DNA of 64,000 bases from the NCBI GenBank assembly GCA_965223425.1, contig OZ245003.1, positions 1,632,001-1,696,000 on the forward strand, read 5' to 3'. Every line of letters begins with the position of its first letter. Positions within the stretch are counted from its first letter, which is position 1. Position numbers and translations under genes: made by a program. The notes under the pieces were generated by a model. It was not told where the DNA came from. It was given only the letters and a program-made list of their open reading frames with translations, and searched no databases. The stretch comes from Nitrosopumilus sp. (lineage in GTDB: Archaea; Thermoproteota; Nitrososphaeria; Nitrososphaerales; Nitrosopumilaceae). Of this stretch, positions 1 to 64,000 are shown piece by piece.

Positions 1-25
1 GACAGTTACCGGCTCCCTTGAGAGC

Positions 26-1186
26 ATGGAGAAGGCAGCAAAGGAATCGTCAATACCACTTGAGACCAACCTCGTCAGGCCCGTACTCCATGACACCTTC
101 TGGGTCTGCATGATAGGCAAGGGATATCCCGCACCCTCAAACACGTTCCGGTGGTGTACTGACAGGCTGAAGATAAAGAGCGCAAACAGGTTCATAGAAG
201 AGAGGGTGTCTGAACACGGCGAGGTTGTGATGGTCCTTGGCAGCAGAAAGGCAGAAAGCAGCACCAGGGCACATGTGATGGACAACCACAAAATCAGTGG
301 GAGCCACCTCTCACACCACAACATGCTTCCACAGGCGTTCATCTATGCCCCCCTGCAGGACTTTACCACAGAAGACGTATGGAACTATCTCTTGCAAAAT
401 TCCGCCAACCAGTGGGGCGGAAACAACCGCGATCTTTTATCCATGTATCAGGATGCAAATGCCGCCGAATGCCCGCTAGTGATTGACACCAGCACGTCCT
501 CATGCGGCAACAGCAGGTTCGGATGCTGGGTGTGTACGGTGGTCGAGCGCGACAAATCCATGGAGAGCATGATTGATAACGGCCAGGACTGGATGGAGCC
601 GTTGCTTGAGCTCAGGCAGATGCTAAAGGACACGCAGGTCCCAGAAAGGAAGAACGAGTTTCGCGAGCTCAAACACAGGAACGGCCGCGTCATATTTTGG
701 AACGACAGGATAGCCTACGGCCCGTACAAGTTTGAATTCTGCAAGAGGATATTTGAAAATCTTATACGTGCCCAGATGGCAGTACGCAAAAACGGCCCTG
801 ATCCGGACATCGCATTAATACATGATGACGAGATTCATGAGATCCAGCGCATATGGAGAACAGAGCACGGGGACTGGAAGAATTCCGCATACGGCACATA
901 CAAGGGCATTACAGGGGATGAAATTGCCCCGATTGAGGAGGACCTGGGGGCCTTTGGACTGGTGGAGCAGTCAGAACTAGAGAAATCCTGCAAGGAGCAC
1001 GACATCCCATACGAGCTCATGGCAAGATCCCTCCAGGTGGAGTTTGACATGCAGTCAATTACAAGCAGGCAAAAGGTGCACACGGCGCTCTCAAAAATAC
1101 TGACAGAGGAGTGGCGCCAGGACATGGATGAGGCAGTAAGGGACGTGGCAGAAAGAAAGAGCAAGATAAAGGAGATTTATGAGTAG
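26..1186 (+). CDS. dndC: DNA phosphorothioation protein DndC (PAPS-reductase-like), 5' truncated by window edge
   Basis: IGKGYPAP..FRWCTDRLKI, LGSRKAES, ECPLVIDTSTSSCGNSRFGCWVCT motifs; frame is open to the window start. Confidence 0.93.
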   Translation: MEKAAKESSIPLETNLVRPVLHDTFWVCMIGKGYPAPSNTFRWCTDRLKIKSANRFIEERVSEHGEVVMVLGSRKAESSTRAHVMDNHKISGSHLSHHNMLPQAFIYAPLQDFTTEDVWNYLLQNSANQWGGNNRDLLSMYQDANAAECPLVIDTSTSSCGNSRFGCWVCTVVERDKSMESMIDNGQDWMEPLLELRQMLKDTQVPERKNEFRELKHRNGRVIFWNDRIAYGPYKFEFCKRIFENLIRAQMAVRKNGPDPDIALIHDDEIHEIQRIWRTEHGDWKNSAYGTYKGITGDEIAPIEEDLGAFGLVEQSELEKSCKEHDIPYELMARSLQVEFDMQSITSRQKVHTALSKILTEEWRQDMDEAVRDVAERKSKIKEIYE

Positions 1187-1188
1187 AT

Positions 1189-3207
1189 ATGCTGCTTGAA
1201 AGACTGGTCCTTGAGAACTATGGGGTCTATGCAGGCAGATCAGAGTTTGACCTGTCATGTACGGAGGAAAAGCCGATTGTCCTCATAGGCGGACTTAATG
1301 GCGCGGGGAAGACTACCGTCTTTGAGTCGCTGATGATCGCACTGTACGGCAGGACATACCTTGGAAGGCGCGCAACAAAAAAGGAATACATGAAGTTTGT
1401 CGGAGACAGAATTCACAGACACGGGGATGTACATGCGGACTTCGCCTCAGTCGAGGTGGCCTTTCGGTTCTACCACAACGGATGCGACGACAGGTACGAG
1501 GTGGAACGAAGCTGGACAAGGGAGGGCGCCTCTGTTTCCGAATCGCTCCTGGTACGAAAGAACGGCAGGTCGCTAAACGATGTGGATGAGTCCCAGTGGC
1601 AGTCGTTTATAGAGGGACTCCTGCCTCTCGGAATAGCAAAGCTGTTCTTTTTTGACGGTGAGAAGATAGTGCGGATTACAGAATGGGGGAACAGCGGCAA
1701 TGATGAGATAAGGTTCTCACTTGACATTTTGCTTGGGGCAGAACTGATCAACAGGCTTCATTCAGACCTGGAGCTTTACATGGTAAGAAGATCCGGCAGG
1801 GAAGGCGGCGGCAATGACTGCGCAATACAGGAAAAATACGACAATATGAGACGGGAAAAAGAGGAGCTGGTCTCAGAGATTGTGTCCCTGTCAGCAGAGA
1901 ACGAGAGAAAAAACGCAGAGATTCAGCAGGTCACATCGAAAATTAACATGAAGGAGTCCGGGATAGCCGGAGTCGGCGGCGGATATGCGAACATACGTGA
2001 AGGCCTCCTCACACAAAAGGCGACACTCCAGGAAAAGATCAGACATCAGGGGGGGACAATCCAGGAGGAGCTGGGAGGGGATGCGCCGCTATACATGATG
2101 TACTCGATGATGAGAGGCATCAAGGATCAGATAGAGTGCGACATGTCAATCATTAATCAAAAGGCGACTGCACGCATGATACGTGAAAAGTCAGAAAAGC
2201 TCAAGGAGGAGATCTCTTCTGATGAAAAATTATGGCCCGACAATACAGATTCAGAACAAATCTCAGGGAAGATATTGGAAAAACTGCACAATATGTTTGC
2301 AGAGCCAAAAGATGATGTCTTTTTTGAGATTGGCACATCTGATGCCTCGTGGTTACGGCAGAAGATATCCGGAATTGGCAATGAATCCAAATCACTCCAG
2401 GTGAAAATAAGCGAATATGGAATGACTGTAAAGGACCTTGAAAAGATTGAATCGGAGCTGCTAAAAGTTCCAAGGGACGACGAGATAGGTCCCAAAATAT
2501 CCGAGATTAACGCGCTGCATCAGGAGATTGGAATATTAAAGTCCGAGGTGGCACATATTGACCGGCAGATATCATCAAAGCGCGCATACCAGAGGATACT
2601 TCAAGGCAAGCTAAAGGTACTGGTGGACTCTATCCACAAGGACAAGATGACAGATGCCGGAATGCAGCTTGCCTCCGGAATGCAGAAGGCCCTGGACACA
2701 TACTCGACTAACCTAAGGGAGCAAAAGATACGTGAGCTCGAATCCAACCTGCTTGACGCAGTGGGGCTGCTGCTCCACAAAAAACACATACACAAAATAA
2801 GGATAGACGGCCGGACATTTGAGATAAACGCGTACGGGAAGGAGGAGGATGACGGCCGCGACGTGGAAAACCCGGTCGAACTAAAGTCGATGGGTGAGAG
2901 GCAGATGATTGGAACGGCGCTGCTTTGGGCCATTGCACGAACAAGCGGAAGGTCACTTCCGTTTGTCATTGATACGCCGCTTGGACGGCTTGACGGCATG
3001 CACCTCTCAAACCTGATGAACAGGTTCTATCCGTTTGCCTCACACCAGATTGTTTTGCTGTCGACAGACAGGGAGATTGGCGCCAAGGAATACGCGGAGC
3101 TGGAGCAGTACACGTCAAGATCATACAGGATAACATGCGATGAAGGCATATCAACTAGCACGGTGACGGAGGGATACTTTGTGGGGGAGACAGTTGCACA
3201 GGCTTGA
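1189..3207 (+). CDS. dndD: DNA sulfur modification protein DndD (SMC-like ATPase)
   Basis: Walker A GLNGAGKTT, LFFFDGEKI, long coiled coil, SMGERQ signature, IDTPLGRLD..H, LLSTDREI. Confidence 0.93.
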   Translation: MLLERLVLENYGVYAGRSEFDLSCTEEKPIVLIGGLNGAGKTTVFESLMIALYGRTYLGRRATKKEYMKFVGDRIHRHGDVHADFASVEVAFRFYHNGCDDRYEVERSWTREGASVSESLLVRKNGRSLNDVDESQWQSFIEGLLPLGIAKLFFFDGEKIVRITEWGNSGNDEIRFSLDILLGAELINRLHSDLELYMVRRSGREGGGNDCAIQEKYDNMRREKEELVSEIVSLSAENERKNAEIQQVTSKINMKESGIAGVGGGYANIREGLLTQKATLQEKIRHQGGTIQEELGGDAPLYMMYSMMRGIKDQIECDMSIINQKATARMIREKSEKLKEEISSDEKLWPDNTDSEQISGKILEKLHNMFAEPKDDVFFEIGTSDASWLRQKISGIGNESKSLQVKISEYGMTVKDLEKIESELLKVPRDDEIGPKISEINALHQEIGILKSEVAHIDRQISSKRAYQRILQGKLKVLVDSIHKDKMTDAGMQLASGMQKALDTYSTNLREQKIRELESNLLDAVGLLLHKKHIHKIRIDGRTFEINAYGKEEDDGRDVENPVELKSMGERQMIGTALLWAIARTSGRSLPFVIDTPLGRLDGMHLSNLMNRFYPFASHQIVLLSTDREIGAKEYAELEQYTSRSYRITCDEGISTSTVTEGYFVGETVAQA

Positions 3208-3565
3208 GAAGGTAAGACTGTCAATAAGGTCGCAAAACCATCTGGGACAGCTCAAACACAAGACAGGCCTGTCAATCAACGTTCTTGCCAGATTCGGAAT
3301 CTGCCTCTCCTTGAAGGATTCCAGTCTGCCAAATCCGGACATGTATGACGAGAAGGGAATGGAGCTGCTTCCACACGTACTGTTTGGGAAAAACGAGCTG
3401 ATATATGCCGCAATGTTTCAGAAGAGGCTTTATGACGACGGGCTTGACTATCAGAAATATGCCGGCCGCATGATACGGGCGCACATAAACCGCGGTGCCG
3501 GGATTCTGTTTCCAAGAATTGACAGACTGGAAGGCTTTGGAGTCCTGCTGGAGAAAAACGCATAG
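3179..3565 (+). CDS. dndE: DNA sulfur modification protein DndE (true start probably TTG ~3194)
   Basis: LKHKTGLSINVLARFGICLSL and RAHINRG motifs; position between dndD and dndA. Confidence 0.88.
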   Translation: MWGRQLHRLEKVRLSIRSQNHLGQLKHKTGLSINVLARFGICLSLKDSSLPNPDMYDEKGMELLPHVLFGKNELIYAAMFQKRLYDDGLDYQKYAGRMIRAHINRGAGILFPRIDRLEGFGVLLEKNA

Positions 3566-3568
3566 GAT

Positions 3569-4744
3569 ATGACCGGGACAGGTTTTCCCATTTATCTTGA
3601 CAATCATGCCACCACAAAGCTTGACCCGCGAGTATTGGAGGAGATGATGCCGTACCTTACCGAAAAATTCGGCAACGCATCCAGCATGGATCACGCGTAC
3701 GGACATGACGCATCAGTTGCCGTGGAATCCGCACGTGAAGGGATTGCCGGCATAATCAATGCAAGGCACGATGAGATAGTCTTTACGTCCGGGGCCACAG
3801 AGTCAGACAACATTGCGCTGATTGGAACGATGGAAAGGTACGGGGACCGGGGAAATCACCTGATCACGTGCGTCACAGAACACAGGGCAGTCCTTGACAC
3901 TGCAAGGCATCTGGAGAATTTCGGCAAAAAGGTGACGTATCTTCCAGTTGATCAGTACGGTCAGGTCAGTCTTGATGACATACAAAATGCAATCACAGAC
4001 AAAACGGTAATGATATCAGTCATGATGGCAAACAACGAGATTGGGACAGTTGCCGACGTTGCCAAAATCGGAAGGCTTGCCCATGACAGGGGAGTAATAT
4101 TTCACACAGATGCCGCACAGACTGTCGGACACATCCCAGTGGATGTGCAGCAGATGAACATTGATCTGATGTCATTTTCTGCACACAAGATGTACGGGCC
4201 CAAGGGCGTCGGTGCGCTGTATATTCGCGGAATAAGCCCCAGGATAAAACCTGCCCCCATTATTCATGGCGGCGGACAGGAGAGAAACATACGTTCAGGG
4301 ACCATAAACGTCCCGGGGGTGGTAGGCTTTGGCAAGGCAGCAGAGATTGCCGCAAGGGAGATGGAGTCAGAGAACAAAAGATTCAGGAAATGGAATGACT
4401 CTATGCTGTCGGACTTTGAGAAGGTCGGGGGACTGCTCAACGGGCATCAGACAGAGAGGCTCTCACACAATCTCAACGTCTGCTTTCCAAAAACTGAGGG
4501 CAAGGCAATAATTAATTCCATATCCAAGGAAATTGCAATATCTGCCGGTTCTGCATGCACGGCACAGACTGTGGAGCCGTCCCATGTCATTCTTGCGCTG
4601 GGTTACGGCGAGGGGCGCGCACACTCGTCTGTACGGATTGGATTCGGCAGGTTCAACGAGGAGGGGGAGACGGAGTATTGCGCAAAGGCAGTATCAAAGT
4701 CAGTGGAGTCCCTCAGGGGAATTACCCTGAATAACAAAAGCTAG
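3569..4744 (+). CDS. dndA: Cysteine desulfurase DndA/IscS
   Basis: YLDNHATT, FTSGATES, HTDAAQ, SAHKMYGPKG (PLP lysine), SAGSAC (catalytic Cys); dnd operon context. Confidence 0.92.
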   Translation: MTGTGFPIYLDNHATTKLDPRVLEEMMPYLTEKFGNASSMDHAYGHDASVAVESAREGIAGIINARHDEIVFTSGATESDNIALIGTMERYGDRGNHLITCVTEHRAVLDTARHLENFGKKVTYLPVDQYGQVSLDDIQNAITDKTVMISVMMANNEIGTVADVAKIGRLAHDRGVIFHTDAAQTVGHIPVDVQQMNIDLMSFSAHKMYGPKGVGALYIRGISPRIKPAPIIHGGGQERNIRSGTINVPGVVGFGKAAEIAAREMESENKRFRKWNDSMLSDFEKVGGLLNGHQTERLSHNLNVCFPKTEGKAIINSISKEIAISAGSACTAQTVEPSHVILALGYGEGRAHSSVRIGFGRFNEEGETEYCAKAVSKSVESLRGITLNNKS

Positions 4745-4836
4745 CGCGTCATACTGCTGCTGATGCCGGCACATGAAACTGCACTGGGCCGGCAAAATCC
4801 AAACTGTAAATAGCATAAAGCGCACAGTATTGTATC

Positions 4837-5694
4837 ATGTGCGCATATGGAATAATCATTCATGGCGGGGCAGGCGATTCGGACACTGATGATCCGCATG
4901 CAAAGGGGACAATGCAAAAAATTATCGACTCGTCATGTAAGATGCTGAGGGATGGCTGTTCTGCCGTCGATGTTGCAGAACATGCAGTATCAGAAATGGA
5001 GAACTCTGGAAAGTTCAACGCAGGAGCAGGGTCATGTCTCACAGAAAAGGGCACAATAGAGATGGATGCAGGTATTATGAACGGGGAGACCATGCAGTGC
5101 GGTGCAGTCGCAATAATCAACGGCGTGAAAAATCCAGTAATGGTGGCAAGGCAGGTAATGTCCGAATCCGAACACTCTCTAATTGCAGGAAATGGCGCAC
5201 TTGAATTTGCGCTGGCACACGGATTCTCAAAGTTTGAGATCGTGCCGAAAAAAACACAGATGGAAAAACTGGAAAAAATACTGATGCACAAATATGGAAC
5301 AGTCGGGGCAGTGGTGATTGATGCAAAATCAAACATAGTGTCAGCAGTATCTACTGGGGGGATATGGTCCAAGACCTGCGGCAGAATAGGGGATTCGGCA
5401 ATTGCAGGCTCTGGGTTTTATGCAAACAACAGTGCGGGAGGCGCCGTGGCAACAGGCGAGGGCGATGTAATAATAAAGTCATGTCTTACAAAAAACGTAT
5501 GCGACATGATGTATTCGGGGATATCCGTCCAGGAGGCCGCAGACATTGCAATCCATGATCTTGGGCGGCTTGGAGGAAAGGGCGGCGTCATTGCAGTGGG
5601 CAGAGATGGGAAAATTGGCGCCTCGTTTAACACAAAGACGATGCTTTTTGCACATGTGAGCGATGATGGCGCAGAAGAACCACCATCATTCTGA
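4837..5694 (+). CDS. Isoaspartyl peptidase / plant-type L-asparaginase (Ntn hydrolase)
   Basis: IHGGAG, FNAGAGS, EMDAGIM, GTVGAV (Thr nucleophile), GRIGDS, ATGEGD. Confidence 0.9.
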   Translation: MCAYGIIIHGGAGDSDTDDPHAKGTMQKIIDSSCKMLRDGCSAVDVAEHAVSEMENSGKFNAGAGSCLTEKGTIEMDAGIMNGETMQCGAVAIINGVKNPVMVARQVMSESEHSLIAGNGALEFALAHGFSKFEIVPKKTQMEKLEKILMHKYGTVGAVVIDAKSNIVSAVSTGGIWSKTCGRIGDSAIAGSGFYANNSAGGAVATGEGDVIIKSCLTKNVCDMMYSGISVQEAADIAIHDLGRLGGKGGVIAVGRDGKIGASFNTKTMLFAHVSDDGAEEPPSF

Positions 5695-5743
5695 AGGGCC
5701 GACTATTAGAAATTTATTTAAAGTCAAGCATCAAACATACTCC

Positions 5744-6568
5744 ATGTTAGAAATTCCTTCCAAATCGATTGATATTCCGCTTGAAGAGATAACGCTGGGC
5801 AAAAGTCAGGCAAGACAGAGAGACACAAAGGTTGACGAAGATGATGATTTGGTTCACAGCATCCGTAAAAATGGACTGATCACCCCGATAATTGTAAAAA
5901 AAATTGAAGATAGAAAATATGAGCTGCTGGTGGGACAGCGCAGATTCCGGGCTCACGAAATTCTAAAAAAATCCACAATTAGGGCCCAGGTTATGGAAAG
6001 GGACATCGATGAGTTTGAAGCCAAAAAGATTTCCCTGATTGAAAATGCGGCACGCAAAGACATGAAGCATGCAGATTATATGGACACCATTCAAATGTTT
6101 ATGGAAAAGTATAACGGAAGAGTGGCAACTGTTGCAGAAGAACTTGGACTGTCAACTGGTACTGTGAGCAAATATTTTTCAGTTAGCAATCTGCCAGAAA
6201 ATGTCAAGAGTAAGGTAAGAGAGAAAAAGATCAGTCCTGCAAACGCTATAAAGGCCCTCAATGCGCTGGGTGGCGAAGTTTCAGAAGTGAATGAAGATGA
6301 CCTGCTGGAAACTGCCGAAGAAATGCAAAAGCTATCTCCACAGTCCAGGAAAAAATTCGTAGAGATAAAGAAACATGAGGAGGGAATTTCCACAAGCAAA
6401 GCAGTGGAACAGGCAAAAAAACGAGTCGAATTACATCATGTTAGTTTAGATGCAACAGACGACCAGCTAATCAGAATAGAAAAATTCAAGGAGAAGGAAA
6501 GCATTGAAGAAACAGGTGACGCAGTGAGTGAATTAGTGGATCTTGGTTTGGATGCATCTGATGTCTGA
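5744..6568 (+). CDS. ParB/Srx-domain protein with HTH
   Basis: LVHSIRKNGLITPIIV, LLVGQRRFRA, ISLIENAARKD, then HTH; start chosen from TTTAAA at 5717. Confidence 0.85.
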   Translation: MLEIPSKSIDIPLEEITLGKSQARQRDTKVDEDDDLVHSIRKNGLITPIIVKKIEDRKYELLVGQRRFRAHEILKKSTIRAQVMERDIDEFEAKKISLIENAARKDMKHADYMDTIQMFMEKYNGRVATVAEELGLSTGTVSKYFSVSNLPENVKSKVREKKISPANAIKALNALGGEVSEVNEDDLLETAEEMQKLSPQSRKKFVEIKKHEEGISTSKAVEQAKKRVELHHVSLDATDDQLIRIEKFKEKESIEETGDAVSELVDLGLDASDV

Positions 6569-7305
6569 TGTCACTGTTAAAAGATCCAAAACGTCTTGCC
6601 GAATTGTTATGCAGCATTAAGGTGTCACATACTGACAGACCCCTGACTCCCATGGAGACTGCCGAGAGAATAAAACTGCTGGAAAAGGAGGGTTATGACA
6701 AAAACACACTCTCAAAGAGACTGTCACTTTCCACAGATATGATTGATTTGTTTTTACAACTCTTGAGGCTCCCTCAGAAAATCCAGGACATCGTAAATTG
6801 GGGGGCATCAAAAAAAGATACCGGTGAAATCTCCTTTACGTCGGCAGCCGAACTAGTCAAGCTGGACAACCCTGATGACATGTTAAAACTGGCAGGAGCC
6901 ATCACAGGCATGCCCAGACCTGTAAACAAAAACGAGGTAAAGGGGATAGTCAGCCTCAAAAAGAACAACCCAGGAAAACCCATTGAGGAGTGCATAACAG
7001 AGGTGCTCAACGTCACGCGGCCCGTAATAATCAATCACTTTCTGTTCATCAGTGGCATAAAACCTGCCACCGTCCAGTCACTCAGAAAGGCATCAGAGAA
7101 AAACAACACGGACTTGAACACGTTTTCATCAGAGATAATCTCCAAAAAGCTTCCAAACGATTCTGTAAAGGACGTGAATATGCATGATGACTATGTCCGC
7201 ATCGCCTTTACAGAAGAGGGAAGGAACCATTTTCACAAATATGCCGATTCTGAAGGCATATCGATCAAGGACGTGGTTAACCATATCTTTGAAGAAGTGA
7301 TGTGA
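6568..7305 (+). CDS. ParB-like HTH protein lacking the N-terminal CTPase domain
   Basis: PLTPMETAERI..LSKRLSLS..LLRLPQKIQDIV..ISFTSAAEL resembles the ParB central HTH; overlaps the stop of the previous gene. Confidence 0.6.
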   Translation: MSLLKDPKRLAELLCSIKVSHTDRPLTPMETAERIKLLEKEGYDKNTLSKRLSLSTDMIDLFLQLLRLPQKIQDIVNWGASKKDTGEISFTSAAELVKLDNPDDMLKLAGAITGMPRPVNKNEVKGIVSLKKNNPGKPIEECITEVLNVTRPVIINHFLFISGIKPATVQSLRKASEKNNTDLNTFSSEIISKKLPNDSVKDVNMHDDYVRIAFTEEGRNHFHKYADSEGISIKDVVNHIFEEVM

Positions 7306-8346
7306 ATGAATGAAGACGAGCTTTTCTCCAAGGTAAAAATTACAAATGACGGTGCGATATGTTTGGGTGACTCTGTTGTCTGTGACGGGTTTGAGCGCGG
7401 CTATCACGCTGCCGTGTTTACACACATTCATTCAGACCACATATCTTCCAGCTTTGAGACATGCATGCACCAGTATGACGTGTATTCCTCAAAAATTACG
7501 GGGGACCTGCTTGAAGCCATGACTGAGGACACGTATCTCAAAAGAACGCAGTTTCATAGAATGGACTATGAAGAGGCCGAAATGATCAAGTGCAATGACA
7601 GGGGCGATTTTCTGACACTGATACAGTCAAGGCATATGCTGGGTTCAAGTCAGGTTTTTCTGGAAACACATGACAGATTAAAAATTATGTACTCTGGTGA
7701 CATTTCACCAGAAGACAGGCCGCGCAAATGTGACATTCTTGTCATTGATTCGACGCACGGCAATCCGCTTTTTGACAAAGTTATCAGCAGTGAAAGCCTG
7801 GAGCGAAGGCTCAATGATGTGGTAATCGAGGCAATAGACAAGAAAAGGCCAGTATGCATTCATGCGCACAGGGGAAAACTTCAGCACATCATGCACATGC
7901 TTTCAAAGGATGGTAACATTCCAAAAACCGTTCCATTTCTGTCCGAACACGTCGAAAACAAGATTGCATCCGTTTATGACAAAAACGAATGTAAAATTTC
8001 CAGGAAACTGTATGATATCAGTTCCTATGAGGGAAGCAAGATTATCGGCGATACGTACCCGTGGATAGAGTTCAGCTCGACCCCGCGCGAAAGCGAGAGG
8101 GAGAAGCGGGGCCAGATGCTGACTATCAGCATGATGGGAAGGTATGGTCAGGACACAATATCTCACAATGGCGCAAAGTGGTGGATTGCCTCAAACGAGC
8201 ATGCTGAATTTTCTGAGCTATTAGAGTATGTAAGGAATGCCGACCCGCACATTGTAGTCACTGACAACATGCGAACCAGAAACGGGGTTACACTGGCAAA
8301 GGAAATAAACAGCAAGTTGGGAATACCTGCAAGACCGATGCCGTAA
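7306..8346 (+). CDS. Metallo-beta-lactamase/beta-CASP fold nuclease
   Basis: FTHIHSDH, HMLGS, YSGDI, LVIDSTHG, NEHAEFSEL motifs. Confidence 0.8.
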   Translation: MNEDELFSKVKITNDGAICLGDSVVCDGFERGYHAAVFTHIHSDHISSSFETCMHQYDVYSSKITGDLLEAMTEDTYLKRTQFHRMDYEEAEMIKCNDRGDFLTLIQSRHMLGSSQVFLETHDRLKIMYSGDISPEDRPRKCDILVIDSTHGNPLFDKVISSESLERRLNDVVIEAIDKKRPVCIHAHRGKLQHIMHMLSKDGNIPKTVPFLSEHVENKIASVYDKNECKISRKLYDISSYEGSKIIGDTYPWIEFSSTPRESEREKRGQMLTISMMGRYGQDTISHNGAKWWIASNEHAEFSELLEYVRNADPHIVVTDNMRTRNGVTLAKEINSKLGIPARPMP

Positions 8347-8350
8347 CAAA

Positions 8351-9718
8351 ATGACCCTGACAAAATCAAATTTTAAAAACCATCTGAAAATATTCTTGAA
8401 GAGTGCCCTAATTATATGCAGAAAGGAGATTTCAGAAAATCCGGACATCTATGCAAAGGAGGTAAGAAGGCCGGCATTTAGTGGCGATACATTCACGGAT
8501 GTCAAAATTGAAGAAGGGATGGATTTTGAGAAGCTGCTATACACACTGCATGACAAAACAAGGAACCATCCAAACTTTGGCTCTTTGCAGGTGACGGTAA
8601 TGGATGTTTTGGAAGGCAGGGCCCGGCTGCTGGAAAAGAAAACAAAGTGTATGTTGGACGTTGATCTCAAACAGACAGACGATAGTCCGCTTTTTGATTT
8701 TGTGAGGATATATCTGGAGCGGTACGGATTGGACTTTGAGACGGAATCTTTTAAAAAGACATCACAAAATTTTCACCAGTACTTGGATGGGGACTATTTT
8801 TCATACCACTATCTTACTCCATTATACAACCTGCATGGCGGTTTTGAAAAAATTCACCTGTCTGAGGATCTGTGGATTAGAAGAATAACCGAGGATGAAT
8901 TCTCCAAAATTCTGAATATAAAAAATATGCCGGAAAAAGAAATTCCGACATACCAGAGAAGATTGAAATTTGTCATAGTTTGCAGGATGATTCGCAAGAA
9001 GGGGTCTGATTTCCCACAGACTGCCTTGGAAAATTTTGAAAACGTGGCAAACGCGCTAAAGGTCTTCGGGGACGACAACTCTGAATTTGGAAGCATATAC
9101 TGGATCTCATCGGAGAACTGGGATGTTGAGGGCCTGAAGTTAATAGAACAGGGCCACGAAAGAATTATTTCGTCGTCTGTCTATTCACTGGATGAGAGGG
9201 AGGCAGTAAGGTTTTCCAGATTTTATGAGGACCTGAGCTGCAAACTTTACAATTCAAAGAATTCCGAATTTTTAAAATCGGCCATCCGCAGATATGGAAT
9301 GGGTTTTCACCACAGGAGTCACGTTGACAAAATAGTTGACTGTGTGATTTCGTTGGAATCCCTCATTGTGGAGGGAGCGGGGGAATCAACGCTTAAACTG
9401 GCCCACAGAATGTCCTCACTGCTTGGAGAGTCTGATGTGGAGAGACTGGAAATTTGGAAGTTTATGAAGGAGGCATACAAGTTTAGAAGTGGAATACTGC
9501 ATGAATCAAAAAGCAGAAGGTTCAAAATCAATTCACATGCGTTGGATTTGAAGGTAGTGTCTGACAAGCTGGGGCGTTATACCAGGCAGTCCATACAAAG
9601 GATGATTCTGCTGCTAAACAGATACGAAACCCAGAAAGAGATTATCGATGAACTGGACAAGTCCATGTATGACAGGGGAAACTTGAAAAAACTACAGCAG
9701 TGTTGGAAGAATCTCTGA
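8351..9718 (+). CDS. ApeA-like HEPN domain protein (putative RNase)
   Basis: IVDCVISLESL..LKLAHRMSSLLG..AYKFRSGILH (RxxxxH). Confidence 0.75.
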   Translation: MTLTKSNFKNHLKIFLKSALIICRKEISENPDIYAKEVRRPAFSGDTFTDVKIEEGMDFEKLLYTLHDKTRNHPNFGSLQVTVMDVLEGRARLLEKKTKCMLDVDLKQTDDSPLFDFVRIYLERYGLDFETESFKKTSQNFHQYLDGDYFSYHYLTPLYNLHGGFEKIHLSEDLWIRRITEDEFSKILNIKNMPEKEIPTYQRRLKFVIVCRMIRKKGSDFPQTALENFENVANALKVFGDDNSEFGSIYWISSENWDVEGLKLIEQGHERIISSSVYSLDEREAVRFSRFYEDLSCKLYNSKNSEFLKSAIRRYGMGFHHRSHVDKIVDCVISLESLIVEGAGESTLKLAHRMSSLLGESDVERLEIWKFMKEAYKFRSGILHESKSRRFKINSHALDLKVVSDKLGRYTRQSIQRMILLLNRYETQKEIIDELDKSMYDRGNLKKLQQCWKNL

Positions 9719-9847
9719 ACTGCATGTGTGGTGTGTATTTTAAAGTGTCAATGACGTGGAAGTTATTTCTACAAAGTTTGCAGAGAGCGTTCCAAGTGAG
9801 CATATTCTGCTTAATAAGATAAATTTCCATCATTAGAGTGAGATAAG

Positions 9848-10081
9848 ATGTCAGAATGTGAATTTTCTGTAATAAAATATGTGCCAGACATAGTACGATT
9901 TGAACCGGTGAATATAGGAATCATCCTACTTGACAAGCAAAATAAAAAAATACACGTCAAGTACGTCACAAATTTTAACGAGTTATTTACGAGGTTGGGA
10001 GTCGAAAAAATTCACGGACTGGAAAAATCCTTTGGGAATTTCTCCCATTTCTACAGGAATTTATCCAAATCCGTGATCTGA
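9848..10081 (+). pseudogene. Truncated DUF3037-family protein
   Basis: EFSVIKYVPDIVRFEPVNIGIIL N-terminus; runs into the convergent R-M gene after ~65 aa. Confidence 0.6.
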
Positions 10082-13069
10082 AAGCTGTCAAATGGTTTTG
10101 TGGTGGCATTTTTACTACCTCCACTGATGGAAGGTTCCCTGCACAATCTTTCCCTCAAATCATCAATATCTAATTCAAAATTTAGAATTTCTAGTATCTC
10201 CCGATCAATCTTTTTCCTTACATCATCTTTATACATGTCCTTGATAGGCAACAACTCGCTTTTTTTATACTCATCAAATAACCCGTCAAACTTAGTTATC
10301 TGCCCATTAGTTAATTTTGAAAAGTCCAACACGAACATTTTTTCCATTGATGTTTTGGAAGATATCCCACGTCCAAACTGCTGCTTTCCACTGTTGAGCC
10401 AGAAACAAAATATTCCTAATGTGGAATTTCCCCATATAGCAAACGCCTTTTCGTGCTCTTTTGGCATGTAATAGTTTGGAAGCGAAGCGCCTGTTCCAAG
10501 CGTCTCTTTGTCACTATAGAGAACAAGAAGGCATTGGCTGGTATATCTGGCCAGTATGTTGATGTGCAAATGGGATGCCGTTTTTGATTTTTCTGTCACA
10601 TGAACATTGGCGGCGTTTGGTTTAGGTATTGCCATACAATCCGGTTTTACAATTATGCTTTTTTGATCTTTACTGTTATTGTTGGAAAGTCCGCAATAAA
10701 TTGCCGTACCATCCGGAGGGGAAATGGTAAATGGAGCCCTGTTATCATTGGGCTTGTTGTCTGCCACATCTCTTGATAATGGGCCAAACTTGCCTCCAAG
10801 TACAGTCATGGGAATCCTGCATCCCTTCACGAACAATTCATACCCAATCTGCAACAAATATGCGTCATAGACGCCTACAAACCACCAGTCAAAATTCAGA
10901 CTGCAGTCCATGATGCCTCCTATTTTTTTCTTGCCAATGAGAATTGGAATTGAACCTTTTTTGTTATTCTCCAATGCAATTGCACTGGCATTCCTAACAA
11001 TCTGTTTTGCGGTTTCTATTGCACTAAGGATTGATTTTGGCCTTTCCTTAATGGTTACAAATTTTCCCCGTTTGTCAGAGCCGAGTTTATGCAGTTCTTC
11101 TTTTAGTTTCGTTATCTTAAAATTATTTTCTGTTATTTCCTTCTGTAACTCACTTTCACTTGTTGGAATCTTTTTCCTCCTTTTGGGTTTTTTTAACCTG
11201 TTTTTACAGTCTGAAACATTCTTTTCCAGTGTACTGATTTTTTTCAACTTTTCTTCCAATATTTTGATTTTTTCAGTAGATTCTTTTCTTGCTACAACAA
11301 GCAGTTCGTTCATAGATGTATCAAATGAAAACGCACCGTCGGTTGTCGATGGCCCAGCTATGCTGACAACAGTTATGGAATCATATCTCAAACGCAACAA
11401 TTCTCTGCATTTTTCCCATGCAGCCCCATTGGAAATAGTTGACGGCAAAACCATTCCCATTGTCCCACCATGTTTCAATTTTTTGTCGGCCACTGCTATG
11501 AAATTTGTAGCATATCCTGCATTTCCGTCGGCACATGTACCATCAAACCATTTCTTCTCAAGATTTGACATTTTTTTCTGAGTTTCCTTATCCATGTCAA
11601 AAGGCGCAAACATCGCGCGGCCTTCCTTTCCACCTTCCCTAGTGTTACTAGTAAATGGCGGATTCATTATTACATAATCAACCGATTCATCCCTTACCCC
11701 GTGGTCTGCATACACTTCTTCTCTGTTGCCTATGATGAATGTTCCCTTGGTTTCAAGAGTGGCTTCGGGGAGAATCAGATCCATGGAGCCAAGATGATAA
11801 AATCCATCCTTTTTACCAAACATGGCAGTTCCAATATTTGTTGATTTTATTGTTTTTTTGGGAAATATGCCAGCTAGTGATGATACTGTCAAATGAACAG
11901 CACTTGGAAGGACATCAAACCCAATTATGGATTTGGCAAGCATTTCGTCGTGGATTTTTCGCATCTCCCCCCCCCCCCGCCGCCGCGGCTTCATAATACA
12001 TGATCAGGTGTTTGTAGAAGACAGTGAGCAGCGTTCCTGTCCCGCATGCAAAATCGGCCACACGTATATCCCTCATAGTTTCTTCTGATTCAAATAATTT
12101 CGAACTTGGCTGTGGAACAACCAAACCGGCCAGCAGGTGTGCAGATTCCGGAAGCGTGTAAAATGAGGCCAGTGTCTTTCTGTCCGTGATCATCCTCTGT
12201 ATGAGGGAACCGTACATGTCAGTTGATCTAACAAGACCCATCGAGGTTATTTGATTTGAAGTGTTTACCAATTTTGCGACTATTTCCTGAGCAGTAGTAT
12301 CGTCAAGATAGTTCAGGACGGTCTTTGCTATGTCGAATATAGGAAAATAGTTGATCTCCAATATTTTGTCCCACACCCTGCTCAATTCGGCCAGATTTAT
12401 CCATCCCGCAGAAGTGATTTCCCGTATAGTTTCTATCCCATGTTCTCCAGCTATGTTGTTATGAAATACAAAGGCGTTGGACAGGATCAGGCCGGCCATC
12501 TTCCATGTCTGCTCATTTTCCTTCTGAAACAACAGCTTTGCAATATTTTTCTTGGTTGTACTTCCAGATTGTTCTATCACGTCTGAGATAAATTCTATCG
12601 AATCACTCATGTCTCTGACACATTTTTGAACGACGGATTCCCGTACAGATGTTATCTGAGCCGCTATTGCAATATCATGTAGATTTCCAGTCAACCAGTC
12701 CGATTCAGGAAATCTATTCGGGTTATAGACTGCATATTTTAGACTGTTTGTTGTTTTGAGTTCTTTTATAATGTCCTTTTTAATCCTGAAATCTTTTGGT
12801 ATTTGTACTGCTATGACTGTTGACACTTTTTGACCGTTCTTGTATTCTTGTTGAAGTTTGTCTTCTGCATCCCTGTCTGGGTTTGCAGGCTCAATCTCAT
12901 TTTCTATTATTACGTTTGTCAGGCCGGTTTCAGTAATCAGGATGTCCGGTCTCTTGTTATTGTTTTTGAATACTTTGAGAGGTTGTGGTTCAGATTTCCA
13001 ATTTCTTCTCATCTTATCCAAAAGCTCGGACATTGTATGGGTTATGGTATCTTCATAGTGAACTGCCAT
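10051..13069 (-). pseudogene. Type IIG restriction-modification fusion (nuclease + N6-adenine MTase), frameshifted at a homopolymer
   Basis: ORF 11915-13069 has RPDILI..IIENE and DFACGTGTLL; ORF 10051-11994 has IIGFDV and VIMNPPF; frames join at the G12 run. Confidence 0.82.
11967..11978 (-). repeat. G12 homopolymer (C12 on + strand) at the frameshift
   Basis: gcatctCCCCCCCCCCCCgccgccgc; G11 or G14 restores one ORF. Confidence 0.9.
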
Positions 13070-13268
13070 GTCTCATCTTATCAGACTGCAAGAATATCAA
13101 GATTGTCTTGGACGTGATGCGCAGGAATGGCGGGAGAACCATTCAGGATCTAATATCAACAATACTTGTTGGAACAAAAAACGAGTTATCAAAAATGGGA
13201 AAAATAATCTTACAGATCATACGATACGCAAGAGATCAAAAGAAACAAGCATGATTCTATTTTTCCAA

Positions 13269-14435
13269 TTACAAGGATGTACTCATGTGCCTGAGCATTG
13301 ATTTTGCCACCACAACTGCCAGATTTACCGGAACGGCATCGGAGACCTGCTGCTGCATTGAAGACAATGTTCCATAAAATTCAAACGTGTCGGGAAATGT
13401 CTGCAATCTTGCAGCCTCACGTACGGACAGCAACCTGTCCTGAACCGGATGGATCAGCATCGACTTTCTAAAGTTGGCTATTGTTACTGACGGTTGTCCG
13501 GCAACAAGTCTTCTGTATATGCCACTGTGTGTATTTCCAATGTTTTGATACTGTCCATGCAGTGTCATAATGCGCACCGGGATGTCCTGCCAATTACCTC
13601 CGGGCGGAACGTTTTGGATTTTCTCGAGTGCGTTTTTGCCATTTATCGTGACTATGTGGTTTTTCACATTTTTTGATCCGTTGCGAAGTTTCTTTTGGGT
13701 ATTGTTCCTGGATGCAGATCTGTATTTGTCGGATCCGGAAGCCTTTTTTCCGGGTCTGATGGAGGGAAGATCAGAGAGCACGTCCCATACGGTTATGTGG
13801 TTTTTGGAATCATGATTGTTCTTGGCTGTACGGACAGTTGACTTGTGTGTCTTTTTTGGACGCATAATCTTCATTTGACTCTTACTGCCTACTACAAATA
13901 CGCGTCTTCTTGTTTGTGGCACGCCATAATCTACGGCATTGAGAACCCAGTACTCTGTGTTTTCATATCCCTGTGACTTGAATTTTTGTATGATTCCTGA
14001 TATTGTTTTACCGTCTTGCATTGACAATATTCCTGGAACATTCTCTAGCACAAATGCAAATGGCTTGACGCGTTTTATCATCTCAAGGAAATCCCGTTCA
14101 AGTTGGTTCAGAGGATTTGATGACGCTCTTGTCTTTCTGTTGGCACATGAAAATCCCTGGCACGGCAGTCCTCCAATTACAATGTCAGCCTTTGTAGTTC
14201 CAGTGGCCTTTTTAAGATTATTCTGTATCTTTTTTTTCACACTTTCAGAAGTAATGCTTCCAAGAACGAATTCTGTATCAGGATGATTGCTGGTGTATGT
14301 CTTGGCGACGTTTTTGTCTGCGTCATTTGCCACTGCAATGAAAAACTTTGAATTCCCGTGCCTGGCATCCATGAATCCTTGTGACATGCCTCCGGGACCC
14401 GAGCATAGTTCAACCCCGTTGAATATTTTGGACAT
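13269..14435 (-). CDS. C5 cytosine DNA methyltransferase
   Basis: ELCSGPGG, GGLPCQGFS, LENVPG, YGVPQTRRR, RLLSVREAARLQTFPD. Confidence 0.93.
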   Translation of the reverse strand: MSKIFNGVELCSGPGGMSQGFMDARHGNSKFFIAVANDADKNVAKTYTSNHPDTEFVLGSITSESVKKKIQNNLKKATGTTKADIVIGGLPCQGFSCANRKTRASSNPLNQLERDFLEMIKRVKPFAFVLENVPGILSMQDGKTISGIIQKFKSQGYENTEYWVLNAVDYGVPQTRRRVFVVGSKSQMKIMRPKKTHKSTVRTAKNNHDSKNHITVWDVLSDLPSIRPGKKASGSDKYRSASRNNTQKKLRNGSKNVKNHIVTINGKNALEKIQNVPPGGNWQDIPVRIMTLHGQYQNIGNTHSGIYRRLVAGQPSVTIANFRKSMLIHPVQDRLLSVREAARLQTFPDTFEFYGTLSSMQQQVSDAVPVNLAVVVAKSMLRHMSTSL

Positions 14436-14593
14436 ATGTCAACCTTTGCATGGTTCTAATAAAAATCTGCTGCAAACTTGGCCGACTCGATACAAACATG
14501 CCAAACACCGGTCACAACCTGGCGTCCATACGCCATTTTCCCAAGTTGACTGGGCAAAAAACCGCCTTTAATACAACGCCAAAGGATAATACC

Positions 14594-15220
14594 ATGAGGA
14601 TTTATTCCGTACCGTCCAGGAATCTGGCATACGTCAAGTTCCTGGATCTGAAGATGGTCAAGATCTCGCCCCGCCAGCTCATGTATATGGTAATGGGGGT
14701 GCTGATGCTCTATGACGCATCCCAGGGAAATGCCGTCGCGCTGTTTGTGCCGCTGGGGATTGCAGTCATTGCGCTTGCCTTTGTGCCGTTCCGGTTTCTG
14801 CCGCCGGAATACCAGATGTACCATTTCCTGCTGTTCCGCCTGAAAAAACATGACGGGCAGAAATCACGAAAAACGGTGGTTCCAGAAATGGCAGGAGCGG
14901 GCAAAACCATAGCGGAGGAGGAGGCAGACGATGAGGCCAAACCGCAGCAGGAAAAACTGCACATAGATGACCTGGAGAGGCCGTACACCCTGTCGCTGAA
15001 GACAAGCGAGAAGAGACAGTTTATTCCAGTAACGGTGCTAATTGACGGCAGGAAAATCGCCAACACCGTCACTGACAGGAGGGGGAACGTGTCATGCACA
15101 ATTATGATTGACGACTATTCCACAAAGAGGATACGGGTGGTGCGGTCTGACCTGCGGAATTCCGACAGTGGCGGGGACAACGTGCTGTATGACAGGAGTG
15201 TCGTGTTTGCAAAGGGATAG
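14594..15220 (+). CDS. PrgI/VirB3-like membrane protein
   Basis: Two TM helices after KISPRQLMY; upstream of the VirB6-like gene; TTTAATA 27 nt before ATG 14594. Confidence 0.45.
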   Translation: MRIYSVPSRNLAYVKFLDLKMVKISPRQLMYMVMGVLMLYDASQGNAVALFVPLGIAVIALAFVPFRFLPPEYQMYHFLLFRLKKHDGQKSRKTVVPEMAGAGKTIAEEEADDEAKPQQEKLHIDDLERPYTLSLKTSEKRQFIPVTVLIDGRKIANTVTDRRGNVSCTIMIDDYSTKRIRVVRSDLRNSDSGGDNVLYDRSVVFAKG

Positions 15221-15371
15221 GACTGGTACAAGGCCGTACGGCATTCTTGACAGATGCCTCCTGTTTTTTATTTCCATGACAACGAGGCTGCAATTGTCAC
15301 TGCAGTGTCCTGCCCTGAAGAGTGTCACATATCATCTTGACAGGTTATGGCATCTCTCCCCGGTGTACCGT

Positions 15372-17213
15372 ATGCGCAAAGTGTTGGGCAGAAGGGTCCT
15401 CGCAGTTATTCCGGGTGCTGACGCCGCAATAATGATTGTATCGATGCTCGTGGCAATTGCGGCCTTTATGACCGCGATGGGATACATGACGGGAAACGTC
15501 GAGGGGGTTTTCGTGAAATTAATCACCGATATGCCGGGATTTGACTTTCAGATTGTGGACGGTGAGGAGCACGGCAACCCGTCGTTCCTGGTGTATTCGC
15601 TTCTGAGGGACATTGCATACGTCTGGTTTGTAATGGTGTTTTTACTGGTTGGAATTCTGATTATGTTCAAGCAGGCAAACCTGGTTACAAACGAGACGAT
15701 AAAGAAGATGTTTCTCGGGGCGGCGGGGGGGATCATACTGCTTTTGGTGTTCCCGTACATTTGGGACCCGATATCCGAGGGCGTTGAGATGTTCTCGCTG
15801 TCCCTGCTGAATCCGATGTACTCGTTTGACGATTCTGCCCCGTGCATCGCTACAAATGGCACGCGCGGCCTGATGTTTATGGAACAGAACCAGAAGATTG
15901 GCAGATTCTCGCTTCCACTGGGGCTTGAACCGTCAGTAGGAGATCTGTGTAAGCCGGACCTGCGCGTATCCTATCTGTTTGCAAAGGCCAGATACGGCGC
16001 CGAACTGGGATTTGATTGGGATGACGGCCTGTTGGCGATCCCCAACATTTTATCACAGTTAAGAGAGTCCATATATTCGTCAATATTCACCGGACTGTCA
16101 AAGACAGTCATGATATTTTTCATGGCGACGATGACAGCCGTTATCGGCAACATGAGGTTTCTGCTTGTTGATGTCATTGCAATTTCACTGCCGCTGCTGC
16201 TGGTGTTTCGCTCCCTGCCGTTTTTCTACATTGACAAGATTTCAAACACCCTGCTGTCCGCGTGGGTGCCGCTGGTTCTTGTTCCGATATTCTCCTCGCT
16301 CATAATTTTGGCAGGCACGACAAACCTCCTTCAGGCAGAAGAGAAGGTGGAGACAGGCGTTGACAGGTATGATTTCTGGCTGCACGCAATGTCGACCATG
16401 GCACTGGCAGTGATGATACCGGTAATGCTGGCACCGGTGCTGGGCTCGGTATCCAGCATGATAGGGATGATGGTCATGACCGGAACAATGTCCGGGGTTA
16501 TGGGTACGATGGGCGCAGCACAGGGGGCGTCAGCGGGCGTAATGAGGGGGATGGCAGGACGGTTCTCTGCAGGCAAAAACATGATGATCCCCAGCGGCGG
16601 GACGGGCGCGTTCCCCAGATTCGCCTCCGGGACAGGCGGGATAATAGGCGGACTCAAGAGCGTCTTTGGGAAAAGCGGGATCAAGGCAATGGCAGGCGGT
16701 GCAGGCAAGGGGCTTGCAGACGGCGGGGCCGGGATGTTTGCAACTGACATGGCATTTGCAGCAAGGGCGGCCCCCGGGGGCGGCACCGGCGGTGTCGACA
16801 TGTACGGACATCCGCGGGGGATAGGGCTGGTCGACGGGGGGATACGTCCGGGACTGACGCCGCCTGCCCCCGCAGCGGCCGCTGTCATGCAGCCGGCCAG
16901 CATTCTTGTCCCTCCGCCAAACGTTATTGGGCATACGGGCGCGGTGCCACTCGGCGGGCCGCAGGGAACCTCGCCACTGTTCCATTCAGACGGCACGACG
17001 GGAACGATGTCTACAATGACGGCACAGCAGCCCGCACCGATGGGAACATCGCACGTTACTTCGGGTGGCGGAAGCGGCGCGCCCGGAATTGGGCCCGGGA
17101 GAGCGATGCCGATGGATGGGAGCTTTGAAGCTCCGACAGAACCTGTCAGGAGTGTTCCTAAGGTTGGGGGTTCAGATAAAAAGATTTATCATGGAGAAGA
17201 TGGTTCAAGATGA
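15372..17213 (+). CDS. VirB6/TrbL-like polytopic conjugation membrane protein
   Basis: Many TM segments followed by a long Gly/Ala/Pro-rich tail; conjugation context. Confidence 0.6.
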   Translation: MRKVLGRRVLAVIPGADAAIMIVSMLVAIAAFMTAMGYMTGNVEGVFVKLITDMPGFDFQIVDGEEHGNPSFLVYSLLRDIAYVWFVMVFLLVGILIMFKQANLVTNETIKKMFLGAAGGIILLLVFPYIWDPISEGVEMFSLSLLNPMYSFDDSAPCIATNGTRGLMFMEQNQKIGRFSLPLGLEPSVGDLCKPDLRVSYLFAKARYGAELGFDWDDGLLAIPNILSQLRESIYSSIFTGLSKTVMIFFMATMTAVIGNMRFLLVDVIAISLPLLLVFRSLPFFYIDKISNTLLSAWVPLVLVPIFSSLIILAGTTNLLQAEEKVETGVDRYDFWLHAMSTMALAVMIPVMLAPVLGSVSSMIGMMVMTGTMSGVMGTMGAAQGASAGVMRGMAGRFSAGKNMMIPSGGTGAFPRFASGTGGIIGGLKSVFGKSGIKAMAGGAGKGLADGGAGMFATDMAFAARAAPGGGTGGVDMYGHPRGIGLVDGGIRPGLTPPAPAAAAVMQPASILVPPPNVIGHTGAVPLGGPQGTSPLFHSDGTTGTMSTMTAQQPAPMGTSHVTSGGGSGAPGIGPGRAMPMDGSFEAPTEPVRSVPKVGGSDKKIYHGEDGSR

Positions 17214-17256
17214 TTCATCTGTAATTATGTAGGAATAAAAAATAGTTGGCAGATTG

Positions 17257-17490
17257 CTATCTTGCCAACTCTGACCTGTACTTTTTTATTTCCTGTTCGA
17301 TTTTTTCTATTTCCTTTTTATGGTTTGACTTTTTTTCTTTGAGATACTCCAATTCCAGGGATACTGCCTTTTGGTATGATTCTGGATTATTGACATTGCC
17401 ACAACCAACATCTGTTCTTTCACTATTTTTGAACCATCTCTGGTAATAGTAATCATGACCTTTTACTGTTCTAATAACGATTGCCACCAC
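17257..17490 (-). CDS. Small putative DNA-binding protein (beta-hairpin + coiled coil)
   Basis: RTVKGHDYYY..CG..ESYQKAVSLELEYLK; paralogues at 54997 and 24835-26310. Confidence 0.6.
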   Translation of the reverse strand: MVAIVIRTVKGHDYYYQRWFKNSERTDVGCGNVNNPESYQKAVSLELEYLKEKKSNHKKEIEKIEQEIKKYRSELAR

Positions 17491-17498
17491 ACATCACC

Positions 17499-19514
17499 TC
17501 AAGAATTGTCTGGTGGGTGATAGAGACCTTCTTCGGTCTCTTCGGCCTCTAGTATGACGCCAGACAGTGTTGCAAATATACCACGTCTCACCCTTTCTGC
17601 CAAAGGTATCTTTTTGAGACCGAATTTTTTGCAGTACAAATCATATACCTTTGGAGAGATATTATCTGTAGTGCCAGAGGATTTTGTGACATATCTAAAT
17701 TCCTTTACCTCATAAGATATGTCTCCAAACTTTTCCACAAATTCCTCTGTCAAATCCTCCTCCTTAAGGATTGGAAGAATGTATGATTTTATTTCCTTTT
17801 CAACATACAATAAATCAAGGCCCGTCTTTCTGCTAGTTTTGATTCTATTACCCCAATCCCTCTCGTATATCTTCACCATGACTGATGGAAATCCACATGC
17901 CATTTGTACGACATCCTCTCCAAAGCCCCATGCGCGTCTGCCACATGTTCCCTGTGAGTGGTCAGGATCAGATATTGCTATTTGACGTAGCAATTCGTTC
18001 AAGTTATCATCCTGCACGTACCATATCTTTGCGTTTTTGTCATGCCAGCAGTTGTTGTAAATGTCCTCTTCAGGAATTCCTTCTGGCTTTACAAACATGT
18101 CAAGTGTTGACGTGTTTCTGTCACGCTTCTTGATGTGTGCTTGTATATCATCAAATGACGCATTTGTTTCTCGCAGTGGATTCTTTCCCCTGAAATTATT
18201 CAGCTTTTCAATCAGGTACTCCACCCATGCACTGCCGTACTCGTCTTCAAACTCTGGAAGCGGGTTGCTCTTTTTCCATTCCTCGTATAGTATGTTGACT
18301 TGCCTGTCATATGCCCTCATGGACTGTGCAACTGTCATGTTGTAAGCATCAGTGGGGTCTTTGAACTCTGGATTTGCCTCTATCAGCTTTGTTATTGTTT
18401 CAACTGTCCTTTTGTACTCGTCTGACTTTTGCAGCTTTTTTAGATCGTCGGCCGAACCGCACTCCTTTTCCAGCCTGTCAAGCTCGTCCTTGTGAATTTT
18501 TATCTCGGCCATGTGCTTGTTTTTTCGTGTCGCAAAGTCATATGCCGTCTTTCTCTGCTCCAGCTCCTCTGGTGGAATCTCCGATATCAGATCAATCGGA
18601 AATCCCAACAGCTTGCAGGCCCGTATCACTAAAATGTCGCCATCAAAGAATATTGGAGCTCCAAACCCAAACGTGGTGGTCGCGTGCAGTCTCAGGTATT
18701 CCTGATATTCGGGATTTTCAGCCTTTGCCAAAGCATACACATCATCAGGTGTCATTTGCGAGTATTTCTGCTCGTACTGCATAAAGCTGTAGCCTGTATC
18801 ACGCCTATAGTCTGCAAGTGCGCCCTGCATCATTGACATTATGGCGTCCCTGTCCAGCTTGTCGTTTTTTATCTCAAACTCAAACTTGAAATCGGTGTTC
18901 TTGCCCGCCTCGTTCCATATGATTCGTATCTTGTTTCTTTTAATCGAGGTGATCAGCTTGAAGCAGTAGAACGGAACATCATATATGATTCCCTCCTCCT
19001 CTGTCTCCAATGCTATTCCAAGATTTGTCAGGTAGAACAGGCCCGTTCCCTTGTTTGTCTTTATTTTTTGAAATACACTGATGACATGCTCGTGCGGCTG
19101 CAGGATAAGCATCCCGTGCCTGTTCTCTGAGAACGTTGAGAGTTTCTCATGTTCGCGAATTATTCTGTGGCATATCTGGTTTGCAGAAAACTCCGAGCCG
19201 TCAAGATCAAAGTCCTTGTATTCCCTTTTCACGCTGCCGTCATCCTTTGCAACATAAAGCTGTATTCTTATCTTGTCCTTTTTTATCGGTGTGATGGAGC
19301 GGACATTCTGTACTGGTGCGGCAAATTTGACGTGGTCAGAGTCGTACTCTACAACCCTGAGATTTGTCACTGCCAATGTCCTGTTCTTCCTTACCCGAAA
19401 CTCGAGTATCGGTCTTTCATTTTCTAGCATTGCTAACATTTTATCAACCTCCTCTGGTGATTTGTGGAATCCGTTCCACTGCCTTCCGTGTCGTATGATG
19501 TTTTCATCATGCAA
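17499..19514 (-). CDS. Hypothetical protein with two N-terminal PH-like domains
   Basis: TLAVTNLRVV and GLFYLTNLGI are PH/GRAM-like strands; 671 aa ORF. Confidence 0.5.
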   Translation of the reverse strand: MHDENIIRHGRQWNGFHKSPEEVDKMLAMLENERPILEFRVRKNRTLAVTNLRVVEYDSDHVKFAAPVQNVRSITPIKKDKIRIQLYVAKDDGSVKREYKDFDLDGSEFSANQICHRIIREHEKLSTFSENRHGMLILQPHEHVISVFQKIKTNKGTGLFYLTNLGIALETEEEGIIYDVPFYCFKLITSIKRNKIRIIWNEAGKNTDFKFEFEIKNDKLDRDAIMSMMQGALADYRRDTGYSFMQYEQKYSQMTPDDVYALAKAENPEYQEYLRLHATTTFGFGAPIFFDGDILVIRACKLLGFPIDLISEIPPEELEQRKTAYDFATRKNKHMAEIKIHKDELDRLEKECGSADDLKKLQKSDEYKRTVETITKLIEANPEFKDPTDAYNMTVAQSMRAYDRQVNILYEEWKKSNPLPEFEDEYGSAWVEYLIEKLNNFRGKNPLRETNASFDDIQAHIKKRDRNTSTLDMFVKPEGIPEEDIYNNCWHDKNAKIWYVQDDNLNELLRQIAISDPDHSQGTCGRRAWGFGEDVVQMACGFPSVMVKIYERDWGNRIKTSRKTGLDLLYVEKEIKSYILPILKEEDLTEEFVEKFGDISYEVKEFRYVTKSSGTTDNISPKVYDLYCKKFGLKKIPLAERVRRGIFATLSGVILEAEETEEGLYHPPDNS

Positions 19515-19580
19515 TATGTTACGTTAGCATGGTATATAAGAGTTAAACCATTATAAGGGCAATTCACGCACACCATACAC

Positions 19581-19609
19581 TAGAGTCACTGCGGGTTCTA
19601 TTGAGGCGT
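19581..19609 (+). repeat. 29-bp direct repeat, copy 1
   Basis: TAGAGTCACTGCGGGTTCTATTGAGGCGT, identical to 20926-20954. Confidence 0.9.
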
Positions 19610-19745
19610 CATTATCAAGATATGTATCGGCGATGGCAGCAAAGCGGAAGAATATGATCCACGAGATCATGCTAAAGGTTGCCACGTACAACATGGTGAC
19701 AGCAAGGAGAGTGTGGAACGAATGTAGTGCGCTATTGGGCTGCAA
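19610..19745 (+). pseudogene. C-terminal remnant of an IS5-like transposase
   Basis: Translates as ..KRKNMIHEIMLKVATYNMV.. Confidence 0.45.
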
Positions 19746-20045
19746 GGAAGATGTCATCGGGACTGGGGTGGGAGGCTATGAAGCAAACTACAAATGAAGA
19801 CATGTTCCAATCATGTTAACACTAGTCATTTGCATACATGCCACATTTGGAACACTGTGGGTATTTCATCCTGGTGGCCATTACATAGTTGCATCCCTTA
19901 CATTTAACAAGTCTTTTCTCACCTGTCTTCTCCCTGTATTTTTCAGGCAGTCCGGGATTCATAAAATCGTCAAACATGTACCATATTTTAATGTATAAAA
20001 AATTATCTTATACATTAATATAGAAGATAAGTAATTATCTTATAC

Positions 20046-20747
20046 ATGCAACAAGTAAAAACTTTGAGCATACCAGATCTAAGAAACATCACGCTAGAGA
20101 CTCTAATAAAGTCGGTGAAAGATGCTTTTCTGAACAGACCAGATAAGAAAAAATCCGCGTCCCATTCACCGGGTACGGGCCAAGAGTTGTACGACCCTAA
20201 GAAGCATCATGGTCCCTGCCCTGTTTCAATAAAACTACAAGATTTGATGAAAAAACAAAAACCGAAAAAACCGCTGTACCTGCTGGACGTGCACATTCCG
20301 ATATCGTACAGGGAGAGAAGATCCGGGCTGTTCCTGCATCATAACGACATTGCGTGGAAGGGATGCAAGGACAGCGTGCTGCTGAAAATCGCGATAAAGG
20401 AGCAGCTGACAATAATTACAAATGACAAGGGACTTGTCATACGGGCCTGCAAAAAGGGCGTGAACGTCATCCATCAGGATCAGAAAAAGAACAGGTATCA
20501 CATCTACGGTTCAATGACCAGACCGCTGGGAAAACGCCTGACACCGGACAAAACCGGCAAAATGGCCGGCAACAGCTCGCAAAGCATGGTAAAAAAACCG
20601 CTGTCGGTTTTGCCAAATTGTTTAGGAGTGAAGTCAAAAGGGCATTTGTTTAGTGCCCTTGTGAAGGGGATGAAAATGATGGGAGGCGCATTTTTGCACC
20701 CTCCCGTCATGGTCGTCTATCTTTACAGGTACAAAAAATGCCAATGA
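20046..20747 (+). CDS. PIN-like (DUF5615/Mut7-C type) domain protein, possibly degenerate
   Basis: YLLDVHI..DSVLLKIAIKEQLTIITNDKGL. Confidence 0.55.
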   Translation: MQQVKTLSIPDLRNITLETLIKSVKDAFLNRPDKKKSASHSPGTGQELYDPKKHHGPCPVSIKLQDLMKKQKPKKPLYLLDVHIPISYRERRSGLFLHHNDIAWKGCKDSVLLKIAIKEQLTIITNDKGLVIRACKKGVNVIHQDQKKNRYHIYGSMTRPLGKRLTPDKTGKMAGNSSQSMVKKPLSVLPNCLGVKSKGHLFSALVKGMKMMGGAFLHPPVMVVYLYRYKKCQ

Positions 20748-20925
20748 TATGGCAAGTTAAAATGAGAAAAGCCCGTTAGAGTTGTGGTTCTTCAAATGTT
20801 ATTTACATCACTCAATACCGCAGGGTGTCACTTGCTCTAACGAAAAAAATCAAAGGTTGAAAGTGAAATAAAAAGATACGAGTCGGAACTAAGGTAGGTC
20901 TGACACAATACCTTTCTTAGGGGTG

Positions 20926-20954
20926 TAGAGTCACTGCGGGTTCTATTGAGGCGT
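20926..20954 (+). repeat. 29-bp direct repeat, copy 2
   Basis: Identical to 19581-19609. Confidence 0.9.
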
Positions 20955-21190
20955 GATTGGTGTGTCAAAATGAACTGCCAGAAGCTGCGGATTCGTGGCA
21001 TGGTATCACTGCGCTTTGGATAGATTTTATTCTGATGCGTAGGCATATTTGATACACTTTGAAAATTAGGAACTGGTAAGTTAACGAGACATCACTACAA
21101 ATTTTCTTTCTGGTAAGTGTCGAGGCTTTTTGATATATTGGTTCTGTTAGCGTCGTGAGATGTGCGTTCTGGATAATATGCCTTTGACGT

Positions 21191-21466
21191 CTAGTCATAC
21201 GGCCTTGTGTCAGGTGCATCTAAAACATACTCTCTTTTCTCATTCTTGGTGACTGTTATCCTGTCACCCTCCAGAAACCTGTATTTGTTATACAGCTTGC
21301 CAGTCATTATGTCGTCTTTGTGGTTTACCTTCATCTGATACTGTACATTATGAAAACTTAGGACAAATATCTCTCCAGATTTTGGAAAAAAATCTCTTTC
21401 AGCCTTATAGATATGCCAGTATCTATGCCTTGCCTCAGATCTGCTAAGCGTCTTGTTATATTCCAT
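21191..21466 (-). CDS. Small B3/EcoRII-N-like DNA-binding protein
   Basis: KTLSRSE..RDFFP..FLEGDRITVTK pattern of B3-type pseudobarrels; TATA 29 nt upstream. Confidence 0.45.
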   Translation of the reverse strand: MEYNKTLSRSEARHRYWHIYKAERDFFPKSGEIFVLSFHNVQYQMKVNHKDDIMTGKLYNKYRFLEGDRITVTKNEKREYVLDAPDTRPYD

Positions 21467-21533
21467 TGTTGTGAATGCTTATGACTGTTCAATAAATGAT
21501 CTGGTTTATAGACCCATCTGTCAAAGAAAATTT

Positions 21534-22253
21534 GTGAAACCAAAACTTGACATTCCACAGTCAAAGGAGATTCTTTCAGAGGCGATAGAACACATAACAA
21601 ATGACACTCCAGAAAAGATGAAGCCAGAGTTTATCCGAGTCAACTTTTCAGACATGACGGAGCTTCTCTTTGATGAATCATACAGGATATATCTGGATTA
21701 TGAAAACAAAACAATCCAAAAACTGACCGATGATACGCTAAACAAGATAGACAAAGACACCCTCACAAAATCAGAGGTAAAAGCCATCATATCAAAGATA
21801 TCAAAAGATGTAATTTTACTTCAAAAAAGTCTCCAACAGTCAAGATTTGCAAGGGCAGGAAAGGCCTTTGAAATCATAGTGGAAGAATTGCTGTCAATTA
21901 TAGGAATAACTGGAGAGCATATCACAAGAGAGGACAAGAAAAGCGGATTAAGACCGATAGACTTTGTGATCCCAGACAGAGAGACTGCCATATCAAGACC
22001 AGACAAGGCACATTTTCTTTCATTAAAGACATCACTAAAGGATCGTTGGAAGCTTGTTGTAGAAGACCAGACACACGGACAACGGACACACCTAATCACA
22101 TTGCTACAGGGCGAGAAGCTTACAAATGCAGTTGCAGAGAAGATAATAAACCGAGGAATATTCATCTACATACCAGACAAGATCAAGGAGGACTGTTTTC
22201 CAGACAACAATCGTGTAAGGAAATTATCAAGTCTGCCATCAAATGTAAGCTAG
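21534..22253 (+). CDS. Type II restriction endonuclease, EcoRII C-terminal-like
   Basis: QSRFARAGKAFE, PIDFVIP, LSLKTSLKDRWK; GTG start 29 nt after TTTATA. Confidence 0.8.
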   Translation: MKPKLDIPQSKEILSEAIEHITNDTPEKMKPEFIRVNFSDMTELLFDESYRIYLDYENKTIQKLTDDTLNKIDKDTLTKSEVKAIISKISKDVILLQKSLQQSRFARAGKAFEIIVEELLSIIGITGEHITREDKKSGLRPIDFVIPDRETAISRPDKAHFLSLKTSLKDRWKLVVEDQTHGQRTHLITLLQGEKLTNAVAEKIINRGIFIYIPDKIKEDCFPDNNRVRKLSSLPSNVS

Positions 22254-22309
22254 AGAGCAACCAAAGGCTTTTTTAATTTTTATATAATCGTAATTTTGTA
22301 TGATGTGTA

Positions 22310-22891
22310 ATGAAGGTCCTTGTAGCCTGTGAGTTTTCTGGCATAGTCAGAGAGGCCTTTCGAAAAAAGGGACATGACGTGACAAGCTGTGACATGCTTG
22401 ATTCTGAAATTCCTGGCAAACACTACAAGGGTGATGTTCGGGATCTGCTTGACAAAAAATGGGATCTAATGATTGCCCATCCGCCATGCACACATCTGGC
22501 CGTATCAGGTGCAAAATGGTTCAAGGACAAAAAGAAGGAACAAAAGGAAGCCCTCGATTTTGTTTCCGAACTGATGAATTGCGACATACCACGAATTGCA
22601 ATAGAGAATCCAATATCTGTAATCTCTACAAAAATAAGAAAGCCTGATCAGATTATCCAGCCTTGGCAGTTCGGGCATGGTGAGACAAAGGCCACCTGTT
22701 TTTGGCTGAAGAACCTACCAAAGCTAAAGCCTACAAAAATAGTAGAGGGAAGGGAACAGCGTGTGTTCCGTACCCCACCCTCACCTGACAGATGGAAGAT
22801 TCGAAGTAGGACGTTTGAAGGAATAGCCAAAGCCATGTCTAGGCAGTGGGGCAAAGAAAACATCCCACTCCAGACGGTGCTTCATTCTTAA
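22310..22891 (+). CDS. Short phage-type DNA cytosine methyltransferase-like protein
   Basis: KVLVACEFSG, IAHPPCTHL, IENP, QPWQFGH, RSRTFEGIAKAM..QWG. Confidence 0.75.
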   Translation: MKVLVACEFSGIVREAFRKKGHDVTSCDMLDSEIPGKHYKGDVRDLLDKKWDLMIAHPPCTHLAVSGAKWFKDKKKEQKEALDFVSELMNCDIPRIAIENPISVISTKIRKPDQIIQPWQFGHGETKATCFWLKNLPKLKPTKIVEGREQRVFRTPPSPDRWKIRSRTFEGIAKAMSRQWGKENIPLQTVLHS

Positions 22892-22997
22892 CTGTAAATG
22901 CTTTTTCCAGAGATTTTTTGTTTGGCATTACTTTACAAGCTCCAAAATTATCTGACCTGTCTTAACGTCTAATGTCCATCTTATTTTATGTTCAGTT

Positions 22998-23606
22998 GTG
23001 ATTTCTAGCATTTCAGCTATGTCTTTTGGAATTGCGCATCTTGCAATAGGATTGATCGAGTACCGCATGAAAGAAGCGTTTGGCGTAAGGCCGGAGGTAA
23101 AAGGAGTGCCAACAACATTGGAATCTGCAAAAAAACTTGCCTATTTGGACAAGTACCAGTTTGAAGCATGGGCTGTCACAAGGATAGACGGAATAATGCC
23201 AAATCAGAAAAAGGGAAAGGACAGGGGAATTGACGGCAGGGGATACATACATGTTGGTTCAGACTCAAAAGGCAACCCCAAATACGAAAGGATAATTGTT
23301 TCAGTAAAGGGCGGTCAGCATATAGGGCCTGCAATGATACGTGACTTGGAGGGTACAGTTGAAAGGGAGAAGGCGGGATTTGGAATATTCATTTGCATCA
23401 AAGAACCCACATCTGAAATGAAGAAGGAGGCCGCATCAGGTGAAATGTTTGAGACGCCTATTGGCACAAAGCATCCGAGAATCCAGATATACACAATCAA
23501 GGATTACTTTGATGGTAAGATGCCAGATCTTCCACAGATAAGCAATATAATGCAAGTTCCAAAACCTGAGCAGAAAAAGAAGGCGGGAACACAAACCACG
23601 CTTTAG
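22998..23606 (+). pseudogene. C-terminal fragment of an MTase-Mrr restriction endonuclease fusion
   Basis: YQFEAWA, DRGIDG, IVSVKGG; begins with the tail of an MTase domain whose core is missing. Confidence 0.65.
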
Positions 23607-23753
23607 ATAAATTTTGAATCTGGAGAAGATCGATATTTCATACCTATATTACTACAACTTGACAGAACCCCTGGCAGAACTATTTTTAAACAAGTTATTA
23701 AAAATAGATAATGCAGTGAAAATTAATCTCATTTTAATCAGGAGAATTTCTCT

Positions 23754-24833
23754 TTGAACATTATGATTATCGCAGGGGGCGGTGCCGCCGTAGCCGTGGC
23801 AATTATCGCAGCCGTACTGCTCGGTGGCGGGATAGGGCCCGATCTGGATAGAATCATAGAGACAAACGACTGCGATGCCGCCCTGGCACTCGTCGAGAGT
23901 GATTTAGAATCTGCCACTGCTGGACAGCAGCTATCACTGGGTGCATTGATTGTATCCTGCTCTTTTTTTGGGACACCGGATGACGATAAAAAAGACGTGG
24001 AATCGTAAATACGGAAAGAGGACGAAATCAAACAGGAGGAGGCAAGGATTGCAGATGTGGCAGATATCAAGACCCGGCAATGCAGCGAACTGCACGTCCG
24101 TGGATTATCAACCCATAATGAACCTGCACTAGAAAGATCTGCCATGTGGCTTGATTATGACAAAAACCTTGACATGATTAAAGAAGAAGATCCGTTTGAG
24201 TTTAAGGAACATTACAAGGCAATAGATGATGCATTATGTACCGATGATGATTTAGATCAGGAGGCATACAACAGACTAGAGAATTTTAGGAAAGGACTGA
24301 AAGAACTGCGCATGACTTCATGCAATACCCTGACTAGTGAATATGTTGTGTTGAAGGAATCCGTACTGATGGATTCAGATACATATAGAAAATATGTCTC
24401 TGGGATCAATAAGGCAAAGGACGGCAACGTACTGCTGATTGAAAATTTGAAGAAGACTTGTGACATTTCATTGGAAAAAATTAAAGACAGCAGGTATCTT
24501 ACAAAGGAAACATACAACACATACCATGCCAACTCAAATGCCATAGAAGACAGAAGAGTTGACGATTGTAATCGCTATGCCAATGAATATGGCGATATTT
24601 GGCTGTTCATAATAGAAAACTCATCCACCAAAAAAGAATGGAGTGAACATAACAAAATGACGCGGGAAGATCGAATGAAGTTAATCGATGATGCTGATTA
24701 TGCATGTGATTTAAATTCCAACCCATTCAGAACTGGGATCTGGAAAGATAATGACTATACTGATGAAACCGCAGAAAAAATGCATCAAATTAATGTAGAT
24801 CGTTCTATATATGACAATCTGCCAAATGAATGA
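23754..24833 (+). pseudogene. Membrane-anchored hypothetical protein interrupted by one in-frame TAA (24006-24008)
   Basis: ORFs 23754-24008 and 24057-24833 share a frame and the intervening codons are open. Confidence 0.6.
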
Positions 24834-24870
24834 AAAATAGTGAGATGATAGATTCCAGTTGTGGCAATGT

Positions 24871-26239
24871 CAGTAGTTCCCAGATGTAGATTTGTGCCCA
24901 GATGTAGGTTTATGCCCAGATGCCGGTGCGTTACCGCATAACTGCAATGCAAAGATCCAGATTAGGCTACGGCGTGCAATATGTCATGAAAGTCGAATTA
25001 CATGACGAACTGATCGCACGCCAGTACAATATAACATCAAACCGGTTTAAAATCCTGCGCTCGTCGTTTCAAAAGCTTGGCATGCCAATGTCTGAGAGGC
25101 ACAACGCCGTATACGGATGCAATGACATACTGGACGTGCTAATCAAGGCGTCTGAGAGAAACACGTTTGTAGAATCCCTCGTACGGCACAACAGGCTTCA
25201 AGACACGGGTGCACGTACGCCTGATGCAGACCTGGTCATGTCTGCAGTCCGTGGCGTCAAACCGGCAGACGTGCAGGCCTGGTGTGCAAGGACGCTGGCA
25301 CGCACGGTGCGGCACGCCCGCCATGCAGGAATGCTGCAGGACATCGACGCCATTGCAATAGACGTTACGGACATACCATACCATGGGGAGCAGCTGCAGG
25401 AGCATACAAGAAAGTCGCGTCCAAGGGCAGGAACATCCACGTTTCTCTCGTATGTCGCAGTGCACGGAGTCGGCAGGGACTCCTCGCAGATTGTCCTGGA
25501 ATCGAAGCTACTACCGGCAAAGGAAAAACTGGCCGATTTTATAGCCAAAACACGCACGAAAATCCTCAGAGGGGGCGCACACTCAAAGACTGTGTTCCTG
25601 TACGACCGCGCCTTTTACAACGTTGACTGCATGACAGAGGCAGGAAAGGGCGGGTGCCGCTACATTATGCCTGTCATCATGAACTCCAAGATCAAGAGGA
25701 TAGTCAAGATGTACAAGGACGGAAAGGCAAGCCAGGTATCGCAGCAGTCAATGACCAACAAAGACGGCGTAACTGTGACCTACAACCTTGTAATTGTCAA
25801 AAGAGACAGGAAGAAGAAGAAAAAGGGGGAGGGGGAAGAGGAGGGGGAGGAGCAATACATTGCGTTTGCAACAAACATTCCCATCAGGAGCGCCAGAGCC
25901 ATGACAGGCATCATACCGGAGCAGTACCGCAAGAGATGGGGCATCGAGACGGGGTTTCGCGTCATAAAGGAGATCATGGGCAGGACATGCAGCAACTCCC
26001 TGTCTGTGAGGCTGCTGATGTTTTACCTGCCGCTGCTGCTGTACAACCTGTGGAGGATTGCCAGGTTCTGCCTTGATGCGGGAAAGAGGCACGGAAGAGC
26101 GTCTTCTGCGGGAAAAAAACTCACCATGGCGTTGTTTATCGTGTACATTACAAGCAGAAACGAGTTGTTTGTCAATGATCGAGGCAAGTAGAACCGATGC
26201 CAGTTGCGGTTGCGGTAAATCTACATCTGGGAACTACTG
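24871..26239 (+). mobile_element. ISH3-like insertion sequence, 1369 bp
   Basis: Perfect 23-bp TIR CAGTAGTTCCCAGATGTAGATTT; 4-bp TSD ATGT (24867-24870 / 26240-26243). Confidence 0.9.
24920..26191 (+). CDS. DDE transposase (ISH3/IS4-like)
   Basis: IAIDVT, LYDRAFY, YRKRWGIETGFRVIK. Confidence 0.9.
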   Translation: MPVRYRITAMQRSRLGYGVQYVMKVELHDELIARQYNITSNRFKILRSSFQKLGMPMSERHNAVYGCNDILDVLIKASERNTFVESLVRHNRLQDTGARTPDADLVMSAVRGVKPADVQAWCARTLARTVRHARHAGMLQDIDAIAIDVTDIPYHGEQLQEHTRKSRPRAGTSTFLSYVAVHGVGRDSSQIVLESKLLPAKEKLADFIAKTRTKILRGGAHSKTVFLYDRAFYNVDCMTEAGKGGCRYIMPVIMNSKIKRIVKMYKDGKASQVSQQSMTNKDGVTVTYNLVIVKRDRKKKKKGEGEEEGEEQYIAFATNIPIRSARAMTGIIPEQYRKRWGIETGFRVIKEIMGRTCSNSLSVRLLMFYLPLLLYNLWRIARFCLDAGKRHGRASSAGKKLTMALFIVYITSRNELFVNDRGK

Positions 26240-26306
26240 ATGTCAATAATCCTGAATCATACCAAAAGGCAATATCCTTGGAACTAGAGTATTTCAAACG
26301 AAAAAA

Positions 26307-26768
26307 TCAGTACATAATCTGGACAAAGTCAAACCCCTCATCCCTGTTTGGCGGTTCGAGTTTTGCGTGGTGTGTGTCCAGGACCTTCCTGTCGAGCCTC
26401 CTGTGGCGTTTTTCATTTCTGGCGTAGGCCAGGGCCATGTTCTGGAAGAATATGCAGGATATTGCCGCCCCGTATCTTCTGCCGGTCTCAATGTGCCTTT
26501 TGCGTATGGGGCCGGTCAGATTGGTATCGTCGACTAGCACGTTCCGGTCCCTTGAGAGGGCGTCACATATGAGGACATTCTCCATCATTCTCTCCTCGCT
26601 CTCCCTTGTGCCGCATGGGACATACCTGTCCAGTATTGCTTTTCTGGCATTTTTTGGGATGTTTCTTATCCTGTCCAGTGAGACATGCACGTGATCGGGA
26701 AATGCGGTCCCTGCAAGCGTGGTTTTTCCGCTTCCTGCAATTCCAATCATGAGAATCAGCTCCATCAT
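26307..26768 (-). CDS. AAA_33 / polynucleotide-kinase-like P-loop kinase
   Basis: GIAGSGKTT, VLVDDTNL, ARNEKR, LEPP..DEGFD. Confidence 0.8.
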   Translation of the reverse strand: MMELILMIGIAGSGKTTLAGTAFPDHVHVSLDRIRNIPKNARKAILDRYVPCGTRESEERMMENVLICDALSRDRNVLVDDTNLTGPIRKRHIETGRRYGAAISCIFFQNMALAYARNEKRHRRLDRKVLDTHHAKLEPPNRDEGFDFVQIMY

Positions 26769-26869
26769 TTTGGAATGTTAGAATGGACAATATCAAGGAT
26801 GGGGCATTTTAATTCTGACTGGATGCCGTTCCCTCATATCTGTCTCAATACAACGCCTAAAGATACTCT

Positions 26870-29623
26870 GTGTTACAAATAATAATATTGGCAACGCTGA
26901 TAATTTCCGGACTGATCGCCACGGGCGTGGTTGTAAGCCACTCCATCACCACGTCATCTGATGCTGCGGAAATTTCGGCAGTTATTGACAACAAAAAGAC
27001 CTCGGAGAATATCGTTGCCAAGTTTGAGGGCGGTATCATCACCATGGAGAACCGGGGGCGGGACACCTCGGAGGTTGTGATGATGCGGTTCTATGACAAG
27101 GAGGGAACGGAGGTAAACAGGATGATTGTCCCTGACGGTTCCGGCCGCACTTTTGGAGCACACGTCGATGATAAAGAATCCCCAATTCCTCAGGAGAAGT
27201 CGGTACTGCGCCCACGTGTGCCACTTGAATTGCCTGATAACAAAGAATGGGATTCGGCGGAGGTTGTCACAAAGTACGGCAACGTGTTTCCGATTCAAAA
27301 AATTCAACATGATGATGATGGAGACGGAAAGGGTGGTGACGGAGATGGAGGTGGCGACGGAGACGGAGATGGTGACGGTGAGGGAGACAGCCCGGCCATG
27401 ATTGGCGGCATGTGGAATAACTCCAGGATAATCAATACAGAGTTTACAGATGCGTCCATAATTCACGGCACCGGCACAAGGGGAGCAGAGGAGTCGGCAA
27501 AGCCGTACATTCCAGTAGACGGCTCGACTGACTTTGCATCTCTGATAAAGTCATCTGACGGCAAGCAGACGTACAGCATCCCGGAGTTTTACAAAAAATA
27601 CAAGTTAGAGGGGGGGGATTTAATTGAAGAGACATCAAATTCGAACATCATTGTATACACAGACACTTTCAGCAACAGTGGCGTAAACGATATTAAGCAT
27701 ACTCTAAAGGATGGAATCACAGTATCGGGAACGGGAATGAGAACAATTAAAATAAATCACGTGGATGAAGCTGATTTTGTCTATAATGTAATGATGCCGG
27801 CCGGCGCATCCGTTGAACTTGTCGATTCACCAAACAATCTGGTCGAAAAAAGACATGACGGAACAGATTTCATCTTGTTTGAGGGTTCTGCGACGGGATC
27901 ACGGACAGATGAGAAAGTACATTATGAAGGATTTGTGGTTAACACCTGCGTTGAACGTTTGCCAGACGGTCGCTATCTCCATCCCCCCTTTGGTAATCTA
28001 ATAACACACGCTTGGATTCATCCATTAGTTTATTATAAAGTATATGAGTGTGGTGCGCACTATTTTCTCTTTTATGTTCATAAGGCACTTACTCCAATAA
28101 TACGGATAGATGATGTCTATGTGAAGGATTGGTACAGTGCCATACATGGAAATTTTTCAAGCACTGTAACGACTCCCAAGAGTACTGGCATAGGTAATTT
28201 TAGTAGTAGTGATTCTTGGACTGATATGATTTTCCAAGATGTTGGGACATATCCATATCCACCTCCATCAAAAAAATTATGGCCACCAGATATAGGAAGA
28301 GAAGCTCATGGTGAATATGATAAAATCACTAGTTTCTCACATGAATATATATTATACTTCCCTGAGCTGGACCCGTACGGCCAAGGGATTTTTGGTCATA
28401 CTGGTCATAAAGCTGTGGTCGCATTTGATATCATCATCAAAGAGGCAGAACCGTACAACTCCCTATTGAAACATACTGCATCCCAAGAAATGCGCTATAC
28501 AATGCCGGAAGGTGACTTGTACCTGATTGTGCAACCAAATGGCGGAGATGTCACAATCAAAGGTGCGATCAATCCATCCAACAATTTTATAGAAATCGCC
28601 GGACTGCCGCAAGACACACCATACAGGATAGTAAATGACGACAGGACAATAGCTGTAGGTATGACAAGCAGTTCAGGTAAGATTGCCGTCGAAGGCACAA
28701 TACCGGACCACTCATCCCTTGAAGGCGTGACACAGCTGCACCTGTACACGGACTCTTTGGTGTACAGTGGAGGGTTCGGCACAGTAATATTGGATGACCT
28801 GAATCACAACACACTCCGCATCGGCACGGAAGAGGATATCATATATACCGTGCACACGTACGCCCCTGTTCAGGTTGTCGGAAACGTGACAGTGTCAAAC
28901 CTGAAACTCGATGAAACCTTGCCAATCCCGTATCTTGACGGCGACTATTCCACGGGGGACGTGATCAACGTTCCGATAATTCCAGGATATGACGCGGTCC
29001 GTCTGGAAATTAACGGCAATCAGACACTGTGGCAATACTCCCACATATCAGGCGGGACGGGAATAAAAATAGCAGATTCATCCAGGTCCACAATCACCAA
29101 ATTAGACCTGTTTTCATCAATACATTCGGCCGAGGCAGTCACCGGTACAGTGGCGTATGCCATTGCCGCCGCAGATGGAACGCTAAAGGCGGAAATTACC
29201 GAGACAATTTCCGGCGACATTGAAATCAAAAACACATACAAATTGGAAAAGAACCCGCCACCTCCACCATCTCCAACAAAACGCGATCCGCTTGTGGGAT
29301 ACGTTGACATTTTTGTCAATCGCAAGAAAATAGATACAGAGAAACTTGGGACTAATCCAAATCCGGCATTTACTGCAACATCTACTAACAGTAGCCTGAC
29401 TGCCGTAAGGGGTGTGACATATACTTATCCCGATTACACATTGTCTGGTGCCGTCTCCGTTCCAGTCAAGGCCGGCGACCATGTAGAATTATACGTGTAT
29501 GCCAAGATTTACGGGGAAATTGACAGATATACAGTGCCTACAGGATACACGCTGCAGTCAAGTTATGGCGATTCGATAGCCACTGCCAAAATAACGTCCG
29601 CAAACATCACTACCGGAATGTAG
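26870..29623 (+). CDS. Large secreted pilin-like/adhesin protein
   Basis: N-terminal hydrophobic helix, GD-rich linker, beta-rich body; first gene of the pilus cluster. Confidence 0.55.
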   Translation: MLQIIILATLIISGLIATGVVVSHSITTSSDAAEISAVIDNKKTSENIVAKFEGGIITMENRGRDTSEVVMMRFYDKEGTEVNRMIVPDGSGRTFGAHVDDKESPIPQEKSVLRPRVPLELPDNKEWDSAEVVTKYGNVFPIQKIQHDDDGDGKGGDGDGGGDGDGDGDGEGDSPAMIGGMWNNSRIINTEFTDASIIHGTGTRGAEESAKPYIPVDGSTDFASLIKSSDGKQTYSIPEFYKKYKLEGGDLIEETSNSNIIVYTDTFSNSGVNDIKHTLKDGITVSGTGMRTIKINHVDEADFVYNVMMPAGASVELVDSPNNLVEKRHDGTDFILFEGSATGSRTDEKVHYEGFVVNTCVERLPDGRYLHPPFGNLITHAWIHPLVYYKVYECGAHYFLFYVHKALTPIIRIDDVYVKDWYSAIHGNFSSTVTTPKSTGIGNFSSSDSWTDMIFQDVGTYPYPPPSKKLWPPDIGREAHGEYDKITSFSHEYILYFPELDPYGQGIFGHTGHKAVVAFDIIIKEAEPYNSLLKHTASQEMRYTMPEGDLYLIVQPNGGDVTIKGAINPSNNFIEIAGLPQDTPYRIVNDDRTIAVGMTSSSGKIAVEGTIPDHSSLEGVTQLHLYTDSLVYSGGFGTVILDDLNHNTLRIGTEEDIIYTVHTYAPVQVVGNVTVSNLKLDETLPIPYLDGDYSTGDVINVPIIPGYDAVRLEINGNQTLWQYSHISGGTGIKIADSSRSTITKLDLFSSIHSAEAVTGTVAYAIAAADGTLKAEITETISGDIEIKNTYKLEKNPPPPPSPTKRDPLVGYVDIFVNRKKIDTEKLGTNPNPAFTATSTNSSLTAVRGVTYTYPDYTLSGAVSVPVKAGDHVELYVYAKIYGEIDRYTVPTGYTLQSSYGDSIATAKITSANITTGM

Positions 29624-29707
29624 ATACATATAGTCGCCATCCCATCACAAGATAACCCCCGCCAAATATGATTTCCCCCATTAAATACATCCCGCATACG
29701 AAATGGC

Positions 29708-30364
29708 ATGTATCTGGAACTGGCAATGCTTGCGCCGTTTGTCTTCTACTCCTGCCTTGACGTAAAAACCAGGAAGATAGGGCTCCACTGGTTTGTAATC
29801 CCATTCCTTGCAATTCTCATCTTCAAAATATTGACATCTGACATCACCATTACTGATGTAATGTTCTCAGCCATGCAGGCAGTGTTTGTTCTTGCGGCAT
29901 ATTTCACAAGGCTGTTCGGACCGGCAGACATGGCAGGAATGCTCCTGCTTTCCTTTGCAGTCCCGTTTGTAGGACCGTTCCCTGCGGCAGTCTCCGTGCT
30001 GGCACTCACCATAATTATCCAAAGTTTCGGAATAATCTCATCAAATATAATGTACAACCTGCAGGACATGTACCAGGACAGGACCCTATTCTACGACGTT
30101 CCACACCTCCAAAAGGCAAGGAGGATAAGGACCGTATACTGGTCTCTGATGGCCCGGCGCAGAAGGGAGAACGACAGATATGTGCTTTCGGCCCAAAGAA
30201 ATCAAAAGAACGGGGAGCTGCGCCTCGCACTCTCAAGAAAGAACACGGAGCTGTGTCACGATGACGACAAATACGTGTATTCGGCCCATCCGCAGTTTGT
30301 GTACATTACAGTGTCATATGCGCTCATCTTGTTTGTTGCGATGCAGTTCGGAGTCCTGATCTGA
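29708..30364 (+). CDS. Prepilin peptidase (A24, PibD/FlaK-like)
   Basis: SCLDVKTRKI and FGPAD aspartate motifs, multiple TM segments. Confidence 0.75.
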   Translation: MYLELAMLAPFVFYSCLDVKTRKIGLHWFVIPFLAILIFKILTSDITITDVMFSAMQAVFVLAAYFTRLFGPADMAGMLLLSFAVPFVGPFPAAVSVLALTIIIQSFGIISSNIMYNLQDMYQDRTLFYDVPHLQKARRIRTVYWSLMARRRRENDRYVLSAQRNQKNGELRLALSRKNTELCHDDDKYVYSAHPQFVYITVSYALILFVAMQFGVLI

Positions 30365-31992
30365 TGTTTGGCAAGAAAAATCCAAAGAAGAAGGACGCAG
30401 GCGATGCCAAGGGAACAAAGAAAAAATTCTCCATAAGATCCATATTCCCCAAAAAGAAAAAGGACGCAAAGGATGCTGCTGACACGCAAAAAAAGAAGCA
30501 CGATGAAAAGAAAACAGGATCCGAGCCGGCAAAAAAGCTGTCACTCTCATCAGTCATGATAGACGACGGATACCTGCAGCAGTACAAGGTGGGCGAGGCG
30601 ACAGTCACAATATCCAAGGACCTAAAGTACTGCGTATTTGAGCCGCAGTTTATCGGCCAGGGAAAGTCCGCATACGAGCAGATAATGGCATACAAGAGAT
30701 TCACATCCTCATATGCCGACGAGGGCGGCAAGGCAAACAGCCTGGACTCGCTAATGAAATCGGCGGAGACAGCAGCTGCCGACCTCGGATTCACAAGGGA
30801 GTACATTGAGAACTATCGCACGTTCCAATACTACATCAGACGCAACGTCTTTGGGTTTGATCTGCTTGATGTCCTGATGCATGATCCAAAGCTGGAGGAC
30901 ATCACATGTTCCGACTATCGTGGGACAGTCGGCGTGATACACCAGGACTATCTGGACCGCCACGTCCTGCGGACCACGATCCAGTTTGACTCCAAGGAGC
31001 ACATGGAGTCATGGATGGAGAGGCAGGCAAACAGGGCGCAAAAGCACATCTCGACTGCGACCCCCACAGTAGACATGCAGATTGCAAACAAGTACCGCAT
31101 GTCACTGATAGCAAACGACATCATCTCGCCGAACTCTCCGGCAATCTCAGTCAGGATAAAGTCATCAACGCCGATAACCATAACGCATCTGCTAAACCAG
31201 AGGGCCATATCCCCGGAGACAGTCGCAGTAATCTGGGCGCTGCTGGATGTGAGGGGGACTGGGATGATAGTGGGCGGAACAGGCTCCGGCAAGACAAGCA
31301 CGATTGGCTCACTGCTTCCGCTTGTAAGAAAAAACGCAAAGATACTCACAATCGAGGACACCGCCGAGCTCCTGGTGCCGCATGAGGACTGGCTGCCACT
31401 GATAGTTGATGCCCCGATATCTTCAGAGAGATACTTTGTCAAATTCGAGGAGGTGCTCAATGCCGCACTGCGGCAGCGCCCCTACATGATCTCAGTGGGA
31501 GAGGTGCGCGGCAAGTCCACAAAGATGCTCTTTGATGCAATATCCACCGGACACTCCTCGCTCTCCTCGTTCCACGCGTATTCGGCGGCAGGTGCGGTGC
31601 AGCGAATCCAGGGGGAGATGGGTGTTCCTGCCGGGTCATTTACGGACTTGGGATTCATTCTGTCCATGGCAGAAGTCGTGACAAAAACCGGGTCCCTGGA
31701 ACGCCGCTGCGTCTCCTTTGACGAGGTCGGTTCGGACGGCAAAACAGTCTCGCTGATCAACCTTGGAAGGTATGACGCAGTAACTGACTCGTTTGCAGAC
31801 AATTCCATAGACTATATCATTAAACACAGCAGGCGGCTGAGGATGGCGTCCGCACGCGACGCGTCAACTGACATAAGGTCTGATCTGGAAATGAGAATCG
31901 ACCTTCTGTCCGAATGCCAGAAACAAAAGGCAGAGACGCCGCAGAAAGTCATGGAGATACTCTCACGGTACTATGAAAAAAAACGTCAGTAA
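30364..31992 (+). CDS. Type IV pilus assembly ATPase (FlaI/PilB-like)
   Basis: GGTGSGKTS, TIEDTAEL, ALRQRP..VGEVRG, STGH..SSFHA. Confidence 0.9.
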   Translation: MFGKKNPKKKDAGDAKGTKKKFSIRSIFPKKKKDAKDAADTQKKKHDEKKTGSEPAKKLSLSSVMIDDGYLQQYKVGEATVTISKDLKYCVFEPQFIGQGKSAYEQIMAYKRFTSSYADEGGKANSLDSLMKSAETAAADLGFTREYIENYRTFQYYIRRNVFGFDLLDVLMHDPKLEDITCSDYRGTVGVIHQDYLDRHVLRTTIQFDSKEHMESWMERQANRAQKHISTATPTVDMQIANKYRMSLIANDIISPNSPAISVRIKSSTPITITHLLNQRAISPETVAVIWALLDVRGTGMIVGGTGSGKTSTIGSLLPLVRKNAKILTIEDTAELLVPHEDWLPLIVDAPISSERYFVKFEEVLNAALRQRPYMISVGEVRGKSTKMLFDAISTGHSSLSSFHAYSAAGAVQRIQGEMGVPAGSFTDLGFILSMAEVVTKTGSLERRCVSFDEVGSDGKTVSLINLGRYDAVTDSFADNSIDYIIKHSRRLRMASARDASTDIRSDLEMRIDLLSECQKQKAETPQKVMEILSRYYEKKRQ

Positions 31993-33889
31993 CAGGACGG
32001 CGCTTGCGGCACTGCTGTTTTTTGTCGGAATAGTCCTGGGAATATCCGGACATTTGGAGATGTTTGCAGCCCTAATAGTCTCCTCGCTTGTCGCGTACTT
32101 TGCAGATGACGGCACGATCTCATCTGCAAGAAGGAGGATAAAATGGAGGCGCGGCGATGTTTTGTCCATGAAGATAAGGGAAAAGCATGTTCCGACATCA
32201 GAGACATTTCTCAACGGACTTTTAAAATACGGGCTGTTCCGGAAAGTGTACGACTCTGTACGCGAGTCAGTCCACAATGCCGTAAGGGAGACGGGAGTCA
32301 CTGCAAATCCCACAAAAACTGCAAGAAGCACGACGATAGCGCTGTTTGTGTCGTTTCCAATATCTATAATAATAGCAATTGCGGGAATAATCCTCAGTTT
32401 TCCAGTCATCATTGCATTCTCGCCGGTCTTGCCGCTTGCAGTGTATGCATCCCCCAGAATAGCAATAAAGTTCCATGTAATGGAGCGCTCCTCCATATTT
32501 GACGAGGAGCTTGCATATTTCTACTCGTATCTGCAGATTGTCCACACCGGAGGCACGATGATATATTCAAGCATCCTCTCACTTGTTGGCAAAAAGATAT
32601 TCCCGGGGGTGGAGGCAGACGGCCTGATGCTGAAAAAATGGGTGGAATACGACGATTCAGTCCAGCTTGACGCGATAAACGAGATTGCAGAAAACCACTC
32701 CCATCACGGATTTCAGGCTTTTCTGCGGCAGTATTACGGGATAGCAAAGTCAAGTGTGAGCAACCTGCCGTCATTTATCTCAGAGTCGGCGCAGTCGGAA
32801 TTTCAGAAGATAATAGAGAAAGACGAGAAGCTAATCGGCAAGGCCGGAGGAGTATTCATCATGGGCGCAATGATGATGATTATGGCGCCAATACTGATGG
32901 TACTGATGTCGTTTGTCGGAACAGATTCCTCCACCACGCACCTTATCACCATGGGACTGACGGCAATGCCGATAATGTACGCCGGAATGGTTCTGGTCAC
33001 TTTCAAAATGCGGCAGGACGGCACACTGTACGCAAAAAAGATAGTCTTTGCGATTGCGCCGGTGGCATTTGTGATGTGCTATGTGATTACACGGGACGCA
33101 CTCTCTTCAGTTGCAATCGCACTTGCCATTCCCTGCATTATTAACGGCAGATATGTCGCAGAACAGATAAGATACATCCGCTCGCTAAACGACCACTTTC
33201 CGGTGTTCATCCGGGACCTGATAGAGAGCAGAAAGGTCGATGCAAACTTTATCGTATCCATAAAAAAACTCTCCTCCCAGAAGAACCTGGACGGAAAATA
33301 CGGCGCATTTTCAAACGTGCTAAGGCAGATTCGGATGCGGCTTGAATACAACACAAACAGAAGCCGTCTCATATATGATGATACGGTAAGGTCGTGGCGG
33401 CTGCGGATGCTCATGTTTGTGTTTCAGACAATATTTGATGCCGGCGGCGGCTCAATTGACACGCTGGAGAAGATGCACTCATTTAGCGTATCAGTGAATT
33501 CCATAAAGAACAAGCTGTCCGACTCCATCATGATGTCCTCCCTGATGCTGTATGTCGCGCCTACGATGTTCTTTGTGGCACTAGTCGGGGTGTCCGTGTT
33601 TATGGGGTCGTTTTCTGCCTCGGTCCCCGAACTGCCTCCAGATCTGCGGGGCTCGTTGCTGGCGGCGGGAATGTTTGCAAAGCCGGACTTTTCATCAATG
33701 CTTGAGGCGATGCGTCCGGCATTTCTGATAATGTCGATATGTTCGGGGATAGTGATATCGCGCGTGGCATACATGTCGTTTTTTGCCACCATGCCGATTG
33801 GGATCTGCTGCATGGCGGCCTTTGTGGTTCTGACTGGATGGCACTTCTTCTTTGATCTGATGTCGGATTTGATAGGGTCGATTATTTGA
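31973..33889 (+). CDS. Type IV pilus membrane platform (FlaJ/TadC-like)
   Basis: Two T2SSF-like repeats with TM clusters; overlaps the ATPase gene. Confidence 0.75.
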   Translation: MKKNVSNRTALAALLFFVGIVLGISGHLEMFAALIVSSLVAYFADDGTISSARRRIKWRRGDVLSMKIREKHVPTSETFLNGLLKYGLFRKVYDSVRESVHNAVRETGVTANPTKTARSTTIALFVSFPISIIIAIAGIILSFPVIIAFSPVLPLAVYASPRIAIKFHVMERSSIFDEELAYFYSYLQIVHTGGTMIYSSILSLVGKKIFPGVEADGLMLKKWVEYDDSVQLDAINEIAENHSHHGFQAFLRQYYGIAKSSVSNLPSFISESAQSEFQKIIEKDEKLIGKAGGVFIMGAMMMIMAPILMVLMSFVGTDSSTTHLITMGLTAMPIMYAGMVLVTFKMRQDGTLYAKKIVFAIAPVAFVMCYVITRDALSSVAIALAIPCIINGRYVAEQIRYIRSLNDHFPVFIRDLIESRKVDANFIVSIKKLSSQKNLDGKYGAFSNVLRQIRMRLEYNTNRSRLIYDDTVRSWRLRMLMFVFQTIFDAGGGSIDTLEKMHSFSVSVNSIKNKLSDSIMMSSLMLYVAPTMFFVALVGVSVFMGSFSASVPELPPDLRGSLLAAGMFAKPDFSSMLEAMRPAFLIMSICSGIVISRVAYMSFFATMPIGICCMAAFVVLTGWHFFFDLMSDLIGSII

Positions 33890-34110
33890 TTGGGGGGTTA
33901 GGGCAGGGACATCATAGATGCAGAATCAGACACCGAGAATCTCACAATATATTCTACGGCAGACTGCAGGATCTCATCTGAGAGGTTCGGCATGTCAAAT
34001 CCGGAGTGCAGCTGCAAGAACATCAAAAAGGTGTTTGGCATATAAAATCAGAAACCGAACAATAATAAATTTGTCTCATGTCTGGAGTTTCACGTGATCG
34101 ATCAATTGAG

Positions 34111-34335
34111 TCAAAGGATAACTACAAGTACCGACAGAAAAAAACCCATAATTTGCGGCTTGGGAAAAATATCAACTCCTATTTTGTATTTTCCAATAAC
34201 TGTGTCAAGAATGCAGTCCCATGAATCCAACACTGTTTTTTTGATGTATTTTTTGTTCAATGGATGTTTTTTGATCAGTAATTTCGTTTTTGATTCCCAC
34301 TGAGATTTGTTCAAACCTGCGTATGGAGAATCCAT
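34111..34335 (-). pseudogene. N-terminal fragment of a ScaI-family restriction endonuclease
   Basis: MDSPYAGL..W..KTKLLIKKHPL..IGVDIFPKPQIMGFFL, then truncation. Confidence 0.65.
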
Positions 34336-34485
34336 GTCGTGATTAAGCAATATCGGTATATCTGTCTAGCTCTTGATGATTTCCATGGAAGTGGTCCTGT
34401 TCTATTGAGAATCAGATTGTTTTTTTGACTCAATACAAAATATACAGTCAATATCTATGAATATATCCGACTTTCAAAATCCAAC

Positions 34486-35139
34486 ATGTACAATATGGAC
34501 AAAGATGTAGAATCACATTTACCATCCCCAAAATGGATTGTAAAAGGAAGAAAAATTGAAATGCCAAGTGGATATATTGTGGCATTTGGCGGAAAACATG
34601 ACAAGAAAATAATCGTTACAGAACAAGGTTCTGATACACATGTCACATTTGCCATCAATCATCATGAATATGATTTACATATTAAAACATTCAAGGGAAG
34701 CAAAGATGAGTACAGGAAAATTTTTAAACTTCACCAGGATGTAGTCATGGACATAACTCGTGCAATTTTTAAAGAAAAAGAAAATCAAAAACTTTGGGAA
34801 TGTAGAGAAAGGCGGTCTTTTATAACAAGTAAAAAATATTTCATAGATTTTGACAGTCAGTCATATCCAGAGTTGAAGAAAATGGATACTGGCATTTTGG
34901 ACATATTTCCTGAAGAACTTAAAAAATATTCCATAAAATCAAAAACAATTATGCGTCAGAACTTCAGAGCCGCATCAGTACACAAATCAGACGGAGCATG
35001 TATTGAAATTATTTTTCCCACAAAAGATCATAACAAGGTAATAGTGACCAAACCAAATCTCATTGACTTGATTTTAGATACCCTCATTGGTATTAATCGG
35101 CTGAGGGAGATACTTTCTGAAAGTCTGACAGGCAAATAG
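34486..35139 (+). CDS. Hypothetical protein (AT-rich)
   Basis: 217 aa ORF with no recognised motif. Confidence 0.5.
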   Translation: MYNMDKDVESHLPSPKWIVKGRKIEMPSGYIVAFGGKHDKKIIVTEQGSDTHVTFAINHHEYDLHIKTFKGSKDEYRKIFKLHQDVVMDITRAIFKEKENQKLWECRERRSFITSKKYFIDFDSQSYPELKKMDTGILDIFPEELKKYSIKSKTIMRQNFRAASVHKSDGACIEIIFPTKDHNKVIVTKPNLIDLILDTLIGINRLREILSESLTGK

Positions 35140-35347
35140 TCTGTTATGACTGGATAGAGTATCTTGGCATTAGACTAATCCTACTCATCATCAAGTATTT
35201 TTTATAAATTCTGAAAAATGATTTTAAAAATACTATGACAAAATAATTGACAAAGTGTGAAGAAGATTATGTGTACGGCCAAAACAAATTAGAAACATCA
35301 TATTCTTACTTTCTGTTTGCAACTTCTTTTGAAGTTTAGAAAACACG

Positions 35348-35364
35348 AAATTTCCGCTTTAAAT
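35348..35364 (+). promoter_or_regulatory. Element-specific promoter motif AAWTTYCGCNTTTAA
   Basis: AAATTTCCGCTTTAAAT, TTTAA 29 nt before ATG 35387; related motifs at ~14557, 35883, 36743, 48707 and upstream of 61015 (-). Confidence 0.6.
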
Positions 35365-35386
35365 GTAAAACACATAGTCCACTTCA

Positions 35387-35842
35387 ATGAATATAACCAA
35401 GGAACAGATAATCTGGGTCGGACTCATTGTTGGAGTAGCATCCGTAGCCGGCGGACTGCTGGGAATGGGAGTGATCGGCGACGTGCAAAACCTGCAAATA
35501 GAGGGACCGTTTGAAATTACTTCTGCGGAATTGATCAAGGGATCCGGTGGTGTTGCCGTGGTCAGCATAAATATGAGAAACACAGGAGATGTGGGTTTGC
35601 AAATTCAGAGTCCGATAAAAGTGGATAATAATACTGCTACATTTTCTCCACGACCAGTAATCGCAGCAGGCAAGACTCTATCAGTGTCCTATAGCGTGCT
35701 TAATACGAGCGACTATAAACAAGGAGATTCATACCCGGTGATAGTTGAAGTGACTATAGATGACAATGGCGATGGAACTTACGCCAACGATGAAACTAAA
35801 TCCTCCGACTCTATTGGGGCATTTGTGACATCCGGATTCTAG
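35387..35842 (+). CDS. Archaeal type IV pilin-like protein
   Basis: MNITKE + hydrophobic helix; ITSAEL..SINMRNTGDV beta-sandwich. Confidence 0.65.
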   Translation: MNITKEQIIWVGLIVGVASVAGGLLGMGVIGDVQNLQIEGPFEITSAELIKGSGGVAVVSINMRNTGDVGLQIQSPIKVDNNTATFSPRPVIAAGKTLSVSYSVLNTSDYKQGDSYPVIVEVTIDDNGDGTYANDETKSSDSIGAFVTSGF

Positions 35843-35920
35843 ACTGCCCACCATTTTTTAATTTTTTAGAAAGACATACGGTCAATTCCGCGTTTAAATT
35901 CAAAACACAAAGAAAAAACA

Positions 35921-36370
35921 ATGATAGTTACAAAGGAAATCTCAATTATAATTATAGCAGTATTGGCGGCCGGCGGTGCGGTGTTTTCCATATTGGGCGA
36001 GCAGTCAATATCCAGGATACAGACGCGTGACGGACTGGAGATAGTATCAGCTGAAATTAACGGCGACTATGCGGGAAACTACATTCTCAGCCTCACCGTA
36101 AAAAATAACGGCAGGGATGACATTACATTAGATAATTTGGAATTTAATTCACCGTTAGGTGATCTAGAGAGTCTAGAGCCTCACCCAGTACTGCAAGCGG
36201 GAAAGACCTGGTCGAATAACTACGATATTGGAAAACACGAATTTGTACGCGGAACATCACATCTTTTGACAGCGTCGGGCATGTCTGGAGGCAGTGCGGT
36301 AAATGATGTATTTCCAGTTGTTGTGATAAACAGTCCCCACCGCGTGGAATTGACAGAACCAACACCGTAA
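35921..36370 (+). CDS. Archaeal type IV pilin-like protein; frame continues past two TAA codons to 36682
   Basis: MIVTKE + hydrophobic helix; LTVKNNG. Confidence 0.65.
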   Translation: MIVTKEISIIIIAVLAAGGAVFSILGEQSISRIQTRDGLEIVSAEINGDYAGNYILSLTVKNNGRDDITLDNLEFNSPLGDLESLEPHPVLQAGKTWSNNYDIGKHEFVRGTSHLLTASGMSGGSAVNDVFPVVVINSPHRVELTEPTP

Positions 36371-36774
36371 CCGACTGCACCATAACCAATACCAGAACCG
36401 GAACCCATAGTTTCAATCGCATTGTCGCCAGAATCGCCTGTTGCAAAGGGAACGAAGGCGACAGTGACTGCAACGTTCCACAACACGGGATCCGAACCGG
36501 AATCACGGGTTTCATTCGCGCCATACATCTCAGGAGGAGAGGATGGTTGTGGCGTTGTTCAGATATGGGAAAGAATAGAAGAGTTTGTAGATAACAAGGC
36601 AGTCAGAATGTTCACGGTAGACAGTACCTGCCCAGTAGGAGAATATGAAGTCGGTGTCGCCTTCAATTTCTCAGAGCATTAAAAGATCCAATTCACATTG
36701 CAGTACTTGAAGATTACGCCATGACGATATCCCCACTTCATGAAAATTCCGTTTTTAAGTAAACTCCCAACTAA

Positions 36775-39700
36775 ATGCCGATGATCAGACTTGCAATTGT
36801 TATGGCACTGGCGGCAGTGTCACTTTTCCCCTACGCATATGCGCAGGCAGAACCGCCTGAGGGGATGCCGGAATCCGCCCCACAAAACGACGGAATAACC
36901 CTGATACTTCCAAAAAACATCCTGCTTGGCGACCACAAATACTATGGAATGCTGATTCGCGAGGATGCGGACGGTCCACTGGTCGCAAGCCTGGTGTCCG
37001 ACTCTGATATTTTACAGGTCCCATCATCGGTGTTCATCACACACGGAAAAAACCACGGCCTATTCGAGGTGGTTCCGCACGGCGAAGGCAGCGTGGAGGT
37101 AACTGCAATAGCAGATGCAGACCTGTATTCGGCAAGAACCGAAATATCCTATCCTGCCAGCGACGACTATCGCATAATAATGGTGGTGCCAGAATCAGTC
37201 TCCACTCCGTCTGACGTAACGTTCCCCCTCTATCTGGTTGACAACTACGGGGATCCGGTAGAGGCAAAGGAGGACACCGGTGTGAAATTTGCCGTATCTG
37301 GAATGGATATGGTATCTGACAGTGCCGTCATTCCAGAGGGATCTGCCAGCATCTTTGTGAACGTCAAGGTGCACGGTAACGGGTCAATACTGGCATACAC
37401 GGGCGAGGCAGTGTCTGAAACATATGAGATATCCAGAACATCCACGTCGGCTGCCGTCCGAATCGGCGTGGCCCCGGAGGTGATCCTGGACAACTCGTTT
37501 GCATACCTCTTCATATGGATTGCAAACGAGGATGACACCCCCATCTCACCATACCTCCCGTTAAGTGCGACAATAAAGACATCAAATCCAAGGGTTGCGG
37601 GCTTTGACGGACTCTACAAAATTGACGGTACGGACTCGGCAAAGGCGCACATTACAGACGGGGGATTCCACATGCTGAAGCTGTACACGTATGAAAGGGG
37701 CGTCTCGACAATAACTGTCAGCATACCGGGGTATGGTGCCGCATCGCTTGATCTAAACGTGGGACCCTTACTGCTCGAGGAAGTGGTCCATGACAGTTTC
37801 ACACTTCCAAACGGAATTGTGCTGGAACCCAGTGACGAGGAGTTTTTGAAACTAATTATCAAACAGAGAAAATCCAACCTAATTGGCCATTCCACTGCCA
37901 GTGACATTATCGAGAGGTATGTTGCAAATATGACACTCCCGGGATACGACGAATCCACACAAATCACCATAGAAAACACCAGGGAAATTATCACTAGATA
38001 TGTTCTAGGCCAGGCAGAGTCGTTAGAACCGGCACAAATCACCTCCGATACTGCAAGCGGTGACGTGGAAGAGCACTGCACAATTTACGAGGGAACTGAT
38101 TTTGTCTCAACACCAAGACCGGCCGATGAAACGTTTCACGGAGGCAATCCGCCACTAAAACACCTGTGCGCATATGTCTACCCGGAGAAGACCACGTCTG
38201 AGGCATACCTCATCTGGTCGCTGTATGACTCGTATACCGAAGAGGAGACGGACACCGCCGGTACAGGGATCTTCTTCAACCCGATACACGACTCCAAGCT
38301 GGACTTTCTCATCTCTTCAGACGACTCTGTAAGCTATGCAAGAAAGCACACATTCCAGCCAGAGGGCAGATACACCCAGTCAAACGTAATGCCTATTTCA
38401 ACGAGCGTTATTGGCGAGCACACCCTGTCCATCACCTCCACTGATTTTTACACCATCGAGGCTTCGTTTGAGGCAGTGCCGCCTCCGCAGTACTCCTTTC
38501 TGATATCATCCCTGCCGTTCTCAAAGTCCGGCCAGACAGAGCCGCTATTCACGCTGTCTGTGACAGACGAGCGCGGCAGCATCATTGACCCGCACTATCT
38601 CTTTGGCGGAATGTCAGTCGACATGATATCTGACGATATAATATTTGAGAAGGACTCCATCACCATACAGAGACCGGTCACCATAATTTATGGCACCTCT
38701 GCCGTTACACAGCCCTCAATCACGCTAGTGTCAGACCAGAACATAAGCGGCGTACACAAGACCGACAAAAGCAACAGCCTCTCACTTTCAATTGATTCCC
38801 CCGTACGCGTCCATTCCGGGGAGCAGTTTCCATTGTACGCATACATTGTCGACTCCGATGAAAGGCCGATATCACTCCTTGACACCCCGATAGATTCCCA
38901 CTGCGGCACCGGTGACGGCATCCTGTTTTCGTGTGACAGGGATGCGGAGATGATCATCATCAAGGAATCAGTCGGAATCACGCATCACAGAATAGAGGTG
39001 TTTCATAATTCCCTTGATGACAGGCACATAGGTGTGGACTTTGGCGATACCTCCGATGTCGGGTTGTATGACAATCACCGCGTCAGAATAGTGACAGCAG
39101 ACGACATCAAATGGAAGGTGGAGACACTGATGAAGCACGAGATAGTCGGCGACGAGCTGATCCTCACCCCCGACAATACCGGAAAACAGACCGTGAACAT
39201 AGTGTTTACCAGTCCCGGATATGATACACATGTAGAGTCGCGCGAGATAGTGGTGCAGGACAAGATAAACCTGGAGATTGCCACCAGAACATCTGACGGC
39301 TCTGCATTTGCAGCCGATGTGGAGATAGTAAACATGGACGGTTCCACTCCGGTGACCACTCCGGACAACATATCCATACGGCGCGGGGAGACCACCGTAA
39401 CGTTTCACAATACCGTGCAGACCGAGCATGCCGGATACATACTGGACCACATAAAGTGGAATTCACAGATTATCCCGGGAAACGTGTTTTCCGGAGTGAT
39501 AATGCGTCCCGGCGAGATGACTGCCCACTACCACGAGGTCATAAACATCAAAGTCACAAACGGACTTGGGACCGGGGCGTATGACATTGGCCAGACTGTG
39601 ACAATACGTGCGCCTCCAAAGGACGTTGCGTCGTTCCTTATCCGCGATGTCTTGGACTACTGGACGGTCGCCCCGCAAAACCACAGGACGGACTCTGACG

Positions 39701-39882
39701 TGATCACGTTTGTTGCAGACTCGTCATTCTCCACCACGGCAGTATACAAGCAGGACTTTGCGGGACTGGTGTCAGTGGTTGTTGCAGTGTCAGCTGCGGT
39801 CGTCGCGTTCAGAAAGAAGGACGTGATACTTGATATGGTCAGGAAAAACAAGGACGGCGAGGAGGAGGCCCAGGAGGTATGA
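36775..39882 (+). CDS. Large surface protein (signal peptide, Ig-like repeats, C-terminal TM anchor)
   Basis: AYA|Q signal; beta-rich; C-terminal TM followed by RKK. Confidence 0.65.
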   Translation: MPMIRLAIVMALAAVSLFPYAYAQAEPPEGMPESAPQNDGITLILPKNILLGDHKYYGMLIREDADGPLVASLVSDSDILQVPSSVFITHGKNHGLFEVVPHGEGSVEVTAIADADLYSARTEISYPASDDYRIIMVVPESVSTPSDVTFPLYLVDNYGDPVEAKEDTGVKFAVSGMDMVSDSAVIPEGSASIFVNVKVHGNGSILAYTGEAVSETYEISRTSTSAAVRIGVAPEVILDNSFAYLFIWIANEDDTPISPYLPLSATIKTSNPRVAGFDGLYKIDGTDSAKAHITDGGFHMLKLYTYERGVSTITVSIPGYGAASLDLNVGPLLLEEVVHDSFTLPNGIVLEPSDEEFLKLIIKQRKSNLIGHSTASDIIERYVANMTLPGYDESTQITIENTREIITRYVLGQAESLEPAQITSDTASGDVEEHCTIYEGTDFVSTPRPADETFHGGNPPLKHLCAYVYPEKTTSEAYLIWSLYDSYTEEETDTAGTGIFFNPIHDSKLDFLISSDDSVSYARKHTFQPEGRYTQSNVMPISTSVIGEHTLSITSTDFYTIEASFEAVPPPQYSFLISSLPFSKSGQTEPLFTLSVTDERGSIIDPHYLFGGMSVDMISDDIIFEKDSITIQRPVTIIYGTSAVTQPSITLVSDQNISGVHKTDKSNSLSLSIDSPVRVHSGEQFPLYAYIVDSDERPISLLDTPIDSHCGTGDGILFSCDRDAEMIIIKESVGITHHRIEVFHNSLDDRHIGVDFGDTSDVGLYDNHRVRIVTADDIKWKVETLMKHEIVGDELILTPDNTGKQTVNIVFTSPGYDTHVESREIVVQDKINLEIATRTSDGSAFAADVEIVNMDGSTPVTTPDNISIRRGETTVTFHNTVQTEHAGYILDHIKWNSQIIPGNVFSGVIMRPGEMTAHYHEVINIKVTNGLGTGAYDIGQTVTIRAPPKDVASFLIRDVLDYWTVAPQNHRTDSDVITFVADSSFSTTAVYKQDFAGLVSVVVAVSAAVVAFRKKDVILDMVRKNKDGEEEAQEV

Positions 39883-42800
39883 GTGGATTTCCGTGGTATT
39901 GTCGTGTGGGAATCATACTTTTGGTGGTGGCAGTTATGGTATCAGTAACACTTTCCAGCCCGGCAGAGGCCAGCCCGCGTCCATACAATCATGATTGTCG
40001 CCTCTCATTGGAAAAGAAGATATTTCCCGCATACTATGACGGACACATTAGGCAGAATCCCGACGGCACGTACTATCCCGGGGACGCCTTTTACTTTGTG
40101 TTTGCATATGCCATACAGAGGGAATGTGGTGGGCTCAGAATCGCTCTCACGCAGTACGCCGACGCAATGGTAGTCGAGCTGAACTATACTGACTACAAGC
40201 CGGAACTGATCACGCGGAGGTGGACTGACTTTGACTATCGAGACAGCGATGAGGATTTGGAGTTATTTGAGTTTCTATTTCCATCGACACCGCATTTGTT
40301 TGACGGTATGAGTGATGAGCGAAAGGAGAGAATACTTGAGAGGGGGAACCATTCGGGGAATATACCGGAGCAGATAGCAGAATACTGCAAGAGACATGTA
40401 GACTCTAGCTGGGCCGATAAATATGAAAAAAGGGTGGCCGGGTGCGTCTACGGTAGAGTGGAGATACGTGCGGAGGGAAACGCTGATTACTGCCGCGAGT
40501 TTGACTTTGAAAAGGTGAATCTGGACGGTGCGTACAAGTACTCATGGTTCTCAATAGATGGCCGTTCATATCCACAGTTAAAGAGAATCTCGATCCCAAT
40601 TGAGCATTTAAGCTCTGAAAACGTTTCAGATATCAGGATTTACCCACTTCGGGAAATATCCTACAGTGAGAGCCTAGACTCAAAGTCAAAAAGAGAACAT
40701 TACAATATATACCATACATACTTTACACTCTATGACGGAAGTAACTACAATTATCAGTTCCATGGTCGTCATGGAACTTATATCCCAGTCAATAAATACG
40801 CACCGCACCCGTTGCTGGACGCGACTAGCGTCAAGCTAAAGTCAAAGGCCCAGAACAATTTTTACTCCCTGTTTGATTTGGATGAAAGGCACGAGGAGGA
40901 GCTGTGCTATCCAAACCCATCAAAGATAGAGCTCAAAGTCTCAACAAGCAAGCAATACCACGCAAGGGACAAGTTCGGAGACGAGATACACAAGTTCAGA
41001 AGCATCACAAAAACAGGCACACTGACGCCTCCAATGGCAAACAAGATATTTGACGTGAAATTCAGGTATCCCACACTGCTTGACATTGACGCACTGCCGG
41101 CAAAGAACAATGACGGCACATACTATACCGACGACCCGGCAGCAGTAGTCAGGTATCCGGATTTGAAATGGGCCGAGCAGCGCTGGCCCCTGATATTGTT
41201 TGAGGAGGACTGGCTAAAGACATCAAAGCCCATAAGTAACCACTTCACACACAACTGCAATGCCACCGGCTGCGCGATAAACGTGACGTATGAGGACATT
41301 TACCACACCAACCCGCTAGAATACACAAACGGCCACGGGATCGACGTGTTTGCAATCCATGACGTAGAGAGGGAGCTGGGGAGAAACGTTCCGTCTTACC
41401 AGCTCACATCATGGAATCTCGGGGACAAGATGTATACGGACGCATCTGACGGAAACCTGCTGTTTGTCAGATATGACCCGCAAATATCAGATACCCACAC
41501 GTGGTCCGTATTCAGTGACGGCGGACTGACGTCCTTTGAGAACAGGCATTCCCTTGGAATCAGATACGACGGCTCAGTCGGAGGCGGGCCTGACGACCCC
41601 GGCGGGGCGATACACCCGGACAGAAGGATGAAGATAACAGACGTATACCACAACGTCACGATGTCAAACGGGTTTGAGACGATATACCCGCAGGAAGAGG
41701 GATACGGCTTTGAGATCTCGCGCGCAGACAACATACAGGACATGACAATACTGGATTCGGTGACTGAACAGATACCCGAATGGTTCTCCTTCTCCGGTGA
41801 AAAATACGAGGGCTCGCTCCTCATGAGCCCGCTTGACTCCAACAAAAACATGACCTTCTATGAGGCCGGATACTCCAGATTCCTTACAAGCTCGTCATTA
41901 CCAGAGGAGCGACTGACAAAGAACTTTATCGATGTGGACATACATGAGAGGATAACAAGCGAGGAATTTGCCGGACTAGACCACACCCATCTGACAAATG
42001 CCACGTACAACTACCCGTACGGCACTCTTTCAGTCCCACTCAACATCACGGCATACAAGATCCTCCTGATTGAGAACTCCATGGAACACTGCACGGATGA
42101 CTCCAAGTACATATGCGTCTCCAAGGACGTGACATCAGAGGAGATTGACCGTTCCACGAAAATAAAGAGCGTAACGTTCTCACCGTCAGACGACCAGGAG
42201 TTTATCACCACCAGCGAGTTTCTGCTAAACAACCACAGGACTGAAAACATTATAGAGCCGTTCACAGTAATGGTTTTCTCTGACCTGTACGACATGAACG
42301 TGCCGCAAGAAATCAACGAGTCCACCGTCCTGTTGCTGCTGAACAAGAGCGGCATACATTACGTGCTGGAACCGACAAATGAGGCACTTGACAGAGAAGT
42401 GTTCGCAATAGATAACGTGACTGGAGATGGGACCGTCAACACACGCACGTTTGGCATGGACTTTGCAGATTTTCTCAATGTGACCGAATCAGTCAGTGAT
42501 GACGACATAATGTACCAGCCGGTGAGGGAGTTTTTTTCCGCATACGAAATCCATGACGTAACAGTTGACGCGCAGCGCGAATCTGACACACGGAGCAACA
42601 CCGTTACAATGACGCAGTATGGCCAGTCGACTATTGAATACATCCTGAACATGTATCCCCTAAACCATCTGGAGGCGACAAGGGCCGTGAAATTTATCGG
42701 ATTCAACCCGTCACAATATTTCGGCCATGACTACGAGGTGCATATTGACGGGGCCCATGTCCCAAAGCAGGTCAGTGGCGACGTGTTTGCCAAATATAAT

Positions 42801-43058
42801 TCCAACGTCTGCAGCCACGGCCAGTGCATGGTAAGGCTGGATCATGACGATCCGATCGATGCCAAGCTCGTAAACATATGGGGCGGAATAGCCCAGGACG
42901 CCTCAGTTGATGCAATCATAATACCAAAATACGAGATGGACTGGGACCTGGCGGCAATGAGAATCATGTATATAGCTGCCGCACTGGTGGCGGTGTTTCT
43001 TCTCTATGTGTTTGTCAAAAGATTTGCAGGCTCCCTGTTCCCTAAAAAACGAGTTTAA
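39879..43058 (+). CDS. Large surface protein with signal peptide and C-terminal TM
   Basis: AEA|S signal; repeated N.DGTYY..D motif; C-terminal TM. Confidence 0.6.
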   Translation: MSGFPWYCRVGIILLVVAVMVSVTLSSPAEASPRPYNHDCRLSLEKKIFPAYYDGHIRQNPDGTYYPGDAFYFVFAYAIQRECGGLRIALTQYADAMVVELNYTDYKPELITRRWTDFDYRDSDEDLELFEFLFPSTPHLFDGMSDERKERILERGNHSGNIPEQIAEYCKRHVDSSWADKYEKRVAGCVYGRVEIRAEGNADYCREFDFEKVNLDGAYKYSWFSIDGRSYPQLKRISIPIEHLSSENVSDIRIYPLREISYSESLDSKSKREHYNIYHTYFTLYDGSNYNYQFHGRHGTYIPVNKYAPHPLLDATSVKLKSKAQNNFYSLFDLDERHEEELCYPNPSKIELKVSTSKQYHARDKFGDEIHKFRSITKTGTLTPPMANKIFDVKFRYPTLLDIDALPAKNNDGTYYTDDPAAVVRYPDLKWAEQRWPLILFEEDWLKTSKPISNHFTHNCNATGCAINVTYEDIYHTNPLEYTNGHGIDVFAIHDVERELGRNVPSYQLTSWNLGDKMYTDASDGNLLFVRYDPQISDTHTWSVFSDGGLTSFENRHSLGIRYDGSVGGGPDDPGGAIHPDRRMKITDVYHNVTMSNGFETIYPQEEGYGFEISRADNIQDMTILDSVTEQIPEWFSFSGEKYEGSLLMSPLDSNKNMTFYEAGYSRFLTSSSLPEERLTKNFIDVDIHERITSEEFAGLDHTHLTNATYNYPYGTLSVPLNITAYKILLIENSMEHCTDDSKYICVSKDVTSEEIDRSTKIKSVTFSPSDDQEFITTSEFLLNNHRTENIIEPFTVMVFSDLYDMNVPQEINESTVLLLLNKSGIHYVLEPTNEALDREVFAIDNVTGDGTVNTRTFGMDFADFLNVTESVSDDDIMYQPVREFFSAYEIHDVTVDAQRESDTRSNTVTMTQYGQSTIEYILNMYPLNHLEATRAVKFIGFNPSQYFGHDYEVHIDGAHVPKQVSGDVFAKYNSNVCSHGQCMVRLDHDDPIDAKLVNIWGGIAQDASVDAIIIPKYEMDWDLAAMRIMYIAAALVAVFLLYVFVKRFAGSLFPKKRV

Positions 43059-43081
43059 TTGGAATTGTGTACGAGTAGGCA

Positions 43082-43312
43082 ATGAAGCATCGTGACGCGT
43101 TTTTGAAGATATGCGACAAAATGGGAATGGAGCCCGACGAGATTGCAGGGGCAATACGCGTCCTTTCGGATTCGGGGTCGGTATATTTTGGCCCGTTTAA
43201 AATTACTCTACACTACTCAAAGCAGGAAGGAAAGAGGAGGCTCTACATGGTATCACTCCATGATCACGGCAGGCTGATAACCAAGGCCTTTGTGGACATA
43301 AAGGGATCATGA
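43082..43312 (+). CDS. Small hypothetical protein
   Basis: TTTAA ~27 nt upstream; overlaps the next gene (ATGA). Confidence 0.5.
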   Translation: MKHRDAFLKICDKMGMEPDEIAGAIRVLSDSGSVYFGPFKITLHYSKQEGKRRLYMVSLHDHGRLITKAFVDIKGS

Positions 43313-43740
43313 TTCTCACAAAGGAGATGATTATGGTTTTTGGGTTTGTCACAGTCATTGGCGGGGTGGCCATGGCACTCATTGTCTCTGATTTTCATGG
43401 GTCCGTAGGAGGAATTGTGCTGGATGTGCATGTCAATGCACATCTGGTAGTCGACAATGTGATAGTGCTGGACTATACCGTATACAACACCGGAACAACT
43501 GAAATATCCAGCGTTGATATAATTGTCAACTGCTTTGGGGGCGATGTGAAGGTTGGAAAACTGCGGCCGGGGGAATCCGTATCCGTATCTCCTGATGATA
43601 CTGAATATCTCAAACACGACCCTGCCAAATGTCCCGGTTTGCCGCCGTCAGGTGGCGATGCCATAATTGTAAAGTTTGAGGCAACGGACAGCCTTGGAAA
43701 CAGCGACGCATTTACAAAAAACGTCATTCTCAGGGGATGA
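43309..43740 (+). CDS. Archaeal type IV pilin-like protein
   Basis: MILTKE + hydrophobic helix; YTVYNTGT..L.PGES. Confidence 0.6.
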   Translation: MILTKEMIMVFGFVTVIGGVAMALIVSDFHGSVGGIVLDVHVNAHLVVDNVIVLDYTVYNTGTTEISSVDIIVNCFGGDVKVGKLRPGESVSVSPDDTEYLKHDPAKCPGLPPSGGDAIIVKFEATDSLGNSDAFTKNVILRG

Positions 43741-43744
43741 ACCT

Positions 43745-43979
43745 GATGGCATGACGGCCTGCAAATGCGGTTTGTTTATGGACATGGATATTGTCGCTGC
43801 CATGAACATATCACGCAAGCTGCCCCCCAGGTTTAGGGGCAGTAGAGGTGGCATATGTGAAGCGCAGTCCGGCACTTTTGAGCAGGCGATTACGGAATCC
43901 GGCACACCATTGGCAGTCCGAATAGCCGATATGTCAAAGTCAAGTTATAGGGGTCAACTCCCGATAACTTTACAGAACC
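43745..43979 (+). mobile_element. TnpB (IS200/IS605-like) 3' remnant with right end
   Basis: CKCGLFMDMDIVAAMNI (Zn finger/RuvC-III); 3' part repeated at 54025-54120. Confidence 0.7.
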
Positions 43980-44050
43980 ACAAATAACATATCAAAAAGT
44001 GATTCCCTACACCGGCATAAATTAACCCCTTTAATACAAATCATCTCTGT

Positions 44051-45910
44051 ATGGTTGTGGCAAAGAGACAGATAAAAAAGGAGGAGATAAAGTCACTGGC
44101 GCTGCATCCACTGAACATCAGATATGCCTCAGAGGAGTCAGTCCATGGAACCACCGAGCTTGACTCGATACTGTACAAGTATTCCGATTTAATCAACTCC
44201 ATCTCAAGGCCGCTGACAATTGATGCCGTAAAGGACTATGAGACGCTGATGTTCAACAAGACCCCCCATTTGTGCAACTTTGACCGCGTGATATTCAACT
44301 CCTCTGAAAACCTAGAGCCCATGCTGCACTCAAACTCGATGGAATTTTATCCAGTAGAGACAAGAAAGTGGGAGGTCGAAAAGGAACTCTCAGACCACAT
44401 GGTGCTGGCGGGGGGAATGCACTGCAAGATGTACACCCTTACAAACATGCATGCCGAGCTGCCGCCCGGATGGATTTACGAGCCGTTTTCCAATTCCGAT
44501 TTTCTGAGAATATTCATCAAGCCCGTCCCAAAGGAAAGGCACCTAAAGACAATCAACTCACACAAGTCACTGCAGGCCACCAGGAGCTCGGCCGAAGACA
44601 TGGACCAAACTGACGACGTGGCGGCAATCAGGGAGCTTGTACTGAATGCAAAGACTGACAACCTGTTCTCAGTTATAATCAATGCGGGAATTCTGGGGAT
44701 TGATGCCGAATCCATGCAGGAGAAAATAAAGGAGTTTGAGGCCTCTGACAACAAAAACAGAACAGAGATGTACTCCATGAAGAACGTGCAGTCAAAGTTT
44801 CTGCGCGGACAGATGGGACAGAAGCACCTGATGGTCCGCAGCTCAATGCCCGCACTCATTCCGTTTGTAACATCGGAGATTTATGAGGACGGCGGATGTC
44901 TCCTGGGGCGCAACATGATTACCGGCAACCCGGTAAAGTGGGACATCAACCAGAGGATCAACAGGAATACAGTCCTGGCAGCAACGTCGGGTTCCGGCAA
45001 GACCACCCTTGCAATGATGATAATCCACGCGTTTGAGAAGATGTATCCGGACACCTTCATCTTCGTGATTGATCCCGAATCCGAGTACAGGGCCTTGTCT
45101 GACAACATGGGATTCCATTATTTGGACTATTCATCGGGAACAAAGCTCGGGTTTGACGTGTTCAAGATGGTGGCAGACCCCATCTCGGCGGTAGAGACGC
45201 TCTGCGATGTGCTGCAGGTGCCCTCACTTGATCGGACCCTGCCGTTCCAGGCGGCGGCCAGGATGTCGATCAGAAAGGAGGACAGGGACTTTTTCAAGTT
45301 TTATGATGAACTGGTAAAGCTGGAGGAGGGCTCCCATGGCGCCACGCCATCGCAGTATTTCTCAATTCTGGCCGAGCCGCCATTCAATACGCTGCTGCAG
45401 GGCAGGCCGCCAACTGACAACAAGATTGTACTCTCACTCAAAAACATAGGAAGTGCGGGAGGCGCGGTGCAGAGAATTATCACGCAGATTGCCCTGGCAT
45501 ACGCGATGGGAAAGTCGCTGATGATGCCCAAGATTGTGCCAAAGCTCTTCATGTTGGACGAGGTCTGGATGCTTCTCCAGCACGAATCCCTTGGAAACTA
45601 CATACAGAACCTCTCAAGGCGCGGAAGAAAATACAACATAAACATGATGATGGCATCGCAGAACATCGAGGACATGACAGAGAACCCGGCGGCAAGAAAC
45701 GTGCTGGTCAATTCGGACACGGTGATGTTTCTGAGGCAGTCTGAAACCACTCTAAAGTCCCTTGTCACGCATTTCGTGCTGTCTTCGGAGGCTGCAACTA
45801 CTCTGATGCGGCTGAAGGTGGGGCAGGCGATGATAAAATTCGGGAATAGCATGGTACCGGCAAACGTAATGCCCGACGAGGAGCAGCTCAAGCTCTTCAA
45901 GCCAAAGTGA
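44051..45910 (+). CDS. virB4: VirB4-like conjugation ATPase
   Basis: ATSGSGKTT, VIDPESEY, LDEVW, RRGRKY, ASQNIED. Confidence 0.85.
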   Translation: MVVAKRQIKKEEIKSLALHPLNIRYASEESVHGTTELDSILYKYSDLINSISRPLTIDAVKDYETLMFNKTPHLCNFDRVIFNSSENLEPMLHSNSMEFYPVETRKWEVEKELSDHMVLAGGMHCKMYTLTNMHAELPPGWIYEPFSNSDFLRIFIKPVPKERHLKTINSHKSLQATRSSAEDMDQTDDVAAIRELVLNAKTDNLFSVIINAGILGIDAESMQEKIKEFEASDNKNRTEMYSMKNVQSKFLRGQMGQKHLMVRSSMPALIPFVTSEIYEDGGCLLGRNMITGNPVKWDINQRINRNTVLAATSGSGKTTLAMMIIHAFEKMYPDTFIFVIDPESEYRALSDNMGFHYLDYSSGTKLGFDVFKMVADPISAVETLCDVLQVPSLDRTLPFQAAARMSIRKEDRDFFKFYDELVKLEEGSHGATPSQYFSILAEPPFNTLLQGRPPTDNKIVLSLKNIGSAGGAVQRIITQIALAYAMGKSLMMPKIVPKLFMLDEVWMLLQHESLGNYIQNLSRRGRKYNINMMMASQNIEDMTENPAARNVLVNSDTVMFLRQSETTLKSLVTHFVLSSEAATTLMRLKVGQAMIKFGNSMVPANVMPDEEQLKLFKPK

Positions 45911-48627
45911 TGACACCGGTCAGTAACGACTATTCCGTGATTGGGTACGTCGGGGACAATGCGGATTCGGGCAGGCCTGTGGGGAAGAAAACCGGCAACC
46001 GGCATTCCGGGACGGAATGCGCCGGGGAGAGGATGCTCTCCATTCCAAACAAAATCAGGCAGAACTTTGCAATTTTCGGGGAGATTGGTTCGGGCAAGTC
46101 CTCGATACTGCGGCTGCTGATACTCCAGGACATCCAGGCCGGGAGGGGGTTTCTCCTGGCTGAAAACCACAACGAGCTGTCAAGGGAGATACTCTCAATG
46201 ATTCCGCCCGACCAGTACCACAAAATCGTGTATGTTAATCTGACATCGCTGAGAAAATGGGACAAGACGATGCGCTTTAATCCGCTGCGGTGCGATGATC
46301 CGGTGGATTCTGGGATGGTGGCGCTGACATTCACCGAATGCATGGCAAGGGCGTTTTCTGACTCGTGGGGGGCGCGTGTCGAGACGTGCACCAGGAACGG
46401 CGCCCTTGCAACGATTGGCACGTCAAGCAATACCATCGGAGTCATGCTGAAGCTGCTCACTGACAAGGCCTACCGGGAGGCCTTTGTTCCGACCATACAG
46501 AACAAGCAGGCAAGGGACTTTTTTCTCCACGTGTACGACGAGCAGTATCCAAAGGAGGCAGGAGGTGTCGTCTTCAACAAGCTTAACAAAATGATGACAA
46601 TCCCGGAGATGGATGCGATGTTCAACACCAGCAAGTCGTCAATTGACTTTGCCAAAATAATCGATGAGGGAATGTACGTCATACTTGATTTTGGCGGAGG
46701 CCTCCCCGATGATATGGTACGGTTTCTCGGAAACGTCTTCATGCACCTGTTCTATACCACATACAGGAAGAGGGTCAAGGAGCCTGACGGCACCTACAGG
46801 CCGTTTAACCTGTATCTGGACGAGGTGCAGACGTTCTCGCCATCAATGATTCGTGAGCTGCTCAATACCGTGAGAAAATACGGCATCAAAATGACGGTGG
46901 CAACGCAGTCGGTATCTGCACTGGACAGGGACCTCTCCGACGAGATTGCCACGCTGTGCCGCGCAATTGCGTGCTTTAGGTGCGACGTAAAGACTGCCGC
47001 ACACCTCAAGGCCATACTTCCGTGTACCGTGGAGAAGCAGCAGGCACTGTCATGGCACGTCTTCTCGTTTTATTCCGGAGGGGATTCGCCAATAAAGGCA
47101 GTAGCCAGGACAAGACACCTGCAGGTAGCGCAGAGGTGGGAGCAGGCGGCAAGATCCAGCGTGGAGAGGCTTGGGGAGTTTGTCTCACTGGAGAAATACT
47201 ACAACCAGTCCGGAGGAAACGCCGAGGTGTTGCTGTCCCCGCTCGAGTTTGGAATACTGAACTACCTTCGCATGGAGAACAGGGACGTTTCACGGGACGA
47301 GATAACCAAGGTCATGACAAGAAGGTACAGGACTGATGCCAGAACAGTGGCTTCTGCGATAAATGACACGCTGATTGACTCGCACCATTTTGTCGAAAAG
47401 CACGACATACTCACCGATGACGGGGACAGCAACTTTGAGTCGAGGTACTCTGTCACGTCCACTGCAATCAAGATTGTATTCTCAAAGGCGGCCTCGGGCA
47501 GACGTGCGGGAGGGGACATGCACCTTGCAATGATATTCATGATTCAGGACGTGCAGATGAACCTCGGAAATTACTGCGTTGTGGACAGGGGGACTGGCGC
47601 TGCAAGGCATGCCGACCTGCTGATGTTTTCCCCAGAGAAGATAAGGGACGGCGAGGGAAATGAGATAGCATACCACCCTCACGAGTGGTCAAAGGATATA
47701 ATCGCAGTAGAGGTGGAGACTGCCCCTGGAAAGCACATGGAGCAGGTAGTCACAAACTACAAGAAAAACCACGAAATGGGATACTTTTTGCAGTTTGTAG
47801 TTTTTTCAGAAAGTGACAAGGAGAAGATAGTCAACGCGTTCAGACACGCAAAGATAGGCCAAAAGGAATACTCCATCACGGTCATGAACACGGGCATTCT
47901 GACCTCAGTGGATATGAACTCTGAATCAGTAAGGCAGTTCAGCCCGATACAGACATCGATATTTTCCATTCTGTTAAACGCCGGCGGAATGGCAGCAGAG
48001 CAGTACATCATTGACAACTCATGGAGACACGAGCCAAAACATATCATGGAAACCCTTGCCTCCATGGCAAAGAAGGGCGAGCTTGGGTCTGAGGAGAGGC
48101 AGATCCAGAACCCGTCCAATCCCGATGATCCGTCCGACAAAAAGACAGTAAGGATGTGGAAGCTGGCAGGATACTCTTCCTCTGCAAACAAGAAAAAAGA
48201 CGAAGAGAAAAGAGACGGCGTGGCACCAAAGCTGACAGAGGACACATTTTCCGTATCACGACCTGAGCCGATGGGGCTGTACAGCAGGGACCACTATGAT
48301 CCCGATCCTGGGAAAAAAGACAGGGGGACAGAAGAGGACTCGGAAGCGAAGGGAATGGTACGGCAGTCTGTGAGGGGGGCATGTCCACAGAAAGACAAGG
48401 ATACGGAACCGGAGAAGGCCACGGAACGGAATCATGATGACATCTACCGGGATCTTGATGAGAACATGCTGCTTGACATTTTCATCGCACACGACGTAAA
48501 CGACGAAAAAGAGGACATGCGGAGAATAAGGGAGGTGCTCAATGTGCGCGGGTTCTGCATCAAGCGGCGCGGCCACAACAACTTTTTTGTTGCAAAGATT
48601 CCAAAAAAGAAAAATTCCTCAAGGTGA
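45907..48627 (+). CDS. VirD4/TraG-like coupling protein with C-terminal wHTH and PD-(D/E)XK-like extension
   Basis: FGEIGSGKS, FNPL, YLDEVQTF, RKYGI..ATQS; C-terminal H..ADLL..IAVEVET. Confidence 0.78.
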   Translation: MMTPVSNDYSVIGYVGDNADSGRPVGKKTGNRHSGTECAGERMLSIPNKIRQNFAIFGEIGSGKSSILRLLILQDIQAGRGFLLAENHNELSREILSMIPPDQYHKIVYVNLTSLRKWDKTMRFNPLRCDDPVDSGMVALTFTECMARAFSDSWGARVETCTRNGALATIGTSSNTIGVMLKLLTDKAYREAFVPTIQNKQARDFFLHVYDEQYPKEAGGVVFNKLNKMMTIPEMDAMFNTSKSSIDFAKIIDEGMYVILDFGGGLPDDMVRFLGNVFMHLFYTTYRKRVKEPDGTYRPFNLYLDEVQTFSPSMIRELLNTVRKYGIKMTVATQSVSALDRDLSDEIATLCRAIACFRCDVKTAAHLKAILPCTVEKQQALSWHVFSFYSGGDSPIKAVARTRHLQVAQRWEQAARSSVERLGEFVSLEKYYNQSGGNAEVLLSPLEFGILNYLRMENRDVSRDEITKVMTRRYRTDARTVASAINDTLIDSHHFVEKHDILTDDGDSNFESRYSVTSTAIKIVFSKAASGRRAGGDMHLAMIFMIQDVQMNLGNYCVVDRGTGAARHADLLMFSPEKIRDGEGNEIAYHPHEWSKDIIAVEVETAPGKHMEQVVTNYKKNHEMGYFLQFVVFSESDKEKIVNAFRHAKIGQKEYSITVMNTGILTSVDMNSESVRQFSPIQTSIFSILLNAGGMAAEQYIIDNSWRHEPKHIMETLASMAKKGELGSEERQIQNPSNPDDPSDKKTVRMWKLAGYSSSANKKKDEEKRDGVAPKLTEDTFSVSRPEPMGLYSRDHYDPDPGKKDRGTEEDSEAKGMVRQSVRGACPQKDKDTEPEKATERNHDDIYRDLDENMLLDIFIAHDVNDEKEDMRRIREVLNVRGFCIKRRGHNNFFVAKIPKKKNSSR

Positions 48628-48745
48628 CCATTTCTCGCATATGTGCCGCCGGTCAGAAGATACGGCCGGGCGCAATTTGATTTGGGGAATATCCGTATTG
48701 AGTGGCAAATTTTCGCTTTAAATTCTAATTGTAACAGCAGATACA

Positions 48746-49120
48746 ATGATAGCAAAAAACAAGGGCGATGACATAAGCGATGCGTTTCGTGGACCTGTCG
48801 GATACTTTGCAATAGCGTTGATTGTGATTGGAGCTGCATCAGCATATGCAAATACATTAGGAGCGGGCGACGATACACCAACAGCACCAGACAAGCCCAT
48901 ATTTGGATTTATCACCAATGCCATTAATGAGTTCAGATACGTTCTTGACATTGTTGTTCCGGTGGTGATTATTGCCGGTGCGGTCATGATAGGACTTACG
49001 CTGAGACTTGACAGCACACACACAAACCAGAAAAGACTGCGATATCCATGTAAGTTGACGCTTTCACGTGCGGCACGCATGGCCAATTCACCAATATTAT
49101 TGATAAAGCGTCATTTTTGA
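48746..49120 (+). CDS. Possible VirB2/TrbC-like conjugative pilin
   Basis: Signal ending AYA, then amphipathic and hydrophobic helices; follows the VirB4/VirD4 genes. Confidence 0.4.
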   Translation: MIAKNKGDDISDAFRGPVGYFAIALIVIGAASAYANTLGAGDDTPTAPDKPIFGFITNAINEFRYVLDIVVPVVIIAGAVMIGLTLRLDSTHTNQKRLRYPCKLTLSRAARMANSPILLIKRHF

Positions 49121-49512
49121 AATTGGCACTGATATCAATATTTTTTATCTCATTTTTGTCAGCAGTATATGCGGTATTTCTAGACGGAATGATGGAGGAA
49201 TACGGGGTTTTTGTGGCCCTGGGAATTTACGGCGCGGCCTTTGCGGCTGATTTTCTTTCCACCATATTCGCGCAGGACGCACAAAAGAGGGAAAAGAATC
49301 CCATCGCAAGATACATGTCAAAATTTGTCGGGTTTCGCACGTCACTTGTCCTGGTCGGGGCAGTCGGTCTCTCAATACAGATTGTGGCGTATCTTGTGAC
49401 AGGCAACATGATAGTCACATACCTTATGGCGGTACTGCACGCATATGCCGCCTTTTCAAATCTGTGGCATCAAAAATCCGCCTCAAATACAAAACATGTT
49501 GAAACATTGTGA
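49117..49512 (+). CDS. DUF5658-like membrane protein
   Basis: ADFLST..REKNPIARY with TM helices. Confidence 0.5.
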   Translation: MKLALISIFFISFLSAVYAVFLDGMMEEYGVFVALGIYGAAFAADFLSTIFAQDAQKREKNPIARYMSKFVGFRTSLVLVGAVGLSIQIVAYLVTGNMIVTYLMAVLHAYAAFSNLWHQKSASNTKHVETL

Positions 49513-50018
49513 ACATGAACAAGATAAAAATTGTAAATGTCGTGGCAAAGGCGGTGATTGCGGGCCATGACAACAACACAATACTAAAGACCGTAAGAAA
49601 TGCAGAATACCGCCCGAACAATTTTCCCGCGATCGGAATAAAGACTGCAAAGGCAAAGATATGGCTGTACAATTCCGGGAAGGTGACATCGACTGGGACA
49701 AATTCCATGGATGAGGCACTTGTCAGCATAACTGACTTTGTGCATGAGATGGCGAGGCTTGGCATGTCAATCAAGATGATATCAGAGCCGAGGGTCGTGC
49801 TGGTCGTGGCCAACGTCTTTGTCTCAAAGAAGCTTGACATCATAAAGATGCGGCACATGGTAAAGTCGTCGCAGCCGAGGTTTACGTCGCGTACCGTGCA
49901 GTTTGGCGACGGAAAACATGCAAGAATCTATGACAACAACGCCGTGATTGCCAGTGCGTCCTCCATAGACGGGATCATTGAGATCGTAAAGAAGCTTGAA
50001 AAATACCAGATGGAATGA
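49509..50018 (+). CDS. tbp: Divergent TATA-binding protein homologue
   Basis: IKIVNVVA..NAEYRPNNFPAI..KIWLYNSGKVTSTGTNS (repeat 1); degenerate repeat 2. Confidence 0.8.
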   Translation: MNMNKIKIVNVVAKAVIAGHDNNTILKTVRNAEYRPNNFPAIGIKTAKAKIWLYNSGKVTSTGTNSMDEALVSITDFVHEMARLGMSIKMISEPRVVLVVANVFVSKKLDIIKMRHMVKSSQPRFTSRTVQFGDGKHARIYDNNAVIASASSIDGIIEIVKKLEKYQME

Positions 50019-50218
50019 GAATTTTACGGTTAAATACAAATCTGTTACGTGACTTTGTGCATATACCACGTACATGTCCCAAATGCGGTGGAGAGATGTA
50101 CTGTGCGTCTTATGTCGTTATAATTGCACTCCTTAGGGAGAGGAACTGGCATGTCTGCAAAAAGTGCGGGTTTGAGCAGAATGTTGAGAGGTTTAAGAAC
50201 ACGCTGTTTTGCAGGTGA
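50015..50218 (+). CDS. Small zinc-ribbon protein
   Basis: CPKCGG..CKKCG; overlaps the tbp stop. Confidence 0.6.
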   Translation: MRILRLNTNLLRDFVHIPRTCPKCGGEMYCASYVVIIALLRERNWHVCKKCGFEQNVERFKNTLFCR

Positions 50219-50472
50219 TGTATGTTTTGAAAATAAAAAATCGTGTTACAATGCCGCACAGAAACCACAAAAGGAGGAATCCATAATGATATGACAAGGA
50301 CGATGCGAGGCGTCATGACCGATTGCATCTATGAAGAGGCGTCTGCAGAAATATTTTATGGCAGAAAAGACCCGTGCAAAATGCGCCCGCATGATGTGGT
50401 CAAAACGTCGGCAAGCAGAGAAAAAACAACGAAGAGCGAAAATTTCTTGACGAATCCTGAGAAAATGACAGG

Positions 50473-50944
50473 ATTTCCGTAACGAAAAAGTTACGGCCCC
50501 ATTGAAGCCTTTACGTGAATAGTGAATCTAAGGATGCCTGCTCATTTCCGTAACGAAAAAGTTACGGCCCCATTGAAGCCGCCGGAACGCACATCAAATC
50601 CATATTTCAGGAAAGAATTTCCGTAACGAAAAAGTTACGGCCCCATTGAAGCGACTTTACTAAAATCCAAAATAAGCGGAATGTAACGGATTTCCGTAAC
50701 GAAAAAGTTACGGCCCCATTGAAGCGTCATGATGATTTAGGATTAAAACCAGTGTAGAGTAATTTCCGTAACGAAAAAGTTACGGCCCCATTGAAGCAAA
50801 ATGCCGCTCAGGCATCTTGATCCGGCGGCCAAAAAATTTCCGTAACGAAAAAGTTACGGCCCCATTGAAGCCATCATAGGAACCCCAGGATCAGGCAAGA
50901 CTACACTGATTTCCGTAACGAAAAAGTTGCGGCCCCATTGAGGC
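50473..50944 (+). CRISPR. CRISPR array, 7 x 36-bp repeats and 6 spacers (35-38 bp), type I-G(I-U)-like
   Basis: ATTTCCGTAACGAAAAAGTTACGGCCCCATTGAAGC at 50473, 50544, 50617, 50690, 50762, 50836, degenerate copy at 50909; CCGTAAC/GTTACGG hairpin. Confidence 0.97.
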
Positions 50945-51032
50945 AAACGGCCCCGATATCTCTGTCAAATCCAGTCATCAAAAAACACAGATGACAAAAT
51001 ATCTATTTATACCAAAAAATTCAGACAATCAT

Positions 51033-51608
51033 GTGTTCGGCAAGAAAAAGGAAGGGAAGGACAAGGATCAAATTATAGACGAGAATGAATCCGAAAAAAT
51101 CAGGGACAGGCTTGATCCTGGCGAGAGCATAATAATGTCGGCAAGGCAGTCCCGCATAAGACCGGGAGGTGCGGCTGCCATAAATCCAAACACAATTTTC
51201 ATCACGGAAAAACGCGTGATAATCAGAAACCCGATACGCCTGGGATACGGCGAGCACATCGAGGAATACTATTACCACCAGATAACAAACGTGAGGCTGG
51301 AGAAGGGACTGTTCTCCTCATCGCTTGTGTTTGCAATTCCCGGACTGACGGAAATATCAAAGAGCGACCGCAAACTTGTTCCGTGGGGAAGGGACTCTGA
51401 GGGAGTTATAGATGCCATCCAAAAGGAGATTGCAGAAAAAATGTATGACTATATCAGGGAAAGAATCAAATCTGAAAAGAGTAAAAAGGACGGCCAATCG
51501 CAACAATACTCCGGCGACGAAGATCCAATAAAAATTCTCAAGGCAAGGTACGCACGAGGGGAAATCTCAAAGGACGAGTTTGAATCGATGAAAAAGGATT
51601 TGGAATAG
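51033..51608 (+). CDS. Bacterial PH domain + SHOCT protein, paralogue 1
   Basis: IFITEKRVII; DPIKILKARYARGEISKDEFESMKKDL; GTG start 27 nt after TTTATA. Confidence 0.8.
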   Translation: MFGKKKEGKDKDQIIDENESEKIRDRLDPGESIIMSARQSRIRPGGAAAINPNTIFITEKRVIIRNPIRLGYGEHIEEYYYHQITNVRLEKGLFSSSLVFAIPGLTEISKSDRKLVPWGRDSEGVIDAIQKEIAEKMYDYIRERIKSEKSKKDGQSQQYSGDEDPIKILKARYARGEISKDEFESMKKDLE

Positions 51609-51741
51609 TCAGTCACGGTGTTTGGTGCAAAGGGACGGTCCAATCACTAGAATACATCATCCCATGTAGTAATAATTGATGTTATGATCTTCCCTCTTCT
51701 GCAAAAAACCCGTCTTTTATCCAACGTACATACGCGATTGC

Positions 51742-52179
51742 GTGAACGTTGAGATAGTTCCCGCAGGCGTAAAGGATGCGTGCGACTTTTACAGGCTGGA
51801 GGCCAAATGCTTTGGGATGGACGAGAATCCCGACACGCTGTACTTTTGGGTTCCGATACTAGAGCATCAACACTGCTACAAGGCAGTTTGTGGCGGTTCC
51901 CTGGTTGGCGGAATAGTGTCAATGCCGACACGCGACAAAAGATGGTACATCAACTCGCTGTTTGTCGATCCAATGTACAGAAGAAAAAAAATAGCAAGCG
52001 GGCTTTTGGGGAAGATAGTCGGCATTGCACGGTGCGACATCGTACTTGATGTCAAGACAGACAGGCCCCATCTTGTCGAATTCTACCAGGAGCGCGGGTT
52101 CAAAAAGGAAAAGACGTCAGTCGGGCACTATTACGACGGTTCCGACCGGTTCATAATGCAAAAAGCACACCCAAACTAG
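51742..52179 (+). CDS. GNAT N-acetyltransferase (RimI-like)
   Basis: LFVDPMYRRKKIA, FYQERGF, HYYDGSD. Confidence 0.85.
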   Translation: MNVEIVPAGVKDACDFYRLEAKCFGMDENPDTLYFWVPILEHQHCYKAVCGGSLVGGIVSMPTRDKRWYINSLFVDPMYRRKKIASGLLGKIVGIARCDIVLDVKTDRPHLVEFYQERGFKKEKTSVGHYYDGSDRFIMQKAHPN

Positions 52180-52338
52180 CCATCTTGCCTGCATCTGTGT
52201 CTATCAGAGGCCGCATCCCATCCATAATGCCAAATTCAAAATCCACACAGGGACACGAATCCCAATTCAATGGAAACGGCGCATTCATCAGACAGCATGC
52301 CAAAATCAGGTTTATAACAAAACATGGCAGGCAGGTGC

Positions 52339-52899
52339 GTGTTTGGAAAAAAAGACAAGAACCAGATAATAGACGCAAAAGAGTCTGAAAAAATCAGAGA
52401 GAGGCTTGATTCTGATGAAACCATTGTAATGTCGGCAAGGCAGTCCAGGATAAAGCCCGGAGGCGCCGCCGCCGTAACTCCCAACACCATATTTGTGACA
52501 GAAAAGCGGGTAATAATCAGAAACCCGACACGTCTGGGGTTCGGAGAGAACATCGAGGAATACTATTTCCGCCAGATCACAAACATCAGGCTGGAGAAGG
52601 GCATATTCTCCTCGTCGATTGTGCTTGCAATTCCCGGACTGACTGAAATCTCAAAGTATGACAGAAAGCTCACCATGTGGGGCAGGGAATCCGAAGGGGT
52701 GATAGATGCCATACCAAAGGAGATTGCAGAAAAAATATATGATTATGTCAGAAGGAAGATCAATGAAGCCAAGGAGAAAAAGAACATTCCATCCAGTCAT
52801 TCGGCCGGGAACAGCCCCATGAGAATTCTCCAGTCAAGGTATGCGCGAGGAGAAATCTCAAAGGGCAAGTTTGAATCGATGAAAAAGGATTTGGAATAG
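52339..52899 (+). CDS. Bacterial PH domain + SHOCT protein, paralogue 2
   Basis: Highly similar to 51033-51608. Confidence 0.8.
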   Translation: MFGKKDKNQIIDAKESEKIRERLDSDETIVMSARQSRIKPGGAAAVTPNTIFVTEKRVIIRNPTRLGFGENIEEYYFRQITNIRLEKGIFSSSIVLAIPGLTEISKYDRKLTMWGRESEGVIDAIPKEIAEKIYDYVRRKINEAKEKKNIPSSHSAGNSPMRILQSRYARGEISKGKFESMKKDLE

Positions 52900-52909
52900 A
52901 GCAGTCAAA

Positions 52910-54016
52910 ATGTATCATACCATCAGAACAAGACGATATTGTCTTTGCGGGGCGCATGGAATGGCGATATGCCTCATTGGAGCAATTCTTCTGATGCCCG
53001 TCTCTGCTGATGCAAGGGCACAGTCGTGGTGGGACCACATATTTGAATTTCACCGGGACGGCATGATATCAACTGAGGAGCTGAGGACTGCAATGGAATA
53101 CGTGATGGATGTCAGAAACTTGTCGGCGCCCACACCGAAAACCGACAGCAAAAACATAATAACGTATTCTGTCGGAATGTGGCCGGCACTGACATACCCG
53201 GACATACCTGCAGGGGCCATGGAGGCGGCAATCACGACATGGGAGTATAACAATCCGGGCCTTTTGTTTGTCCAGTCAGATTATAATCCGGACATCCGCA
53301 TAGAATGGGATTTGTTCCTCTCAGAAGAGTATGCGGGACTGGCAACATGCACTGATTTTTCAGGTATTGGCTCAATTGACTGTACACTGGACATAGCGCT
53401 TGGTGACTATGACTGCACCGGAGAGTTTGTGCAAGGTGATGTGGATTTTATCACACATACAATAATGCATGAGGTTGGACACGCACTCGGTATCGGGCAT
53501 ACGTCTGATGAAACGCATCTGATGTTTGGACCAGACCCCACAGAGCCGTTTGACACAAAGGGATACCGCATACCTGACTCACTGGACGGAACGTATGTGG
53601 GCCAGGATGAGATTGATGGGGCCATAGATGATACCGGCCGTTCCATTGATAAATTATATGACGATATTCGGGAGATTAATGTCCCGATAGACGAATTGAA
53701 AGTGGAGCTTGACTTGATAAATGACAGACTCATTGCCGGCAAGGACAGAATCAGGGAACTGGAAATGAGGTATGAATTTTACGAGTCCGGAAATCTTTCA
53801 GAAAATCAATACAATCAGGCCATGAGAATCTATGATTTACTGAATATGGAGTATGAGGATCATAAAGTCCTGGTAAACCAGTATAATGAAATTGTCAGGG
53901 AGCAGACAGTTCATATTGATGAATCAAACATGCTTTCTGACGAGTACCAGGCCATGGCAGACAGGCAGTCAGTTCTTGTAGAGACATACAACTGCTATCC
54001 CAATGTGGGGGACTGA
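52910..54016 (+). CDS. Secreted matrixin-like (M10) zinc metalloprotease with coiled coil
   Basis: HEVGHALGIGH + Met-turn LM; signal peptide. Confidence 0.8.
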   Translation: MYHTIRTRRYCLCGAHGMAICLIGAILLMPVSADARAQSWWDHIFEFHRDGMISTEELRTAMEYVMDVRNLSAPTPKTDSKNIITYSVGMWPALTYPDIPAGAMEAAITTWEYNNPGLLFVQSDYNPDIRIEWDLFLSEEYAGLATCTDFSGIGSIDCTLDIALGDYDCTGEFVQGDVDFITHTIMHEVGHALGIGHTSDETHLMFGPDPTEPFDTKGYRIPDSLDGTYVGQDEIDGAIDDTGRSIDKLYDDIREINVPIDELKVELDLINDRLIAGKDRIRELEMRYEFYESGNLSENQYNQAMRIYDLLNMEYEDHKVLVNQYNEIVREQTVHIDESNMLSDEYQAMADRQSVLVETYNCYPNVGD

Positions 54017-54024
54017 CATGCAGC

Positions 54025-54120
54025 CGGCGATGACGGAATCCGGCACACCATTGGCAGTCCGAACAGTCGATATGTCAAAGTCGAGTTATATGGGTTGACT
54101 CCCGATAACTTCACAGAACC
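54025..54120 (+). mobile_element. Second TnpB 3'-end remnant
   Basis: Near-identical to ~43885-43979; ends ..AACTTCACAGAACC. Confidence 0.7.
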
Positions 54121-54371
54121 CGTAAGATAAATAAAAAGAAAAAATAAAATTAAAGAGAGGAGGGGATGATTCATGCCAAGGATATACTATTATTGCGAAA
54201 AACATTATGAGCATTTTGATGAGTGTAACATACGTCACATAAGAGAGCTGACAGACAACACGTGCGTATGCGAGTATAGAAGATGTACAATGCGTGGCAG
54301 GTGCATGATTCTTCTTCGTGTTGACTAGATTAGATTTTGATGCAACCAAACAACAAAAATACGAGTGCCTG

Positions 54372-54602
54372 TTAGAAGTACTGAACTAGAATGATCACAC
54401 AAAAAGATGAAAGTATTGTTGAAGATATTGTCTTTGATGATGGCGACAAAATAGAAATAGCATGTTCATATCCAGATGTGGAAACTGCCATAAAGGCATT
54501 ACACGCTTTTTTTATTGATTTCAAAAAACAACACACAAACCAAGGTTCTGTATAATCTTCGAGAGCTGAAATATGGATCTTCTCCGAATTGAAATTAGGC
54601 AT
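54372..54602 (-). CDS. Small hypothetical protein downstream of a transposase remnant
   Basis: Start overlaps the stop of the transposase fragment. Confidence 0.35.
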   Translation of the reverse strand: MPNFNSEKIHISALEDYTEPWFVCCFLKSIKKACNAFMAVSTSGYEHAISILSPSSKTISSTILSSFCVIILVQYF

Positions 54603-54705
54603 GTTGATTCAATGAGGCATTTTGAATTATTGTCCTCCATTTGTTATTTCTGTCTACTACAACACCAGCTAATTCGGCTGGTGTCTTCTTGCCAATCCCA
54701 CCATG
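54595..54705 (-). pseudogene. C-terminal remnant of an IS6-like DDE transposase
   Basis: HGGIGKKTPAELAGVVVDRNNKWRTIIQNAS. Confidence 0.6.
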
Positions 54706-54839
54706 ATCCACATCTCATGTACCGACAACGTTACAGAACCTCATGATCACCAGCTTGATATTTGCCTAGATAGATCTGTTTTGTTTTCAGGCGTACCGCA
54801 CATCGAAAATTAATATGTAAGAAAAAGAATCAAAGAATG

Positions 54840-54900
54840 AGGGCTCAGAGGTCGTCTCACTCATCACAGAGTCAGAAGTCGTTGGTCTCATCATTGCCCT
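54840..54900 (-). ncRNA. Box C/D guide sRNA (canonical)
   Basis: AGGGCA ATGATGA gaccaacgactt CTGA ctct GTGATGA gtgagacgacct CTGA GCCCT; terminal stem; T-rich tail. Confidence 0.85.
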
Positions 54901-54996
54901 CATTTCTGTTTGATTCGTCTTATCCCTATATAGATATAAACCAAATATAAAACTATCTCTATTAAGGTATAAATTACAGTGCCGTAATTATAGATT

Positions 54997-55206
54997 ATGC
55001 CGATAACTACAAAGACGGTAAGTGGTGAAAGATACATCTACTTTTCACATTATAAGAATGGCAAAAAAAAGGAAACATATTGCGGACTAGCCTCAAAACC
55101 TGAATCAAAAAGAAAAGCAGTAGATCTCGAGATCATCAGTCTGAAAGAACAGCGAAAAACAATATTAGATAAGATTAGAAAATTGGAGGTACAAAGACAC
55201 TTATGA
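54997..55206 (+). CDS. Small putative DNA-binding protein, paralogue of 17257-17490
   Basis: KTVSGERYIY..YCG..PESKRKAVDLEI + coiled coil. Confidence 0.6.
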   Translation: MPITTKTVSGERYIYFSHYKNGKKKETYCGLASKPESKRKAVDLEIISLKEQRKTILDKIRKLEVQRHL

Positions 55207-55240
55207 AGTTTGGATATAAGCCCAGTGGAAGCGGACATAA

Positions 55241-55270
55241 GCTTCCAATAGCTTCCAATAGCTTCCAATA
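55241..55270 (+). repeat. (GCTTCCAATA)x3 tandem repeat upstream of the R-M gene
   Basis: Three exact copies; inverted TGGAAGC just upstream. Confidence 0.85.
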
Positions 55271-55291
55271 TACTATTAATGGTGTTGCCCT

Positions 55292-58027
55292 CTGGTAGCA
55301 CCAGAGAATCTATCTCTGGAGGAGATCAAGACAAATGCCATAAATTTTTCAGAGAGATGGAAAAATGAAAAGAATGAAAAATCAGAGGCCCAGACCTTTG
55401 TTAATGAGTTCTTTGCAGTGTTTGGGTTAGATAGAAAGACAGTTGCAAGATTAGAAGAGCACCCAGATAATTCACCTGATTGGATGGATTGCTTTTGGAA
55501 GAGCAAATTAATAATTGAGATGAAAAGTCTTGGAGAAAATCTAGATAAGGCAATGGAGCAGGCACTCAGTTATTATGTACAACTGAAAAAAGATGAAGAG
55601 CCACGACACATACTGGTTTGTGATTTTGAACACTGGTATATTCGTGACAAAAAAGAAAACACAGATCACTTTTTCATACTATCTGAACTAGTTGATAATA
55701 TAGGGCTTTTTGGGTTTATGACAGACAGACCTAAGCTGATACGTGCAGATCCTGTAAACTTGCATGCATCAGAAACCTTAGGTAAAATCTTTAACATGTT
55801 AAAAGCAGCTAACTATGGGACTCATCATACAGAATACTTTTTGACAAGGCTTGTGTTCTGTCTGTTTGCTGATGACACTGGCATATTTGGTGATCATGGT
55901 AAATTTCAAGCCTACATTAAAGAATCTACCTTGGAGGATGGCTCTGATTTAGGCCGTTATCTCGCATACTTGTTTGGCGTACTAAACCAAGACAGAGACA
56001 CACGCTCCAAAACAATGGACTCTAAAACTCGTTCATTCCCATACATCAACGGTGCGTTGTTTGAAAAGCCAATAGAGTTTCCTGATTTTAATGGCAAGAT
56101 GAGAGAGTTATTAATTCAAGCAGGTGACTATGACTGGTCTAAAGTATCACCCGCAATTTTTGGCAACATGTTCCAGACCGTAATGGATCAGGATGCACGC
56201 CGTGAGATGGGGGCTCATTACACCAGTGAGGAAAACATACTCAATGTCATCAGACCGTTGTTTTTGGATAAACTAAATGAGGAATACGACGAGATAAACA
56301 GCATAGCTGATGATGCCAAAAAAGCCAGATTTGTAGAATTTCAAAACAAGCTTGCAAGCTTGACGTTTTTAGATCCTGCATGTGGCAGTGGAAATTTCCT
56401 AGTAATAGCATACAGGGAAATAAGAAGATTGGAGCACCGTGTGATTATGAAGATACATGGTTATGCGGGCAAAAGAACGGATACTGACGGATTATCAAAG
56501 GTAGATGTAAACCAATTTTATGGAATTGAGATAATAGAATTTTCCTCTCGTATTGCAGAGACATCGCTTTGGATGATGGATCATATTATGAATGTGGAAT
56601 TATCAAACAGATACGGATATAGATTTAGAAGGATACCAATTAAGAAAAAACCCAATATTGTATGGAAAGATGCATTGGAGTTTGACTGGAACGAACTTCT
56701 GCCAAGTGAGGAATGCTCTTACGTATTTGGGAATCCCCCGTTTGGCGGTTCAAAGACGATAACTAAAGAGCAGAGAGGGCAAGTACAGCGTATAGCGAAT
56801 ATTGAAAGAAGCGGTGGAACGTTGGACTATGTTACTGCATGGTTTTTTAAGGCATGTGAGTATATACCACACACCAAATGTCCTCAAATTGCATTTGTGT
56901 CCACTAACAGTATAACTCAAGGAGAACAGGTAGGGCAGCTGTGGCCCGCTATGTTTGAAAGGCATGGTGTGGAAATATCCTTTGCATATCAGTCATTCAA
57001 GTGGGAGTCAGAGGCAAGAGGCAGGGCACAGGTGACTGTAATTATAATAGGTCTTACAAGAAACGATGACAGGAAACGACTATTCCATTATGATGACAAT
57101 GGAAATCTCATTGAGATTAATCCTGAATGTATCTCCCCCTACCTAATTGAAACATCAAAGACACTTCCGATAGTAATGGAGACATCAAAACCACTCAACG
57201 GTTTCCAAAAAATGAAGATGGGTTCTAAACCCATAGATGGCGGAAATTACATTTTTACCAGTGATGAAAAGGAGAAATTTCTTGCAGAAGAGCCAAACGC
57301 AAAAGATTTTTTCAGACCGTATGTAAATGCGGATGAATTTCTGAATGGCAACATGAGATCAATCTTGGCATTGCATAATATTGAGCCACATGAGCTGAGA
57401 AGACTGCCGAGAGTTATGAAACGAGTTAACTTGGTGAGATTATTCAGAAAGAAAAGCATAGATAAAGGAACAAAAAAACTGGCGGATAATCCTACATCTT
57501 ACCATCTTAATGTGATACCTACGTCCACATTCCTGATTATACCACGTGTTACTTCTGAGAAACGTGAATATGTGCCAATAGGTTTTTTGGAGCCTCCTAT
57601 AATACCTAGTAGTGCCACTATGGTTATAGAGAATGCCTCTCTTGACATGTTCGGACTTTTGACTTCAAAAATGCACATGATATGGCTTAGAACAGTTGGT
57701 GGCAAGCTGAAATTTGATCTTAGGTATTCTAAAGGAATAGTATACAACACATTCCCAATTCCAACTGATTGGAGTGAAAAATCAAAAACTTTGTGGCCAT
57801 ACGCACAATCCATACTTGATGCCAGAAAGAGTCATCCCGAGTCCACATTGGCAGACCTCTATGATCCGACGGCAATGCCAACTGACCTGAAAAATGCACA
57901 TCAAAAACTGGACAAGGCTGTGGAGAAATTATACAGGAAAAAACCGTTTGAATCAGACAGTAAGAGGCAGGAGTTCCTGCTGGAAGAGTATCAAAAGATG
58001 ATAGATGATCATCAAACTACTTTATAG
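55292..58027 (+). CDS. MmeI-like type IIL/IIG restriction-modification enzyme
   Basis: LSLEEIK..F..RW, IEMKS, GAHYTSEENI, LDPACGSGNFL, GNPPFGG, STLADLYDP; homology extends upstream of 55418 to a CTG at 55292. Confidence 0.9.
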   Translation: MVAPENLSLEEIKTNAINFSERWKNEKNEKSEAQTFVNEFFAVFGLDRKTVARLEEHPDNSPDWMDCFWKSKLIIEMKSLGENLDKAMEQALSYYVQLKKDEEPRHILVCDFEHWYIRDKKENTDHFFILSELVDNIGLFGFMTDRPKLIRADPVNLHASETLGKIFNMLKAANYGTHHTEYFLTRLVFCLFADDTGIFGDHGKFQAYIKESTLEDGSDLGRYLAYLFGVLNQDRDTRSKTMDSKTRSFPYINGALFEKPIEFPDFNGKMRELLIQAGDYDWSKVSPAIFGNMFQTVMDQDARREMGAHYTSEENILNVIRPLFLDKLNEEYDEINSIADDAKKARFVEFQNKLASLTFLDPACGSGNFLVIAYREIRRLEHRVIMKIHGYAGKRTDTDGLSKVDVNQFYGIEIIEFSSRIAETSLWMMDHIMNVELSNRYGYRFRRIPIKKKPNIVWKDALEFDWNELLPSEECSYVFGNPPFGGSKTITKEQRGQVQRIANIERSGGTLDYVTAWFFKACEYIPHTKCPQIAFVSTNSITQGEQVGQLWPAMFERHGVEISFAYQSFKWESEARGRAQVTVIIIGLTRNDDRKRLFHYDDNGNLIEINPECISPYLIETSKTLPIVMETSKPLNGFQKMKMGSKPIDGGNYIFTSDEKEKFLAEEPNAKDFFRPYVNADEFLNGNMRSILALHNIEPHELRRLPRVMKRVNLVRLFRKKSIDKGTKKLADNPTSYHLNVIPTSTFLIIPRVTSEKREYVPIGFLEPPIIPSSATMVIENASLDMFGLLTSKMHMIWLRTVGGKLKFDLRYSKGIVYNTFPIPTDWSEKSKTLWPYAQSILDARKSHPESTLADLYDPTAMPTDLKNAHQKLDKAVEKLYRKKPFESDSKRQEFLLEEYQKMIDDHQTTL

Positions 58028-58122
58028 ACACAATTTCTTGATTCAGAGAAGATCAGTATTTCATACCTATATCACTACAAGTTGACAGAACCAATCAAAG
58101 GAATCCTTAACTTGTATGACGT

Positions 58123-58362
58123 ATGAAACATGCTATGAATGACGATACTGCCGACTGCACAAGTGTTATTCTTATTTATGCTGGTATTTTTATGATGATG
58201 GCAGGAGCACTCGTTACAATCATCTGGATTGAGCTTGCCGTCGTAATTATGGTGGGAGGTGGCATACTATTAATGGCATCGGGGGTCATTGGGATGGCGT
58301 ATGGAGGCCTTGGATGGGAATATGTCCCAGAGGATGTGAGAAAAAGACAGACAGAGGACTGA
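58123..58362 (+). CDS. Small membrane protein
   Basis: Two TM helices. Confidence 0.45.
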   Translation: MKHAMNDDTADCTSVILIYAGIFMMMAGALVTIIWIELAVVIMVGGGILLMASGVIGMAYGGLGWEYVPEDVRKRQTED

Positions 58363-58483
58363 TCAGATCACACAAATTCCCGAACCAGTCAAGTACATGG
58401 CAGGTATGACGGCATATTGTACGTAAGATACTGAAATATCCTGTTTTTATCCTATTTCCATATTTTTAGATGTGAGAACAAGA

Positions 58484-58606
58484 ATGCAGACAAACTGCAA
58501 GTACTGTGGCGGTAGGAATTATTATCACCTTTATGAAGATTCGATGCCGCTTGATAGCAGGTCGTGGCTGTATTGCATGGACTGTGGATTTACGCGTCCC
58601 GCATGA
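58484..58606 (+). CDS. 40-aa zinc-ribbon microprotein
   Basis: MQTNCKYCGG..WLYCMDCGFTRPA. Confidence 0.5.
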   Translation: MQTNCKYCGGRNYYHLYEDSMPLDSRSWLYCMDCGFTRPA

Positions 58607-58689
58607 GAACACGCGTACCCGGCGTTTCATGAGGTATGGGGTTCTCTAAAAACAATAATACTGTTCATATGCACCATTCAACATAAGCG

Positions 58690-59757
58690 ATGAACGATGC
58701 ATTCTGGATGGAACATATCAGGGGATGGATGCGGATGGAGCACAGACAGAGGCCGTGCCGCCTGGTATGTCTTGTGGAAGACGAGGGCGAATTTGACACA
58801 ATACGGACAATGGCCGAAGGGCTTGGAGTCGGCGCAGTATCCGTATATGACGACTCGTGGACAATGAATCCCACGTCACATGCAATTATAGTTGGAACAC
58901 ACGATGAACTGCTGTCGCGCTCACTGGATCGCGGGTACGGTGTAAAACCTGCCATGTGGCACATACAGTTTGGACTGTTAAATTCCGACTGTCTGTGGAC
59001 AATGAAATCCCCAAACCGTGTCTGGTGCGGTCTTGACTCGCTACATAAAAAATTGGGTGCATACAACATATTCTCTGATACAAAAGTGACTGATGCGGCA
59101 GACATTCCCATACGTGGCCTGTTTGACGTATCGGGTGGAACAGAAGACGACATCGAGGAATTTATGATGGGGTTCCCACACCATGAGACTGAACAGCATG
59201 AGAGGATGGTGCAGGGCACGAAATGGGTGACTCTTCCCAGGCATCTTTCGCAGACAGTTACGGCCGTACTGGATCTTGCAGTCAACAAGAGGTTTGAAGG
59301 AACGCTGCTGACTGCCGCCAGATATCATGATTATGGCAAGTCACATCCTCTTTTCCAGAAAATGCTTCTTGGTGGACTTGATCAAAATGAGAGAATGTCC
59401 AGGGCCGGAACAGTGTGGGCCAAGAGAAGGCCCAGAACCAGACTGGAATGTGCAGGTTACCGCCACGATCTGACAGGTGCGTGCGCCTTTGTCAGCACAA
59501 ATCCCGACATGTTGCTTGAGGGATATCTCATCATGTCACACCACGGCAGGTTTTATTTTTCAATTCCCAAAGTCAGTGACAGGCTGCCAAAAACGGATGT
59601 CGGCGGCGGCATTATTGTTGGCGACACCTCGTTTGAGATGACCCAGGACAAATGGGGCGCAATATTTGATCAGCTGTACAGAACACACGGGCCGTTCGTG
59701 CTGGCGTACCTTGAGGCGGTCCTGCGCGTGGCCGACATGAGGGCAAGTGATCTGTAG
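58690..59757 (+). CDS. cas3: Shortened type I-G (I-U) Cas3: helicase remnant + C-terminal HD nuclease
   Basis: AIIVGTHDELLSRSLDRGYG..FGLLNSDCLW (Cas3u helicase segment); RHL..YHDYGK..GYRHD..SHHGR..LAYLEAVLRVAD (HD). Confidence 0.8.
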   Translation: MNDAFWMEHIRGWMRMEHRQRPCRLVCLVEDEGEFDTIRTMAEGLGVGAVSVYDDSWTMNPTSHAIIVGTHDELLSRSLDRGYGVKPAMWHIQFGLLNSDCLWTMKSPNRVWCGLDSLHKKLGAYNIFSDTKVTDAADIPIRGLFDVSGGTEDDIEEFMMGFPHHETEQHERMVQGTKWVTLPRHLSQTVTAVLDLAVNKRFEGTLLTAARYHDYGKSHPLFQKMLLGGLDQNERMSRAGTVWAKRRPRTRLECAGYRHDLTGACAFVSTNPDMLLEGYLIMSHHGRFYFSIPKVSDRLPKTDVGGGIIVGDTSFEMTQDKWGAIFDQLYRTHGPFVLAYLEAVLRVADMRASDL

Positions 59758-59891
59758 TGTGTGGATGTCAGAAGGAATCAGACAAACTGCATGGTTACCA
59801 AGTATGGTTGCCAATCATGGCCGATGAAGGCGGAACATAATCTATATTCTGCCCCCACTTCAATTGAGACATGCCTGTTTGGCGTCCTATT

Positions 59892-60170
59892 CTAGAGAAA
59901 GTCCGGGTCGTCATCATCTGTCGGAATCTCCGACTTTTGGCCGCCTGTGTGATTGTTGTCTCTTTCTGTTTTTATTTTGTCATTTATTTCCGCAATCACA
60001 TCCAGGTCAAGGCGCTTTAGGATCATCTCTGCATTTTCTACAAGAAACCGGACATCGTTTAAAATGCCGTCAATCTTTCTCCTGGTCCTTAATTTCTGAA
60101 GCCTTAGTCTTCCAGGCGAAAAAGAGTCAGGTGAGACAATCGCCCGCTTTTGTTTGTCAGTTAGTGCCAT
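59892..60170 (-). CDS. Small protein downstream of the ParM-like gene (ParR-like adaptor?)
   Basis: MALTDKQKRAIV start overlapping the ParM-like stop. Confidence 0.45.
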   Translation of the reverse strand: MALTDKQKRAIVSPDSFSPGRLRLQKLRTRRKIDGILNDVRFLVENAEMILKRLDLDVIAEINDKIKTERDNNHTGGQKSEIPTDDDDPDFL

Positions 60171-61015
60171 TTCTGCGCCTTTGTAAGCATCCCAAGCGCA
60201 TTTGAAAATACTGGGTCCCTTGCTATCTGGCACTTGTCGCGTATTGCCTCATTTTTTATCTCAGAGACAAGCTTTGGTATCAGTGCCCCGCCTCCGGCCA
60301 GAATCACAGGAAGTTCCGGAAAGTCAATGACTGTCTTTGTCAGGGAATCAGATATAGAGTCTGCAAGAAGCTTTCTGTACTGTGAGAGCTCCGGAGTGTC
60401 CTTTGCAAACAGGCTCTTCTCCTTGACGTATCCGGTCTTTGTGTCAGTTATTGCAGAGGTGATGTCTCCGACTCCGTGATCCAGTGTCAGGCCTGAGGCT
60501 ATCTTGCCATTGACTACTGCCATTATCTCAGTGGTTCCATGTCCGATGTGGCACACAATACCGTCCTCCAATCCCTGGTGGATGAGGGTGGCCCTTGCCT
60601 GGTATATGAGCCCAAAGAACTTTGGTCCAAGCGCCTTCATTACTGCCTCGCGAATCTTTTTGCTGTGGTCCCTTGCAGCATATGGGACTCCTGCAACGAT
60701 GACCATTTGTGCATACCTGCCAACGGCAGATGTCCTGGGGGTTCCGAGGATCTGGTCCATTGAGTATTTTATCAGGCTGATATAGTCCTCCATTATTGTT
60801 GGAATCCCGCGATATACGGGCCTCTTTAGTGTCATTGTTTTTATGGTTTCATATTTTGCAGCATCGTATCCGATGTGTGTCGTATCCTTGTTGTTTGACT
60901 CTAGCTCCAGGTGCCTGCCAGTGGCAATTAGTGACGGGAACTTTGTCAATCTGGTCGATGTTGCAATCTTTACAAAGCCGGTTCCAATGTCGAGTCCGGC
61001 AACATATTCACTCAT
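60161..61015 (-). CDS. ParM/StbA-like actin ATPase
   Basis: GLDIGTGFVK, CHIGHGTTE, ILAGGGA, FSNALG. Confidence 0.8.
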   Translation of the reverse strand: MSEYVAGLDIGTGFVKIATSTRLTKFPSLIATGRHLELESNNKDTTHIGYDAAKYETIKTMTLKRPVYRGIPTIMEDYISLIKYSMDQILGTPRTSAVGRYAQMVIVAGVPYAARDHSKKIREAVMKALGPKFFGLIYQARATLIHQGLEDGIVCHIGHGTTEIMAVVNGKIASGLTLDHGVGDITSAITDTKTGYVKEKSLFAKDTPELSQYRKLLADSISDSLTKTVIDFPELPVILAGGGALIPKLVSEIKNEAIRDKCQIARDPVFSNALGMLTKAQKWH

Positions 61016-61056
61016 TGAGATTGCCGTATCAGTTTTGAATTTAAGGCAGTTTTTGC

Positions 61057-61292
61057 CGTTTCAAAAAAGTGAAACGCCGTTTCACTTTTCCGACGGTTTT
61101 GAATTCGGGGTACTTTTTCCTGAAAAACGGAGATAAAAAAAGGTACTCAATACAACACACATATACAATATAAACAAACAACAAAAAACATCTAAAATAC
61201 AACAACGGCAATCGATAAGGAGAAATCCCAATTAATTATTCCAAATTTTACAAAGTGCGAAAAAATCGCGAATGTTTCACTTTTTTGAAACG
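61057..61292. repeat. 19-bp inverted repeat pair (operator/centromere-like)
   Basis: CGTTTCAAAAAAGTGAAAC (61057-61075) and its reverse complement (61274-61292); extra half-site at 61078-61090. Confidence 0.75.
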
Positions 61293-61443
61293 CTTTCTGG
61301 CCAGAATTTCACAGTATGTGATCGTAAATAATTAGAAAGAAAAAGAAAACAAAAAATTCAGAGCAACCAAAAAAATCAGACACCAATCCAAAATCATTTC
61401 AAAAAAATCATTACACCAAAACAGAATCAAGATAATAAAAAGA

Positions 61444-61507
61444 AGGGCCATGATGAGACTCCATTCATTCTGACATCAATATGATGACAGAGATCAGTCT
61501 GAGCCCT
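61444..61507 (+). ncRNA. Box C/D guide sRNA (canonical)
   Basis: AGGGCC ATGATGA gactccattcatt CTGA catcaat ATGATGA cagagatcagt CTGA GCCCT. Confidence 0.85.
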
Positions 61508-61590
61508 CAAATTCAATCTAACTGACTTCAATAAAAATCAGACCATACCAAACCAACCACTCATTCCAAGAAAATCAAGATAATAAAAAA

Positions 61591-61654
61591 AGGGCGGTGA
61601 TGAGTTCCATTCATTCTGTCATCATTATGATGATAAACCCCCAGTCCTGGCCCC
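61591..61654 (+). ncRNA. Degenerate box C/D sRNA copy
   Basis: AGGGCG GTGATGA gttccattcatt CTGT catcatt ATGATGA taaacccccagtc CTG GCCC. Confidence 0.55.
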
Positions 61655-61696
61655 CATTCCCCAGCAACACATACCAATTAAAACATTCAAAAAGAA

Positions 61697-61794
61697 AAAC
61701 ATCCTGATGAGCCCTTTTGGGCCAACTCCAATCAGAACATAACTGGTTTGGATGAGCCCTACTAGGGCGAAACTGCCATTGGCAGTCGATGTTT
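61697..61794 (+). ncRNA. Type I hammerhead ribozyme 1
   Basis: Stem I AAACATC/GATGTTT, CTGATGA, stem II GCCCT..AGGGC, GAAA, stem III CTGCC-ATT-GGCAG, GTC cleavage after 61787. Confidence 0.85.
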
Positions 61795-62136
61795 CGCAAA
61801 ATACTTTCGCGAGTATCTGGTGGCGAAAAGCTGCCAACAATCAGAAAGGGCACTAAAGAGTATGCCCTAAGAATATTCCTTCGAGGGGGATATGTTCTCC
61901 GTGATGGTTCACGATTGGTATGTTTGCCCACTTGTTATTGGGATCACAAACTAGACCGGCCATACATGGAATGGTTTGAAATAAGCCGAGACGGCACTCT
62001 AACATATTACAGACTAAAGGATTCTGTAAAGGCTGTTGCCGAGTGCAAGGTTGAATCAAATTATGGGTTCATACCAAAAGCCACATACCCTCGTGTCATG
62101 AAGGCCTGTCGGGCTCCATGCAACTCTGGTTGTTAA
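61789..62136 (+). CDS. Small hypothetical protein directly after hammerhead 1
   Basis: MFRKILSRVSGG..; AUG one nt after the predicted cleavage site. Confidence 0.6.
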   Translation: MFRKILSRVSGGEKLPTIRKGTKEYALRIFLRGGYVLRDGSRLVCLPTCYWDHKLDRPYMEWFEISRDGTLTYYRLKDSVKAVAECKVESNYGFIPKATYPRVMKACRAPCNSGC

Positions 62137-62210
62137 CTGATAATTCCTCTCACGAGGAATATCTTCCCCTTTTTATTAAACTGTAAATTTACAGCATGCC
62201 AAACCGGCAT
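62134..62210 (+). repeat. Conserved 3' box of the cassette (second copy at 62589-62670)
   Basis: ATTCCTC/GAGGAAT hairpin, T-run, ATGCC/GGCAT hairpin in both copies. Confidence 0.8.
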
Positions 62211-62234
62211 TCCAATGAAAACTTTCAAAAAGAA

Positions 62235-62332
62235 AAACATCCTGATGAGCCCTTTTGGGCCAACTCCAATCAGAACATAACTGGTTTGGATGAGCCCTGC
62301 TAGGGCGAAACTGCCATTGGCAGTCGATGTTT
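62235..62332 (+). ncRNA. Type I hammerhead ribozyme 2
   Basis: Identical to copy 1 except one stem-II base; cleavage after 62325; 538 nt period. Confidence 0.85.
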
Positions 62333-62560
62333 CGCAAAATACTTTCGCGAGTATCTGGTGGCAAAAAGCCACAAACCAAAGAGTGTCCAGATAACATTGT
62401 CTGCATGGAAGACGAAAGAATCGGATACATCGAACGTGACGGTTCGCGGTTGGAACGTTATCCATGGAGATGTCAGCAGGAAGACTACGATAAAGGTTAT
62501 CCAGAACTGAAATGGGCCAACCTCCGGTTAGACAAAGCAGCTTGCAGAGAAGCAAGTTGA
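62327..62560 (+). CDS. Small hypothetical protein directly after hammerhead 2
   Basis: Same first 12 aa as the 61789 ORF, then largely divergent. Confidence 0.55.
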   Translation: MFRKILSRVSGGKKPQTKECPDNIVCMEDERIGYIERDGSRLERYPWRCQQEDYDKGYPELKWANLRLDKAACREAS

Positions 62561-63134
62561 CTCAGAGTCTTCATACGTCTTTGGTTACTAACTGATAATT
62601 CCTCTCATGAGGAATATCTTCCCCTTTTTTATTAAACAGAAACTAATTTTACAGCATGCCAAACCGGCATCCATAAATCATTCTTGAAAATATAACATCA
62701 AATCAAACACGGCAATCGCACAGAGACATGCAGATGAGCTTTTTTATTATCATAATTTTATCAATTCAACATCATATTGGGCCAGTGTCCCAATTTACAA
62801 AGGCAAATTTCAGAAAATTTCACGCCATTGCTTCCTTATTATGATGAGCAAGAAAAAAACACCCTATTATCCGCGCATCAAGCGAGAATTTGAGCCCGAC
62901 CCGGAAGACAAGGAAATCTGGTAGGCGCTCATGCCCCTTTTTTTCTATAACATCCATTTGATTGTTTTATCATTATGTACATGCGTTCCGGCATGTCTTT
63001 ATGAAATTGTAATGATGACTGGCACGGGGCGTATGGAATCGCCTGAGTTTCGGACTGTGATGAAACAGTTTGAGCAAAGTCCACACGAGTGCCCACATTC
63101 AATTCATGAAACAGCGAAAGCTTGACCAAGAAAA

Positions 63135-63186
63135 CCATGCCGATGTGCTCTACTTGAGCGAAACAGCCCTTTGTGGCAGTCCATGG
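63135..63186 (+). ncRNA. Divergent/degenerate type I hammerhead 3
   Basis: CCATG CCGATGT GCTC-tactt-GAGC GAAA CAGCC..GGCAG TC CATGG; two core deviations and one stem III mismatch. Confidence 0.55.
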
Positions 63187-63596
63187 AAAGAACCATGACA
63201 AAGAAAGTCAAATTTCTTAAAAGGAGACTTGCCTGTTCCTTGCGTATAGAAAACATCTCTTATCGACTGATGTTTGATTGCGGTCCAATAGGAAGACCAT
63301 ATTCTGCAATCGTTTATCAGCTGATGTTTGATTGCGGTCCAATAGGAAGACCATATTCTATAATCGTGAGTCTAGTCAACAAGCTTCTCAGAAAAGAAAG
63401 ACTCTATCCTAACGACTACGACAGTCCGGATTTTCCTGCATGCTGCAGAAAAACGATTGTTGGGTTGGAAAATACCAGTAGTATTAAGGGCAGCGCATTT
63501 CCTCACAGATGCAAGACCTGCAATAGGGAGTGGCAATACTACTTTGGATATGTGTTGCATAGTAGCCTATTTGGAGAACAGCCAATATGGGACTGA
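63183..63596 (+). CDS. Small Cys-rich protein directly after hammerhead 3
   Basis: ATG 63183 one nt after the GTC site; CC..CxxC; internal 18-aa duplication. Confidence 0.55.
   Translation: MERTMTKKVKFLKRRLACSLRIENISYRLMFDCGPIGRPYSAIVYQLMFDCGPIGRPYSIIVSLVNKLLRKERLYPNDYDSPDFPACCRKTIVGLENTSSIKGSAFPHRCKTCNREWQYYFGYVLHSSLFGEQPIWD
63260..63367 (+). repeat. 54-bp in-frame tandem duplication
   Basis: YRLMFDCGPIGRPYSAIV / YQLMFDCGPIGRPYSIIV. Confidence 0.9.
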
Positions 63597-63727
63597 CCCC
63601 CACTCTTTTTTTCTAATCATATTTTCTTAATTTTAGACACACAACACCTGCAAATAATCAACACATACTTTTTGATTATTTCATTAATGCGGCAAGGCAT
63701 CACCTCTTGCTGTTTTGTAATTCCAAC

Positions 63728-63790
63728 GGGGGCCATGATGAGACAGAACAGTTCCGACTCTGTGATGAGTGAGACGACATCCGAGTCCTC
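63728..63790 (+). ncRNA. Box C/D sRNA with CCGA D/D' boxes
   Basis: GGGGGCC ATGATGA gacagaacagtt CCGA ctct GTGATGA gtgagacgacat CCGA GTCC. Confidence 0.7.
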
Positions 63791-63867
63791 ATTGTCAGTA
63801 ACTGTATCATTGATTTTAACCTTGGTGCCACTCTGTACAGTCTTGCACCGCTTTGAAAAAATCCAAC

Positions 63868-63981
63868 GGGGGCGATGATGAATAAAATTATGGCCCAATC
63901 TCATGATGAGACACAACAGTTCCACTCCTGGAATCCACCTCCTCCTAGAAGGTTCTGTGACAGGCCGCTATCTGAGCCCCC
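63868..63981 (+). ncRNA. Degenerate/extended box C/D sRNA
   Basis: Same TCCAACGGGGGC leader, ATGATGA at 63875 and 63903, terminal CTGA GCCCCC. Confidence 0.45.
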
Positions 63982-64000
63982 ATCAATCATACAAATTAGA

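Follow-up and report, generated by a model that had tools for sequence, protein, structure and literature searches.

Box C/D units and their neighbours in the window

The window, meaning the whole stretch of 64,000 nucleotides analysed from a Nitrosopumilus sp. contig, holds five box C/D units, an actin-like gene, a short conserved ORF and conjugation-type genes. These features are listed below by position.

44051..48627, + strand: VirB4/TraG-type ATPase gene and coupling-protein-like gene (P-loop_TraG, DUF87, AAA_10, TraG-D_C, T4SS-DNA_transf)
54838..54902, - strand: sRA, intact box C/D sRNA gene with four boxes, two 12-nt guides and a 7-bp helix
60161..61015, - strand: actin-like ATPase gene, divergent from sRB-sRC (Pfam MreB_Mbl, Actin, ALP_N)
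61443..61509, + strand: sRB, intact box C/D sRNA gene with all four boxes
61592..61655, + strand: sRC, paralogue in tandem with sRB (147 nt further downstream), with variant boxes
62841..62924, + strand: conserved 27-residue ORF that follows arrays in other genomes (tblastn)
63728..63790, + strand: sRD, sRA-like unit with spacer, C' box and D guide family as in sRA
63868..63981, + strand: sRE, rearranged 114-nt unit with two ATGATGA boxes and degenerate internal boxes

The initial annotation had described two canonical and three variant box C/D units, and all five were recovered in place. The canonical ones are sRA and sRB. The boxes of sRA are C (ATGATGA, 54894-54888), D' (CTGA, 54875-54872), C' (GTGATGA, 54867-54861) and D (CTGA, 54848-54845); its D' guide (54887-54876) and D guide (54860-54849) are 12 nt each, and its terminal helix is TGAGGGC/GCCCTCA (7 bp). 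The boxes of sRB lie at 61450-61456 (C), 61470-61473 (D'), 61481-61487 (C') and 61499-61502 (D), with the D' guide at 61457-61469 and the D guide at 61488-61498. The other three units have defective or rearranged D boxes. The D' guide of sRC, GTTCCATTCATT, is intact, its D' box reads CTGT and its terminal 'D' box CTGG. Both D' and D of sRD read CCGA, and the terminal helix is present in the minimum-energy fold. The layout of sRE comprises box C (63875-63881), a second ATGATGA (63903-63909), an sRD-like guide (63910-63921), an insert of about 46 nt and box D CTGA (63972-63975); the unit is closed by a perfect 6-bp helix, GGGGGC/GCCCCC, which is kept in the predicted fold (z -1.3). The terminal combination of box C (RUGAUGA) with box D (CUGA) is found in sRA, sRB and sRE and fails at the D box in sRC and sRD. 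As to the internal D'/C' boxes, sRA and sRB have exact ones, sRC and sRD variants, and sRE degenerate forms. Guide length from sRA to sRD is 11-13 nt, and the terminal helices of the window units span 5-9 bp. Reuse of guides among units, also claimed earlier, was verified for three types: GTGAGACGAC(C/A)T is common to sRA and sRD, TCCATTCATT to sRB and sRC, and GACA(G/C)AACAGTT to sRD and sRE.

The box C/D motifs in the window exceed chance. A strict four-box pattern matched three times in the 2.64 Mb genome, twice inside the window, and a relaxed box scan gave 7 matches in the genome against 0, 0 and 0 in three shuffled genomes. A covariance model of the family (R1), trained without sRC, sRD and sRE, scored 63.1 bits for sRA, 69.3 for sRB, 40.0 for sRC (E 1.6e-6), 42.9 for sRD (E 2.8e-7) and 25.9 for sRE (E 0.007). 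All five lie within the ten top R1 matches of the host genome, which has about 10 at E<0.01. The model and the shared guides agree with the earlier proposal of one related box C/D family with exchanged guides. At E<=5, 20 of the 22 sub-threshold Rfam matches in 54000-64000 were C/D-box families on sRA, sRB, sRC or sRD. None in that interval reached a gathering score; the top match, sR1 on sRA, had 31.2 bits (E 7e-5; gathering cut-off 45). The Rfam C/D models were presumably built for single sRNAs from other lineages.

Array spot in a conjugative-type element

The actin-like gene marks a conserved insertion spot of sRNA arrays. Its homologues, with 44-54% identity, adjoin sRNA units in loci L043, L055, L057, L058, L063, L066 and L073. 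The gene was found next to units in 7 of the 16 examined loci as well as in the window, divergent every time, and the combination of a divergent actin-like gene with the sRNA family occurs in at least 8 loci of 7 genomes. The tandem arrays beside it hold 1 to 11 units per locus with a regular period of 130-160 bp, and arrays of 5, 7 and 11 mostly intact units are present in other genomes. An SNase-like gene stands on the far side of the array in several loci, and 12 of 16 loci have one or more of the module genes (actin-like, SNase-like, 199-residue ORF). The 27-residue ORF gave tblastn matches in L043 (2), L044 and L045, and most differences in the alignment affect the third base of a codon. 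No Pfam family was found for the 113-residue ORF downstream of the actin-like gene. A single unit lies beside the actin-like gene in G157 and in L058. The congener G159 has two actin-like/SNase modules with no sRNA between the genes, so the element can do without the sRNAs.

Judged by gene content, the sRNA units appear to lie in a conjugative-type element integrated in the genome of an ammonia oxidiser of the Nitrosopumilaceae. Pfam matches to conjugation ATPases (VirB4/TraG, coupling protein, VirB11-type) were obtained at 30364-31992, 44051-45910 and 45907-48627, and restriction-modification genes are also present in the region. Homologues of the VirB4/TraG region, with 66-71% DNA identity, occur in the congeners G157, G159 and G188; in G157 a distance of 2.7 kb separates the conjugation homologue from the actin-like gene and a single sRB-like unit. 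For window positions 44001-64000, any DNA match was found in just 10 of 40 congeners, each of them partial. The conjugation and restriction-modification genes and this patchy presence among relatives bear out the initial view of a mobile region rather than core chromosome. Of the 12 PF00589 integrase matches in the genome, none falls inside the window and the nearest is at C1 1579996; no att-like repeats were found at the tRNA genes close by.

The sRNA family is sporadic in distribution. Strong R1 matches were obtained in 6 of 146 sampled Nitrosopumilaceae genomes and in none of nine sampled congeners, a distribution that speaks against the case, named in the initial annotation, that these are ordinary core-genome sRNAs. 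The guide pattern was found in 3 of 151 genomes, and the family was absent from the viral contigs searched. Isolated family units adjoin restriction-modification, IS or CRISPR genes.

Guide variation and predicted targets

A collection of 55 distinct family units was recovered by terminal boxes and stems only. With the internal boxes not imposed by the search, an exact CTGA was present 10-14 nt past box C in 40 of the 55, and an exact TGATGA stood 10-14 nt ahead of box D in 26. The alignment of 30 sequences revealed boxes that are invariant or at least 90% conserved, and variable guides. At stem positions 5-9, likewise not imposed, compensatory pair types were seen among 39 distinct flank pairs; at position 8 the pairs AT, TA and GC occur 6 times each. 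Boxes and stems are conserved, and spacers are not, across elements whose actin-like proteins are just 44-54% identical. The sRA orthologue at L052 has one nucleotide changed in each guide. The flanks of sRA are 84% identical over 179 nt to a chromosomal sRNA locus (C1 648182-648363), where the guides differ, and one unit of the G080 array has exactly the D guide of sRB. Some guide groups vary in the central 3 nt only, namely three G080 units of the form GACAC-NNN-CAGT, and sRD versus sRE.

Comparison of the window guides with rRNA and tRNA, a check put forward in the initial annotation, had a mixed outcome: it was positive for the sRC D' guide on 23S and negative for tRNA, and the remaining window guides are for the most part weakened or orphan. 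GTTCCATTCATT would form 11 Watson-Crick pairs with 23S 2063-2073, and 1.3% of shuffled guides do as well. By predicted pairing it is the sole individually significant window guide, and it belongs to a unit with the D box CTGG. The sRB D' guide, with two pairs fewer, gives 9 contiguous pairs with 23S 2063-2071, equalled by 24% of shuffled guides. The sRA/sRD D guide gives 8 Watson-Crick pairs and 2 G-U pairs with 16S, and 24% of shuffled guides again equal that. It is proposed that the TCCATTCAT guide of sRB and sRC points at 23S A2066 (E. coli A1969, helix 71) and that the GTGAGACGAC guide, present in sRA and sRD, represents a weakened version of a family guide aimed at 16S C1348 (E. coli C1407, helix 44); the sRB and sRA/sRD assignments are made because these guides are homologous to better ones elsewhere. 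A chromosomal sRNA located beyond the element (C1 1832561-1832619) carries the 23S guide as well, so that the reprogramming of host RNA modification suggested in the initial annotation would here duplicate a site rather than add one. For the other five window guides no target was found among rRNA, tRNA, 5S, RNase P RNA, SRP RNA and pre-rRNA spacers, and the sRA guides have no other exact 11-nt complement anywhere in the genome. A tRNA variable-loop/T-stem target, read earlier from the complement of GACCAACGACTT, was not supported: the best rRNA/tRNA duplex scores 7, a value reached by 97% of shuffled guides, and the best tRNA matches have just 8 Watson-Crick pairs and 1 G-U over 10 positions.

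At the level of the family, the guides appear to target rRNA in part. When the 94 distinct guides were compared with the rRNA and tRNA of G000, at least 10 of 11 Watson-Crick pairs were found for 22 of them against 6 of 94 shuffled guides, and all 11 pairs for 4 against none. Against the rRNA operon of their own genome, 7 of 28 guides had a strong match, compared with 5 of 140 controls. About three quarters of the family guides have no strong rRNA match. Control sRNA guides of the host behaved as expected, with all 10 scored positions paired on tRNA-Leu(CAA) and on tRNA-Ala(UGC). The recurrent predicted sites of the family are 23S 1969, 2451, 1918 and 750-754 and 16S 969/970 and 1407 (E. coli numbering). 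The array guides would be aimed at functional centres of the ribosome: helices 69 and 71, A2451 of the peptidyl-transferase centre, the loop of helix 35, the loop of 16S helix 31 and the decoding site in helix 44.

Competing explanations and related systems

The window units are probably true methylation-guide RNA genes of the archaeal box C/D type. They would be members of a mobile, sporadic family and lie in a conjugative-type element. Their assignment to the L7Ae/Nop5/fibrillarin guide class, made in the initial annotation, is in accordance with the host genome, which encodes all three proteins. The element has no gene for L7Ae, Nop5 or fibrillarin, and the window sRNAs must therefore rely on those of the host. 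Each unit would be transcribed, its terminal helix (6-11 bp) would pair box C with box D into a kink-turn, and host L7Ae, Nop5 and fibrillarin would bind it. The resulting RNP may 2'-O-methylate the nucleotide opposite the fifth guide position upstream of D or D', and might benefit the element or the host. The family probably grows by tandem duplication and guide-module exchange at the fixed spot by the actin-like gene, and single cassettes probably also pass between chromosome and element. The window set, with two intact and three defective units, would be a partly decayed one.

Such decay could also be taken further, though this is judged unlikely: the units would be real sRNA genes by descent that are here neutral hitch-hikers or pseudogenes, recombination copies of chromosomal sRNA genes in a variable region without effect on host RNA modification. 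The D boxes defective or rearranged in three of the five units fit this explanation, as do the single strong guide that repeats a chromosomal sRNA guide, the two pairs lost from the sRB copy of the 23S guide, the sRNA-free module in G159 and the flanks that sRA has in common with a chromosomal locus. However, sRA and sRB retain four boxes, 12-13-nt spacing and helices, boxes and stems are conserved where spacers are not despite the divergence of the actin-like proteins (44-54% identity), and the arrays of other genomes have grown to 5, 7 and 11 mostly intact units. Less probable still is that the targets of the orphan guides are mRNAs or the RNAs of rival elements or viruses, or that the RNPs are chaperones or L7Ae sinks; the family would in that case serve regulation or conflict and not rRNA modification. 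The majority of guides without rRNA or tRNA match, the groups differing in the central 3 nt (G080 GACAC-NNN-CAGT; sRD versus sRE) and the location of units among defence genes speak for it. However, no specific target was found, the sRA guides lack any other exact 11-nt complement in the genome, guides of 12 nt are too short for confident assignment across mRNA space, and the viral contigs searched lacked the family.

In type II partition loci, centromere repeats lie upstream of the actin-like gene. The array units are always upstream of and divergent from such a gene, with a regular period, and a DNA-level role, in which the units would act like a centromere or as iterons when the element segregates or replicates and the RNA motifs would be secondary, was considered and found highly improbable. 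The range of 0 to 11 units beside the same gene, with a lone unit in G157 and L058 and none in G159, argues against a centromere role. A DNA-only role also leaves the rRNA-complementary guides and the compensatory stem changes unexplained, and sRA and other isolated units are located elsewhere.

The reading of the units as methylation-guide genes may be extended, tentatively, to a wider one. Conjugative or plasmid-like elements of Nitrosopumilaceae would hold an expandable guide-cassette site by an actin-like segregation gene, with an SNase-like gene beyond it in several loci; the arrays would be reshuffled and their guides aimed at functional centres of the ribosome, and rRNA ribose-methylation would be a horizontally transferred, element-controlled trait. 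Methylation by the element might then tune the host ribosome or protect it from threats such as ribonuclease toxins or compounds that target ribosomes. Such protection is conceivable since a 2'-O-methyl group stops cleavage that needs the 2'-OH.

Box C/D guide RNAs are usually regarded as host housekeeping genes. The units share with archaeal box C/D sRNAs the C/D'/C'/D boxes, guides of about 12 nt, a terminal helix, a length of about 60 nt and, for some guides, predicted complementarity to rRNA functional centres and tRNA anticodon loops. They differ in their host, a mesophilic ammonia oxidiser whose genome contains very few genes of this kind (about 10 R1 matches at E<0.01), in lying on mobile DNA, partly as tandem arrays, in the D-box variants CCGA and CTGG, and in having no Rfam family at gathering score. 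In plants and trypanosomes, snoRNA genes are clustered or polycistronic. A close archaeal parallel is given by Pyrobaculum, whose composite, transposed and MITE-like C/D sRNAs (Lui et al. 2018, PMC6009581) show guides swapped between D and D' and between families, gene duplication, conserved flanks round variable guides and orphan guides arising by divergence. Those genes are chromosomal and from hyperthermophiles, whereas here the cargo is of conjugative type, at one conserved spot, in head-to-tail arrays of up to 11 units. Integrated elements that carry VirB4-type genes are known from ammonia-oxidising archaea (Krupovic et al. 2019, PMC6563490); the terms sRNA, snoRNA, fibrillarin, non-coding, ParM and actin do not occur in the main text there. 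Full-text literature searches yielded no report of box C/D guide genes on plasmids, conjugative elements or viruses of archaea. If the units are active, abundant ammonia oxidisers of sea and soil could gain and lose ribosome modification along with a mobile element, and the arrays would form a natural system for guide-gene duplication and guide-module exchange. Guide genes that are mobile or stand in tandem arrays are a likeness to eukaryotic snoRNA clusters and to the mammalian snoRNA retroposons (Weber 2006, as cited in PMC7994747), which are RNA-mediated or intron-borne and involve no conjugative element, unlike the present case.

Box C/D sRNA units of the window and their family

The five C/D units claimed in the initial annotation were all found where it had placed them, and the reuse of guides among them matched its description. 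The box coordinates, counted by hand, gave the following units.

sRA, 54840-54900, minus strand: all four boxes (C, D', C', D) exact, guides of 11-13 nt, terminal helix
sRB, 61443-61509, plus strand: all four boxes (C, D', C', D) exact, guides of 11-13 nt, terminal helix
sRC, 61592-61655, plus strand: D' is CTGT and D is CTGG
sRD, 63728-63790, plus strand: CCGA at both D' and D
sRE, 63868-63981, plus strand: rearranged; C box, terminal CTGA and perfect 6-bp helix retained

The strict four-box pattern gave three matches in the whole genome (G000), two of them in the window, and a relaxed scan gave seven matches in G000 and none in any of three shuffled genomes. Rfam returned no match at gathering scores; at E ≤ 5, 20 of the 22 matches in 54000-64000 were C/D-box families lying on sRA, sRB, sRC or sRD. 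The covariance model, built from 30 family units with sRA and sRB included and sRC, sRD and sRE left out, scored sRB at 69.3 bits, sRA at 63.1, sRD at 42.9, sRC at 40.0 and sRE at 25.9, all within the genome's ten best. Taken together, the strict pattern, the shuffled-genome scan, Rfam and the model therefore place the window motifs beyond chance. A low-depth contig from one other sequencing run carried an sRA-like copy with three changes (54844, 54847, 54852), one of which makes its box D CCGA, the variant of sRD.

Signs of RNA genes were sought in 55 distinct family units collected by terminal boxes and stems alone. An exact CTGA lay 10-14 nt after box C in 40 of the 55 (about 2% by chance, by our own arithmetic), an exact TGATGA lay 10-14 nt before box D in 26, and both internal boxes were exact in 20. 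The 30-unit alignment A3 revealed boxes that are invariant or at least 90% conserved and guide columns that are variable. Among stem positions 5-9, which the search did not impose, alternative Watson-Crick pairs were observed at position 7 (AT 8, TA 13, CG 1) and position 8 (TA 6, AT 6, GC 6). Genes of the partner proteins were located on the main contig (C1), and no copy of Nop5, fibrillarin or L7Ae genes was found inside the element.

C1 2156411-2157905: Nop5 and fibrillarin genes, adjacent, chromosomal
C1 426222-426494: L7Ae gene

The family is best read as mobile, genuine guide RNA genes that would depend on host proteins. Further units are present on the chromosome of G000.

C1 648285-648346 (4285-4346 of extracted locus L007), minus strand: D' guide matching tRNA-Ala(UGC), about 420 nt upstream of alaS, the alanyl-tRNA synthetase gene
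C1 917179-917252: chromosomal unit
C1 1832561-1832619: same D' guide as sRC; flanked by a DNA methylase-HNH gene on one side and by a transposase gene on the other

Among 151 sampled family genomes, three have the guide TCCATTCATT after a C box; in G080 it belongs to an 11-unit head-to-tail array that repeats about every 150 nt. The stem-plus-box pattern occurred in 11/151 family genomes; with one genome per GTDB species it gave 17 loci, 15 of them labelled Nitrosopumilus or Nitrosopumilaceae, while metagenome contigs gave six loci of single units each and viral contigs none. The model at E ≤ 1e-4 matched in 26/146 family genomes, a count which takes in G092, an unpublished genome with one weak match, and reached at least 38 bits in just six (G000, G014, G016, G041, G080 and G097); none of nine sampled congeners matched. 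Named relatives are Nitrosopumilus or Nitrosopumilaceae MAGs.

Mobile region and the neighbourhood of the units

The genome G000 comprises 2.64 Mb in two contigs (G+C 41% for C1 and 47% for C2), with a single linked 16S-23S operon and an archaeal amoA gene. The window occupies C1 1632001-1696000. The gene content of the window includes the following, with a DndB gene directly upstream of the window and an SNase-like gene directly downstream.

Window: SMC-like ATPase gene
Window: Eco57I-type restriction-modification gene
Window: MmeI-type restriction-modification gene
30364-31992: VirB11-type ATPase gene
44051-45910: VirB4/TraG-type ATPase gene
45907-48627: coupling-protein-like gene
60161-61015, minus strand: actin-like ATPase gene

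DNA similarity to window 44001-64000 was found in just 10 of 40 sampled congeners, every match being partial and the matches including VirB4/TraG homologues in G157, G159 and G188. Its mobile gene content and these patchy, partial matches mark the region as integrated mobile-type DNA. A tyrosine-recombinase search of G000 gave 12 matches genome-wide and none inside the window, and att-like repeats sought at tRNA genes near the region were not found. DNA contigs showed the window stretch, whole or in parts, in sequencing runs of four studies. The second contig, C2 (123 kb), holds four of the 12 tyrosine-recombinase matches, has the higher G+C and could be a mobile element such as a plasmid; the relaxed C/D scan found no unit on it. 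Congeners G159, G164 and G188 hold dozens of tandem copies (70-75% identical) of a stretch of about 470 nt (window 50473-50944), which probably represents a domain repeated within very large genes.

Actin-like homologues (44-54% identity) directly adjoined the units in 7 of 16 examined loci, namely L043 (G080), L055, L057, L058, L063, L066 and L073 (G157), and in all seven as well as in the window the units are transcriptionally divergent from this gene. A single actin-like site held 1 (G157, L058), 3, 4, 5, 7 or 11 units; the window has 2 + 2 units with about 2 kb of inserted small ORFs between them. SNase-like homologues lay on the far side of the units in 6/16 loci, a 199-residue ORF was present in 8/16, and at least one of these three genes was found in 12/16. 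In G157, 2.7 kb separate a VirB4-like gene from the actin-like gene. Two pairs of actin-like and SNase genes with a 490-nt gap and no sRNA unit were found in congener G159. The sRNAs are thus optional cargo of the actin-like/SNase module. The gap in G159 (L084 5180-5460) is filled, where other elements have sRNA arrays, by three near-palindromic boxes of about 20 nt (GGTTGCG...ACGTAACC), a putative protein-binding site. A 27-residue ORF (window 62841-62924, plus strand) is conserved after the arrays in G080, G014 and G016, with substitutions mainly at third codon positions.

Isolated units were also seen: L052, the sRA orthologue, adjoins a BglII-type restriction-modification system and an IS, and L056 adjoins CRISPR-Cas genes and an IS. 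An alignment of 179 nt joins the sRA locus to the C1 648 kb locus at 84% identity; it takes in about 20 nt before the sRNA and about 110 nt after it, with both guides wholly different. In G185, the small ORF neighbouring the sRA locus is present at 81% identity but without the sRNA. Several units have GAATCAA on their upstream side and TTGATTC on their downstream side, an arrangement that would extend the helix. The pattern resembles the composite, transposed and MITE-like sRNAs of Pyrobaculum (PMC6009581). In the best reading, the family would expand and reshuffle at a single cassette site in a family of conjugative-type elements. The full-text literature search found no earlier description of archaeal mobile elements with C/D sRNA genes, and a 2021 review considered mobile features of C/D sRNA genes as still to be discovered (PMC7994747). 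The main text of a survey of thaumarchaeal integrated elements leaves sRNAs unmentioned (PMC6563490); its supplementary tables and those of PMC6009581 could contain the element or similar sets of sRNAs.

Predicted guide targets and rival readings

Guide pairing was analysed with the fifth guide position marking the predicted methylation site. As positive controls, a chromosomal sRNA paired over the tRNA-Leu(CAA) anticodon loop with its fifth position on C34, and the D' guide of C1 648285-648346 paired at 10/10 scored positions in the tRNA-Ala(UGC) anticodon region. The sRC guide GTTCCATTCATT formed 11 contiguous Watson-Crick pairs with 23S 2063-2073, its fifth position falling on A2066 (aligned with E. 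coli A1969), and the sRB version retained 9 of the 11. The sRC duplex was equalled by 1.3% of shuffled guides, and this was the sole window guide standing out. The D guide shared by sRA and sRD formed 8 Watson-Crick and 2 G-U pairs with 16S over guide positions 3-12, and is two or three bases off family guides matching 16S 1344-1355 at 10/11 positions; this duplex, or the 9-bp duplex of sRB, was equalled by 24% of shuffled guides and is weak taken alone. The tRNA target that the initial annotation had proposed from GACCAACGACTT was rejected by guide pairing against rRNA and tRNA. Another candidate, 23S 858-869 for the sRA D' guide (9 Watson-Crick pairs, 3 mismatches), was dropped because the L052 orthologue alters a paired base.

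Across the family, at least 10/11 pairs on G000 rRNA or tRNA were found for 22 of 94 distinct guides versus 6/94 shuffled, and 11/11 pairs for 4/94 versus 0/94. Against the genomes' own rRNA operons (G080, G014, G041, G157), at least 10 pairs were formed by 7/28 guides versus 5/140 shuffles. Independent family guides converge on shared rRNA sites, numbered as in E. coli from a MAFFT alignment.

23S, 1969
23S, 2451
23S, 1918
23S, 750-754
16S, 969/970
16S, 1407

Three rival readings were weighed. The repeats might have a role at the DNA level, and the loci with zero or one unit speak against it. The guides might instead act on non-ribosomal RNAs. The window units might also be neutral hitch-hikers or in decay. 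Five window guides (sRA D', sRB D, sRC D, sRD D' and the sRE guide) are orphan against rRNA and tRNA, and their comparison with 5S rRNA, RNase P RNA, SRP RNA and pre-rRNA spacers gave nothing above shuffle level. A whole-genome complement search with 10-11-nt guide cores gave matches at chance frequency and was uninformative. In the preferred reading, the window set consists of two intact and three decaying units. By base pairing, 23S A2066 is the one secure predicted target, and G000 already has a guide predicted for it.

Hammerhead-like motifs and other small features

Two copies of a hammerhead-like three-way junction were observed on the plus strand (window 61697-61793 and 62235-62332), each made up of CTGATGA, a long stem II, GAAA, a 6-bp stem III and GTC. 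Either copy belongs to a small ORF (61789-62136; 62327-62560) and ends one base short of its ATG. For the second copy, minimum-energy folding gives exactly the three-way junction (z -4.3). Rfam Hammerhead_1 and RAGATH-1-hammerhead aligned end to end, below threshold, at 17 and 20 bits. Cleavage would yield a nearly leaderless mRNA. The two ORF cassettes share a 169-nt head carrying the motif (61670-61838 / 62208-62376, 95% identical) and a tail of 61 nt containing a hairpin and a T-run (62114-62174 / 62569-62629); their coding bodies differ (115 vs 77 residues). A third, degenerate motif (63130-63185), which folds no better than shuffled sequence (z 0.05), lies upstream of ORF 63171-63596, and this ORF contains a 54-nt tandem duplication (63255-63362, 89% identical).

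Past the window end, ARAGORN reported two tRNA-like genes of 88-90 nt with anticodon GAT.

C1 1696868-1696955 (L005 868-955): tRNA-like gene
C1 1698002-1698091 (L005 2002-2091): tRNA-like gene

Both exceed the 77-nt chromosomal tRNA-Ile(GAT) by 11-13 nt and are embedded among several partial self-repeats.

What the first reader, a model, noticed from the sequence alone, without database searches (positions are those of the whole stretch)
61370..64000. Ribozyme cassettes are physically interleaved with the C/D sRNA cluster
The order on one strand is sRNA, sRNA, HH-ORF, HH-ORF, C/D-like motif (63012-63063), HH-ORF, sRNA, sRNA, with duplicated leaders (AATCAAGATAATAAAAA; TCCAACGGGGGC). Inference: one RNA-centred module in which ribozymes process a polycistronic guide-RNA/microprotein transcript and units expand by duplication and recombination. 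It probably continues beyond the window.
Basis: partly seen in the sequence, partly recalled or inferred. Interest (0 to 1): 0.8.

Follow-up and report, generated by a model that had tools for sequence, protein, structure and literature searches.

The report
Hammerhead-led gene cassettes beside archaeal guide RNAs
In a mobile island of an ammonia-oxidising-type archaeon, small genes are each preceded by a hammerhead ribozyme motif placed to cut one base before the start codon, often with a C/D-box small RNA just upstream, an arrangement also seen in related genomes and one that could show how ribozymes make leaderless messages.

Summary
On the + strand lie four C/D-box-family sRNA-like elements (61445, 61592, 63728, 63868) and three type I hammerhead (HH) motifs (61697, 62235, 63135). 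A fourth HH lies just past the window (64003), before a staphylococcal-nuclease-like gene. These four are the only credible HH motifs in the 2.64-Mb genome.

The HH fold is supported by compensatory changes in 9 of 17 pairs across 12 distinct copies from six genomes. In every copy an AUG begins one base after the predicted cleavage site.

The order sRNA, 23-55 nt, HH, AUG recurs in congeneric genomes, so the two RNA classes are linked elsewhere. Oligo-T runs follow each ORF and never separate an sRNA from its HH. I therefore read several short units, not one long polycistron.

Best reading (0.55): self-cleavage releases leaderless mRNAs from sRNA-containing or leader-containing precursors. The cassettes sit in a conjugative-type island.

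Weak points:
- No RNA data.
- No Rfam HH model reaches threshold.
- HH3 and HH4 carry core changes.
- Three of the four sRNAs are degenerate.
- Most guides have no rRNA or tRNA target.

Downstream, the array continues with a ~80-nt pseudoknotted motif ("X") that Rfam does not match. X replaces the HH before the orthologous nuclease gene in one relative.

The parts
54838..54901 (-). Canonical C/D-box sRNA of the same family, outside the given coordinates. Its D guide resembles that of sRNA3.
   Evidence: Strict C/D pattern match with an 8-bp terminal stem. Has the upstream GAATCAA motif.
61445..61506 (+). sRNA1: canonical C/D-box sRNA (GGGCC-AUGAUGA-13 nt-CUGA-8 nt-UGAUGA-11 nt-CUGA-GCCC).
   Evidence: Strict pattern match. 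The best Rfam snoRNA match is 27.8 bits, below gathering. No significant rRNA or tRNA target for either guide.
61592..61655 (+). sRNA2: C/D-family element with degenerate D' (CUGU) and D (CUGG). It lies 41 nt upstream of HH1.
   Evidence: Its D' guide GUUCCAUUCAUU pairs 11/12 with LSU rRNA position 2062 (shuffled-guide fraction 0.02). The guide is shared with the chromosomal sRNA at C1:1832561.
61697..61794 (+). HH1: type I hammerhead motif. Stem I is AAACAUC/GAUGUUU. Core is CUGAUGA...GAAA. Stem II carries a 45-nt rod-like insertion. Stem III is CUGCC/GGCAG. Predicted cut is after C61787.
   Evidence: The MFE fold is the three-way junction, z=-4.9. RAGATH-1-hammerhead gives only 20 bits against a 56.3-bit gathering score.
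61789..62136 (+). ORF1 (115 aa). Its AUG starts 1 nt after the HH1 cut site. It is a paralogue of ORF2.
   Evidence: No homologue elsewhere. 40% identical to ORF2 over 70 aa.
62170..62174 (+). CCCC + T5 run after ORF1, a likely archaeal terminator. Preceded by the hairpin AUUCCUC-n-GAGGAAU.
   Evidence: The 61-nt 3' module is repeated after ORF2 (family D2).
62184..62210 (+). Promoter-like box TAAATTTACA plus a GCATGCC...GGCAT hairpin, 50 nt upstream of HH2. Repeated at 62644-62670.
   Evidence: family D8. The distance fits the genome's TATA-to-start spacing of about 29 nt. This is an inference.
62235..62332 (+). HH2: duplicate of HH1. Predicted cut is after C62325.
62327..62560 (+). ORF2 (77 aa). 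Its AUG starts 1 nt after the HH2 cut site. A T6 run follows at 62625-62630.
62841..62924 (+). 27-aa ORF in a unit without a hammerhead. A T7 run follows at 62938-62944.
   Evidence: No Pfam match. Whether it is coding is unproven.
63012..63063 (+). It has two C-box-like heptamers and one CUGA, but no proper D box or stem. Not accepted as an sRNA.
   Evidence: SNORD110, 18 bits, E=3.9.
63135..63186 (+). HH3: compact hammerhead-like motif with two core deviations (CCGAUGU in place of CUGAUGA, that is U4C and A9U) and an A-A mismatch in stem III. Predicted cut is after C63181.
   Evidence: The fold is only partly HH-like, z=-0.9.
63183..63596 (+). ORF3 (137 aa) with an internal 54-nt tandem duplication (63255-63362). 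A T7 run follows at 63606-63612.
   Evidence: Only itself was found in the protein database.
63728..63790 (+). sRNA3: C/D-family element with C and C' boxes intact, D' and D degenerate, and no terminal stem.
   Evidence: (sR2, 17 bits).
63868..63981 (+). sRNA4: 113-nt chimeric C/D-family element. It has C and D boxes, a GGGGGC/GCCCCC stem, and an inserted copy of the sRNA3 5' half. It lies 21 nt upstream of HH4, which begins at window-equivalent 64003, outside the window.
   Evidence: (family D11). HH4 and the SNase-like ORF4 are at L012:4003-4714.

Best explanation
The stretch is the head of a cassette array inside an integrated, conjugative-plasmid-like island. Same-genus relatives carry record titles naming Nitrosopumilus sp.

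Each hammerhead cassette is built as: leader or sRNA, then a type I hammerhead, then an AUG-led ORF, then a C-rich stretch with an oligo-T terminator.

The 3' strand of stem I contains the start codon. Self-cleavage after the (G/C)UC triplet would therefore leave an mRNA that begins one base before the AUG. That is a leaderless message with a 5'-OH end, in an organism that uses leaderless messages widely.

Where a C/D-box-family sRNA lies 23-55 nt upstream with no T-run between, sRNA and mRNA are made as one precursor. This applies to sRNA1-sRNA2-HH1-ORF1 and to sRNA3-sRNA4-HH4-nuclease gene. The ribozyme separates the precursor into two parts. The sRNA part is later trimmed and protected by its k-turn proteins.

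Shown here: the anatomy, the covariation, the conserved synteny, the AUG placement, the T-run layout and the leaderless signature of the genome.

Inferred: actual cleavage, co-transcription, and the benefit, which may be a context-independent, defined 5' end for mobile cassettes.
For: - The HH fold is supported on 12 distinct copies from six genomes. 91.2% of cells are paired against 22-34% when partners are slid. 9 of 17 pairs change on both sides. 0 of 500 shuffles reach the covariation score (the first six copies gave 7 of 17).
- CUGAUGA and GAAA are canonical in HH1, HH2 and all copies from relatives. The cleavage triplet is GUC or CUC.
- 6 of 7 copies tested fold by MFE into the three-way junction.
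- The AUG at +2 from the cut site is invariant. The base before it (G, C or U) changes together with its stem I partner.
- The only 4 credible HH motifs in the genome lie within 2.4 kb, and each abuts an ORF.
- sRNA-HH-nuclease-gene synteny is seen in G353, G449 and G452/L103, and in the window's own genome.
- T-runs of 5 or more follow each ORF. None lies within 61287-62169 or 63674-64745.
- Leaderless signature: TATA-like hexamers start at -31 to -27 from the ATG in 121 of 891 long ORFs.
- Island context: TraG/VirB4-like and VirB11-like ATPases, ParB, a ParM-like actin, Dnd-like genes and several restriction-modification systems.
- Precedents in print:
  - Tandem hammerheads in prophage polycistronic RNAs that cleave in vitro (PMC3088659, passages read).
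  - A halovirus hammerhead 13 nt before a start codon, with a transcript 5' end mapped within 3 nt of the cut (same paper).
  - Type I hammerheads in viral 5' UTRs whose cleavage is needed for translation (PMC13725137, abstract read).
Against: - There is no RNA evidence of any kind.
- No Rfam hammerhead model reaches its threshold. RAGATH-1-hammerhead gives 20 bits against 56.3 for HH1. Hammerhead_HH9 gives 18.8 against 52 for HH4. There are 0 gathering-level hits in the window.
- HH3 (U4C and A9U) and HH4 (A9U) depart from the conserved core. The core-variant section of PMC3088659 that I read lists no A9 variant.
- HH1 and HH2 carry a 45-nt insertion. Its two GCCC...GGGC hairpins could compete with the active fold.
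- Stem I is short (4-7 bp), and I found no stem I-stem II tertiary contact.
- In G452 the AUG after one hammerhead opens only 11 codons. The nuclease gene's ATG lies 38 nt further on.
- An AATATAA box lies between sRNA and HH in G353 and G449. If it is a promoter, transcription would start inside the ribozyme.
- sRNA2, sRNA3 and sRNA4 have degenerate boxes. 22 of the 23 guide entries tested have no significant rRNA or tRNA match.
- ORF1 and ORF3 have no homologues elsewhere.
- The HH family is narrow. It was found in 5 of 151 genomes of the genus and in 0 of 80 metagenomic loci with nuclease homologues.
Confidence: 0.55

Rival explanations
1. The units are independent. The sRNA-like elements in the island are decaying paralogues or recombination scars of chromosomal C/D sRNA genes. 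Each hammerhead acts only on a short leader made from its own promoter. Adjacency reflects shared cassette scaffolds and repeated recombination, not co-processing.
For: - HH2 has a promoter-like TAAATTTACA box 50 nt upstream and no sRNA.
- sRNA1 and sRNA2 keep the GAATCAA motif of the chromosomal genes but lack their upstream TATA-like box.
- sRNA2, sRNA3 and sRNA4 have degenerate boxes. sRNA4 is a chimera.
- G353 carries a 234-nt tandem repeat, each unit holding an sRNA copy and a fragment of the nuclease gene.
- Most guides lack targets.
- An AATATAA box lies between sRNA and HH in G353 and G449.
Against: - The sRNA-HH spacing (23-55 nt), the shared strand and the absence of T-runs between them are kept in three diverged lineages.
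- The copies in G353 and G449 are fully canonical sRNAs.
Confidence: 0.25
2. The hammerhead-shaped elements do not cleave in vivo. They act as a 5' structure whose stem I hides the start codon, giving translational or stability control. Alternatively they are relics.
For: - The AUG is always inside stem I.
- HH3 and HH4 have core changes.
- Scores against Rfam HH models are sub-threshold.
- Stem I is short and no tertiary contact was found.
Against: - The unpaired core CUGAUGA and GAAA and the A15.1-U16.1 pair are invariant in all copies from relatives. A simple hairpin-type occlusion structure would not require these to be conserved.
Confidence: 0.13
3. Pairs of hammerheads excise the intervening RNA with 5'-OH and 2',3'-cyclic phosphate ends. 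An RtcB-type ligase then circularises it, giving circular RNAs that carry the sRNAs or ORFs, as in retrozymes and viroid-like RNAs.
For: - The hammerheads are in tandem on one strand, 538-900 nt apart.
- G452 has two, 512 nt apart.
- Archaeal C/D sRNAs are known to occur as circles. This is recalled, not checked here.
Against: - Terminator-like T-runs lie between successive hammerheads.
- There is no RNA data.
Confidence: 0.05

Closest known systems
Tandem hammerhead arrangements in bacterial prophage and integrated-element polycistronic RNAs (Perreault et al. 2011, PMC3088659)
   Same: Several hammerheads on one strand flank small genes of a mobile element. Restriction and anti-restriction type neighbours are present. 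Cleavage is proposed to cut a longer RNA into gene-sized pieces.
   Different: This case is in an archaeon. All copies are type I. The cut site is fixed 1 nt before the AUG. C/D-box sRNAs lie upstream. T-run terminators lie between units.
HHphage variant of haloarchaeal viruses HF1/HF2 (same paper)
   Same: A hammerhead in an archaeal mobile element just upstream of a start codon. The transcript 5' end was mapped close to the cut.
   Different: There the distance is 13 nt and the core carries an insertion. Here the distance is 1 nt, the start codon is part of stem I, and the host is not a halophile as far as the calls show.
Type I hammerheads in 5' UTRs of fungal and plant RNA viruses that enable translation initiation (PMC13725137, abstract only)
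   Same: A type I hammerhead at the 5' edge of an ORF. Self-cleavage is tied to translation start.
   Different: Those are eukaryotic RNA viruses with cap-independent initiation. Here it is a DNA island of an archaeon, with leaderless initiation inferred.
Archaeal C/D-box sRNAs (guides for 2'-O-methylation)
   Same: Box order, spacings and terminal stem in sRNA1. One guide matches LSU rRNA 11/12.
   Different: Three of the four local copies have degenerate boxes. Most guides have no target. They sit in a mobile island, directly upstream of ribozymes.
Integron cassette arrays, including those reported in Archaea (PMC9668308, passages read)
   Same: A one-directional array of short, mostly single-gene cassettes separated by a recurring structured element, inside mobile DNA.
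   Different: The recurring elements here are a hammerhead or the pseudoknotted X motif at the 5' side of each gene. I saw no attC-type R''/R' boxes in X. Integrase was not searched for.
Synthetic ribozyme insulators such as RiboJ (recalled, not checked here)
   Same: A self-cleaving ribozyme between promoter and gene gives a context-independent 5' end.
   Different: That is an engineered device. This would be a natural counterpart.

Membership tests
Hammerhead ribozyme, type I | Three helices around a junction, with stem I open and stems II and III capped. | tested here: met
   The given structure holds in 91.2% of cells. 9 of 17 pairs show compensatory change. Slid controls give 22-34%. MFE folds agree in 6 of 7 copies.
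Hammerhead ribozyme, type I | Conserved core C3-U4-G5-A6-N7-G8-A9, G12-A13-A14 and A15.1-U16.1. | tested here: inconclusive
   Met in HH1, HH2 and all copies from G322, G353, G449, G452 and L103. Not met in HH3 (U4C, A9U) or HH4 (A9U).
Hammerhead ribozyme, type I | Cleavage triplet N-U-H. | tested here: met
   GUC or CUC in all 12 distinct copies.
Hammerhead ribozyme, type I | Match to a curated Rfam hammerhead model at gathering score. | tested here: not met
   The best matches are RAGATH-1-hammerhead at 20 bits against 56.3, and Hammerhead_HH9 at 18.8 against 52.
Hammerhead ribozyme, type I | Tertiary contact between stems I and II, and actual self-cleavage. | not testable with these tools
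   I identified no loop-loop or pseudoknot partner. There is no RNA data.
Archaeal C/D-box sRNA | Boxes C, D', C' and D with guides of about 12 nt, plus a terminal stem. | tested here: inconclusive
   Met by sRNA1 and by the element at 54838-54901. sRNA2 and sRNA3 have degenerate D' and D. sRNA4 is 113 nt. The motif at 63012-63063 fails.
Archaeal C/D-box sRNA | Guide complementary to rRNA or tRNA. | tested here: inconclusive
   Only GUUCCAUUCAUU (sRNA2 and C1:1832561) pairs 11/12 with LSU rRNA, with a shuffled-guide fraction of 0.01-0.02. All other guide entries give 0.15 or higher.
Archaeal C/D-box sRNA | Rfam snoRNA model at gathering score. | tested here: not met
   The best match is SNORD60 at 27.8 bits against 42. 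Rfam's archaeal models come from other lineages.
Integron (attC cassette array) | attC sites with R''/R' boxes (RYYYAAC ... GTTRRRY). | tested here: not met
   By inspection of 49 distinct X copies, the ends read (G/U)UGAC ... GUGUGGG. The pseudoknot helix also has no counterpart in attC.
Integron (attC cassette array) | Integron integrase next to the array. | not tested
   No search for IntI was made.

The most novel reading that the evidence does not exclude
The hammerhead cassettes are the minority form of a family-wide archaeal cassette system. In it, every small gene (and some odd tRNA-like genes) is headed by an RNA-processing element.

The majority element is the ~80-nt pseudoknotted 'X' motif. 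It has no Rfam match. It occupies the same position as the hammerhead, before the orthologous nuclease gene in one relative. X would be a new class of self-cleaving ribozyme, or a new endonuclease handle, that defines cassette RNA ends.

Together, HH and X would act as natural insulators that let mobile cassettes be expressed from any upstream transcript.
Probability: 0.2. Interest if true: 0.9.

Novelty: new variant of a known kind. Interest (0 to 1): 0.7.

Why it matters
Hammerheads are common in mobile DNA, but what they do there is mostly unknown. Here the placement is unusually telling. The cut site sits one base before the start codon in every copy. The base before the AUG covaries with its stem partner. 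The host genome shows a strong leaderless-mRNA signature.

That gives a direct, testable function: ribozyme-made leaderless messages. It also gives a natural case of a guide-RNA gene and a protein gene sharing a precursor that a ribozyme splits.

Few hammerheads are reported from archaea. I found no paper linking them to this lineage in two full-text searches.

The neighbouring X motif offers a candidate for a new structured-RNA class, found by the same 'association with hammerheads' logic that earlier led to new ribozyme classes. That history is recalled, not checked here.

Tried and rejected
- **RNA evidence.** The look-up of sequencing runs listed no RNA holder. It listed five DNA-type contig sets, four holding 0.93-0.96 of the words and one holding 0.21.
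- **Read laying.** The tool could not be reached in four tries of the same request. No depth, ends or variant joints were seen.
- **Rfam.** There were 0 gathering-level hits in the window. Permissive scans gave only sub-threshold snoRNA and hammerhead hits, and nothing for X.
- **Metagenomic nuclease loci.** Of 183 tblastn-confirmed relatives, the best 80 loci were kept. None contains the hammerhead.
- **Species-wide pattern scan.** It gave 14 loci. Strong model hits were only in records titled Nitrosopumilus sp., in one record titled 'bacterium' that duplicates the G452 type, and in one bacterial hammerhead (L106). The Thermoplasmata hit (28.5 bits) lies in ORF-like sequence and was not pursued.
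- **G012.** Its pattern hit has no stems by eye and was dropped.
- **Guide match to a tandem repeat.** The exact 12-nt match of one guide to a 9-copy 54-nt repeat at C1:1606628 is what one random 12-mer match would give, multiplied by the repeat. I rejected it as a target.
- **sRNAs as att sites.** I considered and set aside the idea that the sRNA copies mark integration sites of the island. The chromosomal paralogue lies 137 kb away.
- **X as HDV-like or attC-like.** The helix order differs from HDV, and there are no R boxes.
- **Protein searches.** ORF1 and ORF3 found nothing informative.


Full report
**Setting**

The window is C1:1632001-1696000 of a 2.64-Mb, 41% G+C archaeal genome in two contigs. 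Same-genus genomes that share the features below carry record titles 'MAG: Nitrosopumilus sp.'.

Most of the window looks like an integrated conjugative or plasmid-like island loaded with defence genes:
- Dnd-like genes (PAPS_reduct, AAA_23/SMC, class-V aminotransferase).
- Two ParB-like genes.
- Eco57I-like, C5-methylase, EcoRII-C and MmeI-type restriction-modification genes.
- A DDE transposase.
- A VirB11-type ATPase and a TraG/VirB4-like P-loop protein.
- A weak Cas3-HD match.
- A ParM/actin-like gene that ends at 61015.

A TraG-like homologue lies 22 kb from the hammerhead of G353 (49% identity).

**Observation**

*sRNA-like elements*
- sRNA1 (61445-61506) is a textbook archaeal C/D sRNA. 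It is one of only three strict matches in the genome. Two of the three are in this window, and the reversed-sequence control gives 0.
- A relaxed search with a terminal-stem requirement gives 9 candidates genome-wide, against 0 in the control.
- The family signature GGGC-N-RUGAUGA ... CUGAGCCC(U/C)CA marks about ten elements genome-wide. Five lie between window positions 54.8 and 64 kb.
- sRNA2 (61592-61655) and sRNA3 (63728-63790) have degenerate D' and D boxes.
- sRNA4 (63868-63981) is a 113-nt chimera. It carries an inserted copy of the 5' half of sRNA3 (family D11).
- The 'C/D-like motif' at 63012-63063 has no D box at the right spacing and no terminal stem. I do not count it.
- Rfam gives only sub-threshold snoRNA matches, the best 27.8 bits against a cut-off of 42.

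*Guides*
- I tested 23 guide entries from this family against the genome's rRNAs and tRNAs (16, one of them a repeat of the sRNA2 guide; 7).
- Only GUUCCAUUCAUU finds a better-than-chance match. It pairs 11/12 with LSU rRNA position 2062, with a shuffled-guide fraction of 0.01-0.02.
- This guide is carried by sRNA2 and by the chromosomal sRNA at C1:1832561.

**The hammerheads**

A loose regex over the whole genome returned 40 matches. Only four have the three hammerhead stems, and all four lie at window-equivalent positions 61704, 62242, 63140 and 64007. The tighter core pattern gives 3 window matches against 0.00 expected in 100 shuffles.

All are type I, with this order: stem I 5' strand, CUGAUGA, capped stem II, GAAA, capped stem III, (G/C)UC, stem I 3' strand.

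Individual copies:
- HH1 and HH2 lie in a 169-nt duplicate, 95-97% identical. They carry a 45-nt insertion in stem II. It looks like a partial duplication of the GAUGAGCCC...GGGC segment. The MFE fold is a long rod closing onto the junction, z=-4.9.
- HH3 reads CCGAUGU (U4C and A9U).
- HH4 reads CUGAUGU (A9U).

No curated hammerhead model reaches threshold. RAGATH-1-hammerhead gives 20 bits against 56.3, and HH9 gives 18.8 against 52.

**Relatives and covariation**

- A pattern search of 401 genomes of the family hit 4 genomes: the window's own, G322, G353 and G012. The G012 hit has no stems by eye and was dropped.
- A covariance model built from six copies found the motif in 5 of 151 genomes of the genus: the window's own (4 copies), G322 (1), G353 (1), G449 (2) and G452 (2).
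- It also found the motif in a further record, loci L103 and L108, which resembles G452.
- On 14 hits (12 distinct), 91.2% of cells pair, against 22-34% with slid partners. 9 of 17 pairs change on both sides, and 0 of 500 shuffles reach the covariation score. This alignment is fitted to the model. The earlier MAFFT alignment of six copies gave 93.9% paired and 7 of 17.
- Stem II appears as GCCC/GGGC, GCUC/GAGC, GGGA/UCCC and GGAA/UUCC.
- Stem III appears as CUGCC/GGCAG, CUC/GAG, GUGC/GCAC and GCGC/GCGC.
- The unpaired core and the A15.1-U16.1 pair are invariant in the relatives.
- The motif is narrow in range. None of 80 metagenomic loci encoding relatives of the nuclease has it.

**The start codon**

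In all 12 distinct copies an AUG begins at the second base after the predicted cut. The base before it is G, C or U and changes together with its stem I partner, while the AUG itself never varies.

The AUG opens these ORFs:
- Window ORFs of 115, 77 and 137 aa.
- A 221-aa protein with an N-terminal hydrophobic stretch and a staphylococcal-nuclease domain (PF00565, 35.4 bits against a cut-off of 21).
- Orthologues of that protein in G322 and G353.
- Truncated versions in G449.
- A 61-aa hydrophobic protein in G452.
- In one G452 copy, only 11 codons. The nuclease ATG there lies 38 nt further on.

ORF1 and ORF2 are true paralogues, 40% identical over 70 aa with a shared GY-x-RDGSRL motif. Neither ORF1 nor ORF3 has relatives elsewhere.

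The genome itself shows a clear leaderless signature. TATA-like hexamers start at -31 to -27 from the ATG in 121 of 891 long ORFs. A separate Shine-Dalgarno-like peak lies at -14 to -11.

**Linkage with sRNAs**

A C/D-family element lies directly upstream of many hammerheads:

| Hammerhead | Upstream element | Gap |
|---|---|---|
| HH1 | sRNA2 | 41 nt |
| HH4 | sRNA4 | 21 nt |
| G353 copy | canonical sRNA | 46 nt |
| G449 copy a | canonical sRNA | 47 nt |
| G449 copy b | sRNA with a decayed C box | similar |
| G452/L103 copy b | 100-nt C/D-like element | 55 nt |

The following have none:
- HH2.
- HH3.
- G322, where a transposase-looking ORF abuts the motif. I read this by eye and did not test it.
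- G452 copy a.

T-runs of five or more on the + strand lie at 61281, 62170, 62625, 62740, 62938, 63606, 63669 and 64746. That is one after each ORF, usually preceded by C-rich sequence. None lies between an sRNA and its hammerhead.

The layout therefore reads as about five short units: [sRNA1, sRNA2, HH1, ORF1], [HH2, ORF2], [small unit with a 27-aa ORF], [HH3, ORF3] and [sRNA3, sRNA4, HH4, nuclease gene].

Promoter-like boxes (and sequence):
- A box AAWTTTACA occurs at 61244, at 62184 (50 nt before HH2) and at 62644.
- A similar box lies about 37-40 nt before the sRNAs of G353 and G449.
- Chromosomal family members have a conserved GAATCAA 17 nt upstream, with a TATA-like box beyond it.
- sRNA1 and sRNA2 keep GAATCAA only.

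**Interpretation**

The best-supported reading has three parts:
- These are genuine hammerheads, at least the canonical-core copies.
- Their job is to create the 5' end of the downstream message one base before the AUG.
- Where an sRNA lies upstream, the two are made as one precursor that the ribozyme divides.

I put this at 0.55. The anatomy, covariation, synteny and AUG rule are shown. Cleavage, co-transcription and benefit are inferred.

The rivals are independent units with decaying sRNA copies (0.25), non-cleaving start-codon-occluding structures or relics (0.13), and excision of circular RNAs between tandem hammerheads (0.05).

Against my reading:
- No RNA data.
- Sub-threshold Rfam scores.
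- Core deviations in HH3 and HH4. The core-variant section of PMC3088659 mentions no A9 variant.
- The competing hairpins in HH1 and HH2.
- Short stem I with no tertiary partner found.
- An AATATAA box between sRNA and HH in G353 and G449.

**Comparison with what is known**

- Perreault et al. 2011 (PMC3088659; passages and section 8 read) report the following:
  - At least three archaeal hammerheads.
  - Many bacterial hammerheads near integrases and prophages.
  - Tandem arrangements that cleave within ~2-kb polycistronic transcripts in vitro.
  - A halovirus variant 13 nt before a helicase start codon, with a transcript end mapped within 3 nt of the cut.
- López-Galiano et al. 2026 (PMC13725137; abstract and outline read) show type I hammerheads in viral 5' UTRs whose cleavage is required for translation.
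- The present case is a new variant of that kind. It has an archaeal chromosomal island, a start codon built into stem I, a leaderless outcome and conserved coupling to C/D-family sRNAs.
- Two full-text searches combining hammerhead or self-cleaving ribozyme with Thaumarchaeota or Nitrosopumilus returned nothing relevant.

**Beyond the window**

From window-equivalent 64792 to 70723 the same strand carries 11 copies of a ~80-nt element I call X. Four more copies lie elsewhere in the genome, 15 in all.

Layout:
- X usually follows a T-run.
- It is followed after 10-45 nt, often with a GGAGG, by an ORF.
- In some copies it is followed directly by an odd tRNA-like gene with a long variable arm (Rfam tRNA 59.6 and 56.1 bits).

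Structure:
- All 11 variants first examined fold as an outer helix, an inner helix and a variable hairpin. A loop segment pairs with the 5' tail.
- On 49 distinct copies, 92.5% of cells pair, against 32-45% when slid.
- The pseudoknot helix was not part of the search model. It is 97.8% paired, with three pairs covarying in 21-22 sequences.
- G-U pairs fit only the + strand.

Distribution and identity:
- X has no Rfam match.
- It occurs in 20 of 151 genomes of the genus, in arrays of up to 23 copies.
- It occurs in 5 of 27 genera of the family, 11 of 151 sampled genomes counting the window's own.
- In G353 it flanks the HH-nuclease cassette on both sides.
- In G359 an X plus a Shine-Dalgarno sequence replaces the sRNA-HH leader before the orthologous nuclease gene.

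X and the hammerhead are therefore alternative heads of the same kind of cassette. That makes X a candidate processing element or ribozyme. This is a lead, not a finding.

**Verdict**

- The feature is a new variant of a known kind.
- It carries a clear, testable mechanism and an unexpected neighbour motif.

Noticed in passing
L012:4792-10723 (window-equivalent 64792-70723, + strand); also C1:1430060-1430751 (-) and C1:1888524-1889190 (+): A ~80-nt pseudoknotted 'X' motif, reading (G/U)UGAC ... CCAAAC ... GAC ... GGGUGUGGG, stands at the head of successive small cassettes. The genome has 15 copies. It occurs in 20 of 151 genomes of the genus and in 5 of 27 genera of the family. Covariation is strong, including a pseudoknot helix that was not in the search model. 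It has no Rfam match. It replaces the hammerhead before the nuclease orthologue in G359.
   Followed up: partly
L012:4869-4954 and 6003-6090; partial copies near 5674-5756 and 7384-7466: tRNA-like genes with a long variable arm and a GAU anticodon (Rfam tRNA 59.6 and 56.1 bits; ARAGORN calls them 'Ile'). Each starts immediately after an X copy. Truncated and rearranged copies are repeated in the array.
   Followed up: partly
G000 C1:1606570-1607075, about 25 kb upstream of the window: A perfect 54-nt tandem repeat of about 9 copies lies just upstream of a large ORF. It looks like iterons or an origin-type repeat of a mobile element. One 12-nt stretch equals the target of an sRNA guide, which I judged to be chance.
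   Followed up: no
L006:1587-2357 (G353): A 234-nt tandem repeat (about 4 units) lies upstream of the hammerhead. Each unit holds a C/D sRNA copy and a fragment of the nuclease gene. The D' guide is the same in all copies, but the D guide differs in each.
   Followed up: partly
window 1-54000: The island carries Dnd-like phosphorothioation genes, at least four restriction-modification-type genes, conjugation-type ATPases, ParB-like and ParM-like partition genes and a DDE transposase. G+C is 0.36-0.52, against a genome mean of 0.41.
   Followed up: partly
window 61057-61075 and 61274-61292: A perfect 19-nt inverted repeat (CGTTTCAAAAAAGTGAAAC / its complement), 198 nt apart, lies in the A-rich spacer between the actin-like gene and sRNA1.
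   Followed up: no
upstream of C1:648335 (-), 917179 (+), 1832561 (+) and window 54888 (-): Chromosomal members of the sRNA family share a GAATCAA motif 17 nt before the sRNA 5' end, with a TATA-like box further upstream. This is a probable dedicated sRNA promoter architecture.
   Followed up: no
window 54838-54901 (-) versus 63728-63790 (+): Two sRNA-family elements in opposite orientation share about 21 nt of their 3' halves. They bracket the MmeI, Cas3-HD-like and actin-like genes. This could be a recombination or inversion substrate.
   Followed up: no

What the first reader, a model, noticed from the sequence alone, without database searches (positions are those of the whole stretch)
61686..63596. 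Hammerhead ribozyme-ORF cassettes: self-cleavage one nucleotide before each AUG
Seen: three type I hammerheads with GUC sites after 61787, 62325 and 63181. Each leaves N-AUG (ATG at 61789, 62327, 63183), with the start codon sequestered in stem I. Copy 3 has different but still complementary stems I and II, yet the same geometry, which argues against chance. Downstream ORFs are different small Cys-containing proteins. Known: the hammerhead consensus (CUGAUGA..GAAA..NUH) and leaderless translation in archaea. Inference: a ribozyme-gated expression system in which cleavage converts a precursor into leaderless mRNAs for variable cargo microproteins. I know of no described equivalent.
Basis: partly seen in the sequence, partly recalled or inferred. 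Interest (0 to 1): 0.95.

Follow-up and report, generated by a model that had tools for sequence, protein, structure and literature searches.

The report
Hammerhead ribozymes fused to start codons
A mobile-element region of an ammonia-oxidising archaeon carries small genes that each begin one base after the predicted cut site of a hammerhead ribozyme, a layout that recurs in related genomes and would yield messenger RNAs with almost no leader.

Summary
Three type I hammerhead (HH) motifs lie at 61697-61794, 62235-62332 and 63135-63186. A fourth starts one base past the window end. Each puts its cut site one nucleotide before the first AUG of an ORF of 115, 77, 137 and 221 aa.

They are not chance. 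A genome-wide descriptor scan hits only this locus (3 hits against 0.3 per simulated genome). Rfam's hammerhead models match only below threshold.

A model built here found 29 such hammerheads in 12 genomes of 4 genera of one archaeal family. All three stems covary, while the CAU/AUG pairs of stem I never change. A start codon follows the cut by 1 nt in 25 loci (one of them GUG) and by 2 nt in 4. An ORF of at least 56 aa starts there in 18 of 29.

Orthologous nuclease genes in six genomes keep this layout behind different stems. A model blind to stem I found no complete member without the adjacent AUG.

Best reading: a portable 5' processing module for mobile-element cassettes. It cuts the mRNA free of whatever lies upstream, often a C/D box sRNA, and leaves a near-leaderless mRNA. 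Cleavage and translation are untested, because no RNA data were available. Conceptual precedents exist, so "no equivalent" is overstated.

The parts
61445..61506 (+). Canonical C/D box sRNA gene (terminal stem GGGC/GCCC, C, D', C' and D boxes with spacers of about 12 nt)
   Evidence: Sequence reading. Rfam matches below threshold to C/D box families, best SNORD60 at 27.8 bits against a gathering score of 42.
61592..61655 (+). Paralogous C/D box-like unit with degenerate D' and D boxes. It ends 41 nt before HH1.
   Evidence: Repeat families D5-D7 and D9 link it to the unit at 61445. Rfam sR55 at 16.3 bits, below threshold. Coordinates.
61697..61794 (+). HH1: type I hammerhead with a perfect core and a long stem II (about 53-nt insertion). 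Predicted cut after C61787, leaving G-AUG.
   Evidence: RAGATH-1-hammerhead at 20.0 bits, below threshold. Model R2 gives 38.6 bits, E about 8e-6 per genome, full length.
61789..62136 (+). Cargo ORF1, 115 aa, 6 Cys, no family match. Its first possible start is the AUG in stem I.
   Evidence: ORF list. No Pfam or PHROGs hit. No homologue in the word-indexed search.
62140..62176 (+). Small hairpin plus C-rich/T5 run after ORF1: terminator-like. It repeats after ORF2.
   Evidence: Repeat family D2 (87%, 61 nt) and D14. T runs listed. That oligo-T acts as an archaeal terminator is general knowledge, not tested here.
62235..62332 (+). HH2: near-identical copy of HH1. Predicted cut after C62325, leaving G-AUG.
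   Evidence: (169-nt repeat, 95%).
62327..62560 (+). Cargo ORF2, 77 aa, diverged paralogue of ORF1. The first 12 residues are identical; overall 28/70 identical.
62844..62924 (+). 26-aa ORF with no hammerhead here. By my reading's output, a similar 26-aa ORF in genome G217 lies 2 nt after a hammerhead cut site.
   Evidence: Sequence compared by eye with the G217e product printed. Not aligned with a tool.
63009..63077 (+). Weak C/D box-like unit upstream of HH3
   Evidence: Rfam SNORD110 at 18.2 bits, far below threshold. Box-like strings located. Uncertain.
63135..63186 (+). HH3: minimal type I hammerhead with variant core (C4, U9) and one A.A mismatch in stem III. Predicted cut after C63181, leaving C-AUG. 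Possibly impaired.
   Evidence: No Rfam hammerhead hit. It is a seed of models R1 and R2, so their scores for it are circular.
63183..63596 (+). Cargo ORF3, 137 aa from the first ATG, Cys-rich, with an internal 54-nt tandem duplication. No family match.
   Evidence: (D3).
63728..63981 (+). Two C/D box-like units. The second ends (CUGA + GCCCCC) 20 nt before HH4, which starts at the first base beyond the window.
   Evidence: matches below threshold; D4, D11.

Best explanation
The locus holds a family of type I hammerhead ribozymes, each built into the 5' end of a mobile-element gene cassette. The 3' strand of stem I contains the start codon.

Proposed mechanism:
1. The RNA is transcribed from whatever lies upstream. 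Often that is a co-oriented C/D box sRNA gene. In one relative an ORF runs into the ribozyme. In others a TATA-like box sits about 25 nt before stem I.
2. The ribozyme folds and cuts after position 17. Its body leaves with the upstream RNA.
3. The mRNA is left as 5'-HO-N(1-2)-AUG. Before the cut the AUG is paired, internal and has no Shine-Dalgarno sequence, so it should not be translated. After the cut the short stem I falls apart and the AUG is 5'-terminal, as leaderless initiation requires.

The module would therefore act as a context-independent 5'-end generator, a natural 'insulator', for cargo genes that move between contexts.

Shown: motif, specificity, covariation, conserved geometry across genomes and cargo, and the association with mobile-element arrays. 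Inferred: cleavage in vivo, co-transcription with the sRNA, and translation of the product.
For: 1. Specificity. The descriptor scan gives 3 hits in the genome, all in this locus, against a mean of 0.3 in 10 simulations.

2. Family. Model R2 finds full-length matches in 8 of 151 genomes of the genus and in 3 further genomes of the family sample. Together with G350 that makes 29 loci in 12 genomes of 4 genera.

3. Covariation on 7 sequences: 97.9% of cells paired, 7 of 14 pairs changed on both sides, 0 of 500 shuffles reaching the score, and slid controls 21-38% paired. The three stem I pairs CAU/AUG never vary, while the flanking pair shows 4 pair types.

4. Geometry. AUG lies 1 nt after the cut in 24 loci, GUG 1 nt after in 1, and AUG 2 nt after in 4 (with HH3 read). 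An ORF of at least 56 aa starts there in 18 of 29, against 22% for random ATGs of this genome.

5. Orthologous SNase-domain cargo (PF00565) keeps hammerhead plus N-AUG in G000, G036, G340, G262 (two copies), G271 and G054a. Stem II differs among them: GCUC/GAGC, GGGA/UCCC, GGAA/UUCC, GGAU/AUCC.

6. Bias controls. G271a was found gene-first with a descriptor that ignores what follows the cut, and G262 by reading upstream of the gene. Model R3 covers only the core and stem II. It recovered 14 complete hammerheads in 151 genomes, all with AUG 1 nt after the cut. It also matched the inner half of HH1 and HH2 at about 20 bits. Its 19 other hits lacked stems III and I.

7. A canonical C/D box sRNA ends 22-55 nt upstream in at least 13 of 29 loci.

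8. Leaderless initiation is plausible here. TATA-like pentamers peak 28-32 nt upstream of the first ATG of 1164 long ORFs, and GAGG enrichment is only modest.

9. In S. solfataricus the 5'-triphosphate of a leaderless mRNA mimics a base at -1 (PMC11698992, passages). That would give the retained extra nucleotide a role. This last step is inference.
Against: - No cleavage, transcript-end or protein data exist. No RNA run was listed.
- No Rfam hammerhead model reaches its gathering score, and I found no stem I/loop II tertiary contact of the kind that makes natural hammerheads fast at low Mg2+.
- In this genome only HH1 and HH2 have the consensus core. HH4 has U9 and HH3 has C4 and U9. Perreault et al. 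state that most core changes cost much activity.
- 5'-OH ends lowered initiation-complex stability on a crenarchaeal ribosome, so the product might be translated poorly.
- T runs after each ORF and TATA-like elements close to some ribozymes leave the true transcription start unknown. In several loci an AT-rich box lies so near that a standard start site would fall inside the ribozyme (my reading output).
- Exceptions: G619a has an 11-aa ORF and the nuclease ORF starts 36 nt downstream behind GAGGT. G286 has core G6 and a 9-aa ORF. G271b has GUG and an 11-aa ORF. G217d reads UAAA in place of GAAA.
- Most family members were found with queries that contained the AUG.
Confidence: 0.6

Rival explanations
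1. The ribozymes cleave, but the purpose is to lower expression or discard read-through RNA. The 5'-OH product is unstable or poorly translated, which keeps potentially harmful cargo such as a nuclease at a low level. This is the logic of glmS (recalled, not from a call).
For: 5'-OH leaderless mRNA gave weaker initiation complexes than phosphorylated RNA on S. solfataricus 30S subunits (PMC11698992). The best conserved cargo is a nuclease. Several copies have weakened cores.
Against: The AUG position relative to the cut is conserved (1-2 nt in 29 of 29, counting one GUG). A simple destabiliser would not need that. No alternative ribosome-binding site exists in the uncleaved RNA, so without cleavage the intact, conserved ORFs (221-234 aa in six genomes) would have no evident route to translation.
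Confidence: 0.15
2. Cleavage is conditional: a true gate. The long stem II insertion of HH1 and HH2 holds a second GAUGAGCCC...GGGC segment and could adopt an alternative fold, or bind a protein or ligand that switches the ribozyme on or off.
For: The insertion holds a near-copy of the core and stem II segment, so two pairing registers are possible. Models R1 and R3 align the inner copy. Long stem II insertions recur in G286 and G350.
Against: The minimum-energy and centroid folds are the active hammerhead fold. Most family members (about 24 of 29) have a plain 4-bp stem II with a 5-nt loop. The insertions are not alike in sequence.
Confidence: 0.1
3. Tandem, same-strand hammerheads excise unit-length RNAs with 5'-OH and 2',3'-cyclic phosphate ends. 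An RtcB-type ligase then circularises them, as in retrozymes or satellite repeats (recalled). The cassettes would thus be circular-RNA or mobility units.
For: Arrays of same-strand hammerheads: 4 within 2.4 kb here, 5 within 2.5 kb in G217, 3 plus 2 in G270, and three identical units of 297 nt in G066.
Against: Each ORF is followed by a C-rich/T5-T7 run, including inside the 297-nt units, which argues for separate transcripts. Single-copy cassettes exist (G036, G340). Unit lengths and cargo vary. I noticed no reverse transcriptase next to the arrays among the ORFs scanned. The circular reading does not explain the conserved AUG.
Confidence: 0.07
4. The motifs are decaying relics or DNA-level repeat ends of cassettes with no RNA function. 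The AUG link would be inherited from one ancestral fusion.
For: HH3, HH4, G286, G217d and G054b carry core or stem defects. HH1 and HH2 are a recent duplication. All members sit in one archaeal family.
Against: Compensatory changes occur in all three stems across genera, which DNA repeats would not need. The same geometry sits in front of unrelated cargo: at least 8 distinct N-termini are listed. The 169-nt 5' module of cassettes 1 and 2 is 95% identical while the proteins are 40% identical.
Confidence: 0.05

Closest known systems
Clustered hammerheads in prophages and the HHphage of haloviruses HF1/HF2 (Perreault et al. 2011, PMC3088659; passages read)
   Same: DNA-encoded hammerheads in mobile elements. 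Several lie on one strand, flanking single genes of varying identity. They were proposed to cut transcripts into gene-length mRNAs. One archaeal-virus example lies just upstream of a start codon.
   Different: In the passages I read, the start codon is 13 nt from the ribozyme, not inside stem I. No leaderless product and no C/D sRNA partner are discussed there. Their archaeal representatives are listed in supplements I could not open, so overlap with this family cannot be excluded.
Type I hammerheads in 5' UTRs of chrysoviruses and fusariviruses (Lopez-Galiano et al. 2026, PMC13725137; abstract and passages)
   Same: Type I hammerhead upstream of an ORF. Self-cleavage is needed for translation initiation. 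One cuts 7 nt before an ORF start. The authors note a lack of the usual loop-loop contacts.
   Different: Those are eukaryotic RNA viruses using cap-independent translation, and the start codon is not part of stem I. Here the setting is DNA mobile elements of archaea, a 1-2 nt leader, and untested function.
Rfam RAGATH-1-hammerhead (RF03152) and Hammerhead_HH9 (RF02275)
   Same: Same core and three-stem layout with an open stem I. These are the best-scoring Rfam models for HH1 and HH4.
   Different: Scores are 19-20 bits against gathering scores of 56.3 and 52. The extra elements of those models are absent.
A bacteriophage hammerhead group in IMG/VR with stem I ...CAUA/UAUG... (found here)
   Same: Type I hammerhead directly in front of genes. 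In 7 of 31 loci an ORF of 86-417 aa starts at the AUG 1 nt after the cut.
   Different: In 14 of the 31 loci the first ORF of at least 60 aa starts 22-41 nt downstream, so the usual product there has a short leader. The hosts are unknown to me. This group is unrelated in sequence to the archaeal family.
HDV-like ribozymes at the 5' end of R2 and L1Tc retrotransposons, and the engineered RiboJ insulator (both recalled, not from a call)
   Same: A self-cleaving ribozyme defines the 5' end of a mobile element's mRNA independently of the upstream transcript and supports translation.
   Different: Different ribozyme class, and it stays on the mRNA (HDV-like). RiboJ is an artificial device. This comparison is functional only.

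Membership tests
Hammerhead ribozyme | Conserved core: C3 U4 G5 A6 N7 G8 A9, G12 A13 A14, the A15.1-U16.1 pair, and H17 at the cut site | tested here: met
   HH1 and HH2 match at every position. HH4 has U9, and HH3 has C4 and U9. In the family 24 of 29 loci have a consensus core with variable N7. The five exceptions are HH3, HH4, G286 (G6), G217d (U12) and G270c (irregular stem III base).
Hammerhead ribozyme | Three helices around the core, supported by compensatory changes | tested here: met
   14 pairs, 97.9% paired, 7 pairs changed on both sides, 0 of 500 shuffles as high, slid controls 21-38%. Caveat: 5 of the 7 sequences had been picked with a pairing filter.
Hammerhead ribozyme | Match to a curated Rfam hammerhead model at its gathering score | tested here: not met
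   0 matches at gathering thresholds in the window. Best scores below threshold are 18.8-20.0 bits, with none for HH3.
Hammerhead ribozyme | Tertiary contact between stem I and loop II (or a pseudoknot) that gives fast cleavage at low Mg2+ | tested here: inconclusive
   I saw no conserved complementarity between loop II and the flanks when reading alignments A3 and A5. No dedicated test was run.
Hammerhead ribozyme | Site-specific self-cleavage giving 2',3'-cyclic phosphate and 5'-OH ends | not testable with these tools
   No RNA run was listed for the locus.
Leaderless mRNA | The mature 5' end lies at or within a few nucleotides of the start codon, and that RNA is translated | not testable with these tools
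   Only the predicted cut site is known (1-2 nt before the start codon in 29 of 29 loci). The genome shows a TATA-like peak 28-32 nt upstream of ATGs.
Archaeal C/D box sRNA (the upstream partner) | C (RUGAUGA), D' (CUGA), C' and D boxes with guides of about 12 nt and a terminal stem | tested here: met
   Met by reading for the unit at 61445-61506 and for the units upstream of G217a-c, G262, G054a, G340 and G270b. Rfam scores are below threshold. The units at 61592, 63009 and 63728 are degenerate. The guides are not complementary to the ribozyme or ORF.

The most novel reading that the evidence does not exclude
Archaeal mobile elements use a dedicated expression grammar made of self-processing RNA modules. 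A hammerhead whose stem I contains the start codon turns any upstream transcript, typically a C/D box sRNA precursor, into a 5'-HO-N-AUG leaderless mRNA. Cleavage would be obligatory for translation, and the retained -1 nucleotide would stand in for the missing 5'-triphosphate on the ribosome. In the same arrays the hammerhead alternates with a second, undescribed structured element ('modB') and with tRNA-like units, and these may do the same job by other chemistry.
Probability: 0.35. Interest if true: 0.88.

Novelty: new variant of a known kind. Interest (0 to 1): 0.74.

Why it matters
The biological role of most DNA-encoded hammerheads in prokaryotes and their viruses is still unknown. This family offers a precise, testable role. 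The cut site is locked 1-2 nt from the start codon of varied cargo genes, in an archaeal lineage whose genome shows signs of leaderless transcripts.

If cleavage proves necessary for translation, it would be the first natural case I could find in which a ribozyme makes leaderless mRNAs. It would link sRNA and mRNA biogenesis in one transcript. It would give a natural counterpart to engineered ribozyme insulators. It would also extend to archaea the recent finding that eukaryotic RNA viruses use hammerhead cleavage for translation.

Curated models miss the family, so similar cassettes are probably under-annotated. A bacteriophage hammerhead group shows the same design in a minority of its members.

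Tried and rejected
- **Rfam at gathering thresholds** gave nothing in the window.
- **Model R1** (HH3 + HH4 only) on 150 relatives gave six weak hits that are coding sequence, not hammerheads. The model was too sequence-specific.
- **Exact-pattern scans** for the stem III and cut-site string gave 19 stretches in genome contigs, 15 in metagenome contigs and 0 in viral contigs. None had a hammerhead upstream, so I read them as chance-level.
- **RNA evidence.** No RNA holder was listed. Contigs of three DNA runs laid on 61400-64000 showed only identical sequence, and nothing about expression.
- **ORF1** has no homologue in the word-indexed protein search at near lengths. Longer and shorter lengths were not searched, and the exhaustive representative search was not used.
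- **sRNA guide hypothesis.** I tested whether the upstream C/D sRNA guides pair with the ribozyme, for example to methylate C17. No complementarity of 9 nt or more appeared in 16 loci; the best were chance 7-8-mers. Rejected.
- **Class-level search outside the family.** 0 of 42 genomes had a convincing hit. G178 at 27.2 bits has no ORF and was dropped from all counts.
- **R3's 19 extra hits** lack stem III and stem I and were dropped as chance.
- **Literature.** No paper held hammerhead + leaderless mRNA + self-cleaving as a natural case. Nothing relevant held hammerhead + Thaumarchaeota (one search was uninformative) or self-cleaving + ribozyme + leaderless + archaea. The RAGATH search gave nothing on start codons. 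The A9U search returned aptamer papers only, so the cost of U9 remains unknown to me. Supplements were closed. Dataset S1 of PMC3088659 may list archaeal hammerheads that overlap this family.
- **Unpublished genomes.** G564 and G488 appear only inside the tallies.
- **Parsing errors.** My regex parse mis-read HH3, so I use for it. mis-parsed G066 and G271b; I corrected G066 by hand and left G271b out of A5 and A6.
Full report
**What is there**

- HH1 (61697-61794) and HH2 (62235-62332) are near-identical. They belong to a 169-nt direct repeat that is 95% identical. Each has a 7-bp stem I, the full CUGAUGA core, a stem II closed by GCCC/GGGC with a roughly 53-nt insertion, GAAA, a 5-bp stem III and GUC. 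C17 is 61787 in HH1 and 62325 in HH2. One G follows, then the ATG.
- HH3 (63135-63186) is minimal, with different stems I and II, C17 at 63181 and C-AUG. Its core reads CCGAUGU and stem III has an A.A mismatch.
- HH4 lies just past the window end (G000:C1:1696001-1696053). It has the core CUGAUGU and C-AUG.

Predicted folds give the three-way junction for HH1, HH2 and HH4, and in the centroid for HH3.

In each case the ATG is the first ATG of the ORF: 115, 77, 137 and 221 aa. ORF1 and ORF2 are diverged paralogues, 28/70 identical. ORF3 has no family match. ORF4 is a staphylococcal-nuclease homologue by Pfam (PF00565) and PHROGs (endonuclease). By my reading its N-terminus is hydrophobic.

**Is it more than chance?**

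A hammerhead descriptor with no condition on what follows the cut finds three sites in the 2.64-Mb genome, all in this locus. Ten Markov simulations averaged 0.3 sites. Rfam finds nothing at its gathering scores. Its hammerhead models match HH1 and HH4 only at 19-20 bits and do not match HH3. So the motifs fit the class by core and fold, but not any curated subfamily.

**Organism and setting**

The genome encodes archaeal AmoA and no MCR alpha, so it is an ammonia-oxidising archaeon.

The window is rich in mobile-element and defence genes:
- DndD, VirB4-like and VirD4-like ATPases
- a T2SSE-type ATPase, a DDE transposase, a C5 methylase and an EcoRII-like protein
- an MmeI-type enzyme, a Cas3-HD-like protein and an actin-like partition protein

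Downstream lie mostly ORFs without family matches, plus a weak PCNA-like hit.

**Relatives**

Model R1 (HH3 + HH4) and exact-pattern scans found nothing elsewhere.

A generic pattern (core, CGAAAC, GTCNATG) over 401 genomes of the class gave 10 matches, against 4 for the reversed control. Besides HH4, four of them (in G036, G340, G217 and G350) were well-paired hammerheads followed by an ORF. Two of these precede nuclease orthologues of ORF4.

A gene-first search with ORF4 found two more:
- G271a, detected by the descriptor without any ATG condition
- G262, seen by reading upstream of the gene

Model R2 (7 sequences) then found members in 8 of 151 genomes of the genus. These include HH1 and HH2 at full length despite the insertion. 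In a family sample it found three more genomes: G217 with 5 copies in 2.5 kb, G270 with 5, and G271 with 2. Nothing convincing appeared in 42 genomes outside the family.

**Counts**

I count 29 loci in 12 genomes of 4 genera. G178 was dropped, and HH3 was read.

| Feature | Loci (of 29) |
|---|---|
| AUG 1 nt after the cut | 24 |
| GUG 1 nt after the cut (G271b) | 1 |
| AUG 2 nt after the cut (G217e, G270b, d, e) | 4 |
| ORF from that start, at least 56 aa | 18 |
| ORF from that start, 26-48 aa | 8 |
| ORF from that start, 9-11 aa | 3 |

The baseline for random ATGs in this genome is 22% with an ORF of at least 56 aa. That baseline includes in-frame internal Met codons.

Exceptions:
- In G619a the AUG opens an 11-aa ORF, and the nuclease-type ORF starts 36 nt downstream behind GAGGT.
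- G286 has G6 in the core.
- G217d reads UAAA in place of GAAA.
- G054b has a broken stem I.

**Covariation**

On alignment A3, 97.9% of cells pair. Seven of 14 pairs change on both sides. No shuffle of 500 reaches the covariation score, and structures slid by 1-3 columns pair at only 21-38%.

In stem I the three pairs that make up CAU/AUG never vary. The pair formed by the nucleotide just before the AUG takes four pair types. That is what one expects if the AUG is constrained as a codon and the rest only as a helix.

Caveat: five of the seven sequences passed a pairing filter before entering the alignment.

**Ascertainment**

Most members were found with queries that contained the AUG. The controls are:
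- The own-genome scan, G271a and G262 did not use the AUG.
- Model R3 covers only CUGAUGA to GAAAC. In 151 genomes it recovered 14 complete hammerheads, all with AUG 1 nt after the cut. It also matched the inner half of HH1 and HH2. Its 19 other hits have neither stem III nor stem I.

So no complete member lacking the adjacent start codon turned up in that sample.

**Neighbours of the ribozyme**

A canonical C/D box sRNA (GGGC...C box...D'...C'...guide...CUGA GCCC) ends 22-55 nt upstream of the ribozyme in at least 13 loci (regex count; sequences). These include HH4. A degenerate copy lies upstream of HH1. The guides do not pair with the ribozyme or the ORF.

In G217 the repeating unit along the strand is modB, then the sRNA, then the hammerhead, then the ORF. 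In G270b, d and e a TATA-like box lies about 25 nt before stem I (output, my reading). There the ribozyme may sit at the very 5' end of a primary transcript. In G036 an open frame of 51 codons runs into the ribozyme.

Each ORF in the window, and each 297-nt unit in G066, is followed by a C-rich stretch and T5-T7.

**Mechanism proposed**

The ribozyme body lies wholly upstream of the cut, so cleavage removes everything 5' of N-AUG. I saw no GGAGG-like sequence inside the ribozymes. The AUG is paired and internal before the cut.

The genome shows a TATA-like peak 28-32 nt before ATGs, with only modest GAGG enrichment. That is consistent with frequent leaderless transcripts.

I therefore read the module as a context-independent generator of a near-leaderless mRNA for cassettes that move between genomic contexts.

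The S. solfataricus structures show that the 5'-triphosphate of a leaderless mRNA mimics a -1 base and that 5'-OH weakens the complex. This counts against efficient translation of a 5'-OH RNA. It also offers a reason for the retained extra nucleotide. Both readings are inference.

**Known comparisons**

- Perreault et al. 2011 described clusters of hammerheads flanking single genes in prophages, a hammerhead 13 nt upstream of a helicase start codon in haloviruses, natural core variants including U4C, and at least three archaeal representatives that are not named in the text I read.
- Lopez-Galiano et al. 2026 showed that type I hammerheads in chrysovirus 5' UTRs are needed for translation. They also describe a fusarivirus ribozyme that cuts 7 nt before ORF2.
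- I found no paper on hammerheads in Thaumarchaeota or on natural ribozyme-made leaderless mRNAs.
- In IMG/VR a phage hammerhead group has the AUG-in-stem-I design in 7 of 31 loci. In 14 others the gene starts 22-41 nt downstream.

**Verdict**

The system is a new variant of a known kind: the hammerhead as an mRNA 5' processing element. Its specific, conserved and testable design is a start codon inside stem I, a 1-2 nt leader, an archaeal mobile-element setting and sRNA linkage. Function remains inferred.

Noticed in passing
Outside the window: G000:C1:1696790-1702710 (L063:790-6710), plus single copies near C1:998225, 1430686 and 1888569; relatives L268-L297: A conserved element of about 85 nt ('modB'). 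It starts after a T run and carries invariant stretches flanking three covarying helices. RNAalifold gives 16 pairs, 9 with changes on both sides. A 21-nt pattern from it occurs in 13 of 201 family genomes against 0 for the reversed control, often as arrays, and mostly in genomes that also carry the hammerheads. It precedes ORFs, tRNA-like units or the C/D sRNA + hammerhead unit, and it replaces the hammerhead upstream of nuclease orthologues in G009 and G270. No Rfam match. It could be a new structured RNA or processing element, or a recombination site.
   Followed up: partly
Outside the window: L063:868-955 and 2002-2091, with weaker copies at 1674-1756 and 3384-3466: tRNA-like genes with a long extra arm and a GAU anticodon (ARAGORN calls them Ile; Rfam tRNA at 59.6 and 56.1 bits, the others at 24.8). 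They follow modB and precede small Cys-rich ORFs. Repeated 5' and 3' halves occur only in this island.
   Followed up: partly
window 61711-61768 and 62249-62306: The stem II insertion of HH1 and HH2 contains a second GAUGAGCCC...GGGC segment, which aligns with the core and stem II of HH3 and HH4. Two pairing registers are therefore possible. It may be a duplication scar or a switch.
   Followed up: partly
window 63255-63362: A 54-nt tandem duplication (89% identical) inside cargo ORF3 repeats 18 residues in frame (D3).
   Followed up: no
window 62844-62924 and L265 (G217e): A 26-aa ORF ending ...DPEDKEIW has a look-alike in another genus, where it starts 2 nt after a hammerhead cut site. In the window it has no hammerhead. 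The similarity was seen by eye only.
   Followed up: no
L246, L251, L253 (G066:C2:119122-119771): Three identical hammerhead + 34-aa ORF + T-run units in tandem with a 297-nt period. The genome is listed with 11% contamination.
   Followed up: partly
IMG/VR loci L070-L198: A bacteriophage type I hammerhead group with stem I ...CAUA/UAUG.... It sits 0-41 nt in front of genes, and the conserved bases after the cut often read Met-Ser-Asn.
   Followed up: partly
window 61670-61838 vs 62208-62376, and 62114-62210 vs 62569-62670: Cassettes 1 and 2 share 5' and 3' flanks that are 87-96% identical, while their coding centres have diverged to 40% protein identity. This suggests flank homogenisation or fast cargo evolution.
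   Followed up: no
window 1-58027: The window looks like an integrated conjugative or defence island: DndD, C5 methylase, EcoRII-like protein, DDE transposase, T2SSE, VirB4-like and VirD4-like ATPases, an MmeI-type enzyme and bPH/SHOCT proteins.
   Followed up: partly
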